A DNA stretch of 64,000 bases, from contig JAUXSB010000009.1 in NCBI GenBank assembly GCA_030681595.1, positions 24,265-88,264 on the forward strand. Direction: 5' to 3'. The position numbers were made by a program, and so were the translations under genes. The notes beneath the pieces are model-generated. The model ran no database searches. It was given only the letters and a program-made list of their open reading frames with translations, and was not told where the DNA came from. Of the stretch, positions 1-64,000 are shown piece after piece. The stretch comes from Candidatus Omnitrophota bacterium. GTDB taxonomy: Bacteria > Omnitrophota > Gorgyraeia > Ghiorseimicrobiales > Ghiorseimicrobiaceae. Numbering within the stretch: the stretch's first letter is position 1; the number at the start of each line of letters is the position of its first letter.

Positions 1-458
1 TGCCGCGTTTGGTTAAGGCTGTAGTTAATATGGGCGTAGGCGAAGCCATAACCGACATCAAAATTATGGATAAGGCGCAGGATGAATTAGCCGTGATTAC
101 CGGCCAGCGCCCCGTTCTTTGCCGCGCCAAGAAAGCGATTTCTAATTTTAAGATAAGAATAGGCCAACCTATCGGCTGTAAAGTGACTCTCAGGCAGAAT
201 ATTATGTATGAATTTTTAGACAGGTTAATGAATGTAGCGCTGCCTCGTATCAGGGATTTTCGCGGCGTGTCTAATAAAGCGTTTGATGGAAACGGCAATT
301 ATAATTTAGGCATAAAAGAGCAGGCAATTTTTCCTGAGATTGAATACGATAGGATTGCGCGGGCTCAAGGGATGAACATTACTATCGTTACTACCGCTAA
401 AACCAAAGAGGAATCTTGGGCATTGCTTAAATTATTAGGCATGCCGTTACAGGAATAA
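1..458 (+). CDS. rplE: 50S ribosomal protein L5 (5' end truncated by the window edge)
   Basis: ORF 9..458 translation matches the L5 C-terminal region (…[30 protein letters not shown]…). It sits in the spc-operon context upstream of S14/S8/L6. Confidence 0.9.
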
Positions 459-463
459 TAAAT

Positions 464-646
464 ATGGCAAAAAAATCACAGATTGCAAGGTGGAAGAGGC
501 CTAAGTTTCCCGTAAGGCAATATAACCGTTGCCCTTTATGCGGGAGGTCGGGCGGATATCTGCGCAGGTTTCAGCTTTGCAGAATTTGTTTTAGGGAATT
601 AGCTTGGCGCGGGGAAATCCCGGGTGTCAAAAAGGCGAGCTGGTAG
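464..646 (+). CDS. rpsZ: 30S ribosomal protein S14, zinc-binding type Z, 60 aa
   Basis: 60 aa with a C..C…C..C zinc knuckle ([20 protein letters not shown]). Position between L5 and S8. Confidence 0.92.
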
Positions 647-728
647 TTAGGTTGTTTTTCTGAAAAAACTAGTAAGGCCTAATTTGTAGGATTGGATAAA
701 ATAAATTAATAATAGGAGCTGAGGTTAA

Positions 729-1124
729 ATGAATCGTACATATCCTGTTGCCGATGTTTTAACAATGATCCGTAATGCTAATCGGGTGGGCAAAGAAAAA
801 GTTGATGTGCCTGCCTCGAAAATAATAGACGCGGTCTTAAGTATTCTTAAAAAAGAAGGATACATAGAAGACTTTAAGCTTTTAGGGGAGACTAATTCTA
901 AAAGCATCAGGGTCTACCTTAGGTTTGATAACAATGTACCGGTAATCAGTGGATTGCGCTGTGTCTCTAAGCCTTCTTTACGAGTTTATTCTGGCAAGGA
1001 AAAATTGCCTAAGGTTTTAAGCGGGCAGGGAATAGCAATAATCTCTACGTCTAAAGGCGTCGTGACTGATAAAGAGGCCCGTGATTTAAAGGTTGGCGGG
1101 GAAGTAATTTGTTACGTGTGGTAA
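729..1124 (+). CDS. rpsH: 30S ribosomal protein S8
   Basis: 131 aa. The motif set and spc-operon order fit S8. Confidence 0.92.
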   Translation: MNRTYPVADVLTMIRNANRVGKEKVDVPASKIIDAVLSILKKEGYIEDFKLLGETNSKSIRVYLRFDNNVPVISGLRCVSKPSLRVYSGKEKLPKVLSGQGIAIISTSKGVVTDKEARDLKVGGEVICYVW

Positions 1125-1289
1125 GTGAGCGCACAATTTACGGAATGAAATGGACGTAAATTGTATGCACGAACTTACCCTCCACCCAGATACTTCGAAG
1201 CGTCTCTACGACGTAACTGGGTGGGGGGTTAATCCCGACAGATAATTTACATCAGGCTATTGCCTTCTGTAAATTATGTCGTCATTAAA

Positions 1290-1832
1290 ATGTCTAGGAT
1301 AGGTAAAAAGCCAATCTCGATTTTAGATGAAGTAAAAGTAGAAATCAAAGACGGTTCTGTTTTTGTCGAAGGGCCGAAAGGTAAATTGACCTACAAAATT
1401 CCTTCTTTGATAACGGTATCTATAAGCGATGGAAAGGTTAATGTCGGCAGGGTAAGCGATATCAAAGCGGCAAGGGCGTTGCATGGTTTAGCGCGCGCTT
1501 TAATCAGCAACATGATTAAGGGTGTTAGTACCGGATACAGTAAAGAATTGGAAATTATCGGAGTAGGTTATCGGGCTGAAATAAAAGGAAAAGACCTGGT
1601 GATGCAGCTAGGTTTTACCCACCTGGTGAATTACCCACAGCCTGATGATGTAAAAATTGAGGTAGTAAAACAGACAAAAATTATAGTGCAAGGTTTAGAT
1701 AAATGCCGCGTAGGCCAGGTTGCGGCAGAAATTCGCAGAGTGCGGCCACCGGAACCTTATAAGGGCACAGGAATAAAATATGCTGATGAGCGAATACGTA
1801 GAAAATTAGGGAAAACCGCAGCGACAAAATAA
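1290..1832 (+). CDS. rplF: 50S ribosomal protein L6
   Basis: The ORF track starts at 1260. The canonical L6 N-terminus MSRIGKKPI begins at the internal Met at 1290. Confidence 0.88.
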
Positions 1833-1845
1833 CAAGAAAACTAAA

Positions 1846-2208
1846 ATGAAAAAACGACAAGATTTAGCTAGAGTTGCCCGTCACGATAGGATTAGAAGGC
1901 GTCTTTCCGGAACATCTGAGCGCCCCCGGTTGAGCATCTTTCGCAGCCTTAAGAATATCTATGCGCAGATTGTTGATGATGTATCTAACCATACGCTTAT
2001 TTCTTTATCCACGCAGGATAAAGAAATAAAAAAAAGTTGTTCCTATGGCGGCAATGTAAAGGCGGCAGGGTTCTTGGGGGAATTTTTAGCTAAGAAAGCA
2101 AAGGAAAAAGGTATAAATAAAGTGGTATTTGACAGAGGCGGATATCTCTATCACGGTAGGGTTAAGGCCTTGGCAGAAGGAGCAAGAAAGGCAGGCTTAG
2201 AATTTTAA
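1846..2208 (+). CDS. rplR: 50S ribosomal protein L18
   Basis: 120 aa, R-rich N-terminus, conserved [18 protein letters not shown]-terminus. Confidence 0.92.
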
Positions 2209-2209
2209 T

Positions 2210-2743
2210 ATGTTACGTACAATTACTTTGGAAGAGGGAAAAGAGTTAGTAGAAAAAATTGTAAGCGTCAATCGTGTGAATAAAGTTACCAAGGGCGGGA
2301 AAAAGGTTTGTTTTAGTGTCTTAGCTGTTGTTGGTGATACAAAAGGCAGGGTAGGCGCGGCATTAGGTAAAGCTAACGAAGTGCCGAGTGCTATAAGAAA
2401 AGCGATAGCCCAGGCCAAAAGATCTATGGTTAAGGTTAAGCTGCGCGGTACGACCATACCGCATGAAGTAATGGGGCATTTTGGGGCGGCTAAAGTGTTG
2501 CTTAAGCCTGCGGCAGAGGGAACCGGTGTTATTGCCGCTGGTTCTGTCAGGGCGGTTTGTGAATGCGCCGGCATAAAAGATATCCTGACTAAATGCCTTA
2601 AATCCAACAATCCGATAAATACGGTCAGGGCTACCCTGGAGGGTTTTAGTAAATTAAAATTAAAAGTAGCTAATAATCCAGAGTTAAAAAGCGAAGAAGG
2701 CGTCCAGAAGTCTTCCGGTTTAAGCGAGAAGGAGCCTGCATAA
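2210..2743 (+). CDS. rpsE: 30S ribosomal protein S5, with a ~25 aa acidic/Ser-rich C-terminal extension
   Basis: S5 dsRBD and C-terminal domain motifs ([13 protein letters not shown]…). Follows L18. Confidence 0.92.
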
Positions 2744-2744
2744 A

Positions 2745-3191
2745 ATGTATCTTACTGAAATAAAGCGGCCAATCGGGGCATGCAAAAGGCGTAAAATTGT
2801 CGGCAGGGGAGAGAGTTCCGGCCACGGAAAAACTTCTACCAGAGGCAGTAATGGTCAGAGGGCGCGTTCAGGCAGGGGGCCTATTTTGGGTTTTGAAGGA
2901 GGCCAGACACCCTTAATCCGAAGGATACCAAAACGGGGATTCCATCATAGCCCCAAAGAAGAATTTCAGTTAGTCAATATAGGCAGTTTAGCCAGATTTG
3001 ATGCTGATATGCTCATCGATCCGCAGTTATTAGAAACTAAAGGCTTGATAAGGAGCAGGAATAAACCGGTTAAGATATTAGGCGGGGGAAAAGTAAGTAT
3101 TTCTTTAGTGGTAAAGGCGCATGCTTTTTCCAAATCCGCAAAGGATTTAATTGAGAAAGCCGGCGGAAAGACAGAATGCTTAAAGCCTTAG
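2745..3191 (+). CDS. rplO: 50S ribosomal protein L15
   Basis: Gly/Arg-rich N-terminus (GRGESSGHGKTSTRGSNGQRARSGRG). Directly follows S5, so the L30 gene is absent. Confidence 0.9.
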   Translation: MYLTEIKRPIGACKRRKIVGRGESSGHGKTSTRGSNGQRARSGRGPILGFEGGQTPLIRRIPKRGFHHSPKEEFQLVNIGSLARFDADMLIDPQLLETKGLIRSRNKPVKILGGGKVSISLVVKAHAFSKSAKDLIEKAGGKTECLKP

Positions 3192-4522
3192 CTAATTCTT
3201 TTAAGATCCCTGATCTAAAAAGAAAGATTATAGTAACTTTAGGCTTGTTGGTAGTATATAGATTGGGCTGTTTTATTCCTACTCCCGGAATAGACAGCCA
3301 CGCATTGGCTGAATTTTTTAATAGAATCTCCCGTACGCAGGGAGGAGCGCTCTTTGGTATAATGAATATGTTTTCCGGCGGGGCAATGGAGAAGCTGACC
3401 ATTTTTGCCTTAGGGATCATGCCTTATATATCGAGCTCGATTATCATGCAGCTTTTAACCGCAGTAATACCGGCGCTTGAGAAAATAGCCAAGGAAGGTA
3501 AATCTGGGCATGAGAAGATTAATCAGTATACAAGGATAGGTACAGTTTTTCTGGCAGTAATACAATCTGATTTTATTGCTTTATGGCTGGAGAGCCCCAC
3601 GCAATTCGGCGGGTTAAATATTGTTTCTTTCCCCGGGTGGAAGTTTAGGCTGCTAACCGTATTTACCCTTACGGCGGGCACAATTTTTATTATGTGGCTG
3701 GGTGAGCAGATTCAGGAACGCGGCATCGGCAACGGCATATCTCTGGTGATTACTACCGGTATTATCTCTAGTATCCCAACGGCAGCAAACCAGTTATGGA
3801 TTTTAATTTCTCCTTTTTCGCCGCAAAACCGCACGCTTAGCCCCTTTACACTTTTGATTATGGCGGTACTTTTGGTAGGGGTTATTTTTGCTGTCACCGG
3901 CATTACGCAGGCGCAGCGTAAAATCCCCGTGCAGTATGCGCGCAGAGTAGTAGGGCGCAAGATTTATGGGGGGCAAAGCACATATATTCCTCTAAAAGTG
4001 GACCAGTCAGGAGTCATCGCGATCATTTTTGCTCAGTCCATAATTCTTTTTCCGGCGACTATCGCTGCTTTTATACCTAACCCGGCTTTTCAGCGTTTAG
4101 CAGAAAGTTTAATGCGCGGGCATTTACTCTATACGATAGTTTATGCGCTCCTGATAGTATTTTTTTGTTATTTCTATACGGCAATAGTTTTTAATCCGGT
4201 AGATATATCTGAAAATATGAAAAAATACGGCGGGTTTATTCCGGGGATAAGGCCGGGTAACCCCACATCGGATTTCCTGGATTTTGTAATGACGCGTATA
4301 ACGTTAGCCGGGGCTTTATTTATTGCCTTCATCGCGATATCCCCCGATTTGATTATGGCTTGGCTGAAAGTACCGTATTTAGTGGCGTCATTTTTCGGCG
4401 GGACGGCTATCCTGATTGTCGTAGGTGTTATGCTGGATACAATCAGGCAGATTGAATCAAATTTAATAATGCATAATTACGAAGGTTTTTTAAGGTCGGG
4501 GCGTATTAAAGGCAGGCGTTAA
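3176..4522 (+). CDS. secY: preprotein translocase subunit SecY
   Basis: 448 aa, ten hydrophobic segments, conserved SecY motifs (GIMPYISSSIIMQLL). Overlaps the rplO stop. Confidence 0.93.
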   Translation: MLKALANSFKIPDLKRKIIVTLGLLVVYRLGCFIPTPGIDSHALAEFFNRISRTQGGALFGIMNMFSGGAMEKLTIFALGIMPYISSSIIMQLLTAVIPALEKIAKEGKSGHEKINQYTRIGTVFLAVIQSDFIALWLESPTQFGGLNIVSFPGWKFRLLTVFTLTAGTIFIMWLGEQIQERGIGNGISLVITTGIISSIPTAANQLWILISPFSPQNRTLSPFTLLIMAVLLVGVIFAVTGITQAQRKIPVQYARRVVGRKIYGGQSTYIPLKVDQSGVIAIIFAQSIILFPATIAAFIPNPAFQRLAESLMRGHLLYTIVYALLIVFFCYFYTAIVFNPVDISENMKKYGGFIPGIRPGNPTSDFLDFVMTRITLAGALFIAFIAISPDLIMAWLKVPYLVASFFGGTAILIVVGVMLDTIRQIESNLIMHNYEGFLRSGRIKGRR

Positions 4523-4527
4523 AATAT

Positions 4528-5214
4528 ATGCGGATTATTTTACTCGGGCCTCCGGGCGCAGGCAAGGGCACCCAGGCGAAGCTGCTCAAAGATAATTTTA
4601 AGCTGTCGCATATTTCTACCGGTGATTTATTACGTAAGGCCGTCGCAGACAACATGACAATAGGAAAAACTGTTAAAGGGTACATGGATAAAGGCGACCT
4701 TGTTCCGGATAGCCTAGTAGTAGAGCTGTTAAAAGAAAAATTGGCATCCAAAGATACAAATGGCGGTTTTATCCTGGATGGTTTTCCCCGCAATGTTAGC
4801 CAGGCGGAGATACTAGATAAAGCGTTTAAGGAAAAGAACCTGAATATAGATTATGTGATTTACCTTAAAGCGGATGAGCCGGTTATAATTCAGCGGCTTT
4901 CTGGCCGGCGCGTATGTTCCAAATGTCAGGCTAATTTTCATGTTACTAATATGCCGCCAAAGAAAAAAGGCATATGCGATAATTGCGGAAGCTCCCTTTA
5001 CCAGCGCACAGACGATCAGGAAGAAGCGATCAGAAACAGGCTTAAGGTTTACCTGAAAGAGACAGCGAGTTTAATCGGTTATTATCTCAATCAGAAAAAG
5101 CTGGTTGAGATGGATGCTAATTTTGAAGCTCCGGTTGTATTTGATAAGTTAAAAAATGTTCTTTCTAATTCTACAAAGATAAGCCTTCCGGGTGCTTTTA
5201 AGGAAAGAGCCTAA
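4528..5214 (+). CDS. adk: adenylate kinase, zinc-lid type
   Basis: P-loop GPPGAGKGTQA. The LID has CSKC…CDNCG. Confidence 0.93.
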   Translation: MRIILLGPPGAGKGTQAKLLKDNFKLSHISTGDLLRKAVADNMTIGKTVKGYMDKGDLVPDSLVVELLKEKLASKDTNGGFILDGFPRNVSQAEILDKAFKEKNLNIDYVIYLKADEPVIIQRLSGRRVCSKCQANFHVTNMPPKKKGICDNCGSSLYQRTDDQEEAIRNRLKVYLKETASLIGYYLNQKKLVEMDANFEAPVVFDKLKNVLSNSTKISLPGAFKERA

Positions 5215-5228
5215 TTGATATTTTAGCT

Positions 5229-5978
5229 ATGGTAGAGCTAAAAACTGAAGAGAATATCGCAGAGATTAGGCGGGCTGGCCGGGTGTTAGCAAAGGTATTT
5301 ATCAAGATACAAAAGAAAATAGCTCCCGGCATTAGTACGCAGGAAATAGATAATTGGATTAAATCTTCGGTTGAGGAATATGGCGGATCGTGCGCATTTT
5401 TTGGCTACCGGAATTATCCGGCAAACAGCTGTATTTCAGTAAATGAAGAAGTAGTCCACGGCGTTCCTTCTTTAAATAAGGTATTAAAAGAAGGCGATAT
5501 TGTCAGCGTTGATATAGGAGTAAAACTTGGTAGATATTGCGTGGATGCGGCGGTTACCTATCCGGTAGGCAATATCGATAGAGAGCGCAAGAAGCTTATT
5601 GACGCAACAAGGAAGGCCTTGGAGCTGGGGATAAGAGAGGCCTATCCCGGGAATTTTTTATCCAATATATCTTGCCGTATCCAGCGCTATGTGGAATCAT
5701 GCGGTTTTTCGGTTGTGCGCGATTTGGCAGGGCATGGCATAGGCCAAAATATCCATGAAGACCCAGAGATTCCTAATTACGGCAGGCCTGATTGCGGCAT
5801 AAAATTAAAAAAAGGCATGGTTTTGGCAATTGAACCGATGGTGAATGTAGGCAATTGGGAAGTAGAGGTCTTGAGTGATGGATGGACGGTGGTTACAAAA
5901 GATAGGTCCCCCTCAGCGCATTTTGAGCACACAATTGCTATTTTAGATAATGGGCCGGAGATTTTAACACGTTTATAA
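5229..5978 (+). CDS. map: methionine aminopeptidase type I
   Basis: 249 aa with the pita-bread fold metal ligands (D…D…H…E…E pattern). Confidence 0.9.
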   Translation: MVELKTEENIAEIRRAGRVLAKVFIKIQKKIAPGISTQEIDNWIKSSVEEYGGSCAFFGYRNYPANSCISVNEEVVHGVPSLNKVLKEGDIVSVDIGVKLGRYCVDAAVTYPVGNIDRERKKLIDATRKALELGIREAYPGNFLSNISCRIQRYVESCGFSVVRDLAGHGIGQNIHEDPEIPNYGRPDCGIKLKKGMVLAIEPMVNVGNWEVEVLSDGWTVVTKDRSPSAHFEHTIAILDNGPEILTRL

Positions 5979-6005
5979 TGATATGCAAGAGAGGGTAATA
6001 CCGCG

Positions 6006-6221
6006 ATGAAAGAAGAACTGATCGAGGTAGAAGGCACGATAAAGGAATCTTTGCCTAATGCTATGTTTCGAGTTGAATTGGATAATAAGCACATGGTAAT
6101 GGCGCATGTTTCAGGAAAAATACGGATGCATTTTATAAGGATCCTTCCCGGTGACAGGGTAAAATTAGAGCTTTCTCCTTATGATTTAAGCCGCGGAAGG
6201 ATAATTTACAGGGTGAAATAA
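6006..6221 (+). CDS. infA: translation initiation factor IF-1
   Basis: 71 aa S1-like OB fold. Classic adk-map-infA-rpmJ order. Confidence 0.92.
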
Positions 6222-6335
6222 ATGAAGGTAAAGGCTTCGGTAAAAAGAATTTGCGCAAATTGTAAAGTAATAAGAAGGCAGAGGAATATTTATATTATCT
6301 GCTCAAACCCTAAACATAAACAGAGGCAGGGATAA
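6222..6335 (+). CDS. rpmJ: 50S ribosomal protein L36, 37 aa, not in the ORF track
   Basis: Manual translation of 6222-6335 gives [37 protein letters not shown], which is an L36 zinc ribbon (C..C…C…H). Confidence 0.85.
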
Positions 6336-6411
6336 TTTAAGTTATAGGTAAGAAGTTATGAGTTATGATTTATAACTTGTAACTCTTAAGCGACTGAAAG
6401 GAGCGAAGCAA

Positions 6412-6825
6412 GTGCCAAGGATTTTAGGTGTAGATTTACCAAAAGAAAAAAGAATAGAAATTTCACTTTGTTATCTTTACGGCATTGGCCGTACCCTCTC
6501 TAATAAGATTCTTAATTCAGTAGGTATTGATCCTAATAAAAGGGCCAAGAATCTTACCGAAGAAGAGGTTTCTAAGATAACGGCGGTCATTCAGAAGGAT
6601 TATAAAATCGAAGGAGACCTGCGCAGGGATATTTCTCAGAATATAAAACGCCTTATGGATATCGGCTCATACCGCGGGATGCGCCACAAGAAGGGACTTC
6701 CGGTGCATGGTCAGCGCACGCGTACTAATGCCAGGACTCGTAAGGGTCCTAAGCGCAATGCAGGCATTATGAGAGCTAAAGAGGCGCCCGCGTCCAAAGC
6801 GGCTGCGCCGGCTAAAAAGGCATAG
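6412..6825 (+). CDS. rpsM: 30S ribosomal protein S13
   Basis: GTG start at 6412 with an AAAGGAG SD 9 nt upstream. S13 motifs (ILGVDLP…GIG) and a basic C-terminal tail. Confidence 0.92.
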
Positions 6826-6897
6826 CAGTGCTTTGAATCTGCCCGGTATTTTGCGTTGAATCTTTCCGGGCGGCTAAAGCAAGTTTAAGGAGTTATA

Positions 6898-7314
6898 ATG
6901 GAACAACCAGCCCAACAGCAAGAAGTTGCTAAAGTAAAGAGTGTTAAGAAAAATAAAAAAGCGATTAATGTCACTAGCGGAATTGCGCACATATCGGCAT
7001 CCTTTAACAATACCATCATTACTATTACTGATAGACAGGGTAATGTTATAACTTGGTCTGCGCCGGGATCAGTGGGCTTCAGCGGTTCAAAAAAATCTAC
7101 TCCTTTCGCGGCTCAGATGGCAGCGACTGACGCGGCTAAAAGAGCCAAGGATTTAGGGCTTAAAGAGTTAGATGTTTATGTAAAAGGCCCGGGGTCAGGA
7201 AGAGAGTCGGCTATCAGGGCATTACAGGCGGCAGGATTGACGATTAAGCTTATAAAGGATGTTACGCCAATGCCGCATAATGGCTGCCGGGCTCCCAAGA
7301 AAAGAAGAGTATAA
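6898..7314 (+). CDS. rpsK: 30S ribosomal protein S11
   Basis: 138 aa, conserved S11 core (…[11 protein letters not shown]…). Confidence 0.92.
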
Positions 7315-7419
7315 TAATAGCGTTTAGCAAATAGCGCAGAGCGGATAGTTTTTTAAAGGTTTTCTATGCGCTAAACGCTACACGCTACATGCTATACGCT
7401 AAATTGATATGGAGGGTTA

Positions 7420-8046
7420 ATGTCTAAAGATTCTAATGCTTCTTGCAGGCTTTGCCGCAGAGAAGGAATGAAATTATTTTTGAAGGGATTGCGTTGTATC
7501 GGGGATAAATGCGCTTTTACCCGCCGCAGTTTCGCGCCCGGCCAACATGGGAAAATGACGTCTAAGTTATCCAATTACGGTTTACAGCTAAGGGAAAAAC
7601 AAAAGGTTAAGAGGATGTACGGGTTAAGGGAGCAGCAATTTAGGCGTTATTTTAATATCGCCGCCCGTATTAAAGGAGTAACCGGTAAAATCCTAATTCA
7701 ATTACTGGAAAGAAGGCTGGATAACGTTATCTTTCGGGCCGGTTTTGCCGTATCGCACAACCAGGCACGTTTTATTGTCAATCATGGCCACATCTGTGTA
7801 AATAGCCGCCGGGTAAATATACCGTCGTATTTAGTTAAGGCTCAGGATATAGTTGAAGTAAAGGGAAAAGGGAGCTTATTAAATAATATAAAGCAGACAT
7901 TGGAAGCGATTAAGGATTGGCCGAAAGCTTCTTGGCTTGAGGTGGATGCTGCAAATCTAAAAGCAAAAGTCTTAAGGCTTCCGGAGAAGGATGATCTGCA
8001 GCTACCGATACAGGAACAGCTGATAGTAGAGTTGTATTCTAAGTAG
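7420..8046 (+). CDS. rpsD: 30S ribosomal protein S4, with an N-terminal zinc finger
   Basis: CRLCRREG…C..C N-terminus plus an S4 RNA-binding domain. Confidence 0.92.
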   Translation: MSKDSNASCRLCRREGMKLFLKGLRCIGDKCAFTRRSFAPGQHGKMTSKLSNYGLQLREKQKVKRMYGLREQQFRRYFNIAARIKGVTGKILIQLLERRLDNVIFRAGFAVSHNQARFIVNHGHICVNSRRVNIPSYLVKAQDIVEVKGKGSLLNNIKQTLEAIKDWPKASWLEVDAANLKAKVLRLPEKDDLQLPIQEQLIVELYSK

Positions 8047-8109
8047 GTTTTAATTAACATTGGCGTGGTGTTAAAAGCTAATTAACCAGACAGAACGGAG
8101 TGAGGGAAA

Positions 8110-9105
8110 ATGGGGATAAAATGGAAAGATTTTCAGATGCCGAAACGGTTAGAATGCGACGAGGCAACTTATACGCCTACTTACGGTAAATTTATTGCGG
8201 AGCCGTTTGAGCGTGGCTATGGTGTAACTTTGGGGAATTCTTTAAGGCGTGTGCTTCTTTCATCAATAGAAGGCAGCGCGGTTACTTCGGTTAAGATAGA
8301 GGGCGTATCGCATGAGTTTTCTACAATTAGCGGCGTATCAGAAGATGTAACCGATATAATCTTGAATATAAAGCAATTGGTTCTTCGCTCCTATGCCAAA
8401 ACTCCCAAGACAATTTATATAAAAGCAGATAAAAAAAGAGAGGTTAAGGCGGGGGATATTGTTACAGATGAAACTATCGAGATTCTTAACCCGGATTTAC
8501 ATATCGTTACCCTTACCGAAAATACAAAGTTTAACGTGGAAATGGAGGTTGGCCGCGGGCGTGGATATGTTACTTCCGAGGTGAATAAAAAAGACAGCCA
8601 GAGGATAGGGGTAATTGCTGTTGATTCGATATTTGCTCCGGTACGCAATGTGAATTTTTATGTAGAAAGCACACGTGTCGGGCAAAGGACAGATTACGAT
8701 AAGCTAATATTAGAGATAACTACCAACGGAAGCATTAGCCCTAAAGACGCGCTTCTTTATGCTTCGAATATATTACAGCGTCATTTAGATGTTTTTGTGA
8801 ATTTTGGGCAGCTTCCCGAAGAAGAAGAGGAGGAAGCCTTAAGTTCGGAAGAGCAAGCATTATATGAGAAACTCAAGCTTCCTATATCGGAACTTGAGCT
8901 TTCCGTGCGTAGCTCTAATTGCCTGAAAGAAACAAATATTAAGACCATTGGGGACTTAGTAAGAAGAACAGAGGCTGATTTATTGGGCTTGCGTAACTTC
9001 GGGAAAAAATCGCTTACGGAAATCAGTGAATTGATTGTTTCTTTAGGTTTAACCTTAGGGATGGACGTAGACTTAAAGAAAATAAAGAAAGAAAAACAAG
9101 GATAA
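8110..9105 (+). CDS. rpoA: DNA-directed RNA polymerase alpha subunit
   Basis: 331 aa with alpha NTD and CTD (…LSVRSSNCLK…). Position after rpsD. Confidence 0.92.
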   Translation: MGIKWKDFQMPKRLECDEATYTPTYGKFIAEPFERGYGVTLGNSLRRVLLSSIEGSAVTSVKIEGVSHEFSTISGVSEDVTDIILNIKQLVLRSYAKTPKTIYIKADKKREVKAGDIVTDETIEILNPDLHIVTLTENTKFNVEMEVGRGRGYVTSEVNKKDSQRIGVIAVDSIFAPVRNVNFYVESTRVGQRTDYDKLILEITTNGSISPKDALLYASNILQRHLDVFVNFGQLPEEEEEEALSSEEQALYEKLKLPISELELSVRSSNCLKETNIKTIGDLVRRTEADLLGLRNFGKKSLTEISELIVSLGLTLGMDVDLKKIKKEKQG

Positions 9106-9108
9106 AAA

Positions 9109-9771
9109 ATGCGCCATAAGGTAAACAAATCAAGGTTATCGCTTTCGAAAAGCCAAAGAAAGGCATTAATTAATGCCTTGGCTCGGTCAATGATCATAAA
9201 TGGCAGGATTAAAACTACCATACAAAGGGCAAAAAATGCTAAGCCTTTAGTCGAGCATCTTATTTCTTTGGGTAAAGAAGGCAGTCTTTATGCCAAGAGA
9301 AAGGCGTATAAGATATTACAGAATCATTTATTGGTTTCAAGGCTGTTTGGCGAGATTGCCCCTAAGTTTAAAGTCAGGCAGGGTGGTTACAGCCGTATTC
9401 TTCGTTTTGGCAGGCGCAGGGGCGATGGCACAGAAATGGCCCTGTTTGAATTGACCGAGGTTATCAAGGAAATAAAGCCGGAATCAGTTAAGAAGAAGAA
9501 GGAAAAAACCAAGGCTGCTGAGGCAAAGTCTCATGGCGAAGTATACCCCAAGGCGCAAGGATTAAAAGCAAAAGAAGCCGGCGTAGTTGCGTCTTCAGAG
9601 AAGCCAAAAGCGGCAGTCGAAGAAGAAAAGCGGCCTGCGGAAAAACCAAAATCTGCGCCTGAAGAGCAGAAGAAGCACAAGAATATAGAAATATATGATA
9701 AGAAGAGGGCGCATAAGAAATTTTTAGGCGGCTTAAGAAGCTTTTTCAAAAAAGAAAGAGATAGCCTCTAA
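9109..9771 (+). CDS. rplQ: 50S ribosomal protein L17, with a ~100 aa Lys/Ala/Glu-rich C-terminal extension
   Basis: An L17 core covers the first ~115 aa. It is followed by a low-complexity KKKKEKTKAAEAK…PEEQKKHK tail. Confidence 0.88.
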   Translation: MRHKVNKSRLSLSKSQRKALINALARSMIINGRIKTTIQRAKNAKPLVEHLISLGKEGSLYAKRKAYKILQNHLLVSRLFGEIAPKFKVRQGGYSRILRFGRRRGDGTEMALFELTEVIKEIKPESVKKKKEKTKAAEAKSHGEVYPKAQGLKAKEAGVVASSEKPKAAVEEEKRPAEKPKSAPEEQKKHKNIEIYDKKRAHKKFLGGLRSFFKKERDSL

Positions 9772-9851
9772 AATTCCTCTTAGCGATAACAAAAGAATAT
9801 ATTAAACCCCGCCAGAGTAATTTTTTGGCGGGGTAAATATCAAGCAGACTC

Positions 9852-11021
9852 TTGATGAATAAGCTTGCTCAGCGTGTCAAGGATATAGAACCGTCTTCGA
9901 CACTTGCTATAACTGCCCGCGCAAAAAAAATGCGCCAAGAAGGTTTGGATGTAATTAGTTTTGCCGCAGGTGAGCCTGATTTTGACACTCCTCAATATAT
10001 CAAAGACGCCGCTATAAAGGCATTAGCGGAAGGTTTTACTAAGTATACCCCCTCAAGCGGTATCCCCGAATTAAAAAAGGCCATCCAGAAAAAATTTAAG
10101 CTTGATAATAGCCTAGATTATGAACCAGAGCAGATTATCGTTTCTTGCGGGGCAAAACACTCACTTTTTAATATAATTCAAGTTTTGGTAGATAAAAATG
10201 CTGAGGTGCTTATCCCATCGCCTTATTGGGTGAGTTATCTGGAAATGGTTAAGTTTGCCCAAGGCAAAGCTGTAATTCTTAAGACAGACAGTAGAAACTC
10301 TTTTAAGCTTAACGCCGAAATTTTAAGTAAAAACATCACAAAGAAAACCAAGCTGCTTATTTTAAATTCTCCTTCTAATCCTGCAGGCTGTGTATACAAG
10401 AGAGAAGAACTTGATGACATCGCGCAAATATGCGTAAAAAATAAGCTATGGGTGTTAAGCGACGAGATATATGAGAAACTTATTTATGAAAATAATAAGC
10501 ATATTTCTATCGCCACTTTAAATAATGACATATATAAGCTTACCTTTGTAGTAAATGGCGTCTCTAAGGCTTACTCAATGACCGGCTGGCGCATAGGATA
10601 TCTTGCCGGAGATAAAGAGGCAGTAGAGGCAACAGCGAGGCTGCAGGATCACTCTACTTCTAATCCTTGTTCCATATCGCAAAAAGCGGCTTTGGCAGCG
10701 TTGTCTTCCGACAATGGCTTTATTGATAAGATGCGCCTTGAATTTGAGGAAAGGCGTAACCTGATGCTTTCCGAGTTAGATAAAATAGGGTTGGATTATA
10801 TTAAACCAGAAGGTGCGTTTTACGTTTTTCTGGATATTTCAAAGGCTAAGATTGGTTCATGGGAGTTCTGCGATAAATTTTTGGCGGAAAAATATGTTGC
10901 CGTAATCCCGGGTGCGGCATTTGGAAATGATAATTATGTACGTTTTAGTTTCGCGGCCAGTATGCCGGAAATAAAAAAAGGTTTAGAGCGGCTAAGAGAA
11001 TTCATAAGCTCGCCCCGTTAG
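9852..11021 (+). CDS. PLP-dependent aminotransferase class I (aspartate or aromatic aminotransferase-like)
   Basis: 389 aa with the PLP-lysine context SKAYSMTGWRIGY. Typical AspAT fold-type I signature. Confidence 0.85.
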   Translation: MMNKLAQRVKDIEPSSTLAITARAKKMRQEGLDVISFAAGEPDFDTPQYIKDAAIKALAEGFTKYTPSSGIPELKKAIQKKFKLDNSLDYEPEQIIVSCGAKHSLFNIIQVLVDKNAEVLIPSPYWVSYLEMVKFAQGKAVILKTDSRNSFKLNAEILSKNITKKTKLLILNSPSNPAGCVYKREELDDIAQICVKNKLWVLSDEIYEKLIYENNKHISIATLNNDIYKLTFVVNGVSKAYSMTGWRIGYLAGDKEAVEATARLQDHSTSNPCSISQKAALAALSSDNGFIDKMRLEFEERRNLMLSELDKIGLDYIKPEGAFYVFLDISKAKIGSWEFCDKFLAEKYVAVIPGAAFGNDNYVRFSFAASMPEIKKGLERLREFISSPR

Positions 11022-11182
11022 AGACCAGTCCGACTTCGGCCTGCCCGAATGAAGTCAGGCGGGTCTGGCGGGTAGGCCATCATAGATGGCCGTCTATTGC
11101 GGGATAGGTAATAATAAACGAATGGCTTCCATAAATAAGCAGTAGTTTCAAGCAGCATAAAACGTATCTCTAACGGGGTAAA

Positions 11183-12439
11183 ATGGGTAAAACTATTGTT
11201 GAAAAAATTTTAAGCGCCCACTCCGGAAAAGATCTGAAGCCGGGAGATTTTGCTATATGTGATGTAGATTTTTGCTTTGGGCAAGATGGCACTTCCGCGA
11301 TTATCATTGACCGGATTAAAGCGCTGGGCGTAAAAAATCTCGCCAATAAAGATAAATTTTGCATGGTCATAGACCATAGTTCTCCCAGCCCGAATATGGG
11401 GGTTTCCGCTGTCCATAGTAAGATGCGTGCGTTTGCAAAAGAGTTCGGTTTAAAAGTCTATGATATCGGCTGTGGAGTTTGTCATGAGGTGGTCCCGGCA
11501 GAAGGCAATGTCCTGCCCGGGGATTTGGTTTTGGGGGCAGATTCGCATACCTGCACCTATGGCGCAATCGGCGCATTCTCTACCGGCGTCGGATCAACCG
11601 ATTTGGCAGTTGCTTTAGCCAGCGGTAAAAACTGGTTCCGTGTCCCTGAAACGATAAAGATAGAAGTAAATGGAAAATTGCCTAAAGGCGTTTATGCCAA
11701 AGATTTGATTCTTTACATCATCGGCGACTTGGGAGCAAATGGCGCTACTTATAGGGCGGTTGAGTTTTATGGAAGCGCAATAGATAATTTATCTCTTGAC
11801 GGGCGTTTTACAATGAGTAATATGGTAGTAGAAATGGGCGCAAAATGCGCCTTCTTTCCGGTGGATGAAAAAGTTCTAAGCTGGGTAAAAGAAAAGAGCA
11901 TAAAGAGAAAACCCATAATTTATAAAGCAGATTCTAGCGCCGAATATTGCCTGGTTAAGGAATATGATGCCGGAGACATTGCGCCACAGGTGGCAAGGCC
12001 GCATACTGTTGATAATGTAGTTGCGGTAAAAAAGATAGAAGGCCTTAAAATTAACGAAGCATTTTTAGGCACCTGCACCAACGGAAGGCTTGATGATTTG
12101 AAGGTGGCTTGGCGAATTTTAAAGGGAAGAAAAGTTAATCCGAAGATTAAATTCATTATCGCGCCAGCTTCACGCAGGATTTATTTGGAGGCATTAAAAT
12201 TAGGTTTTATAGAAACTTTTATAAAGGCGGAAGCGGTAGTGATTACTCCGGGATGCGGGCCGTGCGTGGGCACCCATATGGGTATTCCCGCAGATAAAGA
12301 AGTAGTGCTTTCAACGGCAAACAGGAATTTTAAGGGCAGGATGGGAAATCCTGAGTCGGAAATCTATCTTGCTTCTCCGGCTACTGTTTGCGCTTCAGCT
12401 GTTAGCGGCAAAATAACCGACCCACGGAAATATTTATAG
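11183..12439 (+). CDS. leuC: 3-isopropylmalate / citramalate dehydratase large subunit (aconitase family, archaeal-type LeuC)
   Basis: 418 aa. Has the aconitase cluster-ligand context (…GTCTNGR…, …PGCGPCVG…). Confidence 0.88.
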   Translation: MGKTIVEKILSAHSGKDLKPGDFAICDVDFCFGQDGTSAIIIDRIKALGVKNLANKDKFCMVIDHSSPSPNMGVSAVHSKMRAFAKEFGLKVYDIGCGVCHEVVPAEGNVLPGDLVLGADSHTCTYGAIGAFSTGVGSTDLAVALASGKNWFRVPETIKIEVNGKLPKGVYAKDLILYIIGDLGANGATYRAVEFYGSAIDNLSLDGRFTMSNMVVEMGAKCAFFPVDEKVLSWVKEKSIKRKPIIYKADSSAEYCLVKEYDAGDIAPQVARPHTVDNVVAVKKIEGLKINEAFLGTCTNGRLDDLKVAWRILKGRKVNPKIKFIIAPASRRIYLEALKLGFIETFIKAEAVVITPGCGPCVGTHMGIPADKEVVLSTANRNFKGRMGNPESEIYLASPATVCASAVSGKITDPRKYL

Positions 12440-12458
12440 CTATTATTAAGGAGGAATA

Positions 12459-13508
12459 ATGTTGGATTTAAGGACTTTGCTTATGGCGACCATAGAGAAA
12501 AAGGCTTCAGACTTGCATATTACCGATAACGCCCCTCCGATAATGCGCGTTTATGGAAAATTGATACATACGGAATTTCCCAAGTTAAACAAAGAAGATA
12601 CTAAAAAATTAATCTACAGTATGCTTAATGAGACACAAAAAGAAGCTTTTGAAAAAGATTTAGAACTGGATCTTTCGCTTGCGCTTCCCGGCCTTGACCG
12701 TTTCCGGGTAAATGTGCATATCCAGAGGGGTACTGTTGAGGCGGCGTTCCGCAGGATTCCCCTGATTATACCCACAGTTGAAGATCTAGGCCTGCCGCAA
12801 ATAGCGCTTGATTTGTCAAGAAAACCAAATGGCCTGGTTTTGGTGACCGGCCCCACAGGTGTAGGTAAGACGACAACGCTTGCGGCAATGGTGAATTTAA
12901 TTAATGCTGAACGGGAAAACATAATTATTTGTATTGAAGACCCGATAGAATTCTTGCATTACAACAAAAAAAGCATTATTAAGCAACGCGAAGTCTATTC
13001 TGATACTAAATCTTTTGCTGAGGCGTTACGGCATGCCCTTCGCCAGGATCCAAATGTTATTGTCGTCGGTGAAATGCGCGATTTAGAAACCATCGCGACA
13101 GCATTAACCGCCGCGGAAACCGGACATTTGGTTTTGGCTACTTTGCATACTCCGGATGCCCCACAGACGGTGCAAAGAATTATTGATGTTTTTCCTCCGC
13201 ACCAGCAGCAGCAGGTAAGGCTGCAACTATCCGACTGCTTGCAGGGTGTTGTATCACAGCTGCTCCTTCCCAGGGCTATCGGCGAGGGAAGAGTTTTGGC
13301 TACAGAAATAATGATCGGGACAAGCGGTATTAAGAACTTAATCCGTGAACAGGAGATAGAACAGATCCCTACCTTAATACAGACAGGCGCGCAATATGGC
13401 ATGAGGACGATGGATAAGTCTTTAAAGGAACTGTATAGGACGGGGATTATTTCTTATGAAACAGCGCTGGCTAGGGTTAAAAATCCTCAGGATTTCAGGA
13501 ATCTTTAA
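12459..13508 (+). CDS. pilT: type IV pilus retraction ATPase PilT
   Basis: 349 aa. Walker A GPTGVGKTTT, Asp box, Walker B and His box, with an N-terminal PilT N domain. Confidence 0.88.
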   Translation: MLDLRTLLMATIEKKASDLHITDNAPPIMRVYGKLIHTEFPKLNKEDTKKLIYSMLNETQKEAFEKDLELDLSLALPGLDRFRVNVHIQRGTVEAAFRRIPLIIPTVEDLGLPQIALDLSRKPNGLVLVTGPTGVGKTTTLAAMVNLINAERENIIICIEDPIEFLHYNKKSIIKQREVYSDTKSFAEALRHALRQDPNVIVVGEMRDLETIATALTAAETGHLVLATLHTPDAPQTVQRIIDVFPPHQQQQVRLQLSDCLQGVVSQLLLPRAIGEGRVLATEIMIGTSGIKNLIREQEIEQIPTLIQTGAQYGMRTMDKSLKELYRTGIISYETALARVKNPQDFRNL

Positions 13509-13522
13509 CGGGGCTATCCGTA

Positions 13523-14029
13523 ATGAATATTAAAGTTAAGGGTACTGCAATAAAGCTAGGCAGCGATATAAATACCGACTTGATTATTTCCGGAAGGTAT
13601 AAATTTTCCATAACCGATATGAAAGAGCTTTCTAGGCATATCTTTGAAGATTTGGATAAAGACTTTGCCGGAAAGATCAAGCCTAATGAGTCTATCATTA
13701 CCGCGGGGGAGAATTTTGGCATGGGCTCATCCCGAGAGCAGGCGCCGTTAGCGATAAAAGAAGCTGGGATATTAGCTGTGGTAGCCAAAAGCTTTGCCCG
13801 CATATTTTACCGAAATGCTTTTAATATCGGCTTATTGCTTATTGAAGCAGATACCGATAAAATATCTGAAAATGACAAGATAGATATAGATTTGGATAAG
13901 GGCATACTTAAGAATGAAACCAAGGGTTCTCTTATAGAAATTAAGCCTATGCCGAATGTGCTTAAGGCCTTATTTCTAGACGGCGGCTTAGTAAATCACT
14001 TCAAAAAGCATCAGGGATTAGAATTATAG
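13523..14029 (+). CDS. leuD: 3-isopropylmalate / citramalate dehydratase small subunit
   Basis: 168 aa aconitase swivel domain (…GENFGMGSSREQAP…). Confidence 0.88.
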   Translation: MNIKVKGTAIKLGSDINTDLIISGRYKFSITDMKELSRHIFEDLDKDFAGKIKPNESIITAGENFGMGSSREQAPLAIKEAGILAVVAKSFARIFYRNAFNIGLLLIEADTDKISENDKIDIDLDKGILKNETKGSLIEIKPMPNVLKALFLDGGLVNHFKKHQGLEL

Positions 14030-14032
14030 CGC

Positions 14033-14061
14033 GGCCTTTTTAAAAAAAGGCCATTTTTTTA
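14033..14061 (+). terminator. rho-independent terminator after leuD
   Basis: ggccttttt-aa-aaaaaggcc stem, followed by attttttt. Confidence 0.6.
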
Positions 14062-14067
14062 TTTCTA

Positions 14068-14099
14068 TTGTCAACTAAATTAACTATATAAGTTGACAA
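14068..14099 (+). promoter_or_regulatory. BirA-type bio operator (TTGTCAACT-N14-AGTTGACAA) overlapping the bioB promoter
   Basis: Perfect 9-bp inverted repeat with a 14-bp AT-rich spacer. It matches the TGTnAAC…GTTnACA BirA half-site consensus and lies 20 bp upstream of bioB. The right arm contains a TTGACA-like hexamer. Confidence 0.65.
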
Positions 14100-14119
14100 T
14101 TTATTTATAGGGTGTTCTT

Positions 14120-15109
14120 ATGCCAAAGGATTTATTGTTGCGCCTGAAAGAAAAGGTTTTAAATGGCGAATGCCTTACTTTCCGGGAAGCTGAAGGCTTG
14201 AGTTTGATTGATAATAACAGTCTAATGCTGTTCTTATCCGCCGCTTCGGAAATTACCAAGAAATACCGCTGTGATACTATAAATTTGTGCGCTATTACCA
14301 ACGCCCGTTCAGGGCTGTGTCCGGAGGATTGCTCATTTTGCGCGCAATCCTCCCATCACAATACGGCAATAGCGGTATATCCGCTTATTTCTGAAGATGC
14401 GTTGGTGAAGAGGGCGGAGGAGGCAGTAAAACATTTAACTAACCGTTTTTGCATTGTTACCAGCGGCCGTAGCGTAAATGACAGCGAAACAGAAGTAATT
14501 GCAGGCGCAATCGTAAAAATAAAAAATAAATTCCCCCGTCTTAAGATAGACGCTTCGCTGGGCATATTAAATGAGAAACAGATAGAAAAACTAAAGGCGT
14601 CCGGCCTTGACCGCTATAACCATAATTTAGAGACAGCGGAAAGTTATTTTTCTAAAATATGCACAACACATACCTATGCCGATAGGATAAAAACTATTAG
14701 GCTTATTAAAAAAGCAGGTATTGAGATCTGCTGCGGCGGCATTATCGGTTTAGGCGAAACAGAAAGCCAAAGGATAGAGTTTGCTTTCGCATTAGCCAAA
14801 TTGGATATTGACAGCCTGCCGCTTAATTTTCTAAACCCTATCCCAAAAACCCGCCTTGCGGCTATTCAGCCGCTTTTGCCTTTAGATATCCTTAAAACCA
14901 TTGCCTTGTTCCGTTTTATACTTCCAAAAAAAGAAATAAGAATCTGCGGAGGTAGGCAGGCCAATTTACGCAGCCTGCAGCCGCTTATTTTTACGGCCGG
15001 AGCAGATGCGATTATCATCGGAAACTACCTTACTACCAGAGGCAGTTATCCGCAGGATGACCTATTGATGATTCAGGATTTAGGCCTTAAAGTCGATGCA
15101 CTACCTTAA
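14120..15109 (+). CDS. bioB: biotin synthase (radical SAM)
   Basis: CPEDCSFC radical-SAM motif and BioB YNHNLET motif. Confidence 0.92.
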   Translation: MPKDLLLRLKEKVLNGECLTFREAEGLSLIDNNSLMLFLSAASEITKKYRCDTINLCAITNARSGLCPEDCSFCAQSSHHNTAIAVYPLISEDALVKRAEEAVKHLTNRFCIVTSGRSVNDSETEVIAGAIVKIKNKFPRLKIDASLGILNEKQIEKLKASGLDRYNHNLETAESYFSKICTTHTYADRIKTIRLIKKAGIEICCGGIIGLGETESQRIEFAFALAKLDIDSLPLNFLNPIPKTRLAAIQPLLPLDILKTIALFRFILPKKEIRICGGRQANLRSLQPLIFTAGADAIIIGNYLTTRGSYPQDDLLMIQDLGLKVDALP

Positions 15110-16265
15110 GAAAGAATTAGAAGAATTAGAAGGAGAGGGCCTTTTTAGGGATCTAAGGCTTTTAGATGGCCCGCAGGAAGCAAAGGTTATTATCGGGAAA
15201 AAACAGTTGATTAACCTTTGTTCTAATAACTACTTAGGCCTTTCTAATAATGAGCAGCTTAAAAAAGCGGCCATAGGAGCAGTAAAAGAGTACGGCGTAG
15301 GCTCAGGCGCTTCCCGTTTAATCTGCGGAAACATGCTTTTGCATAAGAAATTAGAAGAAAGGATTGCGCGGTTTAAAAAAACCGAAAGCGCCCTTGTTTT
15401 TAATAGCGGTTATTCTGCTAACTTAGGAGTAATTACGAGCCTCGTTGGAAAGGGTGACGCGGTTTTTTCTGACCGATTAAATCACGCTTCCATTGTAGAC
15501 GCGGCTCTTCTCTCCGGGGCGGAATTTAAGCGTTACCCACACAGGGATATGGAAAAATTAGAGACTTTACTGAAATGCTCTTCTAATTTTAGGAGGCGTT
15601 TAATCGTAAGCGATTCTGTTTTTAGCATGGACGGAGATTTAGCCCCGCTTCTTCAGTTAGTGAGCCTTGCCAAAAAATACGACTCTCTCTTATATATAGA
15701 TGAGGCGCATGCCACCGGAGTACTAGGTAAAAAAGGCAGGGGGGCACTAGAATATTTTGGCGTAGAAGAAAATGATTTTATTATTCAGATGGGGACTTTA
15801 AGTAAGGCAATCGGCAGCTTTGGCGCTTATGTTTGCGGCGTAAAAACACTCATTGATTATTTGATAAATAGGGCAAGAGCGTTTATTTATACTACCGCGC
15901 TTCCGGTTTGCGTTTGCGCTTCTTCCATTGCCGCGTTAGATATAATTGAAGGTGATTGTTTATTGCGCGATAAACTTAGGGAAAAGATAAAATTTTTCCG
16001 GGATAACCTAAGGTCTTTTGGGTTTAGTGTTTCAAATGATCCTACGCCGATAATACCTTTATTGATAGGGGATGCTGGGCGCGCAATGGAATTTAGCAGG
16101 AGATTATTTGAAGAAGGCGTTTTTGTACAGGGGATCAGGCCGCCGACGGTTCCGAAAGGTTCCTCTCGTTTACGTATAACTATAATGGCAACGCATGAGG
16201 AAAAAGACCTATGCTATGCATCAGGTAGGATCGCAAACGTTGCAAAAGGCATGGGTTTAATTTAA
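15096..16265 (+). CDS. bioF: 8-amino-7-oxononanoate synthase
   Basis: 389 aa alpha-oxoamine synthase. The PLP lysine lies in GTLSKAIGSFG. Confidence 0.9.
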   Translation: MHYLKKELEELEGEGLFRDLRLLDGPQEAKVIIGKKQLINLCSNNYLGLSNNEQLKKAAIGAVKEYGVGSGASRLICGNMLLHKKLEERIARFKKTESALVFNSGYSANLGVITSLVGKGDAVFSDRLNHASIVDAALLSGAEFKRYPHRDMEKLETLLKCSSNFRRRLIVSDSVFSMDGDLAPLLQLVSLAKKYDSLLYIDEAHATGVLGKKGRGALEYFGVEENDFIIQMGTLSKAIGSFGAYVCGVKTLIDYLINRARAFIYTTALPVCVCASSIAALDIIEGDCLLRDKLREKIKFFRDNLRSFGFSVSNDPTPIIPLLIGDAGRAMEFSRRLFEEGVFVQGIRPPTVPKGSSRLRITIMATHEEKDLCYASGRIANVAKGMGLI

Positions 16266-16364
16266 GGGTTTTTTAAGTCATATTTTTGTAGGGTTATTGA
16301 GAAACGTAAAACTAATGGAACTTCTTCGCAGACGAAATTCCATTAGTTTTGCGTACTTCTATAG

Positions 16365-17036
16365 ATGGTTAAAACGATAGTTTTTTTGCCGGGATGGAGT
16401 TTTAAGGCGCAAATTTGGGCAGGGCAAGAGAAATATTTCTCGGAATTAGGCTTTAGGACCATCCTGTGTGAATTAGAAGAGTTAGACGGCTACATTAAAA
16501 GTACCCGGCTAGAAGAAACCGTATTTATTGCCTGGTCGCTTGGTTGGTTTAGGTTATTGGATGTTTTGAAAAGCAGCTTTTCTTTGCCTTGCGCAATAGT
16601 AGGGGTGTCTGCCGCCATAAAATTTAAAAAATCGTTATTACGCCTCATGATACAGGAATTTAAAAAAGACCATAGGAAGGCATTATCGGATTTTGACAGT
16701 TGGTTATTTAGCCCTGAAGAAAAAGATTCGTCCGGTTTCGGTATTTTAAACGGGCTAATAGCGCAATCAAGAATAAATGATAAAGAAAGATTACTCAGGG
16801 ATTTATTGTTTCTTAAGGCACTAGACTTAGAAGGTTTCTTAACTACTTTTCGCCTGCCTGTTTTTTTAGTGTCAGGTAATAAAGATATAATTTGCCCTAT
16901 CGATGAAGCGATGCATTTAAAGCCGGTTTTACCCGATAGTCAGATAAAGGTAATGGAAGCAGGTCATATTCCTTTTTTGACAAGTAGCGCAGAATTTAAC
17001 CATTGTATCGGCTCATACCTACTGAGCCTCCGATAA
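16365..17036 (+). CDS. alpha/beta-hydrolase, pimeloyl-ACP methyl ester esterase (BioH/BioG-like)
   Basis: 223 aa, nucleophile elbow AWSLG. Lies between bioF and bioC. Confidence 0.7.
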   Translation: MVKTIVFLPGWSFKAQIWAGQEKYFSELGFRTILCELEELDGYIKSTRLEETVFIAWSLGWFRLLDVLKSSFSLPCAIVGVSAAIKFKKSLLRLMIQEFKKDHRKALSDFDSWLFSPEEKDSSGFGILNGLIAQSRINDKERLLRDLLFLKALDLEGFLTTFRLPVFLVSGNKDIICPIDEAMHLKPVLPDSQIKVMEAGHIPFLTSSAEFNHCIGSYLLSLR

Positions 17037-17340
17037 ATAATAGGCACATTGGCTGAGACGATTTGGTTTTGGCTATATTGAAAGCCAAACCACTGCTTTC
17101 TAGCTTTGTTGGAGCGAGACAAGGAACGAGGACGCCGGCGTAGTCGCAGTACTACGCCAAAGACGAGTGACGCAGGCGCAGCCCAAAAGCGGCCAGCCCC
17201 TTCGGGGAAGGCGCATCTTTGGCCTGCTACCGCGTTGCTCCTCCTCGAAGTAGTGCATAGACTACATCTTCGTCGTCGCGCCTTGCATCAGGCTCAAATC
17301 TTCGCCTTCCGATGTACCCATTATTTATCGGAGGCTCAGT
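17021..17340. mobile_element. MITE-like 320-bp insert bounded by perfect 20-bp terminal inverted repeats, between bioH and bioC
   Basis: 17021-17040 (actgagcctccgataaataa) is the exact reverse complement of 17321-17340. The interior is GC-rich, unlike the flanks, and contains a cccc-ttcg-gggg hairpin. The left TIR supplies the bioH stop codon. The interior shares an identical 25-mer with the hisS 3' end (50128-50152). The ORF 17106..17342 inside it is probably spurious. Confidence 0.5.
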
Positions 17341-17353
17341 GAAAGGTTTAGCG

Positions 17354-18130
17354 ATGATTTCTAAAGAATTAATCCGGAGGAATTTTTCAAATGTAGCGGC
17401 CAATTATGACGAGCACGCTGTTATACAAAAAAAATCCGGCTGCGAGCTCGTCGGACAATTACGAAAAGATAAAAATAATTATGGAGCGATTTTAGATATA
17501 GGCACGGGGACAGGCGGTTTATTGAGGGATTTGTCTTTGGTGTGCAGGCCCGCGTTAATATGCGGTCTGGACATTTCTTCCAATATGCTTATAAAAGCCA
17601 GGGCGTCTGAAAAGAGTAGCTTCTTTATACAGGCCGATGCAGAAAACATTCCTTTTAAAAAAAACACATTTGATTTAGTCGTTTCTAATTTGGCTTATCA
17701 GTGGCTTATGGATTTAGATAGCGCTTTTATTCAACTAGCAGGGATTTTAAAAGAAAGAGGGATGTTTTATTTTACTTCTTTTGGCCGCCGGACGCTTTCC
17801 GAACTAAGGGAATGTCTCAAGTCGGTAAAAGAAGCATCCGATTACAACATTTTTCCCGCAAAGGAAGCAATGCATTCCAAATTAAAAAATGCTGGGTTTG
17901 CGAATATTAAAATTATCTCGAAAATAGAGAAAGAGTTTTTTGTTGATTCTTTCAGCCTTATCCGCTGGTTAAAATATTCTGGGGCAAACAGGATAGGCGT
18001 TCGGTTTAATGGGCTTGAGGCGCGGGGTGTACTTAAAGAAATGGATAAATTATATTTAGAGAAATACCCGGCTGGCGGCGGCGTATTTGCCTCGTTTGAA
18101 AGATATATTGTTAAAGCAGAAAAAAGATGA
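17354..18130 (+). CDS. bioC: malonyl-ACP O-methyltransferase
   Basis: SAM-methyltransferase motif ILDIGTGTG. The ORF track starts at 17312 inside the right TIR. The Met at 17354 (MISKELIRRNF) aligns with typical BioC N-termini. Confidence 0.82.
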   Translation: MISKELIRRNFSNVAANYDEHAVIQKKSGCELVGQLRKDKNNYGAILDIGTGTGGLLRDLSLVCRPALICGLDISSNMLIKARASEKSSFFIQADAENIPFKKNTFDLVVSNLAYQWLMDLDSAFIQLAGILKERGMFYFTSFGRRTLSELRECLKSVKEASDYNIFPAKEAMHSKLKNAGFANIKIISKIEKEFFVDSFSLIRWLKYSGANRIGVRFNGLEARGVLKEMDKLYLEKYPAGGGVFASFERYIVKAEKR

Positions 18131-18200
18131 GCCCCGCCCTTCCTGAAATTTGATAAAGTAGGAAGGCATGGGCCAGAAAGAGAAAGGAAGAGCGGGGTGA
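18131..18200 (+). promoter_or_regulatory. repeated leader element copy 1: ccccgcccttcct … gaaaggaagagcggggtGa, embedding the SD and GTG start of bioD
   Basis: Near-identical ends to the element at 27995-28046. The cttcct tract can pair with either of two downstream aggaag tracts. The bioD GTG lies inside the 3' arm. Confidence 0.5.
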
Positions 18201-18862
18201 GAAAAGGTGTCTTTATCAGTGCAACCGGCACGGGCATAGGCAAGACTTTAATTAGTTCTTGTATCATACGTCTTTTAAGATTAAAGAAAATAGACTGCGG
18301 CGTAATGAAGCCCGTACAGTGCGGCGGAGACGATGCCCAGCGCCTGATCCGGCGCGCTGGAGTAAATGATCCCATAGGATTGGTAAGCCCTTTTTATTCT
18401 AAATACCCATATGCTCCGCTCGTTGCATTTAAGAAAGAGGGGATAAATTTTAATGCAGGCATAGTTATTTCAAGTTTTAAGGCTTTATCCAAGCGGCATA
18501 AATTTATGGTTGTAGAGGGCGCAGGAGGGATGCTCGTTCCTTTAGCGAATAATTATTTTATCGCGGATTTAGTTTTAGATTTAAAACTTCCGCTTATAAT
18601 TATTGCTTCAACAGCCTTAGGCACAATAAACCATACCCTGCTTACGGTTGAATCCGCCAAAAAGAGGAAAATAAAGATTCTAGGCATTATCTTTAATAAT
18701 TTATCTCTTAAGGCCGGAGTTGCAGAAAAGATAAATCCGGAAGTCATCCAGAGAATCTGCCGCCTGCCAATATTGGGCAATATCCCCTATATACAGCCAT
18801 GCATAAACAACAAAAATATCCTTAAGCTAGGCATAGACTTAGGCAGGATTTTACATGAGTAA
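18197..18862 (+). CDS. bioD: dethiobiotin synthetase
   Basis: GTG start. P-loop TGTGIGKT. Confidence 0.88.
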   Translation: MRKGVFISATGTGIGKTLISSCIIRLLRLKKIDCGVMKPVQCGGDDAQRLIRRAGVNDPIGLVSPFYSKYPYAPLVAFKKEGINFNAGIVISSFKALSKRHKFMVVEGAGGMLVPLANNYFIADLVLDLKLPLIIIASTALGTINHTLLTVESAKKRKIKILGIIFNNLSLKAGVAEKINPEVIQRICRLPILGNIPYIQPCINNKNILKLGIDLGRILHE

Positions 18863-20141
18863 AAATTTAGAATTATTAGACAAAAAATATATCTGGCATC
18901 CGTTTACGCAGATGTATGATTGGTTAAAAGAAGAACCGTTGATTATCAAAGAAGCCAAGGGTTCTTATTTAAAAGATATAAAAGGCAGGTGGTATTTAGA
19001 CGGTGTATCTTCTTTATGGGTAAATGTCCACGGCCACAGAAAAAAAGAGATTGATAGCGCGATAAAAAAACAACTGAGTAAAGTAGCGCATTCAACATTT
19101 TTTGGGCTAAGCCATAAACCCGCTATTGAATTGGCAGGGCGGCTCGTCAATATTGCTCCCGGAGGGCTTAGTAAAGTATTCTATTCGGATAATGGTTCAA
19201 CTAGCGTCGAGGTAGCCTTAAAAATATGCTTTCAATACTGGCGCCAGAAGGATAAAAAAGAAAAAACAAAATTTATATATTTTAAAAACTCCTATCACGG
19301 CGATACCATCGGTTCAGTTAGTGTTGGAGGTATAGGTTTATTTCATGGATTGTACCGGCCTTTGCTTTTTAAGGGGTATTGCTTGCCGTTTTCTATTGCG
19401 CGTGTAAAAAACGTTCTAGAAAAGCATCACCGGGAGATTGCCGGTTTAATCGTAGAGCCGATGATACAGGGGGCGGCAGGGATGTTGCTTATGCCGAAAG
19501 GATTTTTTAAAAAAATACGCGATTTATGCTTGCGTTATAATGTTTTGTTTATCGCTGATGAGGTTGCAACGGGGTTTGGCAGGACCGGGAAGATGTTTGC
19601 CTGCGAACATGAAGGGGTTAGGCCGGATATCTTATGTTTAGGTAAGGGAATTACCGCTGGATACCTTCCTTTGGCGGCGACATTGACGACAGGCAAAGTT
19701 TATTCTGCATTTTTAGGCGAATATAAAGATAAAAAGGCTTTTTTCCACGGCCACAGTTATACCGCTAATCCCTTAGCCTGTGTTGCGGCGATAGAGAATT
19801 TGAATTTGTTTGAAAGGGAAAAAACGCTTAAAAAATTGCAGCCGAAAATAAGCTTTCTTAAAAAAGAACTTAAAGCGTTTGAGGCGCTTGAACACGTCAA
19901 AGAAGTGCGGCAATTGGGTTTTATGGTAGGGATTGAACTGGTGAAAGATAAAGCCGGAAATGAGCCTTACCTTTGGGAAGAAAAAATCGGTATCCGCGTA
20001 ATAAAGGAAGCGAGAAAAAAAAGGGTTATCCTCAGGCCGCTTGGAAATGTCATAGTGCTTATGCCGCCTTTATCTATAAGCAGTTTTGAGCTAAAATTAC
20101 TTCTTGAAATTACTCGCCAGTCAATCCTGTCGGTAACCTAA
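18855..20141 (+). CDS. bioA: adenosylmethionine-8-amino-7-oxononanoate aminotransferase
   Basis: 428 aa class-III aminotransferase. Confidence 0.9.
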   Translation: MSKNLELLDKKYIWHPFTQMYDWLKEEPLIIKEAKGSYLKDIKGRWYLDGVSSLWVNVHGHRKKEIDSAIKKQLSKVAHSTFFGLSHKPAIELAGRLVNIAPGGLSKVFYSDNGSTSVEVALKICFQYWRQKDKKEKTKFIYFKNSYHGDTIGSVSVGGIGLFHGLYRPLLFKGYCLPFSIARVKNVLEKHHREIAGLIVEPMIQGAAGMLLMPKGFFKKIRDLCLRYNVLFIADEVATGFGRTGKMFACEHEGVRPDILCLGKGITAGYLPLAATLTTGKVYSAFLGEYKDKKAFFHGHSYTANPLACVAAIENLNLFEREKTLKKLQPKISFLKKELKAFEALEHVKEVRQLGFMVGIELVKDKAGNEPYLWEEKIGIRVIKEARKKRVILRPLGNVIVLMPPLSISSFELKLLLEITRQSILSVT

Positions 20142-20218
20142 GCGCGGGGGTTATCTTTGCCGGCCGCTATTATCTCTGGCGGCATTTAATGTGAGTCAAT
20201 TCGCAGCCAATTTCGGTA

Positions 20219-20246
20219 TTGACTTTAATTTTTAAAATAGTATAAT
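20219..20246 (+). promoter_or_regulatory. sigma70-like promoter (TTGACT-16-TATAAT)
   Basis: Near-consensus hexamers ~100 bp upstream of the GGDEF/HD-GYP gene. Confidence 0.55.
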
Positions 20247-20342
20247 TTATTTATGGGCTCTGTTTGGTTATTGGAGCATGATAAGAGGCTAGGGCAGGCA
20301 AGTTAAACCATAAAACAACCCTTTGGGAGTTAGGGTTGTTTT

Positions 20343-22409
20343 ATGGTTTTTGGGCATATTATTGTGAAGAAAAATAACAAAAAAATAGATAAGCAATTAT
20401 CTTTGTGTTTGCGGCATTCCGCGAGTAAAAATGTGGCTTTGCCTGACGAAGAAAGCCTGAAGGATAATGCGCAGCTTTACCGTAGCCTTATTGAGACATC
20501 GCCGGATGCCATTATGCTTATTGATAAAGACTTAAAAATCATTATGGTCAATAAGCAGGCTGTCAGATTACACGGTTTTGATAATATGCAGGAATTAATC
20601 GGCAAAAGCGCCTTAGATATTATAGCAGCCAATGACAGGAGGCGCGCCATAGGCAATGCTTTTAAAATTACTAAATATGGGACAAGGAAAAATATAGTAT
20701 ATACTTTTCTTAGGAAAGACGGTTCTTATTTTTTTGGCGAGTTAAATGTATCGGTAGTCAGGGATAAATTGAAGATGAACAATGTTTTTATCGGGATAGT
20801 CAGGGATATTACCGAACATAGAAAAGCGGATGAGGTGTTAAAGTTGTCCGAAGAGCGTTACCGGGCTACTCTTGATTCTATGGCAGATGGTATACATGTA
20901 GTTGATTCGAGTATGCGCATCATTTTGTTTAATCAGGCGTTTATAAATTTAAACAAGAATTTAAAGTTGGGTTGTAGAGCGATAGGAAAAAATTTATTTG
21001 ACGTATTCCCTTTTCTATCGGATAAAGCGCGCAACGAATACAAAAAAGTATTTAAGACAGGAAAGACTGTAATTACTTCTGAATGCCATATGGCTAAAGG
21101 CAGGGAAATTAACCTGGAAGTAAGAAAAATCCCTATTTTAGAACAGGGCATAGCGGCAAGAGTCCTGACAGTTATTGTGGATGTCAGCCAACGCAAGTTC
21201 CTGGAAAAGGAATTTGAGAAGGTTCATAGAGAGATCTTAGAGTCAAATATGAAATTAAAAGAGTTGGCCATGCTGGATTCCCATACCGGCCTTTATAATC
21301 ATCGTTATTTGGAAGATATCCTTGAGAAAGAATTTTTGAGGGCAAAGCGTTGTAAATACCATATTTCGCTAATTATGTTAGATATAGACTATTTTAAATC
21401 TATAAATGATGTTTACGGGCATCAATTCGGTGATTTGGTATTAAGGCAGTTCGCTACGCAGATTAGGAAGGTGGTACGTAAATATGACATCGTTACCAGA
21501 TTCGGCGGGGAGGAATTTGTGATTGTATCGCCGGGAACGAACACTCAAACAGCTTTATCCTTGGCAGGCAGGATTTCAAGCAATATAAATCTTTGCAATT
21601 TCGGAGACAAGAGTCACCATGTTAAGATAAAGTTAAGCATGTCCATAGTTTCTTATCCGGAAAACGATGCGGCGACCGGCATGGGTTTGCTTAATGTTGC
21701 CGATAAAGTATTGAATAGGGTTAAAGAAGAAGGCGGCGACAGGATTTATGCTTATTCGGATATTTCAAAACAGGGGCAAATTGATAACGCAACGCGCGGA
21801 GAAGATATAGATGTTGAAGTCATAAAAGATAAGATGGATAAACTTACGAAGCGCGTCAACCAGAGTTTAGTGGAGGCAATCTTTGCTTTTGCTAAAACAA
21901 TTGAATTAAAAGACCACTATACCGGCGAGCATGTGGAGCGTACTGTTGAATATGCCACAGGGCTTTGCCGCGCCCTTAATCTTTCTAAAGAGGAGACAAA
22001 TATTATTAAGCAGGCGGCCATACTGCATGATTTAGGAAAAATCGGCATAAGCGATAAAATTTTACTTAAGAAATCCAAGCTTACTAAAAAGGAATTTGAG
22101 GAAATCAAGAAACACCCGCAGATTGCCGCGGATATAATTCGTCCCGTTCAATTCCTGCATAATATAGTCCCCCTGGTCCTTTATCACCATGAGCGATGGG
22201 ACGGCAAAGGTTACCCTAGCGGCTTAAAGGGCGAGCAGATCCCTATAGGGGCGCGCATAATTTCTATCGCGGACGCATACCAGGCGTTAATCTCCGATCG
22301 TGCTTACCGTAAGGCATACCCTAAGAAAGAGGCAATAAAAATACTTCGGGAAGAATCCGGCACAAGATATGATCCGGCAATTCTGGATATGTTTTTGAAC
22401 GTCACATAA
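20343..22409 (+). CDS. PAS/PAC-PAS-GGDEF-HD-GYP protein (bifunctional c-di-GMP cyclase/phosphodiesterase)
   Basis: Two PAS regions, GGDEF variant GGEEF (RFGGEEFVIV), and a C-terminal HD-GYP (HD…HHERWDGKGYP). The N-terminal ~45 aa is uncertain because the start codon lies inside a hairpin. Confidence 0.85.
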   Translation: MVFGHIIVKKNNKKIDKQLSLCLRHSASKNVALPDEESLKDNAQLYRSLIETSPDAIMLIDKDLKIIMVNKQAVRLHGFDNMQELIGKSALDIIAANDRRRAIGNAFKITKYGTRKNIVYTFLRKDGSYFFGELNVSVVRDKLKMNNVFIGIVRDITEHRKADEVLKLSEERYRATLDSMADGIHVVDSSMRIILFNQAFINLNKNLKLGCRAIGKNLFDVFPFLSDKARNEYKKVFKTGKTVITSECHMAKGREINLEVRKIPILEQGIAARVLTVIVDVSQRKFLEKEFEKVHREILESNMKLKELAMLDSHTGLYNHRYLEDILEKEFLRAKRCKYHISLIMLDIDYFKSINDVYGHQFGDLVLRQFATQIRKVVRKYDIVTRFGGEEFVIVSPGTNTQTALSLAGRISSNINLCNFGDKSHHVKIKLSMSIVSYPENDAATGMGLLNVADKVLNRVKEEGGDRIYAYSDISKQGQIDNATRGEDIDVEVIKDKMDKLTKRVNQSLVEAIFAFAKTIELKDHYTGEHVERTVEYATGLCRALNLSKEETNIIKQAAILHDLGKIGISDKILLKKSKLTKKEFEEIKKHPQIAADIIRPVQFLHNIVPLVLYHHERWDGKGYPSGLKGEQIPIGARIISIADAYQALISDRAYRKAYPKKEAIKILREESGTRYDPAILDMFLNVT

Positions 22410-22480
22410 AACAAAAAAATTATCCTGCCTAACATTTTATCTTGCAAGCAGTTAGTGCTAAGAGAATAACCTTTTTAATC

Positions 22481-22510
22481 TTGACTATTTCTGTAAAAAT
22501 GAGCTATAAT
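22481..22510 (+). promoter_or_regulatory. sigma70-like promoter (TTGACT-18-TATAAT) upstream of the PilZ gene
   Basis: Consensus hexamers, 35 bp upstream of the ATG. Confidence 0.5.
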
Positions 22511-22545
22511 ATCATTTTGAATTTATATATATTTAGGGAGGGTAA

Positions 22546-22968
22546 ATGGATTCTATCGAAAATGGGCACAGGGGTATAGAACGAAGGCGGTTTGTCCGCC
22601 TGCCTTACAGGTCGCCGCTTAAATACAAAATCTGTAAAGAAGACACGATAAAAAAACTAATGTCCGGCTATACCGAGAATATCAGCCAGTCTGGCCTGCT
22701 CTGTAATATTAATGACCAGGTGCCTCTAGACTGTGTATTGTGGCTTGCTTTGGACATGGGGATTTTAAGCATTTGCTCCGAGATAGAGAGGAATAGTGTT
22801 ATCCTGCAGCATGGCATACTCGGCCGGGTGATAAGGACTTATCAGAAAAAAAACGGCAGTTTCGATGTGGGCGTGCGTTTTCTTACGCGGAGCGAAACAG
22901 ATACCGGCAGCCTTTTCCAGAAGGCTTACGTAGATGAGGCGATGTTAGGAGATAATGCGGATAGATAA
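22546..22968 (+). CDS. PilZ-domain c-di-GMP receptor (single domain)
   Basis: RRRFVRL (RxxxR) and NISQSGLL (D/NxSxxG) motifs. Confidence 0.75.
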   Translation: MDSIENGHRGIERRRFVRLPYRSPLKYKICKEDTIKKLMSGYTENISQSGLLCNINDQVPLDCVLWLALDMGILSICSEIERNSVILQHGILGRVIRTYQKKNGSFDVGVRFLTRSETDTGSLFQKAYVDEAMLGDNADR

Positions 22969-23950
22969 AATTGCTATACTGGGAGATGGTGGGTGGGGGA
23001 CTACCTTAAGCATCTTGCTTTCCAAAAAGGGGTTTAGGGTTTCTCTTTGGAGTGCCTCAGAAGAATACGCGTATTTTTTAGATAAAAAGAGGAACAACGC
23101 AAAATTTCTTCCCGGCGTCAGGATTCCAAAAAATATAAAAATTAGTTCCGACATATCTAAAATTATCTTGGCGGCAGAAGTATTGGTTTTGGCTATTCCT
23201 TCGCAGTATTTACGCGGCGTATTATCAAAAATAAAACGTGAATTCTTGCATAACAAGCTTATTGTAAGCGTGGTTAAGGGCATTGAGAATAAAACTCTGA
23301 TGCGGATGTCCGAAGTAACGAGAGATGCTTTAGGTAATATCAGGGTTTCGGTATTATCCGGCCCGACCATCGCGCGCGAGGTGGCCAATCTTATTCCCTC
23401 GGCCGCAGTTGTTGCCTCCAGTGACCCTCTGACAGCCAGCTTGCTGCAAGGGATATTTATGACTGATAGGTTTAGGATTTACACTAACGATGATATCGCA
23501 GGCGTAGAATTGGGAGGGAGTATTAAAAATGTTATTGCTATTGCCTGCGGCATCTGCGATGGCCTGAAATTCGGCGCCAATACTAAAGCAGCGCTTCTTG
23601 CGCGAGGCTTAACAGAAATGTGCCGTTTAGGCATAGCGATGGGAGCGAAAGTACATACTTTTTACGGATTAAGCGGATTAGGGGATTTGGTTACGACCTG
23701 CAGCAGTGTTTACAGCAGGAATCGCGGCTTAGGAGAAAAAATAGGGCGTGGTAAGAAACTAAAAGATATCATTACGCATATGGATATGGTGGCCGAGGGC
23801 GTGCCGACGACAAAATCCGTATATGAATTGAGCAAGAAATATAAAGTAGATATGCCCATAACTAAAGAGGTATACTCTGTTCTTTACAAGAACAAGAATC
23901 CGCTTAAGGCGGTAGATGATTTGATGACGAGAAGGGGTAAAAACGAGTAG
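22955..23950 (+). CDS. gpsA: NAD(P)H-dependent glycerol-3-phosphate dehydrogenase
   Basis: N-terminal Rossmann ILGDGGWGTT plus the GpsA C-terminal domain. Confidence 0.9.
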   Translation: MRIDKIAILGDGGWGTTLSILLSKKGFRVSLWSASEEYAYFLDKKRNNAKFLPGVRIPKNIKISSDISKIILAAEVLVLAIPSQYLRGVLSKIKREFLHNKLIVSVVKGIENKTLMRMSEVTRDALGNIRVSVLSGPTIAREVANLIPSAAVVASSDPLTASLLQGIFMTDRFRIYTNDDIAGVELGGSIKNVIAIACGICDGLKFGANTKAALLARGLTEMCRLGIAMGAKVHTFYGLSGLGDLVTTCSSVYSRNRGLGEKIGRGKKLKDIITHMDMVAEGVPTTKSVYELSKKYKVDMPITKEVYSVLYKNKNPLKAVDDLMTRRGKNE

Positions 23951-23973
23951 GGGGAGGTTTTATAAATTTCTAA

Positions 23974-24051
23974 CGGGGCGTGGCTCAGTTTGGCTAGAGC
24001 ACTTGAATGGGGTTCAAGGGGTCGACAGTTCGAGTCTGTCCGCCCCGACCA
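23974..24051 (+). tRNA. tRNA-Pro (anticodon GGG), with encoded CCA
   Basis: Manually folded. Acceptor CGGGGCG/CGCCCCG with the C1:G72 pair typical of tRNA-Pro and U8. D-stem GCTC/GAGC. Anticodon stem CTTGA/TCAAG with loop AT-GGG-GT. T-arm GACAG-TTCGAGT-CTGTC. Discriminator A, then CCA. Confidence 0.8.
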
Positions 24052-24135
24052 ATTTTATAGTGGTAAATATTTATTTAAAGTCAATAATACATCCTTGAAC
24101 CCAAGGTAACAATGGCAGTAACATATAAATAGATT

Positions 24136-24495
24136 ATGTGGGAAGAAGATTCGGAAGAGAAGCGCAAGGCTCCTCGAATAAAAAAACAGCTTGTCATTCA
24201 ATATAGTTTTAAGCGCGGGATAGACCAGCCTGAAGTTTGGGATGAGTCTGTGATAAATGATATAAGCGAGACAGGTGCTAGTTTTAACGTCGGTAAGCAG
24301 TTTAGGCGTGACGAAATCTTTGTTATATACCTGTATTCTCCGGTAAATCCCGCAGATAAAATAGAGATTAAGGTAAAAGTGATAGATTCGGCTGCGTCCA
24401 GTATAGGCATACATAGAACAAGAGTGGAATTCGTTGGTCTCTTAGAGGAGCAAAAAATCCTGCTTAGGGAGTGTATCGCACAATTTTTGAAATAA
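24136..24495 (+). CDS. PilZ-domain protein (single domain, 119 aa)
   Basis: KRKAPRI and NDISETGASF motifs. Confidence 0.7.
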   Translation: MWEEDSEEKRKAPRIKKQLVIQYSFKRGIDQPEVWDESVINDISETGASFNVGKQFRRDEIFVIYLYSPVNPADKIEIKVKVIDSAASSIGIHRTRVEFVGLLEEQKILLRECIAQFLK

Positions 24496-24513
24496 AATTT
24501 AAGGAGGCATAAA

Positions 24514-24879
24514 ATGGCTTACAACGGAAAAGAAAGACGAAAGTACACCCGCATTAGTAGAACCTTTATAGTCTCTTACAGGATTTTAAAAGAAGTCGAT
24601 AATTACGACTTAACGCAAACTAAGAATATTAGTACCGGAGGAATGCTTCTTACGACAAACAGGCTTTTTGGCCCGGGCACGCTTTTAGCCATAGATATAA
24701 GGCTGCCTTTCTTGATTGAGCCTTTGAATTTAAAAGGACAGGTCATTGATTCCAGGGAAGTGGTAAAAAATTTGATCTATGATACCCATCTGGAGCTTAT
24801 CGATGCCGATGAGGAAACCAAAGAAGTGATTAATAAGACGGTAGTTTATCACCTTAAGAAGGCCGGAGAACAGAAATGA
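24514..24879 (+). CDS. PilZ-domain protein (single domain, 121 aa)
   Basis: ERRKYTRI and KNISTGGMLL motifs. Tandem paralogue of the previous ORF. Confidence 0.72.
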   Translation: MAYNGKERRKYTRISRTFIVSYRILKEVDNYDLTQTKNISTGGMLLTTNRLFGPGTLLAIDIRLPFLIEPLNLKGQVIDSREVVKNLIYDTHLELIDADEETKEVINKTVVYHLKKAGEQK

Positions 24880-26171
24880 AAAGAGTTAATATTGGCTTAA
24901 TCGGGTTCGGCACGGTAGGAAGCGGCGTAGCAAGGGCGCTCCTGGAAAGAAAATCACTGCTTGCCAAAAGAAGCGGCATAGAGCTGGTTTTAAAAAAGAT
25001 CTGCGATAAAGACCTATCGCGCAGGCGTTCGGTTATTGTGAATAAGTCGCTTCTGACCGATAACGTAAATGAAATCCTAAATGATAAAGAAATTGATATA
25101 GTAATTGAGCTTATCGGTGGGATACATCCGGCGAAGGAGATAATCATAGAGGCGTTAAAGAAAGGCAAGCATGTTGTTACCGCCAATAAGGCGCTTTTGG
25201 CAGAAGAAGGCCTAGGGTTGTTTAAACTTGCCGACAGGCTAAATAAAAATATTTATTTTGAGGCTTCTGTAGGCGGAGGAATTCCGCTTATCAAATCTCT
25301 AAAAGAAGGCCTTGTTGCCAATAGGGTTGAGGCGATTTACGGCATTGTAAATGGGACATGCAATTTTATCTTAACCCAGATGTCGGAGAGAGGCATAAGT
25401 TTTAAGGATGCTTTGGCAGAGGCGCAAAAAAGAGGTTTTGCTGAGCGGAAGCCGACCTTAGATATAGAGGGGTTTGATTCGGCACATAAATTAGCCGTGC
25501 TTACCCAGCTGGCATTTGGTAAGTTTGTAAAAATGTCTGATATTTTTATTGAAGGGATTTCGCGTATTTCGCTGCAGGATATACGTTATGCCGCGGAGCT
25601 TGGTTTGGTGATAAAACTTCTTGCCATTGCCAAAAAAGAAAAGGATGAGCTGGAAGTGCGCGTGCACCCGACAATGATACCGCGCGATCACCTTTTGGCC
25701 TCTGTAGGCGGAGCTTTTAACGCTATTTATATTTCGGCGGATATGGTCGGCGATATGCTTTTTTACGGTTTAGGCGCGGGGCAGAATCCTACCGCATCCG
25801 CGGTGGTAAGCGATTTGGTATCTTTGGCGCAGGCCTTAAATGGCGAAGAGGCATATGTCAGGCCGTTTGATTTTTCTCAAGGTAAATCTATCCGCCATTT
25901 GCGGAAAATAGACCAAATCAGCACGAGATTTTATATCAGGTTTATGGCAATTGATAAGCCGGGTATTTTTGCGAAAATTTCCGGTATCTTAGGCAAGTAT
26001 AAGATTAGTATTGCATCTGTCGCGCAAAAGGAAAGGCGCCGCGCAAAGATTGTCCCGGTTGTAATAATTACTCATGAAGCGCTGGAAAAGTCAATGCGTA
26101 TTGCCTTAGAAAAAATAAATAAGCTAGCCATCGTTAAAGAAGCAGTAGCGATTAGGATGGAAGAGACTTAA
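24876..26171 (+). CDS. hom: homoserine dehydrogenase with a C-terminal ACT domain
   Basis: N-terminal NAD-binding GLIGFGTVG, catalytic domain, and an ACT-like C-terminus. Confidence 0.9.
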   Translation: MKRVNIGLIGFGTVGSGVARALLERKSLLAKRSGIELVLKKICDKDLSRRRSVIVNKSLLTDNVNEILNDKEIDIVIELIGGIHPAKEIIIEALKKGKHVVTANKALLAEEGLGLFKLADRLNKNIYFEASVGGGIPLIKSLKEGLVANRVEAIYGIVNGTCNFILTQMSERGISFKDALAEAQKRGFAERKPTLDIEGFDSAHKLAVLTQLAFGKFVKMSDIFIEGISRISLQDIRYAAELGLVIKLLAIAKKEKDELEVRVHPTMIPRDHLLASVGGAFNAIYISADMVGDMLFYGLGAGQNPTASAVVSDLVSLAQALNGEEAYVRPFDFSQGKSIRHLRKIDQISTRFYIRFMAIDKPGIFAKISGILGKYKISIASVAQKERRRAKIVPVVIITHEALEKSMRIALEKINKLAIVKEAVAIRMEET

Positions 26172-26223
26172 GGATTCTCAATAACCAATGACCAAATCCC
26201 AATTGAAATTGGAAATTGGCTAA

Positions 26224-27339
26224 TTGGAAATTGGGTATTTTAAAACTATGTGGCAGGGGATAATTTCGCAGTATAAAAATTATTTAGATTGTATAAACAA
26301 TAAAACTCCGGTTGTGACGATAAACGAGGGCAATACGCCTTTAGTCTATTCGCATAATCTAAGCAAGTTAATCGGCGCAGAAGTCTATTTAAAATACGAA
26401 GGCTTGAATCCTACCGGTTCATTCAAGGATAGGGGCATGACCGTTGCCATATCTAAGGCAAAAGAGGATAAATCAAAGGCAGTAATTTGCGCCTCGACGG
26501 GGAATACCTCCGCGTCAGCGTCTGCGTATGCGGCAAAGGCGGGATTAAAGTCTATTGTGCTGGTGCCGGAAGGCGCAATTGCCCTAGGAAAGCTTTCGCA
26601 GGCCTTAATTCACGGCGCGATAGTATTACAGGTTAAGGGTAATTTTGACGATGCTTTGAATATGGTAAGAGAAATCAGTTCGAAATATCCTATAACATTA
26701 GTTAATTCAATTAACCCTTACCGCCTTGAGGGGCAGAAAACCGGTGCCTTTGAGATATGCGATTGTTTGGGGGGAGCGCCTGATTTTCAGGTAATGCCTG
26801 TGGGCAATGCCGGCAATATCACAGCTTATTGGAAGGGGTATAAAGAATACAGGGAAAAAGGAAAGATAAAAGTTCTTCCGAAAATGCTGGGTTTTCAAGC
26901 AGCGGGTGCGGCTCCTATCGTAAAAGGGCATATCATTAGGAAACCAAAGACAATTGCGACGGCTATCCGTATCGGCAACCCTGCCAGCTGGAGGAGGGCC
27001 CAAGAGGCGCGGGATGAGTCCGGCGGCTTAATCGACATGGTAAGCGACAAAGAGATTCTTTCGGCGTATAAATTTTTAGCGCAGAAAGAAGGAGTTTTTG
27101 TTGAACCGGCATCCGCGGCATCCGTTGCCGGTTTATTTAAATTAGTTAAAAAAGGATACTTTTCCCGCATACGACCCAAGCCATCGCTTGGGTGCCCCGA
27201 CGCAGGACGCACAACGCGAATAGTTTGCATCCTTACCGGCCATGGATTAAAGGATCCCGATATGGTGCTGGCAACAATAAAAAAACCAAAGGTAATAAAG
27301 GCCGATATAAAAGCGGTATTAAAAGAAATTGGATATTAA
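26224..27339 (+). CDS. thrC: threonine synthase
   Basis: PLP lysine in PTGSFKDRG. The start could instead be the Met at 26248. Confidence 0.9.
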   Translation: MEIGYFKTMWQGIISQYKNYLDCINNKTPVVTINEGNTPLVYSHNLSKLIGAEVYLKYEGLNPTGSFKDRGMTVAISKAKEDKSKAVICASTGNTSASASAYAAKAGLKSIVLVPEGAIALGKLSQALIHGAIVLQVKGNFDDALNMVREISSKYPITLVNSINPYRLEGQKTGAFEICDCLGGAPDFQVMPVGNAGNITAYWKGYKEYREKGKIKVLPKMLGFQAAGAAPIVKGHIIRKPKTIATAIRIGNPASWRRAQEARDESGGLIDMVSDKEILSAYKFLAQKEGVFVEPASAASVAGLFKLVKKGYFSRIRPKPSLGCPDAGRTTRIVCILTGHGLKDPDMVLATIKKPKVIKADIKAVLKEIGY

Positions 27340-27994
27340 TAAGAGTAACCAGAAACCAGTAACCAGTAACCAGAATTTAAAAAATAAGAGAATATTGATT
27401 ACGGCAGGCCCCACCTGGGTTCCTATAGATAGTGTTAGGGTAATTAGTAATATTGCTACAGGAGAGACCGGAATTATTTTAGCCCAAAAGTTACGCAAGG
27501 CAGGCTGTAAAGTTACGTTGTTACTTGGACCTGTGGGTAATTATCAGAATAAGAAAATACGGCTTTTGCGTTTTAGGTTTTTTGAAGAATTAAAGGCTAT
27601 ACTTAAGAGAGAATTATGCCGCGGTAGATACGATATTGTAATTCATTCAGCCGCGGTTTCTGACTATAAGCCGAAGAAATCTTTTAGGCGAAAGCTTGTA
27701 TCCAGCATTAAAAATCTTAAGATAGATTTAATCCCGGCAGAAAAAATCATCGATTTAATTAAGCGGACTGACAATTCTTTATTTTTGGCGGGTTTTAAAT
27801 TTGAGCCTGATATAAATAAGGAAAAACTTTTGGCGCAGGCAAGAGAATTAATGAAGCGTAGCGCTTGTGATTTGGTGGTAGCTAATACGCTTAGGGGCGG
27901 ACGTTATTCGGCATATTTAGTCAGAAGCGATAAAGTTCAAGGCCCGTTATATACTAAAAAAAAATTAGCAGAACAGTTGATAAAAAATCTATGA
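27329..27994 (+). CDS. coaB: phosphopantothenate-cysteine ligase (CoaB-only). Start uncertain.
   Basis: ITAGPTWVPIDSVRVISNIATGETG motif. The first ~25 codons contain the aaccagt heptamer tract and may be 5' leader. An alternative TTG start is near 27403. Confidence 0.75.
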   Translation: MDINKSNQKPVTSNQNLKNKRILITAGPTWVPIDSVRVISNIATGETGIILAQKLRKAGCKVTLLLGPVGNYQNKKIRLLRFRFFEELKAILKRELCRGRYDIVIHSAAVSDYKPKKSFRRKLVSSIKNLKIDLIPAEKIIDLIKRTDNSLFLAGFKFEPDINKEKLLAQARELMKRSACDLVVANTLRGGRYSAYLVRSDKVQGPLYTKKKLAEQLIKNL

Positions 27995-28046
27995 ACCCCG
28001 CCCTTCCTAAAAAGAGCGGGGGATCCGAGAAAGGAAGAGCGGGGTG
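27995..28046 (+). promoter_or_regulatory. repeated leader element copy 2, embedding the SD and GTG start of apgM
   Basis: accccgcccttcct…agagcggggg…gaaaggaagagcggggtGa. The block agagcgggg occurs twice, so ccccgccc has two alternative pairing partners. Confidence 0.5.
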
Positions 28047-29237
28047 AAATACATTGTTTTAGTCCCGGATGGCATGGCGGATTACCCGGTTGAGGACTTG
28101 GGTGGCAAGACTCCTCTCGAGGCCGCAAAAACACCTAATTTAGATTTTGTGGTAAAAGAAGGTTTGCTGGGCCGGGTAAAAACTGTCCCTTTGGGGCTTC
28201 CGCCGGCATCGGATGTGGCAAATTTATCTATTTTTGGTTACGACCCGCAGAAATATTATACCGGAAGAGGGCCGTTTGAAGCGGCGAATTTAGGCATAGC
28301 GCTTGAGCCGGGCGACATCGCTTTTAGGTGTAATCTAATCACCGCGGAAGAAGATGTGCTTACTGATTATAGCGCCGGACATATTTCTACAAAAGAAGCC
28401 GTAGCGTTGATGAGGCTTATTAACGAAAAGTTAGGCAGTGAAAATATTTTGTTTTATCCGGGTATGAGCTACCGCCATATTATGATAGCAAAAGGGGGAG
28501 TCAATAAAAAACTAGATAAAATAAGGTGTGTCCCGCCGCATGATATTATCGGAGAAAAGGTATCCAAGAACCTGCCTTGCGGTGAGAATGCGGAAATTTT
28601 GATTAAGCTGATGCAGGCATCAAGAGAAATATTGTCCAGCCACGAGGTAAATAATGTGCGCATCGACCTAAAGGAAAATCCTGCGAATATGATCTGGCTC
28701 TGGGGCCAGGGGGTAAAACCGGATATGCCGAAGTTTAGCGAAAAGTTCGGAATTTCAGGCTCGGTAATTTCAGCGGTAGATTTAATTAAGGGTATTGGCA
28801 GGATTGCTGGGCTTGAAGTTATTGATGTCCCCGGCGCCACCGGCTATTATGATACGGATTACTTTGGCAAGGCCAAATACGCGCTTAAATCTTTAGACAC
28901 AAAGGATTTTGTCTATGTGCATATTGAGGCTCCCGATGAGGCAGGGCATAATGGCGACCTAAGAGAAAAGATTGCCGCGATAGAAAGATTTGATCAGTTG
29001 GTGGTTGGGACTATCTTAGATGTTTTAAAAGAGAAAGAGGATTTCCGCTTGCTTATACTGCCAGACCATGCTACGCCTTTATCTAAGCGTACGCATACGC
29101 CAGACGATGTAGGTTTTGTGATTTATGGCTCTGGTATTGTTTCTAACGGCTATTCTGTATTTACTGAGGAGGAGGCAAAGAAAAGCAGCCTGTATATTAC
29201 AGAAGGGCATAAATTGATGGAATACTTTATAAGATAA
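28044..29237 (+). CDS. apgM: 2,3-bisphosphoglycerate-independent phosphoglycerate mutase, archaeal-type (ApgM)
   Basis: 397 aa alkaline-phosphatase superfamily. The N-terminus LVPDGMADYP is typical of ApgM. Confidence 0.85.
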   Translation: MKYIVLVPDGMADYPVEDLGGKTPLEAAKTPNLDFVVKEGLLGRVKTVPLGLPPASDVANLSIFGYDPQKYYTGRGPFEAANLGIALEPGDIAFRCNLITAEEDVLTDYSAGHISTKEAVALMRLINEKLGSENILFYPGMSYRHIMIAKGGVNKKLDKIRCVPPHDIIGEKVSKNLPCGENAEILIKLMQASREILSSHEVNNVRIDLKENPANMIWLWGQGVKPDMPKFSEKFGISGSVISAVDLIKGIGRIAGLEVIDVPGATGYYDTDYFGKAKYALKSLDTKDFVYVHIEAPDEAGHNGDLREKIAAIERFDQLVVGTILDVLKEKEDFRLLILPDHATPLSKRTHTPDDVGFVIYGSGIVSNGYSVFTEEEAKKSSLYITEGHKLMEYFIR

Positions 29238-29287
29238 TTAATGATTAATCGGCCAATTTTTAATACATATTTAGGGAGCAGGCTTTA

Positions 29288-30532
29288 ATGAAAAAACGTC
29301 TGATTGTGCAGAAATATGGCGGTTCTTCCGTAGCCAATCCCGAGCGGATTAAAAAAGTTGCCGAGAGAGTGGTTAAATACAGAAAAAAAGGTAAAAATTT
29401 AGTCGTGGTAGTTTCGGCTTTAGGCGATACAACCGACGAACTTATACAATTGGCCGCGCAAATTACAACTTCTCCTTCAGAACGCGAGATGGATATGCTT
29501 TTAGCTACCGGGGAGCAGGTTTCAAGTGCTCTCTTGGCGATGGCAATACAAAAATTGGGTTTTAGCGCTATTTCTCTTACCGGGCCGCAAGTCGGTATCG
29601 TTACCGATACCGCCCATACGAAAGCGCGTATCGTAAAAATCGGCGCTGAGCGCATACGGCAGGAACTTAAGAAGGGTAGGATTGTAATTGTCGCCGGTTT
29701 TCAGGGGATGACTGAGGCGCAGGATATTACTACACTTGGCCGCGGCGGATCAGATTTAACCGCCGTAGCTTTAGCAAAGGCGTTGGACGCCGATGAGTGC
29801 GAGATTTATACTGATGTTTCAGGAATTTATACAACGGATCCGCGTATTGAGGCAAGCGCGCATAAACTTAATTGTATTACATACGATGAAATGCTGGAAA
29901 TGGCCTCTCTTGGCGCCCAGGTGATGCAGGCGCGTTCAATTGAGGTGGCCAAGAAATTCAATATTCCTTTACATGTGCGTTCAAGCTTTAATTACGAGCG
30001 CGGGACGATGATTTGCAATGTTTGTAAGCTTAATAAAGAGGAGGCAAAAGCAATGGAAGACGTCCTAATCAGCGGAGTTACTTTAAATAAGAATGAAGCA
30101 AAGTTTACTTTGTGTGATGTGCCGGATAAGCCGGGTATCGCGGCGGTGCTTTTTGAAGAATTGTCTGATGCTGAAATAAACGTGGACATGATCGTGCAGA
30201 ATGTTTCGCGCACAAAACAAACTGATATTTCTTTTACGGTGCCGAAGAATAACTTGAATAAAGCGTTACGGATTACGCGCAGGGTTTCAAAATCAGTAGG
30301 CGCAGGATCCGTAATCGCCGATAGCGATGTGGCGCGTGTTTCTATTGTCGGGGTAGGCATGAAGACTCATCCGGGGGTTGCCGCAAAGATGTTTGAGGCG
30401 CTGGCAGAGAATAAAATTAATATTGAGATGATTTCGACAAGCGAAATTAGTATTTCCTGTTTGATAAAGAAAAGCGCTGGCGAGCCGGCTGTGCGCGCGC
30501 TGCATAGTAAGTTTAATTTGGGAAAGAAATGA
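29288..30532 (+). CDS. lysC: aspartate kinase (monofunctional, two ACT domains)
   Basis: 414 aa amino-acid kinase fold with tandem ACT domains. Confidence 0.9.
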
Positions 30533-32100
30533 CTATGATTAAGAAAGTACAACTTTACGATACAACCTTGCGCGACGGCGCGCAATCCGAAGGGATTTCT
30601 TATTCTGTTACCGATAAAATTTTGATTGCCCGTAAGCTTGATGGGCTGGGGATTGACTACATTGAAGGCGGCTGGCCGGCTAATGTAAAGGACGAACAGT
30701 TTTTTAAGAAACTGAAAAAAAGAAATCATTTTAAGCATGCCAAATTAACGGCTTTTGCCGCGACTAGGCGCGTGGATGTTTCAGTGGAGAAGGATAAAAG
30801 CCTATGCGCTGTTTTAAAGGCCCAAACCCCCGTGGTAACGATATTCGGCAAGACTTGGGATTTGCACGTAAGGGATGTATTGAGAGTATCACTTGATGAG
30901 AACCTTAAGATTATAACAGAGACGGTTGAATTTTTACGTAAACACGATAAAGAAGTTATCTATGATGCCGAGCATTTTTTTGACGCTTACAAGGCAAATC
31001 CGGAATACGCGCTAAAGACTATCGTCGCAGCTCAGGATGCGGGGGCCGCCAATATTACCTTCTGTGATACTAATGGCGGAACTTTGACTTGCGATCTGAT
31101 AAAAATTATTTCCGGGTTAAAGTCAAAATTAAAGATTCCCTTTGGAATACACACGCATAATGATTTAGATCTGGCGGTAGCGAATTCTATTGCCGCTGTT
31201 GAATTAGGGGCAAGTTTAGTGCAGGGGACATTTAACGGCTATGGCGAGCGCTGCGGTAATGCCAATCTTAGCACTATTATCGGGATATTAAAAACGAAGA
31301 TGTTTATAGATTGTATATCTAACGAGCAGTTAAAAGAGCTTACAAAGGCAGCGTATTTTGTCAGTGAAATAAGTAATGTGAGGCCGGCAGAGAATCAGCC
31401 GTTTGTGGGAAGGTCTGCTTTTGCGCATAAAGGCGGAGTGCATATCAACGCGATAATGAAAAATCCGGACAGTTACGAGCATATAAAGCCGGAATTAGTC
31501 GGAAATCATCGCCGTTTATTGGTCTCGGAACTTGCCGGAAAAACCCCGATTCTTATCAAGGCAAAAGAATTGAAGTTAGATTTAGACAAGAAATCGCCGC
31601 AGGCAAAGAAAGTCTTGGAGTTACTGCAAAAGTTAGAGCATCAAGGGTATCAGTTTGAGGCGGCAGAAGCCTCTTTTGAAATATTGGTGAAAAAGGCGCT
31701 TAAGAAATACAAAAACTTTTTTGTTTTGGAGAGTTTCCGGGTAATCATTGAGAAAAGAAGAAACGGCAAAATTACTTCCGAGGCGACTATAAAGCTAAAG
31801 GTAAATAACGTCGAGGAACATACCTCTGCCGAAGGCGACGGCCCGGTAAACGCGCTTGACAACGCTTTACGTAAAGCGCTTCGCGATTTTTATCCTCAGC
31901 TTTCAAAGATGCGTTTGTCCGATTTTAAAGTGCGCGTTTTGGACGCGAAGACAGGCACCGCCGCTAAAGTGCGCGTATTAATTGAGTCCGAAGACGAAAA
32001 AGATACTTGGGGTACCGTCGGTGTATCTGAAAATATTATTGAAGCAAGCTGGCAGGCGTTAGTTGACAGCGTCGAATATAAATTATTAAAGGACAAGTAA
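30529..32100 (+). CDS. LeuA-family synthase, citramalate synthase (CimA)-like or 2-isopropylmalate synthase
   Basis: 523 aa DRE-TIM barrel ([14 protein letters not shown]) plus a LeuA-dimer regulatory domain. The length and N-terminus resemble CimA. Function inferred. Confidence 0.8.
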
Positions 32101-32132
32101 AATAGAAAGAATATAATTTTCCAAACAACATA

Positions 32133-34940
32133 ATGAACGAAATTCCCTCCCGATATAACCCCAAAGAAGTTGAAGAGAAATGGTATAAGTTTTGGGAAGA
32201 AAATAAGCTATTTTCCGCAAAGCCCACTCCTAATAAGAAACCTTTCTGTATAGTCATACCTCCGCCTAATGTGACCGGAATTTTACACATGGGGCATGCC
32301 TTGAATAATTTCATACAGGATATTTTAACCCGTTACCAGCGAATGAAAGGTAGTGAGGCGCTCTGGATACCTGGGACAGACCATGCCGGGATTGCCACGC
32401 AGAACGTGGTGGAGAAGAAATTGGCTAAAGAAGGTAAAAAACGGCAGGACTTAGGGCGCGATGAATTTTTAAAGGAAGTCTGGAAATGGCGCGAGGAATA
32501 CGGTTCAACTATTATCAAGCAGCTTAAGAAATTAGGCGCATCCTGTGATTGGGAGCGTACTCGTTTTACTATGGATGAGGGCTACAGTGATGCAGTGCTG
32601 GAAGTATTTATTCATTTATATAATAAAGGCCTCATTTATCGGGGAAAGCGTATTATTAATTGGTGCCCGCGTTGTTCAACCGCGCTTAGCGATGAAGAAG
32701 CTCCTTATAAGGAATTGGAAGGGCAGCTTTATTATATACGGTATCCAATTAAAGTCACCAGTCATACCCTTGCGGGCACAGGCCAGTCATACCCTTGCGG
32801 GCACAGGCCAGTCACCAGAAAAAAACAGAAAACTATCAATTACGTAGTAGTGGCGACGACGCGGCCGGAGACGATGTTGGGCGATACGGCGGTAGCGGTT
32901 AATCCCAAAGACAAGCGCTATAAAGACCTGATAGGAAAGACTGTTATTCTTCCTTTGGTTGAGCGGGAAATTAAAATTATCGCTGATAATTTTGTTGATC
33001 CGAAATTCGGTACAGGCGCGGTTAAGGTTACCCCTGCCCATGATCCTAACGATTACCAGATGGGGCTGCGGCATAATCTAGAGTTTATTAATATTATGCA
33101 GGTCGATGGTGTGTTGAATTCTAATGCCGGCGAATACGATGGTATGGATAGGTTTGAGGCACGCCAGGCAATAGTTAACGATTTAAAAGAGCGTAAGCTG
33201 CTGGAGAAAATAGAACCGCATATGCATTCCGTAGGGCATTGCTATCGTTGTTCAACCGTAATTGAGCCATATTTGTCCAACCAGTGGTTTGTGAAAATGA
33301 AGCCTTTATCCAAACTCGCGTTGGAAGCGGTGAAAAAAGGCGAAATTAAATTTTATCCTAAGCGTTGGACAAAGGTTTATTTAAACTGGATGGAAAATAT
33401 TCAGGATTGGTGTATCTCGCGGCAGATTTGGTGGGGGCATAGGATGCCTGTTTATTATTGTAAAAATTGCTACAAGCCTCAAGCTTCAGGCTCCAAGCTT
33501 CAAACTGAAAAAGAAAAGCCTGCAGCAGATAAGGGTATCTTTGTTTCAAAGAATAAGCCGGAGAAATGCCCGGATTGCGGCTCAAGCGATATTTATCAAG
33601 ACGAAGATGTGTTGGATACTTGGTTTTCTTCCTGGCTCTGGCCGTTTGCGACGTTTGGCTGGCCGTTTACAAGCTACAAGCCTCAAGCTGCAAGCGACAA
33701 GCAAAAAAGCCTGCAGCAGGACGAACTTAATTACTTCTACCCTACTTCGGTATTAGTGACTGCTCAGGAAATAATCTTTTTCTGGGTGGCGCGCATGATT
33801 ATGGCGGGCTTTGAATTTATGGGTAAAAAGCCGTTTTCCGATGTTTATATCCATGGTACGGTGCGCGACGATACCGGTAAAAAGATGTCTAAGTCTCTGG
33901 GTAATATTATTGACCCGCTTGAAATTATAAATGAGTTTGGATCAGACGCGCTTCGTTTCAGTATTATTTCCCTGACCAGCGTAGGCCAGGATGTCTTTTT
34001 ATCTAGGAATAAATTTGAATACGGCAGGAATTTCGCCAATAAAGTCTGGAATGCCTCGCGCTATACCATAATGAACCTTAAGCCAGAAGAAATAAATGTG
34101 GATTTGTGCGCCTATTCTAAAGGTATATCCGGGCTTGCCGAGAAGTGGATTTTAAGCCGGTTTTACAGCGCTTTAGATAGAATAGAGAAGGCGCTTAAGC
34201 AGTATAAAATTAACGAGGCGGCTAAGGTAATGTATGAATTTTTCTGGCATAATTTCTGTGATTGGTACCTGGAATTTTCTAAGTTAACATTGGGGAGGCG
34301 CCAAACGCAGGTTGTGCTTTATAAGGTATTGGAAAAATCCCTGCGTGTTATGCATCCGTTCTTGCCGCATCTGACCGAAGAAATATGGCATAACCTGCCG
34401 GGTACAAAATCGTCCATAATGACGGAAAGCTGGCCGCATTTGCAGAAACAGTTTATCTCAAAAACAACGGATAAACAGATGCAGGTTTTGATAGATTTAA
34501 TTTCCCTGATAAGGAATATCCGTTCTGAATGGCACATATTGGAACACGCTGAAATAGAATGTATTATTAAGACTACAGATAAGGCTTCAAAAAAACTCAT
34601 ACAGGAAAACGATATTTATCTAAAAAAATTAGCAAAGCTAGGCCAGATAAAAATCGTAGAGAAAGCCGAAGATGTTTCCATGTGCGCATCCGGCGTGGCA
34701 GGAAAACTCGATTTTTATATACCACTTGAAAAACTTATTGATTTGACAAAAGAAAAAGAGCGCCTGTCTAAACAAATACAGTCATTTGAGGCGCAGTTTA
34801 AGGCTTTGAGAGAAAGATTAAAGAATAAGGAATTTCTTAAAAAAGCGCCCAACGAAGTGGTGGAAAAAGAAAAAATCAGGTTAGAAGAGTTATCGAAATT
34901 AATCAAGCGTATTGGCGATAATTTAAAAGTATTGGGTTAA
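32133..34940 (+). CDS. valS: valine--tRNA ligase, carrying in-frame repeat insertions
   Basis: 935 aa. HIGH (PPNVTGILHMGHA), KMSKS, editing domain, and a C-terminal coiled coil. Confidence 0.93.
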   Translation: MNEIPSRYNPKEVEEKWYKFWEENKLFSAKPTPNKKPFCIVIPPPNVTGILHMGHALNNFIQDILTRYQRMKGSEALWIPGTDHAGIATQNVVEKKLAKEGKKRQDLGRDEFLKEVWKWREEYGSTIIKQLKKLGASCDWERTRFTMDEGYSDAVLEVFIHLYNKGLIYRGKRIINWCPRCSTALSDEEAPYKELEGQLYYIRYPIKVTSHTLAGTGQSYPCGHRPVTRKKQKTINYVVVATTRPETMLGDTAVAVNPKDKRYKDLIGKTVILPLVEREIKIIADNFVDPKFGTGAVKVTPAHDPNDYQMGLRHNLEFINIMQVDGVLNSNAGEYDGMDRFEARQAIVNDLKERKLLEKIEPHMHSVGHCYRCSTVIEPYLSNQWFVKMKPLSKLALEAVKKGEIKFYPKRWTKVYLNWMENIQDWCISRQIWWGHRMPVYYCKNCYKPQASGSKLQTEKEKPAADKGIFVSKNKPEKCPDCGSSDIYQDEDVLDTWFSSWLWPFATFGWPFTSYKPQAASDKQKSLQQDELNYFYPTSVLVTAQEIIFFWVARMIMAGFEFMGKKPFSDVYIHGTVRDDTGKKMSKSLGNIIDPLEIINEFGSDALRFSIISLTSVGQDVFLSRNKFEYGRNFANKVWNASRYTIMNLKPEEINVDLCAYSKGISGLAEKWILSRFYSALDRIEKALKQYKINEAAKVMYEFFWHNFCDWYLEFSKLTLGRRQTQVVLYKVLEKSLRVMHPFLPHLTEEIWHNLPGTKSSIMTESWPHLQKQFISKTTDKQMQVLIDLISLIRNIRSEWHILEHAEIECIIKTTDKASKKLIQENDIYLKKLAKLGQIKIVEKAEDVSMCASGVAGKLDFYIPLEKLIDLTKEKERLSKQIQSFEAQFKALRERLKNKEFLKKAPNEVVEKEKIRLEELSKLIKRIGDNLKVLG
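32755..32818 (+). repeat. in-frame repeat insertion A: 25-bp unit tcatacccttgcgggcacaggccag in tandem x2, flanked by tcaccag direct repeats
   Basis: Read directly. The two copies are translated in different frames (SHTLAGTGQ, then SYPCGHRPV). Net insert 57 bp. The same unit recurs in nadC. Confidence 0.85.
33468..33533 (+). repeat. in-frame repeat insertion B copy 1 (heptamer-based: five NNCAAGC units plus aaaagcctgcagcag)
   Basis: ctacaagcctcaagct…aagcctgcagcag recurs 200 bp downstream. It sits between the two Cys pairs of the valS zinc knuckle. Confidence 0.7.
33668..33725 (+). repeat. in-frame repeat insertion B copy 2
   Basis: acaagc tacaagc ctcaagc tgcaagc gacaagc aaaaaagcctgcagcagg. 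The 3' block is read in a different frame from copy 1. Confidence 0.7.
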
Positions 34941-34943
34941 ATT

Positions 34944-35843
34944 ATGCAGAAAAAAGAAATTATCAATATCGTAAAAAATGCCCTTAGGGAAGATGCCGCG
35001 GATAGAGATATTACTACGCAGGCGCTTATTCCTCTGGATTTAAGGGCAGCGGCAAGGATTATTACCAAAGAAAATGGGGTAGTTTGCGGATTAAGCATTG
35101 CGGAACTCGCCTTTAAGCTGTTGGATAAAAATATCAAGTTTAAGGCAAAAGTCAAAGATGGTGCGGTAATAAAAAATGGTAGTTGTTTGGCAGAGATTTA
35201 CGGTAGGGCACGGCCAATTTTATCTGCAGAACGTACCGCACTCAATTTCTTAGGGAATCTTTGTGGAATAGCCGCGTTTACCCGTCAATTCGTAGAAAAA
35301 GTTAAACCGTATAAAACTAAGATTCTGGATACCAGAAAAACTACGCCGAATTTAAGAATACTGGAAAAATACGCGGTGCGTTGCGGCGGCGGGTTCAACT
35401 ACCGTTTTGATTTAAGCGAACAAATATTGGTTAAAGATAACCACATAAGAATCACAAATGACAAATTACAAATGGCAAATTTAAAATATGTCGTTGAGGC
35501 CGTACGAAAAAACGTGAAGGGTAAAAAAATTGAGATTGAGGTAGATAATTTAAGGCAGTTCAAAGAAGTAATTGCTGTGGCGCCCGATATTATCATGCTG
35601 GATAATTTTAATCTGTCTGATATCAAAAAAGCGGTAAAGATTAAAAATCGGTCACCAGTCATACCCTTGCGGGCACAGGCCAGCCACCGGTCGCCGGTAA
35701 AACTAGAAGCATCTGGTGGAATAACTTTAAGAAATATTAAGAAAGTTGCTGCAACCGGCGTAGATTTTATCTCTATCGGCGCGCTCACCCATTCAGTTAA
35801 ATCCTTGGATTTATCTTTAGAAATCACTAAAAAATCTGCGTAA
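34944..35843 (+). CDS. nadC: nicotinate-nucleotide pyrophosphorylase (carboxylating), carrying an in-frame repeat insertion
   Basis: 299 aa QPRTase. The usual C-terminal …LEASGGI motif is interrupted by the insert. Confidence 0.88.
   Translation: MQKKEIINIVKNALREDAADRDITTQALIPLDLRAAARIITKENGVVCGLSIAELAFKLLDKNIKFKAKVKDGAVIKNGSCLAEIYGRARPILSAERTALNFLGNLCGIAAFTRQFVEKVKPYKTKILDTRKTTPNLRILEKYAVRCGGGFNYRFDLSEQILVKDNHIRITNDKLQMANLKYVVEAVRKNVKGKKIEIEVDNLRQFKEVIAVAPDIIMLDNFNLSDIKKAVKIKNRSPVIPLRAQASHRSPVKLEASGGITLRNIKKVAATGVDFISIGALTHSVKSLDLSLEITKKSA
35651..35690 (+). repeat. in-frame insertion of repeat A (single 25-bp unit, flanks tcaccag / ccaccgg) in nadC
   Basis: Identical 25-mer to the valS copies, translated in the third possible frame (VIPLRAQAS). 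Net ~39 bp. Confidence 0.85.
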
Positions 35844-35876
35844 TATTTTTTATAATCGGTGTAATCATATTTTCGT

Positions 35877-37838
35877 ATGTTTAAGCTTAAAAGCCCTTAT
35901 AAACCTTGCGGAGACCAGCCGCAGGCGATTAGGAAATTAGCCGATAATTTGAATAACGGTATAAGGGACCAGGTGCTTTTGGGTGTTACCGGCTCTGGTA
36001 AAACTTTTACCCTTGCCAATGTAATCGCCAAAATAAATAAACCCACGCTGGTTATCTCACATAATAAAACCTTAGCAGCCCAGCTTTACGGCGAGTTTAA
36101 AGAATTTTTTCCGGAAAATGCCGTTGAGTATTTTGTCAGCTATTACGATTATTACCAGCCGGAAGCGTATATCCCCACCACCGATACTTATATTGAAAAG
36201 GATTCTTCTATAAACGAACGTCTAGACCGCCTGCGTCTTTCAGCGACTACCTCGCTTATGAGCCGCTCAGATGTAATTGTGGTGGCTTCGGTTTCTTGTA
36301 TTTATAGTCTGGGCTCACCAGAAGACTACCGCCAGGCTCTGGTTTTTGTAGAAAAAGGAGAGAAGATAAACCGCGACAGTTTACTTTTGGAATTAGTCAA
36401 AATCCAGTATGAGCGTAATGATACGGATATATCGCGCGGTAAATTCCGTGTGCGCGGAGACGTAATTGAATTATTCCCCGCATACCGTCAAACCGCTTAT
36501 CGCATTGAATTAACAGATGATATCGTTTATTCTATTTCTGAAATAGACCCATTGACTAAAAAAACCATTTCCAAATTAGACAAAGTCGCGATTTATCCGG
36601 CAAAGCATTTTATCGTTTCCGAAGACAAAATTGATAGCGCTATTTTCTTAATATATAAGGAATTAGAAGATCAGCTTTTGGTTTTACGCAAAAATAATAA
36701 GCTTTTAGAGGCGCAGCGCCTTGAATCGCGGACAAAATACGATATGGAGATGCTTGCCGAGATTGGCTATTGCCACGGCATAGAAAATTATTCCCGGCAT
36801 TTGTCTAACAGGCTGATTGGTTCGCGTCCATCCTGCCTGATTGATTATTTTCCGCAAAATTTTCTAACCGTAATTGATGAATCACATGTGACCATACCGC
36901 AGATAAGAGGAATGTATGAGGGGGATAAGGCGCGCAAGGAAACCTTGGTGAATTATGGTTTTCGCCTGCCTTCATGTTTAGATAACCGGCCGCTAAAATT
37001 TAACGAATTTGAGTCTTTGGTGGCCCAGACGGTTTTTGTCTCTGCCACACCGAGCGATTTTGAGGTAAAAAAATCACGCGGCGAAATTGTTGAGCAGGTA
37101 ATCCGTCCCACGGGCTTAGTTGATCCTGAAATAGAAGTGCGGAAAAGCGACGGACAGATTGAGGATTTAATCAAAGAGATTGCCAAGCGCGCGGAATGTG
37201 GCGAGCGTACCCTCGTTACTACCTTGACTAAGCGTATGGCAGAGGATTTATGCGCTTATCTTAAGGATGAAGGGGTAAAAGTAAAGTATCTTCATTCGGA
37301 GATAAAAACTATAGAGCGGACAAAAATCTTAAAAGAACTGCGCGAGAAAAGTTTTGATTGCCTAGTCGGAATAAATTTACTGCGCGAAGGATTAGATTTG
37401 CCGGAAGTCTCATTGGTCGCGATTTTGGATGCCGATAAAGAAGGGTTTTTACGTTCAGAGACTTCTTTAATCCAGACTGCAGGCCGCGCCGCCCGCCATA
37501 TTAATGGCCATGTCTTAATGTATGCCGATAAAATTACCGGCTCAATGCATCGGGCGATAACTGAGAGCCGCCGCCGCAGAAAACTCCAGCTTGAATTTAA
37601 CAAAAAGCATAATATTACTCCGCGGGGAATTCAGAAAGCGATTAGAGCGTCTATTGAGCAGTGGGATGAGGCAGATGAATTAGCCAGAGATTTAACCGGC
37701 CTAACTGGCGACAAATACCTTTTAGAAGAGGCAATTTCAGAACTAGAGCGTGAAATGGAGCTTGCTGCTCGCAACCTGCAGTTTGAAAAAGCAATAGAGC
37801 TAAGAGATCAAATTAAAGCGTTGAAGAAAGGCGAATGA
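35877..37838 (+). CDS. uvrB: excinuclease ABC subunit B
   Basis: 653 aa. Walker A GVTGSGKT, helicase motifs, and a C-terminal UVR domain. Confidence 0.93.
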   Translation: MFKLKSPYKPCGDQPQAIRKLADNLNNGIRDQVLLGVTGSGKTFTLANVIAKINKPTLVISHNKTLAAQLYGEFKEFFPENAVEYFVSYYDYYQPEAYIPTTDTYIEKDSSINERLDRLRLSATTSLMSRSDVIVVASVSCIYSLGSPEDYRQALVFVEKGEKINRDSLLLELVKIQYERNDTDISRGKFRVRGDVIELFPAYRQTAYRIELTDDIVYSISEIDPLTKKTISKLDKVAIYPAKHFIVSEDKIDSAIFLIYKELEDQLLVLRKNNKLLEAQRLESRTKYDMEMLAEIGYCHGIENYSRHLSNRLIGSRPSCLIDYFPQNFLTVIDESHVTIPQIRGMYEGDKARKETLVNYGFRLPSCLDNRPLKFNEFESLVAQTVFVSATPSDFEVKKSRGEIVEQVIRPTGLVDPEIEVRKSDGQIEDLIKEIAKRAECGERTLVTTLTKRMAEDLCAYLKDEGVKVKYLHSEIKTIERTKILKELREKSFDCLVGINLLREGLDLPEVSLVAILDADKEGFLRSETSLIQTAGRAARHINGHVLMYADKITGSMHRAITESRRRRKLQLEFNKKHNITPRGIQKAIRASIEQWDEADELARDLTGLTGDKYLLEEAISELEREMELAARNLQFEKAIELRDQIKALKKGE

Positions 37839-37950
37839 AAGATCTTATTCGTCGCACTGGAATTTTCTGCCGTCTGCTACGGTTTACGACTCGTTCATTT
37901 TACGGAATTCCCTGCGGTCAGTTCCGTAATTCACTCGTCGTAACTCTTTG

Positions 37951-38316
37951 CAGACCCGCCAGAACGAAGTCGGGCTGGCATTTGCCAGTGAATTCCTAGT
38001 GTGCTTACGAATAAATCTTCCACTCGCCTTTTGTTTTGGTTGAAGAGGAATTATAATGAACCCGTTGCCCACCTCGGAGGTGGGCAACGGGTTAGATAAG
38101 CGAAATTCAGCTTATACGAAGTGCGGATTTTGTGATATTATATAGGCAAAGTTGAGATATTACGTAAGCAGAAGCTACAACTAAACGAAGAAAATAGTGT
38201 CGTTTCTGCGTAACACGTTTATTTAAAATAAGTTACACGATAAATCGATATTTCGCTAACACGTCGCTGAAAACCGGTTCCACCGCGGGCCAGCCCGACA
38301 AGCATTCTGGCGGGGG
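37951..38316. repeat. composite GC-rich element bounded by imperfect ~28-bp inverted repeats, with nested hairpins
   Basis: 37951-37979 (cagacccgccagaacgaagtcgggctggc) is the near reverse complement of 38289-38316. The interior has a perfect 17-bp-arm palindrome at 38059-38093. The terminal motif is shared with 11021-11100. Confidence 0.5.
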
Positions 38317-38385
38317 TGGAATAGGTTTGGTTCGTAATTAAACCGTTATCAACCTACGCGGTTGATATGGTTGGTAGGGTATAAT

Positions 38386-38589
38386 ATGGATACGTCATTA
38401 TTATTTGCAGGTGTAATTTTTGGTTCAATTGGTACGGCGTATTTTGTCTATGGCAAAAAACAGCAAAACTGGATTGCCTTTGTTTGTGGTATAATATTAT
38501 GCGTAACCCCTTATTTTATAGCAAACATATATTTACTAGTGGCAACAGGTATTGTATTGGGAGTTTTGCCGTTTTTAATAAAATTATAA
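38386..38589 (+). CDS. hypothetical small membrane protein (two predicted TM helices)
   Basis: 67-75 aa and hydrophobic. No recognisable family. The start could be 38362 or 38386. Confidence 0.4.
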   Translation: MDTSLLFAGVIFGSIGTAYFVYGKKQQNWIAFVCGIILCVTPYFIANIYLLVATGIVLGVLPFLIKL

Positions 38590-38665
38590 CCGTTCTATGT
38601 CTGCGAGGTGTACGGCTAAAAGGGGGCTCAGAGTAATTTTCTAACCGAGATGAAAAAAGGCTGCC

Positions 38666-38908
38666 ATGATTGATGAGATTAAAAAATATATAGCGCAAGT
38701 CAAGGGTTCGGTCAATTGCCGCAAGGATTTTAAGTGCCTGAAATCAGATTTTAAGGATACCTGTAAAGCAAGGTATAGCGGTGAAGGTAATCAACTGGAA
38801 TGTCTTGAAGAAGAGCCTCTGGATTGTAAATTTTCCGTTTTACGCAGCGATTTATTTTTTTGCCAATGCCCAATTAGGGCATATATCGCAGAAAAATTAA
38901 AAGAATAA
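38666..38908 (+). CDS. hypothetical Cys-rich small protein (8 Cys in 80 aa)
   Basis: C-x6-C…C…C…C…C-x-C pattern. No family recognised. Confidence 0.4.
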   Translation: MIDEIKKYIAQVKGSVNCRKDFKCLKSDFKDTCKARYSGEGNQLECLEEEPLDCKFSVLRSDLFFCQCPIRAYIAEKLKE

Positions 38909-38913
38909 AGTAT

Positions 38914-39645
38914 ATGTTATTAGCTATAGATATAGGTAATACTAATATAACTTGTGGGATATTCGCGGACGGTCGCCTTAAAAAAAGGTTTAATATCGCG
39001 ACGAGCGAATATTCTTTTGCCACATTAAAAAAGGCAATGATGAAGGCAAGTATAGACGACGCGATTATTTGCAGTGTCGTGCCTTTTGCTACTAATAAAG
39101 TTGCCAAAGATTTAAAAGGATTTTTAGGTAAGAACGCGTACATAATAGGTGAAGATATAAAGGTACCGATAAAAAATCTTTATCGTAAGCCAAAAGAGGT
39201 GGGGCAGGATAGGCTGGTTAATGCTTATGCGGGCGTTTTGCTTTACGGCTCACCCCTAATTGTGATTGACTTCGGTACTGCCATTACCTTTGATGTAATT
39301 TCAAAAAATAAAGAATATTTAGGGGGAATGATTTTGCCGGGATTAGGGATTTCCTTGGAAGCGCTTTACGAGCGTACCGCGCTTCTTCCGAAAATAAAGT
39401 TAGAAAGCCCCCGCGAATTAATCGGCCGCAGCACCAAAAACAGTATGCTTAGCGGGATTGTCTATGGTTTTGCCTGCCTTGCTGATGATTTAAGCGAAAG
39501 GATAAAAGCTCAAATCGGAAAAGGCGTTAAGGTTATCGCAACAGGCGGGAATATCAGTTTAATCACTAAATACTGCCGGAAAATAGATAAAATAGACCCT
39601 GATTTGACCCTCAAGGGATTAAATTTGCTTTATCGAAACACCTAA
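38914..39645 (+). CDS. coaX: type III pantothenate kinase
   Basis: N-terminal LAIDIGNTN. Acetate/sugar kinase fold. Confidence 0.88.
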   Translation: MLLAIDIGNTNITCGIFADGRLKKRFNIATSEYSFATLKKAMMKASIDDAIICSVVPFATNKVAKDLKGFLGKNAYIIGEDIKVPIKNLYRKPKEVGQDRLVNAYAGVLLYGSPLIVIDFGTAITFDVISKNKEYLGGMILPGLGISLEALYERTALLPKIKLESPRELIGRSTKNSMLSGIVYGFACLADDLSERIKAQIGKGVKVIATGGNISLITKYCRKIDKIDPDLTLKGLNLLYRNT

Positions 39646-39679
39646 CCCGCCTTAAAAATTTTTAAATCCAAAAAAATCC

Positions 39680-39708
39680 TTGACAGCTTTTTTGGTTTAT
39701 GCTATTTT
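39680..39708 (+). promoter_or_regulatory. groESL promoter (TTGACA-17-TGcTATTTT, extended -10)
   Basis: Consensus -35. The -10 overlaps the CIRCE left arm, as in HrcA-controlled promoters. Confidence 0.5.
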
Positions 39709-39733
39709 AGCACTTCCCTAGCAAGAGTGCTAA
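39707..39733 (+). promoter_or_regulatory. CIRCE operator (HrcA binding site): TTAGCACTT-N9-GAGTGCTAA
   Basis: Matches the CIRCE consensus TTAGCACTC-N9-GAGTGCTAA at 17 of 18 positions. Upstream of groES. Confidence 0.85.
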
Positions 39734-39872
39734 AATGATGTTTGGCGCTTTGATTTGCTCCTTGCTTAAGCGCTCGTTCCGAAATTTCGGAACCACGCAA
39801 GCTTCGGAGTTAACTCACATTTATAATCCCGAAGCTTCGGGATTATAGTTTCATTAAAAGGAGGTGTAGGAA

Positions 39873-40163
39873 ATGGAAATTAAACCATTAGGAGACAGGG
39901 TGGTAATTAAACCCTTAGAAGCAGAGTCAAAAACCAAAGGCGGGATTGTACTTCCGGATACCGCTAAGGAAAAGCCGCAAGAAGGTAAAGTTATTGCTGT
40001 GGGCAAAGGTAAGGTTTTGGACAGCGGCATAGTCCAGGCATTAGAGGTTAAAAAAGGTGATAAAGTACTTTACGGAAAATATAGCGGTAATGAAGTGACC
40101 ACCAAGGAAGGCGACGAACTGATTATCATGCGTGAGGATGATATACTCGCAATTATAGGTTAA
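39873..40163 (+). CDS. groES: co-chaperonin GroES
   Basis: 96 aa Cpn10. Confidence 0.93.
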
Positions 40164-40175
40164 CATTAAAAAATA

Positions 40176-40251
40176 AGTTGGTTAGTTGGTTAGTTGGTTA
40201 GTTGGTTAGGTTTAACGAACCAACAAACTATCAAACTAACAAACTAAAACC
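40176..40251. repeat. (agttggtt)x4-5 tandem octamer followed by its inverted complement, between groES and groEL
   Basis: Read directly. Forms a long AT-rich hairpin. No spacers, so not CRISPR. Confidence 0.8.
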
Positions 40252-40266
40252 GACGAGCGTAAGTGA

Positions 40267-41919
<1,653 letters not shown>

Positions 41920-41955
41920 AGTAGAATCAAGAACTAAGAATTAAGAACAAAAAAA

Positions 41956-41991
41956 GAGGCGAAGAAGAATTCCGGTCTTCGCCTCTTTTTT
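41956..41991 (+). terminator. rho-independent terminator after groEL
   Basis: gaggcgaaga-N10-tcttcgcctc stem followed by TTTTTT. Confidence 0.8.
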
Positions 41992-42014
41992 ATATTGGTT
42001 ATTAGCAAAAAGGG

Positions 42015-42043
42015 TTGACAAGAACGCCTGCATTCGCTATGAT
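42015..42043 (+). promoter_or_regulatory. sigma70-like promoter (TTGACA-17-TATGAT)
   Basis: Consensus hexamers ~70 bp upstream of the IMPDH-like gene. Confidence 0.55.
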
Positions 42044-42114
42044 AAATTTATAGTATTTAGCGTGTTTCTTGCCGAAATCTAATCTTTTAAAATCCCTAAT
42101 GATAAGGAGCGGCT

Positions 42115-43275
42115 ATGGCGGAGTGGTTAGGCATAAATAAAAGAGCAAGGCGTTGTTATGGTTTTGATGAGATCGCCCTTGTACCGGGAATGGCGACCAT
42201 TAATCCTAATGAGGTGGATACCCATTTTGAAATAGCCGGTAAAAAATACCGTATCCCGATTATTGCCGCGGCAATGGATGGGGTAGTGGATGTGCGTTTT
42301 GCCGTAGAAATGGGGCGCCTGGGAGGATTAGCAGTTTTGAACTTAGATGGAGTGCAAACCCGCTATGAAAACCCCAATGAAATTTTAGATGAAATAGCCA
42401 AAGCCGACCCTAAAAAGGCTACAGAATTAGTGCAAAGCGTCTATGTTGCGCCGATTAATGAGAAGCTTATTTCTAAAAGAGTCAGCCAGATTAAGTCAAA
42501 GAAAGTTCCAGCGATCGTCAGCTGCATTCCGGCGCATGCCGATAAATTCGGAAAGATTGCCCAAGAAGCAGGGGTTGATATTTTTATAGTCCAGTCAACC
42601 GTAACCACAACACGGCATATTTCAAACGAATACAAATCGCTTGATTTAGCTAAGTTTTGTAAAACGATGAAGGTGCCGGTGGTTATCGGAAACTGCGTTA
42701 CTTATGATATTACTTTGGAATTAATGGATACCGGCTGTGCGGGCCTCTTAATCGGGATAGGCCCGGGAGCGGCCTGTACAACTCGTGGCGTTTTGGGGAT
42801 AGGGGTTCCTCAGGTAACTGCTACTGTTGACGCGGCAGCCGCGCGGGATTTTTATTATAAACGCACAGGAAAGTATGTCCCGATAATTACCGACGGCGGT
42901 ATGCGTATCGGCGGCGAAATCTGCAAGGCGTTTGCCTGCGGTGCCGATGCGGTGATGGTGGGTTCTGCTTTTGCTAAAGCGGAAGAAGCGCCCGGCCGCG
43001 GTTATCACTGGGGAATGGCAACATCGCATGTAAACCTTCCGCGCGGAACACGCATTTACGTTGGTACCAGCGGAAAATTAGAAGAGATAATTTTCGGCCC
43101 AGCCAAGACTGATGACGGTTCCCAGAATTTAATGGGGGCATTAACTACGTCTATGGGCTGTTTAGGCGCAAAAGACATAAAAGAGATGTACGACGTAGAA
43201 ATTATTATCGCCCCTTCAATACAGACGGAAGGAAAAATATTTCAAGCGGCGCAAAGGGTAGGGATGGGGAAATAA
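42115..43275 (+). CDS. IMP dehydrogenase/GMP reductase-family protein lacking the CBS (Bateman) subdomain
   Basis: 386 aa TIM barrel. Catalytic loop GIGPGAACTTR and the GGMRIGGEICKA phosphate-binding region. No ~120 aa CBS insert. Confidence 0.8.
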   Translation: MAEWLGINKRARRCYGFDEIALVPGMATINPNEVDTHFEIAGKKYRIPIIAAAMDGVVDVRFAVEMGRLGGLAVLNLDGVQTRYENPNEILDEIAKADPKKATELVQSVYVAPINEKLISKRVSQIKSKKVPAIVSCIPAHADKFGKIAQEAGVDIFIVQSTVTTTRHISNEYKSLDLAKFCKTMKVPVVIGNCVTYDITLELMDTGCAGLLIGIGPGAACTTRGVLGIGVPQVTATVDAAAARDFYYKRTGKYVPIITDGGMRIGGEICKAFACGADAVMVGSAFAKAEEAPGRGYHWGMATSHVNLPRGTRIYVGTSGKLEEIIFGPAKTDDGSQNLMGALTTSMGCLGAKDIKEMYDVEIIIAPSIQTEGKIFQAAQRVGMGK

Positions 43276-44817
43276 GTGCCTAAAAACACTATACTAATTT
43301 TGGATTTTGGTTCGCAATACACACAGTTGATTGCGCGCCGTGTGCGCGAGAATAACGTTTTTAGTTTAATCGTGCCTTATAATATTAAGGCCGCTGAAAT
43401 TAAGAAGCTCAGCCCCCGGGGCTTAATTCTTTCCGGGGGCCCTGCAAGCGTATATGCCAAGGTTTCTCCCCAGCCGGATAAAAATATATATAAATTAGGT
43501 ATTCCCATTTTAGGTATTTGTTATGGTTTGCAGGTGAGCGCGCAGATTTTAGGCGGCAGGGTTAAATTTAGCAAACAGCGTGAATACGGCCGGGTTGAGT
43601 TTTTTGCGGATGACCATAAAGACCTTTTTAATGGCGTATCCGGTAACTTTACCTGCTGGATGAGTCATGGAGATTATTTAACCGGGCTTCCCAAAGGTTT
43701 TAGCTGTATTGGGCACACTTTAAATACTCCGCTAGCTGCAATTGCCGATAGGAAGCGGCGTATATTCGGGCTGCAGTTCCATCCGGAAGTAGCACATACA
43801 CAAAAGGGCGATAAGATTTTAGCTAACTTTTTGTTTAAGGTATGCGGCTGTTCTTCGGATTGGGTGATGGAATCATTTATAAAAGAAGCGATAGATAAAA
43901 TCAGAAAGGCTGTCGGAAAAAAGAAGGTTATTTGTGGCCTATCCGGAGGGGTGGATTCTTCGGTTGTTGCTTTACTTATCCATAAGGCTATCGGTAACCA
44001 ACTGCGATGTATTTTTATTGATAACGGCCTATTGCGTAAAGACGAGCCGGAGCAGGTAAGAAAAACTTTTAAGGAGCATTTTAAGATAAATTTGGATTAT
44101 GTTGTGGCAGGCGCGCGGTTTTTAAAGAAACTCAAGGGCGTAACTGACCCGGAAGAAAAAAGAAAAATTATCGGCAATGAATTCGTTAAGGTTTTTGAAG
44201 AAGAGGCGGTTAAATTTAAAGGCGCGGAGTTTTTAGCGCAGGGTACGCTTTATCCGGATGTGATTGAGTCTGTCCCGGCGTTCGGGGGGCCAACCGCAAA
44301 AATTAAGACACATCACAATGTCGGCGGGCTTCCTTTAAATATGAAACTTAAACTCATTGAGCCGTTGCGCGAATTATTCAAGGATGAAGTGCGTTTAATT
44401 GGTAAACAACTAGGCCTGCCCGTCAACATTATAAGCCGTCAGCCTTTTCCGGGTCCGGGGCTTGCGATACGCATTATCGGCGAAGTTACCGAAGAACGCC
44501 TCGCGATTGTAAGGGAAGCTGATGAGCGGCTCCTTGAAGAGATAAAAAAATCAGCGATTTATCCGGATATCTGGCAGTCGTTCGCCGTGCTTTTACCGGT
44601 AAAAAGCGTAGGCGTGATGGGCGATGAAAGGACTTATGAGAATGTTGTCGCTGTAAGATGCGTTTCCAGTGTTGACGGCATGACTGCCGACTGGGTAAAA
44701 GTGCCTTATGAAATATTAGAGAAGATTTCCAACAAGATTATTAACGAAGTCAAAGGTATTAATCGCGTTACTTACGATATAAGCTCTAAACCTCCGGCAA
44801 CTATTGAGTGGGAATAA
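43276..44817 (+). CDS. guaA: GMP synthase (glutamine-hydrolysing)
   Basis: 513 aa. GATase-1 (catalytic Cys in GICYG) plus ATP-PPase SGGVDSSV. Confidence 0.93.
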
Positions 44818-44822
44818 TGATG

Positions 44823-44903
44823 AAGTTATAAGTGGTGAGTTATGAGTTATAAATTTAAAAAAGTAACTTAAACTTGTAACTTATAATTTATAACTCATAA
44901 CTT
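44823..44903. repeat. ~80-bp AT-rich near-perfect palindrome (gagttatgagttataaatt … aatttataactcataactt)
   Basis: 19-bp arms with nested inner arms. The same agttatgagttat / ataacttgtaact motif occurs at 6353-6387. Confidence 0.8.
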
Positions 44904-44909
44904 CCAATA

Positions 44910-47900
44910 ATGCTCCACACTTCTGATTTTGTCCATCTGCACCTGCATACCCAATACAGCCTTTTAGACGGTGCCTGTCGGTTAAAGCCCTTAGCAGAGT
45001 TAGCCGCATACTACAAAATGCCGGCCCTAGCGATTACCGACCACGGCAATCTCTTCGGAGCGGTTGAATTCTATTTAGAGATGCAGCAGGCCGGGATTAA
45101 GCCGATTATCGGCTGTGAGGCTTATGTGGCACCCAAATCCCGTTTTGAAAAGGACGCTTCCGGGATTCAAGAAGCATCCAACCATCTTATTCTTTTAGTA
45201 AAAGATGAAGAGGGTTATAAAAATTTAACTAAATTAGTTTCCAGCGCATTCTTGGAAGGTTTCTATTATCGCCCGCGTATTGATAAAGAAATTTTGGCCA
45301 AACATTCCAAAGGCTTAATCGGTCTTAGCGCCTGCCTTAAAGGAGAAATCTCATGCCTTATCCAAGAAGACCGCCTAAATGACGCCCGTAAGGTAATCGG
45401 CGAATTGTCCGTTATCTTTGGAAAAGGCAATTTTTATCTGGAGCTTCAGGAAAATTTGATTCCGGAACAGGCAAAAGTAAATGAGGCCTTGATAAAATTT
45501 GCTAAAGAGTTCAACCTTCCTCTGGTTGCTACTAACGACGTCCATTATTTAAAAAAGGAACATTCCCGGGCGCATGAAATGCTGCTTTGTATACAGACGC
45601 AGGATACTTTGGATAACCCTGACCGGATGAAGTTTCAGACGGAGGAGTTTTATTTTAAGAGCCCGCAGGAGATGAAGGAAGCTTTTAAGGAAATCCCTGA
45701 GGCTATCACGAATACTTTAAGGATTGTCGAAGCGTGTAACCTAGAATTAGATTTTCGTAAAACGCACCTTCCGCATTTTGATCCGCCCGGAGGCAGAAAC
45801 AAGGAACAATACTTAAAAGATCTTTGCGCCGAAGGCCTAAAAAGAAGGTATAAGGAAATTACCCCTGCGATTAGTACCCGGCTGGAACATGAGCTGGAAG
45901 TAATTACCAAAATGGGATTTACGAGTTACTTTCTGATTGTTTGGGATTTCATCCGTTACGCTAAAGAAAAAAATATACCCGTCGGCCCGGGCCGCGGTTC
46001 TGCCGCGGGGAGCTTGGTAAGTTATCTGTTGTGTATTACCGATTTAGACCCTTTAAAATACAAGCTGCTCTTTGAGCGTTTCCTTAATCCGCAGAGGGCG
46101 GGGCTTCCGGATATAGATATAGATTTTTGTTTTGAACGCAGGCCGGAAGTAATTGATTATGTAACGCAAAAATACGGCAAGGAAAACGTTGCTCAGATTA
46201 TTACCTTTGGAACTATGCAGGCAAGGGCGGCGGTAAGAGATGTCGGGCGGGTAATGGGTATGCCCTATGCGGAAGTGGATCGTATTGCCAAGCTCATACC
46301 GCCAGAACTAAATATCGTTTTAAAAGATGCGCTTAAGGCCGAGCCGGAACTTTCTAAAATGTATAACGATAACCAGCAGATAAAAGAACTGATAGACAAC
46401 GCTCAAGTCTTGGAAGGTTTAAGCCGCCATGCCTCGATACACGCCGCGGGCGTGGTGATTGCGGATAGGCCACTTTCGGAATACGTGCCCTTATATAAGA
46501 CAGGCGATGACCAAATTACTACTGGTTTTGCCATGGGCTCATTGGAAAAGATGGGCCTTTTAAAGATGGATTTTTTGGGCCTGCGTACTCTCACCGTAAT
46601 AGATAAAGCCGTAAAAGCTATAAAAGAAACCAAGCATATAGATGTGGATATTAATAATATTACCTTTGATAATAAAAAGACTTTTGAATTGTTATGCGCG
46701 GCTAAAACTATCGGAATATTTCAGCTGGAAAGTTCAGGCATGCGCGATTTATTGCGCAAGCTTAACCCCAGCCGCTTTGAGGATTTGATCGCCTTACTTG
46801 CGCTTTACCGCCCCGGACCCATAGGAAGCGGGATGTTAGATGATTTTATTAACCGTAAAGCCGGGCGTATCCCGATAAAATATGACCATAAAAAATTAGA
46901 GCCGATTTTAGCCGATACTTACGGCATAATGGTTTACCAGGAGCAGATAATGCAGATAGCCTCTGCTCTTGCCGGATTTACAATGGCACAGGCAGATTTA
47001 TTACGCCGGGCAATTGCTAAAAAAATACCGGAGGTTATGGACCAGCAACGGCGTATTTTTTGCGACGGTTGCCTTAAGAATAATATTGATAAGGCGATTG
47101 CCGAAAAGGTTTTTGACTTGATTGACTATTTCTCCGGATACGGCTTTAACCGTTCGCATTCGGCCGCATATGCGGTTATTTCATACCGCACGGCATATCT
47201 TAAGGCGAATTTTCCGGTCGAGTTTATGAGTGCTCTTCTCACTAGCGAAAAAGACAATACCGATAAGATAGTAGAATACGTAAACGAAGCCAAAGAGATG
47301 GGGATCGAGGTGCTCAGGCCGGACGTAAATGAAAGCTTTTCTAATTTCGCTATTATTGGCGAAAAGGCAATAAGGTTTGGGTTGGCCGCGGTAAAAAATA
47401 TCGGCTTGGGCTCAATTGAATCAATCCTTGAAGTAAGAAAAGCGAAGGGGAAATTTAAGGATATTTATGATTTTTGCGAGGCAGTGGATTTACGGCTGGT
47501 AAATAAAAAAGTCGTAGAAAGCCTGGTTAAATGCGGAGCGCTTGATTCATTCGGCTTATACCGCGCGCAGATGGCGATGATGTTGGATAAAGTATTAGAG
47601 ATAAGTTCCAAATTGCAACGGGAAAGAAACAGCCGCCAGCTTTCATTTTTCGACGGGCCTGCGTCTTCCGTTAATGGTTTTTCTTATGTTAATAAAGATA
47701 TCCCCCAGATTAAAGAGTGGCCAGAAACCCAGATACTTACTTTTGAGAAAGAGATGCTTGGTTTTTATGTTACGGGGCATCCTCTGGCTAAATATCAGTA
47801 CCAGCTCAAGCAGTTCAGGACCTGCGCAATACCTGAGTTATCCGGCAGAAAAGACGATGAGCCGATCAATATTGCCGGTATGATTATAAGAGTTAAATAT

Positions 47901-48356
47901 ACTACTACCCGGGCAAAGGGCGAAAAGATGGCGATATTAAAACTGGAGGATTTAGAGGGGGCGGTCGAGGCGATTATTTTCCCTGCGGCATTTCGCGAAG
48001 TATCCAGCCATATCCGTGTAAATAATATAGTTATTGTAAAAGGCAGGCTTAACCTTAAGGAAGATACGCCGAAAATTATGGTTAACAGCATTATGCCGTT
48101 AGAAGATGCCTATAAACTGATCAATGCTATACATCTTAATCTTTCAGGGGTACGGGAAAATGTAATAGAGACACTTAAAGATAAGTTTAGCGCAAATTCA
48201 GGCAATACTCCTATTTATCTGCATTTCGATACTTCTTCCAAGCAACGGATTCATGTGCTTGTGGGGGAGGAGCTTTTTGTGCGTCCGGGTGAAGAATTAA
48301 TCAAAGATATAGAGAATATTTTAGGCCCGGAACGCCTTTCCTTCATTTTGCAGTAA
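44910..48356 (+). CDS. dnaE: DNA polymerase III alpha subunit
   Basis: 1148 aa. PHP domain (HLHLHTQYSLLDG), polymerase core, OB fold. Confidence 0.93.
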   Translation: MLHTSDFVHLHLHTQYSLLDGACRLKPLAELAAYYKMPALAITDHGNLFGAVEFYLEMQQAGIKPIIGCEAYVAPKSRFEKDASGIQEASNHLILLVKDEEGYKNLTKLVSSAFLEGFYYRPRIDKEILAKHSKGLIGLSACLKGEISCLIQEDRLNDARKVIGELSVIFGKGNFYLELQENLIPEQAKVNEALIKFAKEFNLPLVATNDVHYLKKEHSRAHEMLLCIQTQDTLDNPDRMKFQTEEFYFKSPQEMKEAFKEIPEAITNTLRIVEACNLELDFRKTHLPHFDPPGGRNKEQYLKDLCAEGLKRRYKEITPAISTRLEHELEVITKMGFTSYFLIVWDFIRYAKEKNIPVGPGRGSAAGSLVSYLLCITDLDPLKYKLLFERFLNPQRAGLPDIDIDFCFERRPEVIDYVTQKYGKENVAQIITFGTMQARAAVRDVGRVMGMPYAEVDRIAKLIPPELNIVLKDALKAEPELSKMYNDNQQIKELIDNAQVLEGLSRHASIHAAGVVIADRPLSEYVPLYKTGDDQITTGFAMGSLEKMGLLKMDFLGLRTLTVIDKAVKAIKETKHIDVDINNITFDNKKTFELLCAAKTIGIFQLESSGMRDLLRKLNPSRFEDLIALLALYRPGPIGSGMLDDFINRKAGRIPIKYDHKKLEPILADTYGIMVYQEQIMQIASALAGFTMAQADLLRRAIAKKIPEVMDQQRRIFCDGCLKNNIDKAIAEKVFDLIDYFSGYGFNRSHSAAYAVISYRTAYLKANFPVEFMSALLTSEKDNTDKIVEYVNEAKEMGIEVLRPDVNESFSNFAIIGEKAIRFGLAAVKNIGLGSIESILEVRKAKGKFKDIYDFCEAVDLRLVNKKVVESLVKCGALDSFGLYRAQMAMMLDKVLEISSKLQRERNSRQLSFFDGPASSVNGFSYVNKDIPQIKEWPETQILTFEKEMLGFYVTGHPLAKYQYQLKQFRTCAIPELSGRKDDEPINIAGMIIRVKYTTTRAKGEKMAILKLEDLEGAVEAIIFPAAFREVSSHIRVNNIVIVKGRLNLKEDTPKIMVNSIMPLEDAYKLINAIHLNLSGVRENVIETLKDKFSANSGNTPIYLHFDTSSKQRIHVLVGEELFVRPGEELIKDIENILGPERLSFILQ

Positions 48357-48498
48357 CCCCTTGATACTAAACCCCATTAGAGATTGCTTTTAAAAACATT
48401 TTAGGAGTAGTTGCTGTATTGAGGAAGCAATAGCGTGGGTAGGTTTTTTTTAGGCGGATGCCTTCGATGGTCTACCCCTAGCGGGGTAAACAATTTGC

Positions 48499-48526
48499 TT
48501 GACTCGACCTAATTAACTGATATAAT
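48499..48526 (+). promoter_or_regulatory. sigma70-like promoter (TTGACT-16-TATAAT) for the HU gene
   Basis: Consensus hexamers ~45 bp upstream of the ATG. Confidence 0.55.
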
Positions 48527-48568
48527 TAAAGTTAGAAAAAAAAGGGATTTCTTAAGTGGAGGTGGAAA

Positions 48569-48841
48569 ATGACCAAAAAAGACATCGCTTTAAAGATCTC
48601 TGATGACAGCCGGATAAAGCAGACTACGGTCAAGGTCGTAGTGCAGAAAACCTTTGATTGCATTGTTGATGCTTTGGCCAGAGGAGAAAGAGTAGAGTTA
48701 CGTAATTTCGGCGTGTTTAAGGTAAAGGAAAGGCGCCCTCGTACAGGTAGGAACCCTCGTACCGGCGAAGTCGTCCCGGTGCCTTCAAGGAAAGTGGTAG
48801 TTTTTAAACCCGGCTTAGAGATGAAACATCAGATAAAATAA
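48569..48841 (+). CDS. hup: HU/IHF-family nucleoid protein
   Basis: 90 aa with the beta-arm motif RNPRTGEVV. Confidence 0.88.
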   Translation: MTKKDIALKISDDSRIKQTTVKVVVQKTFDCIVDALARGERVELRNFGVFKVKERRPRTGRNPRTGEVVPVPSRKVVVFKPGLEMKHQIK

Positions 48842-48879
48842 TCTCTTAATCTGTCCGAGTTTTTAATCGATAAATAAAA

Positions 48880-50181
48880 ATGTCATTTGTTTTTCGGGCT
48901 GTGCGCGGAACGAAAGATATTTTGCCTGATGAGGCAGAATATTTGCGCCATATTGAAGTTAAGGCGCGGGAGATTTCTTCTCTTTATGGATATAGAGAGG
49001 TTATTACTCCTGTGATAGAAAACCGCGATTTATTCGTCCGTTCCCTGGGAAAGGACACGGAGGTTATCGGAAAGCAGATGTTTATCATCGAGCGGGGAGA
49101 TGATATTATCGCCCTGCGTCCCGAAGCAACTGCCGGAGTAATCCGCGCTTATTTGGAAAATAATTTAAATAGCCGCAACTTGTTAGCCAAGTTTTATTAT
49201 TTCGGGCCGATGTTCAGGGCGGAACGTCCGCAAAAAGGGCGCCTGCGGCAGTTTCACCATCTGGGGGTTGAAGCAGTAGGTTCATCCAGCCCCTTGTTAG
49301 ATGTGGAAATTATTTCTTTGGCAGAGGTAATCTTAAAAAATATCGGCATAAGCGGTTTTAAAATAAAAATCAATACTTTGGGGTGTGTCGAAGATAAAAA
49401 AGCATTTGCTGAAAAGCTGCGCGTTATTTTAGGGGGGAAAATTTCTGATTTTTGCCAGGATTGCCGGGAAAGGTTTGATCGTAATGTCTTTCGGCTCCTT
49501 GACTGTAAAAACAGCTCCTGTAAAAATATTATCTTAGGCCTTAATATTAAGCGTACGGATTATCTTTGCGGGGAATGTTTAGAACATTTTGATACGGTTT
49601 TAGCTGGATTAAAGAATATAGGCGTAAACTATGAAGAGAGCGCGCATTTAGTGCGGGGCTTAGATTATTATACGCGCACGGTTTTTGAGATTACGCATTC
49701 AGAATTAGGCGCTCAGGATGCCGTAGGTGCCGGAGGGAGATACGATAATTTGGTGGAGGAGTTGGGCGGAGAGCCGACGGCTGCCATAGGTTTTGCTTTT
49801 GGAGTCGAGAGGCTGTTGTTAGTATCAAGTGCCAAGTGCCAAGTGCCAAGTAAAGATTTAGTTTTTTTGATTGCTTTAGGCAAGGGGGCGGAGGCAGCGA
49901 GCGTTAAGCTGTTGTATAGCCTGCGCCAAAACGGGATAAAGGCAGATACGCTTTATGAAGAGAAATCTCTTAAAGGGGCAATGCGTAGAGCTAATGATTT
50001 AGGCGCAAAATATGTTTTGATTTTAGGCGAAAACGAGTTAAAGAAAAACGTGGTAGTTTTTAAGGATATGGCTTCGGGGGAGCAAAGAGAGATAAAGACA
50101 GAAGAAGTAATAGCCGAACTTATGGCTTTGGCTATATTGAAAGCCAAACCATTGCCTTATCGGCTTAAAGGTCAAATATAG
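48880..50181 (+). CDS. hisS: histidine--tRNA ligase
   Basis: 433 aa class-II aaRS with a HisRS anticodon-binding C-terminus. Contains a (caagtgc)x3 tract (49827-49853) and a repeat-derived 3' end. Confidence 0.92.
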   Translation: MSFVFRAVRGTKDILPDEAEYLRHIEVKAREISSLYGYREVITPVIENRDLFVRSLGKDTEVIGKQMFIIERGDDIIALRPEATAGVIRAYLENNLNSRNLLAKFYYFGPMFRAERPQKGRLRQFHHLGVEAVGSSSPLLDVEIISLAEVILKNIGISGFKIKINTLGCVEDKKAFAEKLRVILGGKISDFCQDCRERFDRNVFRLLDCKNSSCKNIILGLNIKRTDYLCGECLEHFDTVLAGLKNIGVNYEESAHLVRGLDYYTRTVFEITHSELGAQDAVGAGGRYDNLVEELGGEPTAAIGFAFGVERLLLVSSAKCQVPSKDLVFLIALGKGAEAASVKLLYSLRQNGIKADTLYEEKSLKGAMRRANDLGAKYVLILGENELKKNVVVFKDMASGEQREIKTEEVIAELMALAILKAKPLPYRLKGQI

Positions 50182-50246
50182 CAGGTCGCACGTATCAGCT
50201 AAAAAACTTAATGTTTAGTCCTTAGTTTTTAATACTTAATATTCTG

Positions 50247-51623
50247 ATGTTACGTACACACACTTGTGGTGAGTTAACAATAAACGATGTTGGTAAAGAG
50301 ATAACGCTTTGCGGCTGGGTGCATGCCCGGCGCGACCACGGAAAGCTTGTGTTTATTGATATCCGTGATAGGTATGGATTGACTCAGGTGGTATTTTTGC
50401 CTAAGCATTATCCAGAGGCCTATAGTGTAGCGCAGAGTTTAAGGTCGGAATTTGTAATCAGGTTGACCGGGCAGGCCGGGCAGCGGCCTAAAGGAACAGA
50501 GAACCCTAAAATCGCTACCGGACAGGTGGAAGTAGCCGCAAAAACGTTGGAAATACTAAGCGTTTCTGAAACCCCGCCTTTTGAAATAAACGATGAGTTA
50601 GACCCTACGGAGGAAATGCGCCTTGCGTATCGTTATCTGGATTTACGACGGCCTAAGACAGCGGAAAAATTATTCCGGAGGCATAAAGCATGTAAGGTTA
50701 TCCGGGACTTTATGGATAAAGAAGGTTTTATTGATGTAGAGACACCTATCTTAACTAAATCTACTCCTGAGGGTGCCCGTGATTATCTGGTTCCTTCAAG
50801 GCTCAATCCGGGAAGCTTTTATGCTCTTCCCCAATCGCCGCAGTTGTTTAAGCAGATACTGATGGTTTCAGGTTTTGATAAGTATTACCAGATAGCCAAG
50901 TGTTTCCGCGATGAAGACTTAAGGGCCGATCGGCAACCGGAATTCACCCAATTGGATATTGAAATGTCATTTTTGTCTGAAGAAGATTTATTTTCCCTGA
51001 TAGAAAAATTACTGGTTGACCTATTTAAAGCCTTAAAAGGTACTGAGTTGAAAATTCCTTTCCCGCGCATGAGTTATAGCGAAGCAATGGAGAAATATAA
51101 AAGCGATAAGCCTGATATAAGAAAAACCCCGGATGAGTATGCTTTTCTCTGGGTGTTGGATTTTCCGCTTTTTAAATACAATAAAGAAGAGAAGAGATGG
51201 GAAAGTGAACATCATCCGTTTACTGCGCCTAACACCGAAGATATTGCTTATTTGGATTCTGATCTAAAACGGGTGCGTTCGCGCGCCTACGATTTAGTTT
51301 TAAACGGTACTGAATTAGGAAGCGGTTCAATAAGGATTCACGAGCGTCACCTGCAGGAGAAGATTTTTAATATTATCGGTCTGTCTGAAAGCCAGATTAG
51401 AGGGCGTTTTGGTTTTCTTTTGGAGGCTTTCAGGTTTGGGGTTCCTCCGCACGGAGGATTTGCTTTGGGCTTAGACAGATTTTTGGCTATACTTTGCGCT
51501 TGCGAAAGCATTAGGGAGGTGATTGCTTTTCCTAAGACGCAAAAAGCGGCGTGTTTATTGACTTCTGCTCCGTCGGAGGTAGATAAAAAACAACTAGATG
51601 AATTAGGGATAAAGATTAAATAA
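50247..51623 (+). CDS. aspS: aspartate--tRNA ligase, bacterial-type but lacking the GAD insertion domain
   Basis: 458 aa. The N-terminal OB domain and class-II motifs align with bacterial AspRS. The sequence runs straight from …SDKPDIRK to TPDEYAFLWVLDFPLF, where E. coli has a ~130 aa insertion. Confidence 0.88.
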   Translation: MLRTHTCGELTINDVGKEITLCGWVHARRDHGKLVFIDIRDRYGLTQVVFLPKHYPEAYSVAQSLRSEFVIRLTGQAGQRPKGTENPKIATGQVEVAAKTLEILSVSETPPFEINDELDPTEEMRLAYRYLDLRRPKTAEKLFRRHKACKVIRDFMDKEGFIDVETPILTKSTPEGARDYLVPSRLNPGSFYALPQSPQLFKQILMVSGFDKYYQIAKCFRDEDLRADRQPEFTQLDIEMSFLSEEDLFSLIEKLLVDLFKALKGTELKIPFPRMSYSEAMEKYKSDKPDIRKTPDEYAFLWVLDFPLFKYNKEEKRWESEHHPFTAPNTEDIAYLDSDLKRVRSRAYDLVLNGTELGSGSIRIHERHLQEKIFNIIGLSESQIRGRFGFLLEAFRFGVPPHGGFALGLDRFLAILCACESIREVIAFPKTQKAACLLTSAPSEVDKKQLDELGIKIK

Positions 51624-51670
51624 CTAAAAACGCACATAGGCTAGCTATGCGCTAAAATCAGGAGGGGGAT

Positions 51671-52198
51671 ATGCAGAAAATGAAATTAATCTACGCAGGG
51701 TTTTTACTAAGTTTATTTTGTTTTGCCCTGTCGGGTTGCGTAGCCAGGCACTATGCGGTAATAAAAGAAAGAGTGGACCAGGATTTAACGCAAGGCAACC
51801 GCGGTTATATCCAGGGAAGCGTTCCGCCGCAACAGGATGAAAGTCGTCCGAAGACTCGTAAGACACACACAGTAGAGATTGAAATGGCAAATCCTTTTAA
51901 AATTAAGAATCTTCCTCCGGTGGATGAAACCAAGAAAAAAGGGTCGGCTTTAGAATCAGGAGTAGTTTCCGCAGATGAGGGTATGCTATCAGGCGAAGAG
52001 AGCAATTTAGATATTTCGCAATCTGCTTTTGCGGTTGAAGAATATGTGGTTCAGAAAGGCGACACGTTGCAGAAAATTTCTTCTAAGTTTTATGGCACAA
52101 CTAAGAAATGGGCGAAAATTTATGACGCAAATAAAAATGTGCTTAAGAGCCCCGACCGTGTTTATCCGGGGCAAAAGATAAGTATCCCTAAAGAATAA
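51671..52198 (+). CDS. LysM-domain lipoprotein
   Basis: Lipobox LSGC at residues 20-23. C-terminal LysM (YVVQKGDTLQKIS…YPGQKISIP). Confidence 0.75.
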   Translation: MQKMKLIYAGFLLSLFCFALSGCVARHYAVIKERVDQDLTQGNRGYIQGSVPPQQDESRPKTRKTHTVEIEMANPFKIKNLPPVDETKKKGSALESGVVSADEGMLSGEESNLDISQSAFAVEEYVVQKGDTLQKISSKFYGTTKKWAKIYDANKNVLKSPDRVYPGQKISIPKE

Positions 52199-52202
52199 AA
52201 AA

Positions 52203-53153
52203 GTGAATAAACTGATAGCTATTGAAAATAATAACGAAGCACGCCTCTTATTCGGAGAGTTGGATGAAAATCTCCGGCTTATAGAGGCTCAGTTTAAAGT
52301 AAAGACTCATCTCAAGCAGGAAGGTTTGGAAATTGACGGGCAAGCGCAGGATATAGAGAAAGCCGCGCAATTATTACAGCATTGGCTTACGCTTATTCGG
52401 GATGGGGTGCAGCTGTCTAAAAAAGATGTGCTTTATGATATCCGTTCTATAAAAAACCGCGCTGGGATCGAGCCTACAGATATACACAGGGAGCGTATTG
52501 ATATTGAAGTTAAGGGCAAGCAGATCGGCCCGCGTACAAAAGGGCAGTTTGAATATGTTGCGGCGATAAAACGCCATGATATCGTGTTCGGCTTAGGCCC
52601 CGCTGGTACAGGAAAAACATACCTGGCAATGGCTATGGCGGTTGAGGCGTTAAAAAAGGGATATGTCCGTAGAATAATACTTACGCGCCCGGCGATTGAG
52701 GCGGGAGAATCGCTGGGGTATCTGCCGGGGGATATGTATGAAAAAATTAATCCTTACCTTCGCCCGTTATATGACGCTTTATACGATATGATGGAAGCCC
52801 CCAGAATAGAGGAATACAAAGAGTTAAACGTCATTGAGGTAGCCCCTTTGGCTTATATGCGCGGTAGGACTTTAAACGATGCGTTTATTATTTTAGATGA
52901 AGCTCAAAATTGTACTCCAGAACAGTTAAAAATGTTCCTTACGCGTTTGGGGTTTGATTCTAAGACGGTTATTACCGGTGACCTTACCCAGAGCGATCTG
53001 CCGGAAGGAAAGCCGGCAGGCTTATTACAGGCGCAGGAGCTGCTTTCCGGTATAGAAGGGATTAAATTTATATACCTATCCGGAGTCGATGTCGTCCGTC
53101 ATGAATTAGTCCAGCAAATAATAAAGGCTTATGAAAAAACTTCTCGTAGATAG
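52203..53153 (+). CDS. phoH: PhoH-like ATPase (YbeZ)
   Basis: Walker A GPAGTGKT. PhoH family, 316 aa. Confidence 0.9.
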   Translation: MNKLIAIENNNEARLLFGELDENLRLIEAQFKVKTHLKQEGLEIDGQAQDIEKAAQLLQHWLTLIRDGVQLSKKDVLYDIRSIKNRAGIEPTDIHRERIDIEVKGKQIGPRTKGQFEYVAAIKRHDIVFGLGPAGTGKTYLAMAMAVEALKKGYVRRIILTRPAIEAGESLGYLPGDMYEKINPYLRPLYDALYDMMEAPRIEEYKELNVIEVAPLAYMRGRTLNDAFIILDEAQNCTPEQLKMFLTRLGFDSKTVITGDLTQSDLPEGKPAGLLQAQELLSGIEGIKFIYLSGVDVVRHELVQQIIKAYEKTSRR

Positions 53154-54495
53154 CCTATTATTCTCTTTTTATCTTATAGGTTTGCTTTTTCTTTCTTATG
53201 CTGTCGGCATATCATACTTTCTTCCTGTAGTTATCCTAGTGATTTTTGTTTATCTGAAGTATTATTATCAAAAAAAAGCTAAACGTAAAACTTATAATTA
53301 CTTGGCGTTAGGATTGCTTTTGGCGATGGTTGTCGCCTCCAGCAAGGCTTTAGTTGATTATTCTAATCTTTCTGTGTATTTTATCCCGGTTTCGGCTGTC
53401 GCGATGCTGTGTACTATCCTTTTTAATGATATCGGGCTTACTTTTGTCTTGGCTTTAACGGCAAGTTTTTCCGCCGGGATAATCGCTCAAAACAGCTTAG
53501 GGCTTACCTGTGTACTTTTTATCGGTGGGATTTTTTCCGGGATTTTGGTTCTGAACTTACGGCGGCGTTCACAAATTATAAAGGCGGGAATTCTCTCCGG
53601 TGTTATTCAGGCCTTTAGCGCTGTTTTTCTGGAATTACCTTATTTTGAGCAAGTTTTTAAGGTTATTTGGCCAAATCTTTTAAGCTGTATTCTCTCGGGG
53701 GTATTTGTATCTGGTGCGCTTCCGGTATTTGAGTACTTGTTTAAAGTGGCGAGTAATATTAAGCTTCTTGAACTGTCGGATTTTAATCAGCCACTCCTTA
53801 AGAAAATGGTGCTTGAAGCACCCGGAACTTATCATCATAGCCTGGTTGTAGGGAATTTGTCCGAAGCCGCAGCTGAGGCAATAGGGGCTAATTCATTGCT
53901 TGCGCGCATAGGCGCCTATTACCATGATATCGGTAAGATTGATAAGGCGGAATACTTTATTGAAAATCAGCTTCAGGAAAGCTTGACTACTGCCCACCAG
54001 CAGATTAAGCCTTCTATAAGCAAAATGGTAATTATGAATCATGTTAAGGAAGGGATAGAGCTCGCAAAAAGGCATAAATTGAATCCTGCGATAGTCGATT
54101 TTGTTGCCCAGCATCACGGGACAAGTTTAGTGTTTTATTTTTACTGCCGCGCGCTAGAGAACGGGCATGCGGAAGATGAGATACGGGAGGAGGGCTTCCG
54201 TTATGGCGGCCCTAAACCACAGACCAAAGAAACCGCTATTGTTTTATTAGCAGATTCCGCGGAAGGGGCGGCGAGAGCTTTGACTGAACACACCCCGAAA
54301 AAGATACACGAATTAGTGCGTAAGATAATTAACAATAAATTTATAGACGGCCAACTCGATGAATGCGAATTAGCTCTGTCGGATTTGGAAAATATTGCAG
54401 CTATATTTACTAAAATATTATCGGCGGTATATCATGTGCGTATTACCTACCCCGAGAAAAACGGTGAGAATAGCGATAATAAATCAACAGCGTAA
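53131..54495 (+). CDS. membrane-anchored HD hydrolase (7TMR-HD / YqfF-like, short form)
   Basis: Multiple TM helices in the N-terminal half, then HD…AYYHDIGK. Position between phoH and ybeY as in Bacillus. Confidence 0.78.
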   Translation: MKKLLVDSLLFSFYLIGLLFLSYAVGISYFLPVVILVIFVYLKYYYQKKAKRKTYNYLALGLLLAMVVASSKALVDYSNLSVYFIPVSAVAMLCTILFNDIGLTFVLALTASFSAGIIAQNSLGLTCVLFIGGIFSGILVLNLRRRSQIIKAGILSGVIQAFSAVFLELPYFEQVFKVIWPNLLSCILSGVFVSGALPVFEYLFKVASNIKLLELSDFNQPLLKKMVLEAPGTYHHSLVVGNLSEAAAEAIGANSLLARIGAYYHDIGKIDKAEYFIENQLQESLTTAHQQIKPSISKMVIMNHVKEGIELAKRHKLNPAIVDFVAQHHGTSLVFYFYCRALENGHAEDEIREEGFRYGGPKPQTKETAIVLLADSAEGAARALTEHTPKKIHELVRKIINNKFIDGQLDECELALSDLENIAAIFTKILSAVYHVRITYPEKNGENSDNKSTA

Positions 54496-54901
54496 AGTAG
54501 CCGTTAATCAGAAAAAAATAAGAGACGTTATAAAACTGATTTTGTATAAAGAGCACTCTAGTGCAGGAGATATTTCGGTTACAGTCACTACCGATAATAA
54601 AATCCGAAAATTTAACCGCGCATACCTGAATAAAGATTTGCCCACCGATGTATTATCGTTTAGTTTCTTAGGTAAAAAGCCAGAAAAAATAATTCCGGTT
54701 TCCATATTAGGCGATATCATAGTTTCGGCTGATACGGCAGTTTCTAATGCGGTAATTTATAAAACTACTCCAAAAGAAGAGCTTTATTTATATGTTATAC
54801 ATGGCCTGCTGCATTTATTAGGCTACAATGATATTACGCCGGGCAAGCGTGCGGTGATGAAAAAGAAAGAGCTGCATTATCTTCGAAGGATTAAATTTTA
54901 G
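54434..54901 (+). CDS. ybeY: rRNA maturation endoribonuclease YbeY. Start uncertain.
   Basis: HGLLHLLGYND metal-binding motif and TDVLSFSF. The ORF track starts at 54395 and overlaps the upstream gene. The internal Met at 54434 or a GTG near 54464 is more likely. Confidence 0.82.
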   Translation: MCVLPTPRKTVRIAIINQQRKVAVNQKKIRDVIKLILYKEHSSAGDISVTVTTDNKIRKFNRAYLNKDLPTDVLSFSFLGKKPEKIIPVSILGDIIVSADTAVSNAVIYKTTPKEELYLYVIHGLLHLLGYNDITPGKRAVMKKKELHYLRRIKF

Positions 54902-54968
54902 CGGTTAGTGTTTAGCGGATAGAACCGGCATTTTCTACACGCTATACGCTATACGCTGTACGCTAACG

Positions 54969-55703
54969 ATGGCTATCTGTAAAACCGAAGCAATAGTTAT
55001 TAGGACATTTGATTTCCGCGAAACTAGCATTATTGCGGAGTTTTTTACGCGGGATTTTGGCCGGCTTAAAGGGATTCTAAAGGGGATAAGGAAAGACCGT
55101 AAAAAATTCGCATCAACCCTAGAGCCGTTTTCGCTTAATGAGATTATATTTTATCAAAGCCGCAACAGCGAATTACACCTGGTGTCCGGCTGCGATTTAG
55201 AAGATGGTTTTTTAAATGTACGTTCCGACCTTAAAAAGATACACCTGGCCAGCTTTCTGATGGAATTGGTTTCCGCGCTTTTTGCCCCGGAAGATAAAAA
55301 CGAAGAAGCTTTTGAAGTTATTTTATCCTCTTTAGAAGATTTATCCAGCGTTAATGACCCGGAAAAGATTATCAGTATTGCCCAAATAAAATTGCTGCGC
55401 CTTTCCGGGTTTAAGCCTCATTTTGATTCCTGTGTTTTATGCAATAATGATATTTCAGGAGAAGCAAAATTCAGTTCTAAGTTCGGAGGCCTGCTTTGTC
55501 CGAAATGCGCTTATCGTGATTCTCAAATACACCCGGTGCTAAGAGGGACAATCGCGTCAATTAAGCATATTGAAAGGTCCGGTTGGTCTGATACCTTAAG
55601 GTTAAATTTAGCCCATCCGATAAAAGCAGAACTGAAGAATATGCTGGATAAGTTTTTAATGTTTCATTTAGAAAAAAGATTAAAAACTGCGAGGTTTTTA
55701 TGA
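54969..55703 (+). CDS. recO: DNA repair protein RecO
   Basis: 244 aa. OB fold plus a Cys4 zinc motif (CVLCN…CPKC). Confidence 0.85.
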   Translation: MAICKTEAIVIRTFDFRETSIIAEFFTRDFGRLKGILKGIRKDRKKFASTLEPFSLNEIIFYQSRNSELHLVSGCDLEDGFLNVRSDLKKIHLASFLMELVSALFAPEDKNEEAFEVILSSLEDLSSVNDPEKIISIAQIKLLRLSGFKPHFDSCVLCNNDISGEAKFSSKFGGLLCPKCAYRDSQIHPVLRGTIASIKHIERSGWSDTLRLNLAHPIKAELKNMLDKFLMFHLEKRLKTARFL

Positions 55704-56629
55704 AAATTATTATCGTTGGCCCGGGGGCAATGGGGTGTTTGCTGGCAGCATTTTTATCTAAAGCAAAACAAGAAGTTTGGCTTTTGGATAAAAATAAAGG
55801 GCGCGCGGAGTATATATCAAAAAACGGCATAAAGATTGAAGGTATTTCTGGCAACTGGAAGGCACAGGTTTCTGCAACTGATGATGCAAGCGAAATAAAA
55901 TCAGCAGATATCGTAATTATTTGTACTAAGTCTTATGATACCAAGGAAGCGATAAAATCTGTAGCGGGGATTATTAAGGAAGGCGCATTAGCTTTAACCC
56001 TGCAAAATGGCGTAGGAAATGTAGAAATTCTTACTGAGGCAGTAGGAGAAGAAAAAGTTATCGCAGGTGTAAGCAATCTGGGTGCGACTTTATTGGGGGA
56101 TGGGCAGGTGCGTCATGCCGGTAAGGGCGAGACCGTTATCGGAATGAGCCACGGAAAAATTCCTGTTGTGATGCGCGATATCAGAGAGGTATTTAATAAG
56201 GCCGGCCTTGAGATACGTATCTCCAAGGATATAGATAGCCTTATCTGGTCAAAACTGATTATCAATGTCGGGATAAATGCGCTTACCGCAATTACGCGGC
56301 TTAATAATGGGCGCCTCATTGAATTTGAAGGCACACGTGAAATTTTAAAAAATGCGGTAACCGAGGCGGTTAAGGTTGTGAAAAGGAAACGCATAAAGCT
56401 TATTTACGATGATCCTCTGTCAAAGGTAGAGTCAGTCTGTGAGGCAACCGCTACTAATGTTTCCTCAATGTTACAAGATGTTTTACGCCAAAAACGCACC
56501 GAGATAGATTTTATTAACGGAGTAATTGTGCGTCAGGGGAAATCTTTGGGAATTCAGACACCGGTAAATGAAATACTGGTACATTTAGTTAAAACCATAG
56601 AGGCAAGTTATAATCTGAAGGTTAAATGA
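55700..56629 (+). CDS. panE: 2-dehydropantoate 2-reductase
   Basis: N-terminal Rossmann IVGPGAMG. ApbA/PanE family, 309 aa. Confidence 0.85.
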   Translation: MKIIIVGPGAMGCLLAAFLSKAKQEVWLLDKNKGRAEYISKNGIKIEGISGNWKAQVSATDDASEIKSADIVIICTKSYDTKEAIKSVAGIIKEGALALTLQNGVGNVEILTEAVGEEKVIAGVSNLGATLLGDGQVRHAGKGETVIGMSHGKIPVVMRDIREVFNKAGLEIRISKDIDSLIWSKLIINVGINALTAITRLNNGRLIEFEGTREILKNAVTEAVKVVKRKRIKLIYDDPLSKVESVCEATATNVSSMLQDVLRQKRTEIDFINGVIVRQGKSLGIQTPVNEILVHLVKTIEASYNLKVK

Positions 56630-56643
56630 GGAGGTAATCGAGT

Positions 56644-57060
56644 ATGAACAGAGTAAAATATTTAATCGTGCCAGCTATCTCGTTGTTTCTTGCTGTATCT
56701 TTTAACTATGCCGATGTAATTGGTAAAACAGACACAGGAATACAAGCAGTTGCTGAGCCAATTTTAGATGGAATTCTTAGCGGCTTGGCAACAACTAACT
56801 ATGAGAAATACACAAAAGACTTTGATGTTATGTTAAAAGAAATGGTTTCTGAAGCAAAATTTGGCGAAATGAGCCGGCAGATTAACGGCTCTATTGGTAA
56901 ACAACAGTCAAGAAAATACCTCTGCTTTTTGAACAAAGAAGGCATGACCGTAGTTTTATGGAAGGCAAAATTTGATAACACTAATGATGATGTTTTAATT
57001 AAGCTTGTAATATCCAAAAAAGAAGATGAATGTTTTGTTTCTGGGATATGGTTCCAATAA
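56644..57060 (+). CDS. hypothetical secreted protein (signal peptide)
   Basis: 138 aa with a hydrophobic N-terminus. No family recognised. Confidence 0.45.
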   Translation: MNRVKYLIVPAISLFLAVSFNYADVIGKTDTGIQAVAEPILDGILSGLATTNYEKYTKDFDVMLKEMVSEAKFGEMSRQINGSIGKQQSRKYLCFLNKEGMTVVLWKAKFDNTNDDVLIKLVISKKEDECFVSGIWFQ

Positions 57061-57143
57061 GATAGGGATATAGGTTGAGGGTGGGGTAGGGCTAAAATTG
57101 CCAAGCTTGCCAATTTTTTGCTCAGGTGACGATTTTTAACGCA

Positions 57144-57273
57144 AAAAGCTCTTTTATAATTTTGGCGGCTGCGAAACTCGCTCGTCGGGGCTTACGCCCG
57201 CGGGACGAGCTCAGACATTCTCGCCGCCCAAATGTTTCCACGTTTGGGTTCCCAAAATTGTAAAAGCTCTTTT
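57144..57273. repeat. ~130-bp nested imperfect palindrome (GC-rich core gctcgtcgggg…cccgcgggacgagc, arms tttggcggc/gccgcccaaa, AT-rich outer arms)
   Basis: Read directly. Lies within a 380-bp non-coding gap before polX. Confidence 0.65.
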
Positions 57274-57440
57274 GCTAAATCGTCAATTCGCAAAAATTGT
57301 CAGTCTTGTCAATTCCTCGATGATTAAGATAAGGTGCAAATTCGCTCCGCCAACACAACAATATTCTCCATATGCAGGATTACAAGCCTTGCCATTCATA
57401 TTCATTCATTAATGGCTTTTGGCTGGTTTATTGATTAATT

Positions 57441-59147
57441 ATGTTAAACAAGCAAATTGCAGAAATTTTTAGGAAGACCGCGCAAATTCTGGAAATAAAA
57501 GGCGATAACCCTTTTAAAATCCGCGCCTATCAGCGCGCCGCCGATAGTTTAGAGAATGTTAACGAAGATTTAGAAGATATTGAGCGCCAGGGCCGCCTTT
57601 GCCAAATCCCCGGCATAGGCCATGATTTAGCGCAGATGATTAGCGAATTTATCGGCTATGGCGCGATTAAGTCCTATGACGAACTAAAGCAAACTATTCC
57701 AGAGGGGTTACTCGAACTTTTATCCATTCCCGGGGTCGGCCCGAAAACCGCCAAACTGCTTTATGATCAATTAAAGATTTCAGATATTCAGACGTTAGAA
57801 AAATACGCCAAAGAAGGCAGGCTGCAGGCACTTCCGGGATTTAAGGTAAAGCATGAAGAAAATATCCTACGCGGGATAGAGCTGGTTAAGAAGGGGATGG
57901 AACGGATGGACTTAGGCACTGCCTATCGTAGCGCGCAGAAATTTGTCGGTATCTTAAACAAACATCCTGCGGTAAAACGGATAGAAGCAGGCGGAAGTTT
58001 ACGCCGGATGAAAGAGACAGTGCGCGATATTGATATTTTAGTTGCTTCAAATAAACCCAGAGAAATAATGGATGATTTTGTAAAAATTAAGGAAGTAAAA
58101 AGCGTTTTAGGCCAAGGCCCGACCAAATCTTCAGTGGTGACTAAAGAGGGGGTGCAGGTTGATTTACGCGTTGTGGATGAAAAAAGTTTTGGCTCAGCCC
58201 TAATGTACTTTACCGGCTCAAAGGCGCATAATATACGTTTAAGGCAAGTAGCAATTAAAAAGGGTTTAAAATTAAGTGAATACGGTGTATTCAAAAAAGA
58301 AAAAAATATCGCCGCCGGCTTTTCTGAAAAAGAAATTTATAGATTACTGGGCATGCCTTATATTGAGCCGGAATTAAGGGAAGATTCCGGAGAAATAGAG
58401 GCGGCAGCCAAGCAAAAATTACCGGATTTGATAAAATTAGAAGATATTAAGGGCGACTTGCATATGCATTCGACCTATTCCGACGGTAATTATTCTATGG
58501 AAGATATGGCGCTGGCGGCAGAGAAAAAAGGTTATGAATATATAGCATTTACCGACCATTCCATATCGCTTAAAGTAGCAAACGGGTTAGATTTGCACGC
58601 ACTTGCGAAAAAACGCGCGGAAATCGAGAAATTAAACAAGGAACTAAAAATTAAAATTTTATTCGGTACAGAGGTGGAATTGGATGCCGACGGCAAGACC
58701 GATTACTCCGATAAAGTGCTTTCTGAATTTGATATTGTAATCGGTGCAATTCATTCGGGATTCCGGCAGTCAAAACAAAGAGTCACCAAGCGTTTGATCA
58801 AGGCCTGCCTTAATAGGCATATTGATATGATCGCTCATCCGACAGGCCGGCTATGGACGGTACGCGAGGCATACGAGGTGGATTTTACGGCATTTTTTAA
58901 GGCGGCAGGCGACACCGGGACATTCCTGGAAATAAGCTCATTCCCTACGCGCCTGGACTTAAATGATGTCAATGCCCGCCGGGCAAAGGAGGCTGGGGTG
59001 GGGCTTGCGATTTCCACGGATTCGCATCATATTGAGCAGTTGGATTATGTAAAGTTCGGCGTAGCTACCGCGCGCCGCGCCTGGCTTACTAAAAAAGATG
59101 TAGTAAATACGTTGTCGTTAAAAGAATTGATGAAGGTGAAGAAGTGA
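57441..59147 (+). CDS. DNA polymerase X family with a C-terminal PHP phosphoesterase domain
   Basis: Pol beta-like HhH, fingers/palm (GSLRRMKETVRDIDILV) and a PHP domain (HMHSTYSDG). Confidence 0.88.
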   Translation: MLNKQIAEIFRKTAQILEIKGDNPFKIRAYQRAADSLENVNEDLEDIERQGRLCQIPGIGHDLAQMISEFIGYGAIKSYDELKQTIPEGLLELLSIPGVGPKTAKLLYDQLKISDIQTLEKYAKEGRLQALPGFKVKHEENILRGIELVKKGMERMDLGTAYRSAQKFVGILNKHPAVKRIEAGGSLRRMKETVRDIDILVASNKPREIMDDFVKIKEVKSVLGQGPTKSSVVTKEGVQVDLRVVDEKSFGSALMYFTGSKAHNIRLRQVAIKKGLKLSEYGVFKKEKNIAAGFSEKEIYRLLGMPYIEPELREDSGEIEAAAKQKLPDLIKLEDIKGDLHMHSTYSDGNYSMEDMALAAEKKGYEYIAFTDHSISLKVANGLDLHALAKKRAEIEKLNKELKIKILFGTEVELDADGKTDYSDKVLSEFDIVIGAIHSGFRQSKQRVTKRLIKACLNRHIDMIAHPTGRLWTVREAYEVDFTAFFKAAGDTGTFLEISSFPTRLDLNDVNARRAKEAGVGLAISTDSHHIEQLDYVKFGVATARRAWLTKKDVVNTLSLKELMKVKK

Positions 59148-60136
59148 TGGGAAAATATTTTAAAGAAGGGAGAAGAGAGAAGGGAGAAGGGCGAAAGATT
59201 TTTTATTTTTTTCTATCTTCTATTCTCTATCTTCTATTTTTCGGATTTTACGGCTGTGCCGTAAAGCCCTATCATAGCCAGACACGCTTGATAATGGGCA
59301 CCGTGATGGAGATAGTTGCTCAGGATGAGAAAGCGATTGAAGCGGCATTTAAGGAAATCGAGCATATTGACGATTTAATGAGCAATTATAAGCCGGAAAG
59401 CGAAATTTCGCGCCTGAATAAAGACGGCCAGGTTAAAGCATCGCCTGAGACATTGGCGGTAGTGAAAGCGTCAAAAAAGCTTTTCCGGTTTAGCGAAGGG
59501 GCTTTTGACATAACCGTAGGGCCGTTAATAAAATTATGGAATGTTAAGGGGAATATGCAAAAAGATGCTTCTTTAATAAGGATACCCGGGGAGGGAAAAA
59601 TAAAAGAAGCATTATCTTGCGTGGGAACAAATTTTATTGATATAGACGAAAAAAACAGTATAATACGGTTAAAGAAGAAAAGCGTTATTTTAGATTTAGG
59701 GGCAATTGCTGCCGGTTACGCTGTGGATAGGGCAATCGCCGTATTAAAACAAAACGGCGTAAGAAATGCTTTGGTTAATGCCGGCGGCGAAATATATTGT
59801 TTAGGAAAAAAGGGTTTTTCCTACTGGAAAGTAGGTTTGCAAAATCCGCGTAAAAAGGATGGCGTAGCAGATATAGTTAAGCTGCGGAATAGGGCGGTAG
59901 CGACTTCTGGCGACTACGAGCAGTTTTTTGTATATGAAAACAAGCGCTACGCGCATATAATTGACCCGCGTACCGGATATCCGGTAGATAACGGTATAAT
60001 CTCGGTAAGTGTTTTTGCCGATGATTGCACAACCGCCGACGCTTTAGGCACAGCGATTTTCGTTTTAGGAAAAGAAAAAGGCGAGCAGTTAGCAAAGCGG
60101 TTTAAGAACGTGGAAGTAAAGATAATTACAAAATAA
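59144..60136 (+). CDS. apbE: FAD:protein FMN transferase (ApbE family) lipoprotein
   Basis: ApbE motifs (DITVGPLIKLW, ATSGDYEQ…HIIDPRTG). N-terminal TM/lipobox GC. Confidence 0.85.
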   Translation: MMGKYFKEGRREKGEGRKIFYFFLSSILYLLFFGFYGCAVKPYHSQTRLIMGTVMEIVAQDEKAIEAAFKEIEHIDDLMSNYKPESEISRLNKDGQVKASPETLAVVKASKKLFRFSEGAFDITVGPLIKLWNVKGNMQKDASLIRIPGEGKIKEALSCVGTNFIDIDEKNSIIRLKKKSVILDLGAIAAGYAVDRAIAVLKQNGVRNALVNAGGEIYCLGKKGFSYWKVGLQNPRKKDGVADIVKLRNRAVATSGDYEQFFVYENKRYAHIIDPRTGYPVDNGIISVSVFADDCTTADALGTAIFVLGKEKGEQLAKRFKNVEVKIITK

Positions 60137-60208
60137 TCCATAGCGTAAAAGTCAAAACGTAAAACGCAAAACCAAAATTAAAAATTAGCCAATGGTAAAA
60201 AATTTACA

Positions 60209-61027
60209 ATGTTTAAAATAGTCCATAAGGAAATATTAAGCCCGACGGTAAAAAGGCTTGTTATAGAGGCAAGAGGCGTCGCCAACAAAGCCCGGCCCGG
60301 GCAATTTGCAGTTATCCGTATTGATGAAAAAGGCGAGCGCATACCTTTGACTATTGTTAAGGCCGATAAGGATAAAGGATCGATTACGCTGATTTTTCAG
60401 GAAGTTGGATTTACTACACGGAAATTAGGCAAGCTGGAAGAGGGGCAAAGCGTATCGGATGTCTTAGGCCCTTTGGGGCATCCGGCGGAAATAAAAAAAT
60501 ACGGTACGGTAGTTTGTGTTGCCGGAGGCGTGGGTGTGGCCGAGGTTTTGCCGGTAGCAGAGGCGATGAGAAATGCCGGAAATAAAGTGTTCGGTATAAT
60601 CGGAGCGCGCAGTAAAGATTTGATTATTTTAGAGCGCCAAATGCGCGCAGTTTGCCATGAATTGCATATAACTACAGATGATGGGACTTATGGCCAAAAA
60701 GGGCTGGTCACAGATGTCTTAAAAAATCTAATAGGTTTAGCAACGATAAACCTTGCTTATGCGATAGGCCCGGTTGCGATGATGCAGGCAGTTTCCGAAT
60801 TAACCAAAAAATATAATATAAAAACTGTAGTCTGTCTTAATCCGATTATGGTTGATGGCACCGGCATGTGCGGTTCATGCCGTGTCACTGTGGATGGCAA
60901 GGTAAAGTTTTGCTGTGTCGACGGGCCGGATTTTGACGGGCATAAAGTTGATTTTTCCGAATTAAATCAGAGATTAAAGTTATTTCAGGCGCAAGAGGAA
61001 GAAGTAAATAGAGGGGATCGTATTTAA
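60209..61027 (+). CDS. PyrK/SudB-like FAD/NAD(P)-binding oxidoreductase with a C-terminal 2Fe-2S Cys cluster
   Basis: 272 aa. RPGQF flavin motif and GGVGVA NAD motif. C-terminal CGSCRV…CC cluster. No partner subunit adjacent. Confidence 0.75.
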   Translation: MFKIVHKEILSPTVKRLVIEARGVANKARPGQFAVIRIDEKGERIPLTIVKADKDKGSITLIFQEVGFTTRKLGKLEEGQSVSDVLGPLGHPAEIKKYGTVVCVAGGVGVAEVLPVAEAMRNAGNKVFGIIGARSKDLIILERQMRAVCHELHITTDDGTYGQKGLVTDVLKNLIGLATINLAYAIGPVAMMQAVSELTKKYNIKTVVCLNPIMVDGTGMCGSCRVTVDGKVKFCCVDGPDFDGHKVDFSELNQRLKLFQAQEEEVNRGDRI

Positions 61028-61040
61028 GTTAGCCGGGGAG

Positions 61041-61289
61041 GTGGATATGAAATGTTTTGCGCTTTTGCTGATAATGCCAGCGGTTGGTATGGTTACCGCA
61101 AGTTTCTTTGTTGCCTTTGCGGCATCAAAAACAGACTCTAAAGGGTTAAAGAATTATGCTAGGTTTGTTATAGCGCTTCTCGGGATTGCCGCGGTAGCCA
61201 TTATTTGCGGCGTTGTATGTAAATTTATCTTCGCGGGTGGCTGTTCTACTTTGGGTTCAGGCAGGTATGAGCCGTTTTGCCCGATGTAA
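61041..61289 (+). CDS. hypothetical small membrane protein (2 TM)
   Basis: 82 aa and hydrophobic. Confidence 0.4.
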   Translation: MDMKCFALLLIMPAVGMVTASFFVAFAASKTDSKGLKNYARFVIALLGIAAVAIICGVVCKFIFAGGCSTLGSGRYEPFCPM

Positions 61290-61978
61290 TTCCTTTAGTA
61301 ATGGCTTTATTGATTCTAACGTTACTTACAGTCATTTTTGCCTTAGTCATCATTGTGTTGAGCCTTTCTCCGCCGAAAGATTCAAAAACAAAAGAACCGG
61401 AAGTAAAACACAGCGAAAGCTTAGAAAAGAATATTAAAAAACTTAAAGGGCAAATTAGCCTGCTTGAAGTAGAATTAAAGAAGGAAAAAGAAAACAGTAA
61501 GCTGATTAAAGGAGATCTGGACAAAACGCTAGAGCGGGAAGTAGTGCTGCTTAACGAGAAAAAAACCGAAGCAAAAGAAAGAGGCGATTTGGAAAACGCG
61601 AAAAAGGAATTGCGTGAAGCCAAGCGCAAATTGGCCGATAAGGATAAGGTATTTGATGCGGAGTATTCTCTAAACTTAAAATTAAAGAAAGAGTTGGAAG
61701 ATAAAAAGAATGAAATAGGGCTGCTTAAAAAAGATTCCCGGCAGATGACGGATGAAAATAGAGGGCTTGAGCTTGAAGTAAAGAAACTATATGAGAAAAT
61801 ATCCGCGCAGGAGGGTATAATTAAAAATCTGGAAAAGAAGCAATCTGAATCCAGCTGGGTTTCCAAAAAAGAATATTCAAAGCTTGAAAAAGAATTAGCA
61901 GGCAAGAGAGAAGAAATAGAAAGGCTGCGTTCGGAGTTATTGGGTCTTGGCGGGAAAAACGGGGCTTTTAGGGAGTAG
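61277..61978 (+). CDS. membrane-anchored coiled-coil protein (K/E-rich)
   Basis: N-terminal TM helix, then ~190 aa of heptad-like K/E/L repeats. The mirror ORF on the - strand (61246..61905) is Ser-rich and judged spurious. Confidence 0.55.
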   Translation: MPDVIPLVMALLILTLLTVIFALVIIVLSLSPPKDSKTKEPEVKHSESLEKNIKKLKGQISLLEVELKKEKENSKLIKGDLDKTLEREVVLLNEKKTEAKERGDLENAKKELREAKRKLADKDKVFDAEYSLNLKLKKELEDKKNEIGLLKKDSRQMTDENRGLELEVKKLYEKISAQEGIIKNLEKKQSESSWVSKKEYSKLEKELAGKREEIERLRSELLGLGGKNGAFRE

Positions 61979-61998
61979 ATAAAAGGAGATGAGCGGCG

Positions 61999-63435
61999 AT
62001 GACTCAGATTGAGGGTCTTTTTAGCAATCTTAGAATAATAAACTTTATTGATATCGGTGTAATTGCCATATTCATTTATATGGTCTTAATTTGGTTTGAG
62101 CAGGCAAGAGCAAGATTTGTACTGATCGGCTTGTTTATCTTAGGCTCTGTTTACATTTTAGCGCGTTTGTTCGGCTTGTACCTAACGACGATATTCTTTC
62201 AGGCCTTTTTTGCTATTTTCCTGATTATGGTAGTGATAATATTCCAGGATGAATTCCGCCGCTTTTTTGAGCGTGTAGCGTTATGGGGGTTAATCCGTAA
62301 TAAAAGGCGTTTTACCTCCTTTAACGAAAATGTAGATATACTCACTAATGCGCTGGCAGAGCTTTCTAATAAAAAAATCGGAGCGTTGGTAGTAATAAAG
62401 GGGACAGATCACCTGGCGCGCCATATTGAGGGAGGTATACCTCTAGGCGGCTTAATAAGCCAGATTATACTGGAGGCCATTTTTAATCCTGGCGCCCCTA
62501 CCCATGACGGAGCGGTAATTGTCGAAGAAGGGCGTATTATTGAATTCGGATGCCACCTGCCTCTTTCTATGAATATTCACGAGATCGGCCATTTAGGCAC
62601 TAGGCACGCCGCAGCTTTAGGTTTAGCCGAGCGTACCGATGCTTTGTGCCTGGTTGTGTCCGAAGAAAGAGGGACTGTTTCTTTCGCCGAAGGCAATAAA
62701 ATAAAGGCGTTAAAAGATATGGCGGCATTGCGTCTCTGCTTAGAAGATTTCTACCGTAAACAGTTTCCGCAGCGAAGGAATATATGGTCAGATTTGTTAA
62801 CCGGGCATATTTTTGAGAAGTTGACCGCGATTGCTTTAGCCTTCGGCCTGTGGTTTGCGTTCGGGCATACACAGGACATAATCCAGAGAGATTTTGTCGT
62901 TCCGATAGAATACCGTAATCTTGCCTCGAATTGGACTATTACCGAGCCTAAGCCTAAAGAGGCTAGCGTTGCTTTAAGCGGAATCGAAAGCGCTTTTAGC
63001 TTAATGGATCCAAAGGAGCTTAAAATTTCTTTGGATATGTCTGGAGTTAAAGATGGGCTTAATGAATTTACGTTTTCTAAAGATTCAATCCGTAATCCGA
63101 CGGGAATCTCGATAATGGGTATTAGCCCGCCAAAGATCACACTTGAGGCATACCGAATGGTTAATTTAAGCGTTCCGATAGAGGCAGTGACTGTCGGGCG
63201 GCTGCCTGCCGGGCTTGGCCTTGTCAATATTAAGGTTGAACCGCAGGTGATTTCGATATTTGCCCCAAGCACTATCCAGCGCGATTTAATTAAGGTTACA
63301 ATAGAAGAAATCGATTTACGCAAGATAACTGAAACACAGATTGTTATGAATAAAATTGTTTTACCCAAAGAGGTACGTTTAGCGGATGATAAGCAGCAGG
63401 AGGTAAAAGTTACCATTGAAGTAGAAAAGAGATAG
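61999..63435 (+). CDS. cdaA: diadenylate cyclase CdaA fused to a YbbR-like (CdaR) domain region
   Basis: Three N-terminal TM helices. DAC domain motifs THDGAVIV and LGTRHAAALG (RHR variant RHA). Then a further TM segment and ~170 aa with YbbR-like beta-repeat patterns (VTVGRLPAGLGLVNIKVEPQVISIFAP) in the same ORF. Confidence 0.8.
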   Translation: MTQIEGLFSNLRIINFIDIGVIAIFIYMVLIWFEQARARFVLIGLFILGSVYILARLFGLYLTTIFFQAFFAIFLIMVVIIFQDEFRRFFERVALWGLIRNKRRFTSFNENVDILTNALAELSNKKIGALVVIKGTDHLARHIEGGIPLGGLISQIILEAIFNPGAPTHDGAVIVEEGRIIEFGCHLPLSMNIHEIGHLGTRHAAALGLAERTDALCLVVSEERGTVSFAEGNKIKALKDMAALRLCLEDFYRKQFPQRRNIWSDLLTGHIFEKLTAIALAFGLWFAFGHTQDIIQRDFVVPIEYRNLASNWTITEPKPKEASVALSGIESAFSLMDPKELKISLDMSGVKDGLNEFTFSKDSIRNPTGISIMGISPPKITLEAYRMVNLSVPIEAVTVGRLPAGLGLVNIKVEPQVISIFAPSTIQRDLIKVTIEEIDLRKITETQIVMNKIVLPKEVRLADDKQQEVKVTIEVEKR

Positions 63436-63598
63436 GTTTTTTAGGACGATAAGTTAACCCGTTTATTGTTTAATAAATATTCGTTATCCCGCCTTTTGTA
63501 CCCAAATAGATAATAACCGATAAGGAAAATAGGCCTCGGCCGCGTGCGAATTACCGTTTTGATTATGATGACTTTAATCTCGAAAGGAGAAGAATAGA

Positions 63599-64000
63599 AT
63601 GAAAAAAAAGATGATATTGACGGCGTGTTTTCTTTTTGCTATGGCAGAAAGTGTTTTTGCCGGAATGGAATTACCAAAGCATAGCTGGGATTTGGGAGTG
63701 GAAGTATCACATATCAGCTATAAAGAGCCTGACGTAATGAAAGAAGAAGGTATCTTGTACGGATTAAACGGCTCTTATGCGTATCGGCAGGGTGTCATAT
63801 TTAAAACTGATGCCAGGTTTAGCTTTGGGCAGGTGGATTACTCATCGCCGTCTTCAGGGAATATGGACGGCGTGGACGATATCTTGCTAGAAGTCAGGGA
63901 AATGATAGGTTATGATTTATCTGTCTTGGATACGGCTCAGCTTATGCCTTACATAGGTTTTGGGTACCGGTATTTAAATGATGACTCATCCGGTATGGCC
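63599..64000 (+). CDS. putative outer-membrane beta-barrel protein (3' end beyond the window)
   Basis: ATG at 63599. Signal peptide MKKKMILTACFLFAMAESVFA, then alternating amphipathic beta-strands rich in Y/G. Open to the window end. Confidence 0.55.
   Translation, partial: MKKKMILTACFLFAMAESVFAGMELPKHSWDLGVEVSHISYKEPDVMKEEGILYGLNGSYAYRQGVIFKTDARFSFGQVDYSSPSSGNMDGVDDILLEVREMIGYDLSVLDTAQLMPYIGFGYRYLNDDSSGMA

Follow-up and report, generated by a model that had tools for sequence, protein, structure and literature searches.

Two copies of a short palindrome precede bioD and apgM

The window, a stretch of 64,000 nucleotides from a contig of a Candidatus Omnitrophota bacterium, carries two copies of a short palindromic repeat. 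One lies between a gene for a BioC-like methyltransferase and a bioD gene, which is followed by that of a BioA-like aminotransferase; the other lies between a CoaB-like gene and apgM (Table 1). A repeated leader had been proposed at 18131-18200 and 27995-28046, and the repeat is real, with exact bounds of 18132-18197 (66 nt) and 27996-28044 (49 nt). Both copies begin and end with the same 13-mers, CCCCGCCCTTCCT and AGGAAGAGCGGGG, which are reverse-complementary at all but one position, where the + strand has a C.A mismatch but the - strand can form a G.U pair. The common 3' 19-mer, GAAAGGAAGAGCGGGGTGA, occurs exactly twice in the window, against 0.03 occurrences expected from shuffles. Each copy fills the entire gap between the upstream stop codon (TGA at 18128-18130 and at 27992-27994) and the ORF that opens with GTG.

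The GTG codons of bioD and apgM had been taken for the last three bases of the repeat. Their G does belong to it, as the final base of the 3' arm, whereas the TG is part of a 4-nt target, duplicated so that it flanks each copy on both sides. On the 5' side, the tetranucleotide and the A before it spell an ATG, which opens a short upstream ORF (uORF). At copy 2 this is the former apgM start, now the beginning of an 18-codon uORF (MNPALPKKSGGSEKGRAG*) that ends in a GTGA overlap. Apart from these copies, a covariance model of the family, run over the window with filters off, found only a short relative with a weak score, at 9802-9838. No Rfam family matched either copy at gathering or E<=1 thresholds, and neither promoters nor terminators were predicted at them.

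Table 1. Coordinates of the genes, element parts and other features of the window.
Feature	Position	Strand	Remark
SAM methyltransferase (BioC-like)	17312-18130		Pfam
Copy 1, 5' target copy TGAG	18128-18131	+	With A18127 forms the ATG of the 8-codon uORF MSPALPEI*
Copy 1, 5' arm CCCCGCCCTTCCT	18132-18144	+	
Copy 1, inner decoy (B') AGGAAGGCATGGG	18160-18172	+	Degenerate copy of the 3' arm, pairable with the 5' arm
Copy 1, 3' arm AGGAAGAGCGGGG	18185-18197	+	SD-like AGGAAG; last G is base 1 of the bioD GTG
Copy 1, 3' target copy TGAG	18198-18201	+	TG finishes the bioD GTG (ORF 18197-18862)
AAA_26 (BioD family)	18197-18862		Pfam; GTG start
Class III aminotransferase (BioA-like)	18855-20141		Pfam
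DFP C-terminal domain (CoaB-like)	27329-27994		Pfam
Copy 2, 5' target copy TGAA	27992-27995	+	A27991 plus TG is the former apgM start codon
Copy 2, 5' arm CCCCGCCCTTCCT	27996-28008	+	
Copy 2, inner decoy (B') GAGCGGGGG	28014-28022	+	
Copy 2, 3' arm AGGAAGAGCGGGG	28032-28044	+	SD-like AGGAAG; last G is base 1 of the apgM GTG
Copy 2, 3' target copy TGAA	28045-28048	+	Flank matches the ATGAAATAYAT start of about 60 of 80 apgM orthologs
PhosphMutase/metalloenzyme (ApgM)	28044-29237		Pfam; GTG start
Unoccupied ATGAA stop/start overlap	24876-24880	+	ORF 24514-24879 / ORF 24876-26171; L071 ortholog filled exactly there
Probable short relative TAAA-CCCCGCCAGAGTAATTTTTTGGCGGGG-TAAA	9803-9837 (9802-9838 in the covariance model)	+	Covariance model 17.3 bits, E 0.004; intergenic, off start codon
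Long unit CCCCGTTAGAGA...142 nt...TCTCTAACGGGG (166 nt), then TAAA	11013-11182	+	ATG of the next gene at 11183
Degenerate ~7-nt tandem repeats (AGTTATG)	6339-6384, 7370-7399, 33469-33512, 33673-33702, 44809-44888		
36-nt repeat GTCACCAGTCATACCCTTGCGGGCACAGGCCAGTCA, two copies overlapping at 25-nt offset	32754-32814		
36-nt repeat GTCACCAGTCATACCCTTGCGGGCACAGGCCAGTCA, third copy	35651-35686		2.9 kb off
36-nt repeat TGGTTTTGGCTATATTGAAAGCCAAACCA..., two copies	17064-17099, 50123-50158		Hairpin-containing; 92% identity
tRNA	23974-24048		58.2 bits against a gathering score of 29 (E-value Rfam run)

A dispersed family in Omnitrophota

We scanned contigs of one genome per species for the pattern CCCCGCYCTTCCT-N12-42-AGGAAGRGCGGGG. 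In this species-representative scan 104 loci matched both arms, nearly all of them in Candidatus Omnitrophota MAGs and with several per genome; a few carry other NCBI labels, and four are unrelated hairpins of other phyla. A covariance model built on 70 copies added about 20 diverged copies in 680 kb of scanned loci, and decayed arms appear as a tail beyond the exact matches in the counts of arm mismatches. There are thus more than 100 copies, and the suggestion that the leader is transposable or duplicated, and no coincidence, holds.

The elements are non-coding, measure 44-68 nt and are dispersed in many copies, in keeping with the size (under about 300 bp) and copy number of MITEs. Their arms are complementary at 12-13 of 13 positions and so qualify as terminal inverted repeats (TIRs). 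Loops span 12-42 nt among exact-arm copies, which is the range of the scan, and are shorter or longer in diverged relatives. The genes behind the element are unrelated to each other, belonging to biotin, glycolysis, purine and isoprenoid metabolism, encoding an H+-PPase, and others. No copy was found in 274 kb surrounding 80 apgM orthologs from metagenomes. Because scanned loci hold many copies and the surroundings of these 80 orthologs none, the family is patchy across Omnitrophota, apparently abundant in some lineages and absent from others.

Target duplication and empty sites

The tetranucleotides on the two sides of the element covary: they are identical in 96 of 101 pairs, across three different tetranucleotides (TGAA/TGAA in 70 copies, TAAA/TAAA in 19 and TGAG/TGAG in 7), and mixed in the other 5. 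Rarer TTGA/TTGA and CGAA/CGAA pairs are also present, and in tandem arrays one TGAA is common to neighbouring copies. Read in the sense of the gene, the layout is RTGAR-[element]-TGAR.

The apgM locus provides a direct comparison between filled and empty sites. All 80 orthologs (63-77% protein identity) are free of the element, and about 60 of them begin with ATGAAATAYATWGT (ATGAAATAYAT), often with the stop of the upstream gene in an ATGA overlap. The junction in the window reads ATGAA[element]TGAAATACAT or, more widely, ctATGAA[49 nt]TGAAATACATTGTT. Since the orthologs show the empty site and the window shows the duplicated target, we interpret the apgM copy as an insertion. A tblastn search of downstream proteins among the scan loci gave at least nine more filled/empty orthologous pairs with the same geometry: L069 vs L036 (ATGAA[el]TGAAGGATTAC when filled, ATGAAGGATTAC when empty), L049/L068 vs L097, L101 vs L005 and L102, L102 vs L101, L084 vs L054, L087 vs L004, L091 vs L072, L028 vs L091, and L071 vs the window itself, which is unoccupied at 24876. 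In each case the empty site holds one copy of the tetranucleotide, as a target-site duplication predicts. For bioD a single distant empty ortholog was found (L035, 56% identity), at which the site is not identical.

Formally, the same flanks would also arise if the element ended in a tetranucleotide of its own that is identical to the one it targets, and one copy, L030, has TGAA/TAAA flanks together with a TAAA-type loop, which hints at carry-over of the 3' tetranucleotide. Overall, flanks and orthologous sites argue with high confidence for a dispersed element inserted with duplication of a T-R-A-R target. It is highly probable that each copy is an inserted, small, non-autonomous palindromic element of REP/MITE type, with 13-nt TIRs, that is tolerated at translation starts.

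TGA-flanked insertions mostly coincide with start codons

The last G of the element plus TG opens an ORF of at least 90 codons in 70 of 87 TGA-flanked copies, so that about 80% of them sit on a start codon (RTGAR). The rebuilt GTG aligns with residue 1 of orthologous proteins free of the element. Across 77 copies, conservation of the flank is confined to positions -5 to -1 (A65/G11, T, G, A, A65/G10), which spell a start codon with AR behind it. In roughly one third of copies the 5' TGA doubles as the stop of a long upstream ORF, in an ATGA overlap, and elsewhere the ATG is left orphaned. SD-like 4-mers precede the old ATG in 38-43% of copies, compared to 15% at random positions. By a rough count, RTGAR is available in 238 start contexts and at 747 non-coding sites, from which at most 24% of tolerated insertions would be expected at starts, against the roughly 80% observed.

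Survivor selection, instead of targeting, could be the source of this preference. Alternatively, the element might actively home to translation starts as a portable initiation cassette (made up of an SD, the opening base of the start codon and a decoy against sequestering) moved by a hairpin-recognising enzyme, HUH/RAYT-like or other, that reads T-R-A-R; we hold active homing to be possible, if doubtful. Copies of the main subfamily all point the same way with respect to the gene. With respect to TGAA the orientation is fixed, and the ends form a hairpin.

TAAA-flanked copies are ordinary intergenic insertions, away from starts. Such relatives, and the GC-rich extragenic palindrome as such, are what one would see if the element were a REP-like mRNA stabiliser or a terminator hairpin between genes. 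This is nonetheless very unlikely: the hairpin is without a U-tract on either strand, no terminator is predicted at the two window copies, and copies lie inside operons directly 5' of the next start, not behind the last gene. It would also leave the SD, the GTG and the flank duplication unexplained.

The element brings a Shine-Dalgarno sequence, an upstream ORF and a decoy

The original prediction that the element embeds the SD and the start codon holds for the SD and for part of the codon: its 3' arm contains AGGAAG at 7-8 nt 5' of the GTG and ends in the G. At the other end the 5' arm is itself translated, and uORFs from the orphaned ATG always start with M-N/S-P-A-L-P (e.g. MNPALPK...). Relative to the GTG, this ATG is in frame 0 in 32 copies, 17 of which run through into the gene, in frame 1 in 16, and in frame 2 in 30, 20 of which terminate in a GTGA overlap like that of window copy 2. 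This bias (32:16:30 in 78 copies) is marginal only. A MIRU-like mini-ORF overlapping both genes is hence found in window copy 2 and in 20 of 78 copies, not in copy 1 nor in most others. We rejected the idea that the mini-ORF is a conserved peptide gene, given that loops of every frame occur and that the peptides are alike just where the arm is translated, and likewise in-frame insertion of the RPE kind as a rule, with read-through in just 17 of 78 copies. As a separate observation, ORF listings that take the first ATG, GTG or TTG extend some genes upstream through the element (...RKGGVK...), as in L072 at 3950-4495 (-) and others; such extended N-termini are likely to be mis-annotated starts in public Omnitrophota proteomes.

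Conservation in the loop is limited to a G-rich stretch close to the 5' end, with the consensus AAAGGGYTGGGG (in long copies AGGAAGG.TGGGG). This stretch repeats the 3' arm in degenerate form and is hence a decoy for the 5' arm. In start-codon copies the duplex of 5' arm and loop has a mean energy of -15.2 kcal/mol, with 86% of copies at or below -8, compared to means of -9.7 kcal/mol for shuffled loops and -1.7 kcal/mol for TAAA-flanked copies, nearly all of which lack the decoy; the mirror pairing, of the loop with the 3' arm, is negligible. In a start-codon copy from a second arm subfamily (L061, CCCCGTTAGAACCT...AGGTTCTAACGGGG) the decoy, TCTAACGGGG, is likewise matched to the arms. The two competing partners of the 5' arm that had been noted in the window are thus present and turn out to be a trait of the whole family: the energies predict mutually exclusive hairpins, tied to the start-codon context. 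CG-type copies have four G-tracts; a G-quadruplex was set aside because the window copies, which are CA-type, are missing the fourth.

Predicted folds and translation

When folded with short flanks, both window copies adopt the long 13-bp helix as their predicted minimum-free-energy structure, at about -25 to -26 kcal/mol. Fold z-scores are -2.4 and -2.9 in sense and -3.8 and -4.5 in antisense. For copy 1 (bioD) the long helix is favoured by ~10-12 kcal/mol at 10, 25 and 37 C, and because of this no thermal switch is predicted there. For copy 2 (apgM), the pairing of decoy and 5' arm is the minimum when 30-35 nt to either side are included in the fold; its conformers are close in energy, and the minimum varies with the flanks folded, shorter ones giving the long helix. 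When the 5' arm is held single-stranded, the mean unpaired probability from the SD to the GTG rises from 0.15 to 0.55.

An SD and a first start-codon base inside a helix with an alternative partner had been read as RNA thermometer or riboswitch-like logic. A leader dedicated to bioD and apgM would then sense temperature or a metabolite. Known thermometers (ROSE, fourU) have far weaker helices. The bioD helix of about -25 kcal/mol, with its gap at every temperature from 10 to 37 C, is far above their strength and, in silico, is not the weak, mismatch-rich SD helix that melts; the apgM copy is without such a gap, yet nothing there suggests sensing. As for a ligand, arms and flanks are the only invariant parts, with no conserved loop, pocket or ligand core, no Rfam match, no occurrence in orthologous leaders (none of 80 for apgM) and a set of unrelated housekeeping genes instead of a coherent one. 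Together with target duplications and empty sites, which are signatures of insertion, this makes a sensory leader extremely improbable.

After insertion, the upstream copy of TGAA or TGAG retains the old ATG and, where present, the stop of the upstream gene, while the terminal G of the element and the downstream TG form a new GTG at the orthologous first codon, before which the 3' arm sets AGGAAG as an SD. For translation we propose the following mechanism with moderate confidence. In the mRNA, the long 13-bp helix would bury SD and GTG alike. The 5' arm would be opened by ribosomes that reach the stop of the upstream gene or that translate from the orphaned ATG, so that coupling would occur by RNA unfolding or by re-initiation, both of them established models (PMC12548453). 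The decoy would capture the 5' arm and help the initiation region remain open, leading to continued expression of the gene. A gene struck by the element is probably still translatable, and we infer that the element is built for tolerance at translation starts and is no sensor.

Some of these features could also be expected from a control module domesticated under host selection, in which translation is tuned by hairpin switching or by an obligatory coupling with the upstream ORF; this is the logic of the original proposal with no particular ligand assumed. Only start-codon copies have the decoy, and a second arm subfamily has one as well, but it is equally explicable as a feature that lets a parasite survive at start codons. 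At orthologous filled sites (L017/L047/L090, L019/L073 and L075/L082; 54-79% protein identity) arms are perfect while loops drift; this conservation is biased, however, as copies were ascertained by exact arm match, and diverged arms exist. The near-equal conformers of the apgM copy also speak for domestication, as does the over-representation of uORF frames that read through or end in GTGA (62 of 78). Yet the genes served are unrelated, the element is missing from all 80 apgM orthologs, and sites compared between orthologs have either a copy or a clean empty target. We regard domestication as unlikely, and return to a tolerated mobile element as the preferred reading.

Arm subfamilies and the search for a mobiliser

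We found 21 distinct complementary arm pairs, with compensatory changes between subfamilies at positions 6-13 and a constant CCCCG/CGGGG foot beside the T-R-A-R flank, a REP-like combination of palindrome and tetranucleotide. Single contigs can hold several subfamilies together. The original prediction had staked itself on further copies and on compensatory changes that preserve the hairpins, and both exist, although the TIRs of mobile DNA would be expected to show such changes as well. Stems that vary yet stay complementary hint at structure-specific recognition of a hairpin (HUH/RAYT-like, on single-stranded DNA), which they would fit better than sequence-specific binding of TIRs; arm covariation alone proves neither.

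Within about 0.8-1 Mb of loci, there were no arm pairs 150-4500 nt apart enclosing a transposase or ORF that could represent an autonomous parent, and an all-vs-all blastp revealed no multi-copy transposase-like protein. These loci thus revealed no autonomous IS that shares the ends of the element and could be its partner, as expected for MITEs. A tblastn search with an approximate E. coli YafM query returned one weak match, later confirmed as a RAYT (NF047646, 85.5 bits for a cut-off of 80; Pfam Y1_Tnp), on the element-bearing contig L052 at 3539-4069 (-). RAYT homologs are common and syntenic in Omnitrophota, as a single copy beside the H+-PPase gene or DUF192/T2SS genes, and we retrieved four further 20-kb loci (L185-L188, with the gene at 10001-10483), from which the element is absent. 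All five RAYTs are bounded by inverted GGGACAC...GTGTCCC repeats of another family, and in none of these loci is the RAYT flanked by the element, as it would be in a REP/REPIN system. With flanking repeats of a different family in five genomes, we claim no link between RAYT and the mobilisation of the element. The RAYT-flanking repeats consist of one forward and two reverse arms, the same layout as the element, which is possibly relevant.

Comparison with known repeats

The element resembles MITEs such as Correia/NEMIS and MITEAba12 in its size of ~40-80 nt, lack of coding capacity, TIRs, direct repeats, copy number and empty sites. It differs from them in that no parent IS with the same ends is present in the loci searched, in that subfamilies share just a 5-nt foot, and in being far smaller than most. 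Moreover, it sits on start codons, supplying an SD and the first base, and its orientation is fixed on a non-palindromic target, a bias that would be unusual for a MITE of DDE type. Single-strand transposition of the IS200/IS605 (HUH) type would give hairpin ends and insertion in a set orientation 3' of a target tetranucleotide, with no true duplication; the 3' tetranucleotide of our element may be either duplicated target or a part of the element itself.

With REPs and REPINs it has in common a GC-rich imperfect palindrome, size, the tetranucleotide at the foot, stems that vary and remain complementary, persistence across related species, and a RAYT gene in an element-rich genome (L052). To our knowledge, REPs have not been reported with target duplications or at start codons, and the Omnitrophota RAYT and its four homologs are flanked by GGGACAC...GTGTCCC, not by the element. 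Rickettsia RPEs are similar as palindromic selfish DNA tolerated in or beside coding sequence, and the 17 of 78 copies read in frame would add ~17-22 residues (MNPALP...RKGGVK) to their proteins. RPEs, in contrast, insert in-frame and are translated as protein segments, whereas element lengths are not restricted to multiples of three and the start is rebuilt.

MIRUs are intercistronic repeats of operons in which small ORFs overlap the flanking stop and start, implying translational coupling (PMC3184786). Window copy 2 is alike (ATGA...18 codons...GTGA), but MIRUs are mycobacterial tandem units of unrelated sequence, only 20 of 78 copies of the element keep the overlap frame, and what defines it is its hairpin together with the duplicated target. 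The REP2 (CREN) repeats of Neisseria and the IR repeats of Borrelia carry an RBS and an initiation codon (PMC3184786), which the element also brings, here as the first base of the codon. Those repeats are ~120-150 nt long, without TIRs but with a promoter, and tied to a co-regulated gene set, whereas the element does have TIRs, matches no promoter and precedes genes that share no functional theme. Finally, MS2 coat-lysis, rpmI-rplT and f1 VII-IX also have a downstream start in a helix whose other strand is covered by ribosomes completing an upstream ORF (PMC12548453); in our case the coupling device would come ready-made, delivered by mobile DNA to many unrelated gene pairs. Full-text searches within a limited library of papers returned no earlier description of the arm sequences, the MNPALP peptide or the Omnitrophota repeats. 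The element is a previously undescribed variant of small palindromic mobile elements.

Other repeats in the window

The short hairpin flanked by TAAA (Table 1) is, from its sequence, a probable minimal relative of the element. The 166-nt unit farther along has no matching 5' flank, the upstream ORF stops at a TAG within its 5' arm, and its interior is GC-rich and structured-looking; it may be a long member of the CCCCGTTAGA subfamily or of the same superfamily. In many Omnitrophota loci, start codons are closely preceded by degenerate tandem repeats of ~7 nt. In the window their unit is AGTTATG, and upstream of apgM in L107, L122, L139, L152, L165, L170 and L175 units such as TTACTAG/TTACGAG, ACGCAAT and GCTNCAA are found. 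Two 36-nt repeats, in three and two copies, complete the set, one copy of the TGGTTTTGGCTATATTGAAAGCCAAACCA repeat lying just 5' of the bioC-like gene. A whole-window Rfam run at gathering thresholds listed nothing, including the tRNA of Table 1, presumably through a filter effect of that run.

Implications

If our reading is correct, a selfish element copes with hitting essential genes by putting back the parts it pushes aside, namely the SD, the start codon and the access of ribosomes. A further lesson is that two hairpins arranged like a switch at an SD are not necessarily a sensor. The element affects gene calling in a poorly known phylum, either through GTG starts or through false N-terminal extensions (MNPALP...RKGGVK). 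Its insertions are natural experiments on translational coupling across many unrelated gene pairs, and their presence or absence provides phylogenetic markers for Omnitrophota lineages. Beyond this, the element points to a mobilisation system with an unusual target. Should active homing be true, it would be the first described bacterial mobile element to target the start codon itself, and RBS strength and translational coupling would have been rewired for dozens of housekeeping genes per genome.

Follow-up and report, generated by a model that had tools for sequence, protein, structure and literature searches.

Three small PilZ genes surround gpsA and a tRNA-Pro gene in an Omnitrophota bacterium, beside the gene of a GGDEF-HD-GYP enzyme. 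Are they the receptors of that enzyme, a horizontally gained islet, or members of the operon in which they lie? The locus occupies positions 20343 to 24879 of the window, by which we mean the whole 64-kb stretch of DNA that was analyzed. It encodes a PAS-PAS-GGDEF-HD-GYP protein, three single-domain PilZ proteins, gpsA, and tRNA-Pro(GGG), and domain profiles, ARAGORN, and Rfam recovered every feature that an earlier note on this DNA had described. Our analysis favors, with reasonable though far from complete confidence, the view that the three PilZ genes encode vertically inherited stand-alone c-di-GMP receptors, which form three orthologous groups within a transcription unit that is conserved in the core genome of a large clade of Omnitrophota.

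Layout of the locus

All genes are co-directional and lie on the + strand. The enzyme gene (20343..22409; 688 amino acids, identified with Pfam and NCBIfam) is followed by PilZ1 (22546..22968; 140 amino acids), a single-domain PilZ protein with helical insertions that belongs to orthologous group 1. The 3′ end of PilZ1 overlaps by 14 nt the start of gpsA (22955..23950; 331 amino acids), which encodes the NAD(P)H-dependent glycerol-3-phosphate dehydrogenase (NCBIfam NF000942, 420 bits; also Pfam) and is 78% identical to its counterpart in Omnitrophica GWA2_41_15. The tRNA-Pro(GGG) gene (23974..24051; ARAGORN, and Rfam RF00005 with 58.2 bits) separates gpsA from PilZ2 (24136..24495; 119 amino acids, orthologous group 2) and PilZ3 (24514..24879; 121 amino acids, orthologous group 3), the latter a PilZ barrel with a C-terminal helix. 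The PilZ3 stop codon overlaps the start of hom (ATGA). The hom gene (24876..26171; 431 amino acids) encodes a homoserine dehydrogenase with an ACT domain (NCBIfam NF004976, 525 bits; also Pfam), and next to it lies a thrC-like gene for a PLP enzyme of the threonine synthase family (26224..27339), whose identical copy in locus L001 carries a PALP domain.

Exactly 3 of the 66 + strand open reading frames of the window matched the PilZ profile, all of them within 20343 to 24879. A six-frame motif scan of the 64 kb revealed one GGDEF and one HD-GYP signature and no EAL signature; no PilZ, GGDEF, or HD-GYP gene was found in the window outside the locus. The DNA sampled gives no sign of the dozens of such genes that would have made their clustering unremarkable.

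Three PilZ proteins with complete nucleotide-binding motifs

All three proteins scored above the 22.5-bit gathering cut-off of the Pfam PilZ profile (PF07238): 33.7 bits for PilZ1, 38.1 bits (2.1e-9) for PilZ2, and 34.6 bits (2.5e-8) for PilZ3. Their translations contain both the RxxxR motif (RRFVR, RKAPR, and RKYTR in PilZ1, PilZ2, and PilZ3, respectively) and the [D/N]xSxxG motif (NISQSG, DISETG, and NISTGG). The PilZ assignment proposed earlier is thus backed for each protein, and Pfam domain calls bear out that each consists of a single domain. Among PilZ1 orthologues, R14 and R18 of the first motif and S47 and G50 of the second are invariant. PilZ3 is strongly conserved; its homologues form 298 clusters with about 55 to 93% identity. 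The alignment of its orthologues has 18 invariant columns, R9 and R13 among them; G42 and G43 are also invariant, while conservation of N38 and S40 reaches at least 90%. Beyond the nucleotide-binding motifs, the invariant positions include T47, T48, N49, R63, L64, P65, I88, Y89, and D90. Compared to the genus-level relative L091, dN/dS was 0.06 to 0.17 over the three genes (0.15 for PilZ2 and 0.06 for PilZ3), and all three are under purifying selection.

The AF2 model of PilZ3 (pLDDT 83) has the canonical PilZ fold, a six-stranded β-barrel that matches solved PilZ structures, and its top Foldseek matches were MotI, the PilZ domain of YcgR, PA0012, Alg44, BcsA, and a chain of a methyltransferase complex. 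No sequence similarity of PilZ3 to solved PilZ proteins was detectable. The PilZ1 model was mediocre (pLDDT 70.5), and Foldseek recovered no PilZ structure with it. Membership of PilZ3 in TIGR02266, a family of Myxococcus PilZ paralogues, was rejected because its score of 34.2 bits (E = 2e-8) is far under the curated cut-off of 68.7 bits; PilZ1 scored 13.6 bits.

PilZ2 and PilZ3 had been described as tandem paralogues. They share 24% identity and fall into separate orthologous groups by clustering, so they are not close tandem paralogues and, judging from this divergence, not recent duplicates. Only four clusters of close PilZ2 homologues were found, a second PilZ gene lies between gpsA and hom in 11 of 55 loci, and PilZ2 lacks an upstream Shine-Dalgarno sequence; it is a fast-evolving gene with a patchy distribution. 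PilZ2-like genes with 31 to 43% identity occupy the slot between tRNA-Pro and hom in distant relatives. In some relatives, this slot holds a natural PilZ2::PilZ3 fusion (P0147 and P0148). P0147, found on 10 contigs directly before hom, has two Pfam PilZ stretches; its N-terminal half is 38% identical to PilZ2 and its C-terminal half is 53% identical to PilZ3. The fusion of the two into one protein at the same slot suggests that PilZ2 and PilZ3 act together, presumably as a pair.

A conserved block that excludes the enzyme gene

The order PilZ1-gpsA-tRNA-Pro-(PilZ2)-PilZ3-hom-thrC is common to about 90 Omnitrophota loci; since these loci are phylogenetically related, counts among them are not independent events. 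The synteny was seen in genome loci L003 to L007, L017, L083, L085, L087, L091, and L174. A further view came from 80 metagenome loci picked by similarity to PilZ3, a sample whose scope is PilZ3-carrying genomes. In this set, hom lies within 400 nt after PilZ3 in all 66 loci that could be evaluated, tRNA-Pro lies within 1 kb upstream of PilZ3 in 45 of 58, gpsA lies within 1.5 kb upstream in 27 of 34, and PilZ1 precedes gpsA in 26 of 29. The tRNA-Pro(GGG) gene follows gpsA in most relatives, and thrC comes after hom in every relative whose sequence extends far enough. The clustering of the PilZ genes therefore stands as more than chance, recurring in dozens of relatives, but it does not extend to the enzyme gene.

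Spacing within the block is tight at several junctions. The PilZ1 stop overlaps the gpsA start or lies within 5 nt of it in 38 of 39 loci. The distance from the tRNA 3′ end to the next PilZ start is at most 40 nt in 39 of 66 loci, which leaves too little room for a separate promoter in most relatives. PilZ3 and hom are at most 10 nt apart in 54 of 83 loci; in 17 of 83, the spacing is 51 to 291 nt, so translational coupling at this junction is not universal. Insertions in the block fall between tRNA-Pro and PilZ3: MNT/HepT toxin-antitoxin genes follow the tRNA in L119, L160 and L162 carry other insertions, and 330 bp are inserted in L091. None was found between PilZ3 and hom in the evaluable metagenome loci. 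PilZ genes are missing from the gpsA flanks in Omnitrophota loci L008 to L013, and L012 carries plsY-gpsA-tRNA-hom instead.

Variation next to a tRNA gene could mean that the PilZ pair was gained horizontally, with tRNA-Pro as the integration site, and the earlier note had proposed to check whether the pair is absent in relatives. The outcome differed for the two genes. PilZ2, which occupies the variable slot, is indeed patchy. PilZ3 is present clade-wide between tRNA-Pro and hom, which refutes an islet origin for this gene; it is tied to hom in every evaluable locus and diverges in step with its neighbors (53 to 77% identity compared to 56 to 88% for hom). The PilZ2-like genes of distant relatives, together with the fusions, fit old vertical descent with losses. 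In the window, the interval between the tRNA gene and hom holds only the PilZ2 and PilZ3 open reading frames and no integrase, the 23-mer at the tRNA 3′ end has no second copy with up to three mismatches allowed, and composition does not shift over 22500 to 26000 (GC content 0.40 to 0.45, GC skew positive throughout). We consider horizontal gain of the pair very improbable.

The GGDEF-HD-GYP enzyme

In Pfam, the enzyme has two PAS stretches, a GGDEF domain (8e-42, 143 bits), and an HD_5 domain (PF13487; 1e-41, 143 bits); its GGDEF half scored 159.5 bits against TIGR00254. An RxxD I-site (RKYD, residues 379 to 382) stands five residues before the GGEEF active site (residues 388 to 392), and the whole RKYD-IVTRF-GGEEF stretch spans residues 379 to 392. 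This half resembles PleD and WspR, likewise with the I-site; the active site here reads GGEEF. The HD-GYP motifs are all intact (HD at 562 to 563, GYP at 623, HHERWDGKGYP). The HD-GYP half could be aligned from end to end with PmGH (4mcw, 2e-39), with H, HD, H, HH, D, and GYP conserved, and with PA4781 (4r8z) and V-cGAP3 (5z7c), with the His/Asp ligands and GYP kept. The enzyme differs from PmGH at Glu185, which we take to be the ligand of the third metal and which is Tyr here, as in V-cGAP3. Because of this substitution, the metal site is probably binuclear and a trinuclear site is unlikely. The substrate may be c-di-GMP, pGpG, or cGAMP. At the level of sequence, the protein is a predicted diguanylate cyclase with an I-site and a predicted HD-GYP phosphodiesterase, so the bifunctional enzyme of the earlier note is plausible. 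The dN/dS of its gene compared to L091 is 0.13.

That note had gone further and grouped the enzyme with the three receptors in one compact module. Such a dedicated module, in which the enzyme would locally synthesize and degrade the signal for its PilZ neighbors, would agree with the intact catalytic motifs of both halves, with the absence of another GGDEF or HD-GYP gene among those found in the 64 kb, and with the location of the enzyme gene 136 nt upstream of PilZ1 both in the window and in L091. However, the two genes adjoin only in the source species (L090) and in this genus-level relative. The adjacency is missing in all more distant relatives examined: it occurs in none of the 80 metagenome loci and in none of the six long loci L003/L087, L004, L007, L083, L085, and L174. 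The PilZ genes are conserved in these relatives. Synteny is lost precisely in the interval that separates the enzyme gene from PilZ1.

The two genes also have separate promoter-like sites. Consensus scanning revealed σ70-like candidates on the + strand before the enzyme gene (20219..20246, TTGACT-16-TATAAT) and before PilZ1 (22481..22510, TTGACT-18-TATAAT), each matching the consensus at 11 of 12 positions; the scan gave 25 sites compared to a mean of 16 in shuffled sequence, all of them pattern matches alone. A weak terminator-like hairpin lies between the genes, at the 3′ end of the enzyme gene. The site at 22481, with a GGGAGGG Shine-Dalgarno sequence and the PilZ1 ATG (22546) downstream of it, is a candidate promoter of the PilZ1-gpsA-tRNA-PilZ-hom unit. 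Overall, the enzyme gene is a lineage-specific neighbor outside the conserved block, and we regard the module as decidedly unlikely.

The pilT gene, which had also been linked to the PilZ genes, is located 8 kb upstream, flanked by a leuC-like and a leuD-like gene, and among the loci examined this arrangement occurs only in L091 and L092; the link finds no support here.

Possible role of the receptors

Under the favored reading, vertically inherited receptors in a core transcription unit, the PilZ genes would be cotranscribed with housekeeping genes of lipid and threonine biosynthesis. A single transcript, started at a promoter ahead of PilZ1, would cover the block, tRNA-Pro would be excised from this transcript, and translation of gpsA and hom would be coupled to that of the preceding PilZ genes. 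Judging from motifs and fold, each PilZ protein would bind c-di-GMP through RxxxR and [D/N]xSxxG and, once bound, could act on a partner protein in the way that the adaptors MapZ, YcgR, and MotI do. The enzyme gene would be a separate transcription unit that landed beside the block in this genus only, and its product would probably help set the cellular c-di-GMP pool upon a PAS-sensed signal rather than act as a dedicated partner of these receptors.

The genomic pairing raises a more specific idea, that PilZ1 acts on GpsA, which supplies glycerol-3-phosphate for phospholipids, and PilZ3 (with PilZ2) acts on homoserine dehydrogenase or the Thr/Met branch, both in a c-di-GMP–dependent manner; through such contacts between proteins, c-di-GMP would restrain anabolism related to growth. 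The tight, deeply conserved PilZ1/gpsA and PilZ3/hom junctions point in this direction, all the more as other junctions of the block tolerate insertions, and the PilZ3 residues invariant outside the nucleotide-binding motifs fit a conserved partner surface. PilZ1 usually accompanies PilZ3, and both are absent from the gpsA flanks in L008 to L013, but this co-occurrence is confounded by phylogeny. Adjacency alone is weak evidence in this genome because the genes are co-directional and because the pilT-family ATPase nested between the leuC-like and leuD-like genes shows that unrelated genes are nested in biosynthetic operons of this genome. A shared promoter alone would forbid insertions between PilZ3 and hom. 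Fusions of PilZ to Hom or GpsA were not among the best 150 representatives, and the literature searched has no paper that ties PilZ to hom or gpsA. We therefore view direct metabolic control as unlikely, while still deserving some weight.

Relation to known systems

Small pilZ genes also occur downstream of Omnitrophota giant genes (bioRxiv 10.1101/2023.11.21.568195). These differ in locus, lying by giant genes and by secretion and transport genes, and the study does not describe PilZ genes linked to gpsA and hom; coming from the same phylum and being the same kind of small stand-alone homologue, they show that such genes are recurrent in these genomes.

Among characterized proteins, MapZ (PA4608) of Pseudomonas aeruginosa is similar to PilZ3 in size (~120 amino acids), in its β-barrel with a C-terminal helix, and in having both motifs. 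PilZ3 is likewise stand-alone and must act via a partner. Chain 5y4r_D, presumably MapZ bound to the methyltransferase CheR1, was among the Foldseek matches of PilZ3. In contrast to MapZ, the context of PilZ3 is the gpsA/hom housekeeping operon and not chemotaxis or motility genes.

The best structural matches of PilZ3 were MotI/DgrA of B. subtilis (5vx6, E = 9e-6), YcgR of E. coli (5y6g), and PlzA of Borreliella (7mie). Flagellar genes are not near the PilZ genes of the window, which sets it apart from these systems. Unlike in the known two-domain proteins, the two barrels of the window are encoded by separate genes. Both barrels carry full c-di-GMP motifs, whereas the YcgR-N and xPilZ domains at the N termini of the known proteins do not. 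The PilZ2::PilZ3 fusions, of about 230 amino acids, resemble the two-barrel build of MotI, YcgR, and PlzA.

The PilZ genes lie in a compact block with gpsA, tRNA-Pro, and hom

The window was described in the earlier note as carrying three single-domain PilZ proteins with characteristic motifs, and profile searches bore this out: PilZ1 (140 aa, 22546–22968), PilZ2 (119 aa, 24136–24495), and PilZ3 (121 aa, 24514–24879) all exceed the Pfam PilZ gathering score, and each contains both RxxxR and [D/N]xSxxG. They are the only PilZ matches among the 66 non-nested plus-strand open reading frames (ORFs) of the 64 kb, and all three fall in one plus-strand cluster together with gpsA (22955–23950, NCBIfam), a tRNA-Pro(GGG) gene (23974–24051) that is the window's sole tRNA, and hom (24876–26171, NCBIfam). 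PilZ1 overlaps gpsA by 14 nt, and the PilZ3 stop codon overlaps the hom start. All plausible genes of the window (1–64000) are on the plus strand, an extreme strand bias, and all 2-kb bins have positive GC skew.

Since sequence search yielded no significant solved relative of PilZ3, a fold search was required. The AF2 model of PilZ3 (pLDDT 83) consists of a β-barrel and a C-terminal helix, and its best Protein Data Bank matches are the PilZ domains of MotI/DgrA, YcgR, PA0012, Alg44, and BcsA, as well as chain 5y4r_D, which we take to be MapZ.

By our own rough estimate, made for a 2000-gene genome with PilZ genes placed at random, three PilZ genes would be expected to fall within a five-gene window ~0.003 times if the genome has 10 PilZ genes and ~0.07 times if it has 30. 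The clustering is beyond chance, and the recurrence of the arrangement in many relatives is more decisive than this estimate.

Gene order is conserved across Omnitrophota

The window proteins were compared by tblastn with gpsA loci. Six loci of relatives (L003 to L007 and L017) share one order, PilZ1-gpsA-tRNA-Pro-(PilZ2)-PilZ3-hom-thrC-DFP-apgM-lysC-leuA-like-valS. The seeming loss of tRNA-Pro in L003 is an artifact of N masking, and tRNA-Pro(GGG) is found 3′ of gpsA in most Omnitrophota loci. The same gene order is also kept in the distant members L083 (646 kb), L085 (581 kb), L087, and L174; L085 carries all three PilZ genes. The GpsA protein of the window is 78% identical to that of Omnitrophica bacterium GWA2_41_15, 73% identical to that of CG11_42_13, and 57 to 64% identical to those of many other Omnitrophota metagenome-assembled genomes (MAGs). 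Proteins identical to PilZ1 and PilZ2 are on record at NCBI from an Omnitrophota MAG.

A profile of 85 PilZ3 orthologs was used to retrieve 80 metagenome loci. Among the loci that could be evaluated for each feature, hom is directly 3′ of PilZ3 in 66 of 66, tRNA-Pro lies <1 kb upstream of PilZ3 in 45 of 58, gpsA lies <1.5 kb upstream of PilZ3 in 27 of 34, and PilZ1 precedes gpsA in 26 of 29, all these counts coming from phylogenetically non-independent loci, many of them picked by similarity to PilZ3. Two more distant PilZ3 relatives (P0176 and P0215) are on short contigs with uninformative context. Where Omnitrophota loci lack these PilZ genes, their arrangement appears ancestral; one such locus, L012, reads pgsA-like, plsY, gpsA, tRNA-Pro, hom.

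Outside Omnitrophota, no PilZ gene adjoined gpsA in ~60 other gpsA loci except L044, from an unrelated MAG. There, a 218-aa PilZ ORF and a GGDEF-like match (7806–8999) directly follow gpsA on the opposite strand. This protein is unrelated, and its position is probably coincidental.

With gene starts in relatives derived by alignment to the window proteins, the PilZ1 stop and the gpsA start overlap or are separated by ≤5 nt in 38 of 39 loci. The distance from the PilZ3 stop to the hom start is ≤10 nt in 54 of 83 loci and 51 to 291 nt in 17 of them. The tRNA 3′ end and the start of the next PilZ gene are ≤40 nt apart in 39 of 66 loci, and since this leaves no room for a promoter and a leader, we infer that the tRNA is cotranscribed within the block and then processed out. 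Given the short spacing and the lack of a Shine-Dalgarno sequence before PilZ2 in the window, L004, and L091 (a genus-level relative), tRNA processing might yield a nearly leaderless PilZ mRNA. The start of PilZ2-like genes can be as close as 8 to 10 nt to the tRNA.

A local Rfam scan of 19900–25200 revealed no cyclic di-GMP (c-di-GMP) riboswitch or other Rfam element apart from the tRNA itself (58 bits versus a gathering score of 29); a whole-window scan at the gathering threshold gave no matches, missing even the tRNA, and was not relied on. A promoter or motif conserved clade-wide in the tRNA-PilZ interval was considered and rejected, the sequence CCTTGAAC being common only to the window, L091, and L095. 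Within this interval, 41 nt past the tRNA, lies CCTTGAACCC (24093–24102), an exact reverse complement of GGGTTCAAGG (24010–24019) in the anticodon-arm region of the tRNA. In both L091 and L095, though not clade-wide, the core ATCCTTGAACC is conserved ahead of the first PilZ gene.

PilZ1, PilZ2, and PilZ3 form separate orthologous groups

When PilZ ORFs from many loci were clustered, the groups tracked position: before gpsA, after the tRNA, or before hom. PilZ2 and PilZ3, previously taken for tandem paralogs, belong to different groups and are only 24% identical, which rules out a recent tandem duplication. The PilZ3 family is the largest, with 298 clusters (~55 to 93% identity, 115 to 124 aa) and 18 invariant columns, among them R9, R13, T47, T48, N49, R63-L64-P65, and I88-Y89-D90. 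For PilZ1, 21 clusters were found, with R14, R18, S47, and G50 invariant; for PilZ2, only 4 close clusters were found. Comparison with L091 gave dN/dS values of 0.17, 0.15, and 0.06 for PilZ1, PilZ2, and PilZ3, respectively, and 0.10 for gpsA and 0.09 for hom. By these values, the three PilZ genes are genuine and evolve under purifying selection, and PilZ3 is among the most conserved genes of the block.

An exhaustive search of the representative protein library returned 2332 matches, and the best 150 of them include ~230-aa proteins with two PilZ stretches. In one of these, P0147, the N-terminal half is 38% identical to PilZ2 and the C-terminal half is 53% identical to PilZ3, with both motif sets intact. 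P0147 is encoded on 10 contigs, with the gene order thyA-PilZ1-gpsA-ORF-fusion-hom, and P0148 is a similar PilZ2::PilZ3 fusion. Such fusions constitute Rosetta-stone evidence that PilZ2 and PilZ3 probably act together; the fused form is like the two-barrel proteins MotI, YcgR, and PlzA. A further 231-aa protein, P0146, is unlike these fusions: both of its halves are PilZ3-like and nearly identical to each other, a sign of recent internal duplication.

The tRNA gene does not mark an islet, but the interval behind it is variable

The possibility raised earlier, that the PilZ genes next to the tRNA were inserted there as an islet, is largely refuted, and for PilZ3 it is refuted outright. Synteny is conserved, with PilZ3 preceding hom at all 66 evaluable metagenome loci; the tRNA 3′ end is not repeated anywhere in the window, the block shows no composition anomaly, and no integrase lies at the PilZ/tRNA locus.

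In some relatives, the stretch from the tRNA to PilZ3 serves as a variable slot. Insertions between gpsA/tRNA-Pro and PilZ3 comprise, in L119 (2022–6001), two MNT-like nucleotidyltransferases, a HepT ribonuclease, LprI, and DUF6998, toxin-antitoxin genes among them; in L160 (2584–4817), an oppositely oriented B12-binding radical SAM gene; and in L162 (360–5860), ORFs with no Pfam match. L091 has a GC-rich ~330–base pair insertion directly after tRNA-Pro (~11540–11880), absent from the window, that has the inverted repeat GAGCCTTCGCAAAATAATGG ... CCATTATTTTGCGAAGGCTC at its flanks and resembles a miniature inverted-repeat transposable element (MITE). PilZ2 occupies this same slot, which holds a single PilZ gene in 44 and two PilZ genes in 11 of the 55 loci that extend from gpsA to hom. 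PilZ2-like genes are present in distant lineages (31 to 43% identity), so that PilZ2 is more likely to be old and often lost than recently gained.

The GGDEF–HD-GYP gene is an incidental neighbor of the block

The 688-aa ORF upstream of PilZ1 (20343–22409, plus strand) encodes two PAS domains, GGDEF (8e-42), and HD_5 (1e-41) by Pfam. The GGEEF motif with an RxxD I-site five residues upstream, the HD dyad, and HHERWDGKGYP are all present. The HD-GYP half can be aligned over its whole length with PmGH, an active phosphodiesterase (4mcw, 2e-39), with the His/Asp ligands kept. The position of PmGH Glu185 is occupied by Tyr, as it is in V-cGAP3; a Tyr here presumably points to a binuclear metal site. 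With both sets of motifs intact, the description of this enzyme as bifunctional is plausible at the sequence level. In a six-frame motif scan, the window had single GGDEF and HD-GYP matches and no EAL signature (DDFGTG). Pfam identifies a second HD-domain protein in the window besides this enzyme.

The enzyme gene and the PilZ genes had also been read as a compact module in which the enzyme serves the neighboring receptors locally. That reading is largely refuted by the synteny, which breaks exactly upstream of PilZ1. The order bioD-bioA-enzyme-PilZ1 is found only in the source species (L090) and L091, in which PilZ1 is 86% and the enzyme 91% identical to the window proteins. In distant long contigs, thyA is reported ahead of the block, and in L083, L085, and L174 it takes the place of the enzyme gene; in L087, the place is taken by Fur/SOR/AhpC on the opposite strand. 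None of the 80 metagenome PilZ3 loci carries a GGDEF–HD-GYP gene, and no further copy of this type was found when 844 kb of Omnitrophota loci, a set biased toward the conserved block, was searched for c-di-GMP genes. Pattern matching revealed near-consensus σ70-like sites in the window both before the enzyme gene (20219–20246) and before PilZ1 (22481–22510). The enzyme gene is a lineage-specific, incidental neighbor of the PilZ block; its product would add to the cellular c-di-GMP pool rather than act as a dedicated partner of the PilZ proteins.

Possible functions of the PilZ proteins

Among c-di-GMP receptors, PilZ proteins that stand alone are the most common type, and most have no known target. 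Judging by motifs and fold, PilZ1, PilZ2, and PilZ3 would bind c-di-GMP and serve as adaptors, coexpressed with gpsA and hom-thrC from one tRNA-containing operon; we consider this reading reasonably probable. A bolder version, which we regard as rather unlikely, adds to translational coupling within this operon a direct, c-di-GMP–dependent control of GpsA by PilZ1 and of homoserine dehydrogenase by the PilZ2/PilZ3 pair. The pairing of PilZ and enzyme genes is unusually tight and free of insertions, which speaks for such control, yet a shared promoter could account for it. The conserved surface residues of PilZ3 are the one other point in its favor; no fusion of PilZ3 to Hom or GpsA was present among the best 150 of 2332 representative matches. 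The window itself warns against reading function from adjacency: a PilT/PilU-family ATPase gene (12459–13508; TIGR01420, 468 bits) splits a normally adjacent aconitase-family dehydratase pair, a leuC/hacA-like large subunit (11183–12439) and a leuD-like small subunit (13523–14029), and L091 and L092 share this arrangement.

Adaptors coexpressed with gpsA and hom-thrC remain our preferred reading, and the locus offers a concrete, testable pair of candidate PilZ targets: overlapping or abutting codons tie PilZ1 to gpsA and PilZ3 to hom across a deep clade whose members are mostly uncultured. PilZ2 and PilZ3 provide a natural split/fused pair for studying two-barrel PilZ cooperation. If direct control holds, the entry to phospholipid synthesis (GpsA) and the Thr/Met/Ile branch (Hom) would be under c-di-GMP, a class of PilZ target not described before, and c-di-GMP signaling would extend beyond motility and biofilm to lipid and amino acid synthesis. 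If it does not, this is just a well-conserved operon in which receptor genes happen to be present. The negative findings are of value too: the cyclase gene is an incidental neighbor, and the tRNA marks no islet.

The PilZ, GGDEF, and HD-GYP families are well known, and NCBI labels these proteins as PilZ domain-containing. What is undescribed is their context, which is so far correlative: we found no description of the PilZ1-gpsA/PilZ3-hom coupling, the embedded tRNA, or the split/fused PilZ2-PilZ3 pair in the open-access literature. On PilZ with hom or gpsA, or on c-di-GMP in Omnitrophota, that literature yielded nothing relevant beyond a preprint that notes small pilZ genes at other sites in Omnitrophota genomes, 3′ of giant genes (bioRxiv 10.1101/2023.11.21.568195).

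Two further ORFs were observed near the block in relatives. In L011, an Omnitrophota relative whose locus has no PilZ genes, gpsA and tRNA-Pro are separated by an ORF (2112–2558) that resembles a type IV pilin (N_methyl motif, FTLIELLIVV). In the window, apgM and lysC are 50 nt apart with no ORF between them; in L085 (10619–11029), L127 (10619–11029), and L007 (16035–16352), they flank a fourth, divergent PilZ-like ORF that scores 20 to 22 bits with Pfam PilZ, just under the cutoff, and whose L085 copy has a hydrophobic N terminus.

Follow-up and report, generated by a model that had tools for sequence, protein, structure and literature searches.

The GC clusters and double-hairpin elements of fungal and algal mitochondria are short GC-rich hairpins in AT-richer genomes that sometimes lie in coding sequence and show signs of mobility with no known enzyme. 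The STRR sequences of cyanobacteria are one class of heptanucleotide tandem repeat. Rickettsia palindromic elements (RPEs), as summarized in later papers, are palindromes of about 100-150 bp, described there from Rickettsia only and each with a conserved peptide (Ogata et al. 2000, 2002 via PMC10969869, PMC3733652). REPs have stems of 5-13 bp and a GTAG or CGTC tag and occur in high copy number, mostly extragenically, while intragenic REPs encode 20-30 residues (Di Nocera et al. 2013, PMC3733652; Bertels & Rainey 2011, PMC3116915). The SDRs measure about 20-27 nt and are ascribed in secondary accounts to Nostocaceae only, with SDR5 sitting between bases 3 and 4 of HIP1 (Elhai et al. 2008 via PMC4390886, PMC5861425, PMC3116915). 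Long SSRs of the heptanucleotide kind, again according to a secondary account, have a dominant 7-nt period and many units per genome, are mostly intergenic and have been attributed to slippage (Mrazek et al. 2007 via PMC4679880); TAACTGA repeats are known from Beggiatoaceae and cyanobacteria (PMC4679880). Related repetitive hairpin elements are treated in PMC2800124. No report of Omnitrophota repeats of the M1 or heptamer-array kind was found in the literature. Here we present the anatomy, distribution and likely origin of such repeats in a 64-kb stretch of a Candidatus Omnitrophota MAG (hereafter the window).

Compound repeat units in valS and nadC

The 25-mer TCATACCCTTGCGGGCACAGGCCAG was found in three exact copies, all on the + strand and confined to two adjacent genes, namely twice in tandem in valS and once in nadC, as the original prediction had stated (Table 1). 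No further match with up to 3 mismatches was present in the 64-kb window; 100 shuffles gave 0 occurrences, and none is expected by chance. TRF reported the valS repeat with period 25, 2.3 copies and 100% matches. The unit is composed of an 18-nt GC-rich module, M1 (TACCCTTGCGGGCACAGG; opposite strand CCTGTGCCCGCAAGGGTA), inserted at GTCA^CCA of the heptamer GTCACCA (18 + 7 = 25). Because 25 is not a multiple of 3, the unit rotates through the frames, and the translations agree with the earlier statement that the three copies are read in three different frames. It is also true that none of the copies contains a stop, but this is unremarkable: about 52% of random 25-mers of the same composition and 46% of the unit's own shuffles are likewise open in three frames (P ~0.5), and three-frame openness was rejected as a signal of adaptation. 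M1 itself is 18 nt long and open in all six frames, so that it never breaks the reading frame.

Table 1. Positions of host genes, compound units and heptamer arrays in the window.
Feature	Position	Strand	Description
valS (valine-tRNA ligase)	32133..34940	+	intact ORF, 935 aa; HMGH and KMSKS motifs; identical to MDP1853155.1
valS site 1, 5' unit	32755..32761	+	TCACCAG (GTCACCA family); perfect x4 in L022 at same loop; heptamer also in L023
Compound 25-nt unit, copy 1	32762..32786	+	valS; M1 at 32765-32782, nested at GTCA^CCA; reads SHTLAGTGQ
Compound 25-nt unit, copy 2	32787..32811	+	valS; M1 at 32790-32807; reads SYPCGHRP
valS site 1, 3' unit	32812..32818	+	TCACCAG; within 32752-32818, identical to L004
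valS site 1, probable decayed second arm	32819..32842	+	AAAAAAACAGAAAAC...; at same place L021 (AAACAGGC)x4, L022 (ACAGGCG)x4
valS site 2	33469..33527	+	CTWCAAG... array, spacer, CCTGCAG; between two Cys pairs of zinc knuckle
valS site 3	33668..33702	+	TACAAGC x5; reads YKPQAASDKQ
nadC (quinolinate phosphoribosyltransferase)	34944..35843	+	intact ORF, 299 aa; identical to MDP1853156.1
nadC site B	35450..35487	+	ACAAATG / ACAAATT array
nadC site A, heptamer unit	35652..35658	+	TCACCAG; same array and same 34 nt upstream in L024
Compound 25-nt unit, copy 3	35659..35683	+	nadC; M1 at 35662-35679; reads VIPLRAQAS
nadC site A, two degenerate heptamers	35684..35697	+	CCACCGG (35684-35690), TCGCCGG; older part of array
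hisS array	49826..49851	+	CAAGTGC x3.7; linker before anticodon-binding domain; translated frame; without M1

The reverse complement of M1 reads CCC-GCAA-GGG, the loop being of the GNNA type. In variant copies the CCC/GGG stem is preserved, and differences are limited to the two middle loop bases (GCAA, GCGA, GAGA, GTAA, GTCA, GTTA). The stem has 3 G-C pairs only, with a G-U extension possible in antisense-strand RNA; the folding energy of the M1 hairpin is not significant and no covariation was seen. The mRNA of valS and nadC carries the non-GNRA strand, and M1 is seen in both orientations relative to genes. As a separate observation, orientation relative to GC skew is constant within an element type and opposite between types, a pattern confounded with gene strand. 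When the valS and nadC segments were folded as DNA, on each strand, z was +0.62, -0.82, -1.92 and -0.44, with -0.04 for the 25-mer alone; folded as RNA, the 64-nt valS cassette gave z +0.5, with no hairpin left. The 25-mer itself was rejected as a palindrome or hairpin, its DNA and RNA folds being no better than those of shuffles. No Rfam family was found in the window, none around valS and nadC at E <= 1, and the 11 loci gave tRNAs only.

Both host genes are intact, and MDP1853155.1 comes from a Candidatus Omnitrophota MAG. The array sites of both coincide with gaps in the alignments to 1GAX and 1X1O. In the AF2 model of NadC (mean pLDDT 92.5), the insert follows helix 224-236 and precedes strand 253-257, and the lowest confidence falls on it (pLDDT ~61). 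The surface-loop position for which structure mapping had been proposed is borne out by these alignments and the model, on which the M1-bearing cassettes are tolerated in-frame loop insertions of two essential enzymes.

Heptamer arrays at orthologous sites and M1 in other genomes

Period 7 or 14 accounts for 24 of the 38 TRF rows in the window, and perfect heptamer arrays occupy the orthologous sites in L020, L021 and L022. At valS site 1, L022 carries (GTCACCA)x4-spacer-(ACAGGCG)x4 and L021 carries GTTAGCC... plus (AAACAGGC)x4. The site 2 element is common to the window, L021 and L022, the window being exactly 3 units (21 nt) shorter than L021; in L020, sites 1 and 2 both have the heptamer AAATCCG. 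At nadC site A every relative has some four heptamers (GTTACCC/GTTAGCC in L020, TTCTTCG/TGCCTCG in L021, GTCACCA in L024), and the GTCA^ point where the window has M1 is occupied in L024 by another GC hairpin module. At site B, L021 has GCCACAA/GCCGCAA, and L024 has the L021 array plus a 21-nt palindromic module. The nadC loop of the window is 18 nt longer than that of L021 and 21 nt longer than that of L020. Across six syntenic genes compared with L020 and L021, internal indels are limited to the array sites of valS and nadC, plus one in coaX.

The original prediction gave the insertions as 57 and 39 bp, padded by short flanks. Neither part holds, since the orthologues already carry 7-nt arrays and the added unit is 18 nt, and the flanks are heptamer array units that are already present at the same loops of relatives; the flanks do not demonstrate a target-site duplication. 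As far as the orthologues indicate, the host loops are not 'clean' but were repeat-filled and hypervariable before the module entered. The M1 peptides are unique to the window's ValRS among 120 homologues, and likewise to its NadC among 120, and their absence from the other proteins points to a recent arrival of M1.

Peptides with 7-residue periodicity were found in 44 of 120 ValRS and 29 of 120 NadC (about 5 and 3, respectively, in shuffles). In Omnitrophota, ValRS and NadC proteins that are 50-85% identical have array cassettes in the same loops; the unit sequence and the encoded peptide vary freely between close relatives, and some orthologues are insert-free (P0013, P0053). Paired arrays form periodic hairpins (z = -3.2 to -4.2) inside and between genes. 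Judged by these sequence comparisons, the window is one case of a phylum-wide Omnitrophota habit of carrying fast-changing small repeats in frame within genes.

Besides the window's MAG, exact M1 was found in four or more MAGs of Omnitrophota and in one of Anaerolineaceae. The exact 20-mer core was matched at 12 genome loci and 7 metagenome loci (by our estimate, about one match is expected by chance in the genome collection), and according to the database matches all of these come from Omnitrophota, Anaerolineae or unassigned metagenome contigs; among the Omnitrophota places, about 9 are inside long ORFs and 2-3 are intergenic. A repeat that occurred nowhere else had been named as evidence against a dispersed element. 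The core in fact recurs in other Omnitrophota and in a TonB-dependent receptor gene, which favors the general idea of the original prediction. In the latter case, valS 32752-32818 is 100% identical to L004 6707-6773 (67 nt), directly upstream of the Plug domain in another MAG, and the same two-copy cassette was independently assembled in DAOWIN01.

The GTCA^C junction is the same in all three copies of the window, in both copies of L004 and in L011 and L015, and in the last two M1 is flanked on both sides by GTCACAAG units. Where M1 lies in an array, direct repeats of 6-8 nt adjoin it on either side (CCAGTCA for the window and L004, CAAGGTCA and TCAGCC for L011); none were found around M1 in JAHJHM (GGGTCTA^TCCCC), L016 or L003. 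In JAHJHM there is an 84-nt element in which a 36-nt block containing M1 is an optional insertion; the element lies in frame in GatB, a T2SS (secretion) ATPase, a histidine kinase and others, and is bounded by TAAG/ATAAG-like direct repeats (13 nt in L009). In the Anaerolineaceae (L005/L007), M1 copies are extragenic and flank an operon, with a CGTC-GCCC..GGGC hairpin adjoining M1 as a separate unit; the ORFs around the L005 copies included neither a transposase nor a RAYT gene, only a two-component system. The one match in the viral collection, inside a 528-aa ORF on a contig of 60% GC, and the L003 match, inside a methyltransferase-like ORF of a genome of 56% GC, are probably chance or unrelated coding matches. 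An exhaustive search of the valS insert against 1.84 billion protein representatives yielded 3 matches, to unrelated repetitive proteins.

Relation to described repeat families

M1 and the 25-mer resemble RPEs, intragenic REPs and cyanobacterial SDRs and are members of none of these. As in RPEs, repeated DNA lies in frame in unrelated, functional housekeeping genes (the ORFs are intact and the sites are loops by 1GAX, 1X1O and AF2) and adds a fold-compatible peptide; the likeness is closest for the complete, hairpin-forming Omnitrophota array elements of about 70-85 nt and for the 84-nt JAHJHM element in GatB. The RPE-like behavior proposed at the outset therefore stands as regards dispersal and tolerated in-frame loop insertion in essential genes, but the unit is neither palindromic by itself nor better folded than shuffles, and it is 5-6 times shorter (unit 25 nt, 18 + 7; module 18 nt; valS cassette 64 nt). 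It is moreover read in three frames and in both orientations, and is nested in 7-nt arrays with turnover between genomes. The host is a member of Candidatus Omnitrophota; the families RPE-1 to RPE-10 were set apart from it by host and by database matches.

With REPs the module shares a small, GC-rich, dispersed stem-loop that is often clustered or dimeric and sometimes genic, and the L005/L007 copies have a REP-like arrangement, outside genes and on the flanks of an operon. However, M1, as read from its sequence, has no GTAG or CGTC tag on either strand, its stem has 3 G-C pairs instead of 5-13 bp, its copy number looks low, most Omnitrophota copies seen are genic, and no RAYT gene as in the REPIN/RAYT system was seen among the ORFs around the L005 copies. 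MITEs measure 70-300 bp and have terminal inverted repeats and a target-site duplication; neither M1 nor the 25-mer ends in such inverted repeats, and the direct repeats around M1 are confounded with the array.

SDRs are likewise mobile-looking modules too small to encode anything, and the placement of SDR5 within HIP1, as it is summarized in the secondary accounts, follows the same logic as that of M1 at GTCA^CCA of the heptamer. The 25-nt unit is within the 21-27 nt of SDRs, dispersed, in varied contexts and at a fixed point of another short repeat, whereas host phylum and sequence differ from those of the Nostocaceae families SDR1-8 (SDRs being set apart here by their description); the host repeat of M1 is a tandem 7-nt array, that of SDR5 a dispersed 8-nt palindrome. 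The flanks and the neighboring arrays consist of head-to-tail 7-nt copies as in heptanucleotide SSRs, the 25-mer itself having period 25. Those SSRs are reported as essentially intergenic, non-triplet periods being expected to be excluded from genes, whereas the Omnitrophota arrays lie in essential genes, in frame and at phylum-wide conserved positions, and commonly have a roughly complementary partner array with which they form periodic hairpins. The mitochondrial GC clusters are also short, scattered GC-rich hairpin modules, sometimes in coding regions, but are organellar, of other sequences and without heptamer arrays. In phase-variable contingency loci, length changes of a repeat turn a dispensable gene on and off, usually one for a surface or restriction-modification function; valS, nadC and hisS, by contrast, are housekeeping genes, in which a frameshift would presumably be lethal rather than adaptive.

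Origin of the inserts and their significance

We assign a probability of roughly 60% to the reading that M1 is nested in older GTCACCA arrays, was recently copied into them and is tolerated as neutral loop peptide. The anatomy of the 25-mer, one GTCACCA array unit plus M1 at GTCA^CCA, is directly shown, as are the prior arrays in the same loops, the dispersal of M1, the loop position and the intactness of the genes; the direction and mechanism of copying, neutrality and translation are inferred. M1 would be a minute, non-autonomous repeat dispersed in Omnitrophota and in one or more Anaerolineaceae MAGs. In insertion-tolerant surface loops of valS, nadC and many further genes the arrays would have been present for longer, evolving by gain and loss of units with survival of frame-preserving states only, and quickly homogenized or replaced within one genome; complete elements would consist of two roughly complementary arrays folding into long hairpins with 7-nt periodicity, also between genes. 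M1 would have arrived recently in two GTCACCA arrays of the window's genome, most likely by copying from another M1-bearing array through template switching or gene conversion guided by shared heptamers, or alternatively through a putative enzyme that inserts M1 at GTCA^CCA; in valS the M1 unit would then have been duplicated by slippage. Assuming from the intact frames that the inserts are translated, they would form neutral loop peptides. Homology-guided copying cannot by itself account for the array-free M1 contexts in JAHJHM, L016 and the Anaerolineaceae L005/L007, or for the exact conservation of M1 across phyla.

The 6-8-nt direct repeats around M1 could be true target-site duplications, which would favor transposition over templated copying. 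Classical transposition, with the 18-nt module or 25-nt unit as a miniature element moved in trans by a transposase making 7-8-nt staggered cuts and with TCACCAG/CCAGTCA as the duplications, a reading implied in the original prediction, is considered unlikely; in a variant of it, repeated insertion and excision could leave the heptamer arrays as footprints. The direct repeats do differ by site, the array period of 7-8 nt equals their length, the 84-nt JAHJHM element is bounded by direct repeats, and a true MITE with 32-nt terminal inverted repeats at 17021-17340 of the window, which has a non-syntenic copy in L021, indicates that transposases are active in the lineage. However, direct repeats are automatic around anything inserted in a tandem array, arrays are already present in relatives without M1, and direct repeats are missing at M1 in JAHJHM, L016 and L003. 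M1 lacks terminal inverted repeats, its 18 nt are well short of the smallest element known to transpose, the same heptamer occurs at different sites of one genome, which is not expected of local-target footprints, and no transposase adjoins M1 among the ORFs inspected around the L005 copies. A doubtful but larger alternative is that of an active, phylum-wide class of translated, 7-nt-periodic palindromic elements with swappable GC-hairpin modules (18, 21 and ~31 nt), placed both in intergenic sites and in fixed loops of essential proteins and continually rewritten by putative dedicated machinery, with M1 crossing phyla; one candidate for this machinery is a ssDNA- or hairpin-specific enzyme acting in 7-nt register, with the arrays as its footprints.

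That arrays and module are kept by selection, be it for mRNA structure (translation or decay), for protein or DNA binding or for a flexible or charged loop, appears improbable. Such a function would suit the persistence of cassettes at the same ValRS and NadC loops at 50-85% identity, the strong periodic hairpins of complete elements in genic and intergenic positions, the stem and G..A loop retained by M1 variants and the exact 20-mer kept across lineages, but units and peptides differ freely among close relatives, P0013 and P0053 do without an insert, the window's valS site-1 hairpin has decayed (z +0.5), the mRNAs carry the non-GNRA strand, both orientations relative to genes occur, the insert is of low model confidence and away from catalytic elements, and there is no Rfam match. 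A purely local event of the kind that the original prediction named as its refutation, i.e., tandem duplication in valS and gene conversion into nadC 2.9 kb away, which the same heptamer family at both sites would aid and which would explain the confinement of the window's copies to two adjacent genes, is highly improbable, and is already largely refuted by dispersal, given the identical 67-nt cassette in an unrelated gene of another MAG and the core in several other Omnitrophota MAGs in other contexts. Assemblers can collapse or expand repeats, and the sequence comes from a MAG; an artefact of assembly or sequencing is nevertheless hardly credible, as the 50-nt tandem repeat is shorter than the read length, both ORFs stay in frame, the two-copy cassette was assembled independently in DAOWIN01 and the core is found in assemblies of unrelated studies. 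The sequence is not known to match any common adapter.

Small repeats that lie in frame within essential genes are a textbook curiosity, documented chiefly in Rickettsia; the Omnitrophota case is of much larger scale and unusual form, in a phylum that is uncultured and free-living or episymbiotic. Arrays of 7 nt should be forbidden in coding DNA because a single-unit slip shifts the frame, yet they persist at the same ValRS, NadC and HisRS loops, with their sequence replaced between close relatives, and they host even smaller, apparently interchangeable hairpin modules; the same structures are also found between genes. The inserts inflate and diversify protein length and so affect alignments and orthology, produce spurious 'hypothetical' peptides in metagenome annotation and break assemblies, and they provide a natural map of where aminoacyl-tRNA synthetases tolerate insertions. 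Should the larger class of elements be real, it would count as a novel type of mobile DNA rather than as a variant of REP, RPE or SDR. If a dedicated mechanism writes the arrays, it would represent a new type of genome-editing activity; if not, the arrays would be a clean natural experiment in slippage, conversion and reading-frame selection.

The 25-bp repeat and its heptamer flanks

The 25-mer TCATACCCTTGCGGGCACAGGCCAG is present in the window as three exact copies, two of them in tandem in valS and one in nadC (see table); no fourth match was found in the 64-kb window with up to three mismatches allowed (0 in 100 shuffles). TRF reported the valS tandem as a perfect repeat of period 25 with 2.3 copies. 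The two host proteins are 100% identical to MDP1853155.1 (ValRS) and MDP1853156.1 (NadC) of a Candidatus Omnitrophota MAG, and predicted peptides from the translated inserts include VTSHTLAGTGQSYPCGHRPVTR and NRSPVIPLR. Exact-match search, ORFs and translations confirmed the positions, host genes and readings of the original prediction. Its emphasis on three open frames as a telling feature was not borne out, because 52% of random 25-mers of the same composition are equally stop-free in three frames. Since the repeat length is not a multiple of three, survival inside a gene requires openness in all three frames.

The short flanks of the repeat had been regarded as padding. This reading was not upheld by comparison with the syntenic valS-nadC loci of relatives, namely L020 (ValRS 85% identical), L021 (79%), L022 and L023 (about 60%), and with the nadC locus L024 (about 75% nucleotide identity to the window); L021 and L024 derive from Hainich aquifer sets. 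Short-period tandem arrays, usually of a different unit, are present in the relatives at every repeat site of the window; because they occupy the same loops, the TCACCAG flank is a unit of a pre-existing heptamer array. The arrays predate M1, an 18-nt GC-rich mini-hairpin module, at the valS and nadC loops. Written in heptamer register, the 25-mer is GTCA[TACCCTTGCGGGCACAGG]CCA, i.e., one heptamer plus the M1 insert. The nadC loop from KAV to LEASG measures 30 aa in the window, 24 in L021 and 23 in L020, and the window exceeds L021 by 18 nt, exactly one M1.

L024 is the most telling comparison. At nadC site A it has the array of the window and 34 upstream nt in common, but after the common GTCA a different GC-rich hairpin, CACGACCCACGCCTCAGCGCGGGTGCCCCGA, stands in the place of M1; its nadC site B has the array of L021 and, in addition, the 21-nt palindrome CCTGCCTGTCCGGCAGGCAGG as a module. 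Close relatives thus carry different module sequences at the same array position, and the modules at both nadC sites of L024 indicate that nesting of small GC hairpins in heptamer arrays is a recurrent, recent change.

Coordinates and array units of the features in the window and in related loci
Feature	Locus	Position	Strand	Remarks
25-mer, copy 1	window	32762-32786	+	exact; in valS; read SHTLAGTGQ
25-mer, copy 2	window	32787-32811	+	exact; in valS; read SYPCGHRP
25-mer, copy 3	window	35659-35683	+	exact; in nadC; read VIPLRAQAS
valS ORF	window	32133-34940		935-aa ValRS; HMGH and KMSKS motifs present; holds copies 1 and 2
nadC ORF	window	34944-35843		NadC; directly next ORF after valS; holds copy 3
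valS site 1	L020	after YYIRYP		(AAATCCG)x4.6
valS site 1	L021	after YYIRYP		GTTAGCC-type units, then (AAACAGGC)x4.6
valS site 1	L022	after YYIRYP		(GTCACCA)x4-spacer-(ACAGGCG)x4
nadC site A	L020	before KLEASGG		GTTACCC GTTAGCC GTTACCC ATTACCC
nadC site A	L021	before KLEASGG		(TTCTTCG TGCCTCG)x2
nadC site A	L024	before KLEASGG		GTCACCA units
Palindromic module	L024	1062-1082		PAGRQ module
hisS array	window	49826-49851		CAAGTGC x3.7, perfect; read SSAKCQVPSK; hisS ORF 48880-50181
Intergenic periodic hairpins	window	7318-7408, 40172-40252, 44810-44905, 54895-54970, 59160-59240		7-8-nt units
MITE-like element	window	17021-17340		320 bp
MITE-like element, copy	L021	12636-12913		85% identical
36-nt piece of MITE-like element	window	17064-17099, 50123-50158		second position overlaps the 3' end of the hisS ORF
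About 90-nt repeat	window	18120-18213, 27984-28060		both at gene boundaries
185-nt stretch	L021	9706-9888		nadC-uvrB interval
185-nt stretch	window	57291-57108		inverted; upstream of ORF at 57441

Module M1 in other genomes

Copies of M1 are scattered over different genomes and sequence contexts. A search for the 20-mer CATACCCTTGCGGGCACAGG gave matches in 12 stretches of the species-representative genome collection, plus 7 metagenome contigs. A 67-nt stretch of the Omnitrophota genome DAOWIN01 (L004) is identical to window 32752-32818 and repeats its cassette layout (unit, 25-mer, 25-mer, unit); it lies in the ORF of a TonB-dependent receptor immediately upstream of the Plug domain, and the rest of this locus shows no further resemblance to the window. 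Two M1 copies lie within one very large multidomain ORF of JAGVOQ01 (L011), where GTCACAAG or GTCRTCA units flank them, and the M1 flanks in L015 and L012 are of the same kind.

The Omnitrophota MAG JAHJHM01 and metagenome contigs matching it carry an 84-nt element that includes M1. At least five unrelated ORFs of JAHJHM01 contain this element, all reading it in one frame (KTPPSKVSGGSTCARLCPQGYEGIPxDK); among them are those for GatB, a type II/IV secretion ATPase and a PAS histidine kinase. The secretion ATPase also holds a 48-nt short form without the 36-nt (2 x 18) M1 block, so that in a further repeat, too, M1 can be present or absent. The 84-nt element is bounded by TAAG-like direct repeats (L002, L006, L008, L009 and L010 in JAHJHM01; L013, L014, L019). 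In one Anaerolineaceae MAG (L005, L007), exact and variant M1 copies are extragenic and flank a two-component operon on either side. Chance probably accounts for the match in L003 and for the sole viral match, both of which fall within ORFs of GC-rich genomes.

ACCC....GGGCAC is constant among the variant copies of M1, which vary chiefly at the two central positions of the four-base loop (reverse-strand loops GCAA, GCGA, GAGA, GTAA, GTCA and GTTA). The orientation relative to the GTCAC.AG unit is always the same, and L001 contains three to four modules in tandem. The M1 hairpin is weak, with a folding energy that is not outstanding, and no matching family was found in Rfam. Among the 120 closest ValRS and 120 closest NadC sequences, M1 peptides are limited to the proteins of the window, and M1 is therefore a recent arrival here.

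Heptamer arrays and their host proteins

Mapping onto ValRS and QPRTase structures, a check suggested with the original prediction, placed the inserts in loops, and the host genes are intact. The three valS sites are pure gaps relative to the T. thermophilus ValRS (1GAX), with 29 residues at site 1 in the window vs. 3 in 1GAX and about 15 extra residues each at sites 2 and 3. The zinc knuckle has one of its two Cys pairs on either side of site 2; the 48-nt short form in the secretion ATPase mirrors this position, sitting between two CxxC pairs. When aligned with the T. thermophilus QPRTase (1X1O), the window NadC has 12-14 additional residues at site A, where a helix precedes them and the strand VPLEASG follows. 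In an AlphaFold2 model of this NadC (built from 110 sequences; mean pLDDT 92.5), the insert is predicted to connect helix 224-236 to strand 253-257, at a pLDDT of about 61, the lowest in the protein. Elements in other genomes are likewise located in linkers or just beyond Pfam domains; GatB with the 84-nt element is about 27 residues longer than Aquifex GatB (3H0L) in the linker that precedes the tail domain.

Periods of 7 or 14 make up 24 of the 38 TRF rows of the window. The intergenic elements consist of an array, a loop and a roughly complementary array, which together form long hairpins with 2-3-bp steps and a mismatch every 7 nt (folding z = -3.2 and -4.1, overall about -3 to -4) and may be terminators or mRNA-end structures. 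The same architecture is present within the gene at valS sites 1, 2 and 3 of L022 (z about -4) and at valS site 1 of L021 (z -3.5); at valS site 1 of the window the second arm has probably decayed.

Across 120 Omnitrophota ValRS, loop lengths range from 11 to 47 aa (site 1), 14 to 59 (site 2), 8 to 55 (site 3) and 15 to 51 (site 4). The peptides that fill these four variable loops turn up again in other lineages and at other sites, and each is a translated repeat family; they include, among further families, KSQIPNPK / KSEIRNPK, VTSHQSPVTS...TGDRRQATGD (GTCACCA and its partner arm), STVHSPQSTV...MDYGLWTMD, KLQASGSKLQ...PAACSLQ, GQSPSGTVP and CLPAGRQA. NadC has two loops of the same behaviour. 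Peptides with a 7-residue period occur in 44 of 120 ValRS and 29 of 120 NadC sequences (about 5 and 3 in shuffles), and counts for other periods are similar to background.

The arrays are indel hot spots. In six syntenic genes compared between the window and L020/L021, internal indels are confined to the array sites in valS and nadC and one in coaX, with none in ask, cimA and uvrB. The valS site 2 element common to the window and L021 differs by exactly three heptamers (21 nt), and L020 has AAATCCG arrays in place of both the site 1 and site 2 elements. The arrays are often perfect though the proteins diverge by 15-30% between genomes.

A third housekeeping gene of the window, hisS, holds a heptamer array in the linker before the HisRS anticodon-binding domain. 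Many Omnitrophota proteins have a palindromic 'PAGRQ' module (CCTGCCTGYCCGGCAGGCAGG-like) within their heptamer arrays (besides L024, ValRS P0012, P0072, P0087 and P0109 and NadC P0123 and P0198); this module appears to correspond to M1 and to be more widespread. At the same loops, ValRS P0009 (970 aa), P0007, P0035 and P0074 contain the repeat-like peptides VILSEAKNL...LRPQNDK, EGLRMT and SSLRGA..DEAIS. In metagenomes, peptides of this type are usually encountered in spurious 'hypothetical proteins'; ValRS, an essential enzyme, contains them in frame.

Other elements were also noted. The MITE-like element has 32-nt terminal inverted repeats (91% complementary), and its copy in L021 is non-syntenic, between uvrB and coaX. 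The about 90-nt repeat has complementary arms (CCCCGCCCTTCC...GGAAGAGCGGGG) and no Rfam match. The 185-nt stretch (75% identity between L021 and the window) may be another dispersed element. All plausible ORFs of at least 120 aa in window 1-64000 are on the + strand and GC skew is positive throughout (0.05-0.26), whereas the translated heptamer units are C-rich and G-poor on that strand.

Origin of the repeats and relation to known families

We suggest that the arrays change by slippage, with only frame-preserving states surviving, and that arrays of the same family across the genome may exchange sequence via template switching or gene conversion, which would carry along whatever is nested between two units. 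Such exchange would explain the identical cassette and flanks in valS, nadC and the L004 receptor, as well as the concerted change of flank type, which is alike in all sub-repeats (CAAG-type in L011, L012 and L015; CCAG-type in the window and L004). The inserts are presumably translated, judging from the intact frames.

The principal alternative is genuine transposition that duplicates 7-8 nt of the target, which fits the direct repeats around M1 (CCAGTCA, CAAGGTCA, TCAGCC) and would also account for the array period; direct repeats are, however, automatic inside any tandem array, and they are absent at non-array M1 contexts. A selected function of arrays or module is disfavoured, given that unit sequences are freely replaced, that some orthologues have no insert and that the hairpin has decayed in the window's own copy. 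The independent loci contradict two further readings, that of a purely local event and that of an assembly artefact.

The behaviour as an in-frame repeat in genes recalls Rickettsia palindromic elements (RPEs), but the 25-mer and M1 differ from these in the defining size, palindromy and host. M1 also resembles the intragenic REPs known from Opitutus, Rickettsia and Thauera (PMC3733652), but has no GTAG or CGTC tag, proper stem or RAYT. In its logic, the arrangement comes closest to SDR5 of Nostocaceae, which, according to PMC4390886 and PMC5861425, is about 24 nt long and inserted precisely inside the 8-nt HIP1 repeat. The 7-nt arrays of Omnitrophota recall heptanucleotide long SSRs, which are described as intergenic (PMC4679880). 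In the literature searched, no account was found of Omnitrophota with translated heptamer arrays, periodic hairpins or nested modules. The original prediction of a selfish in-frame repeat was right in spirit, the finding being real, but not in anatomy, the unit being one heptamer plus the 18-nt M1 and the flanks being array units. There is a substantial possibility that the system around the 25-mer merits a description of its own.
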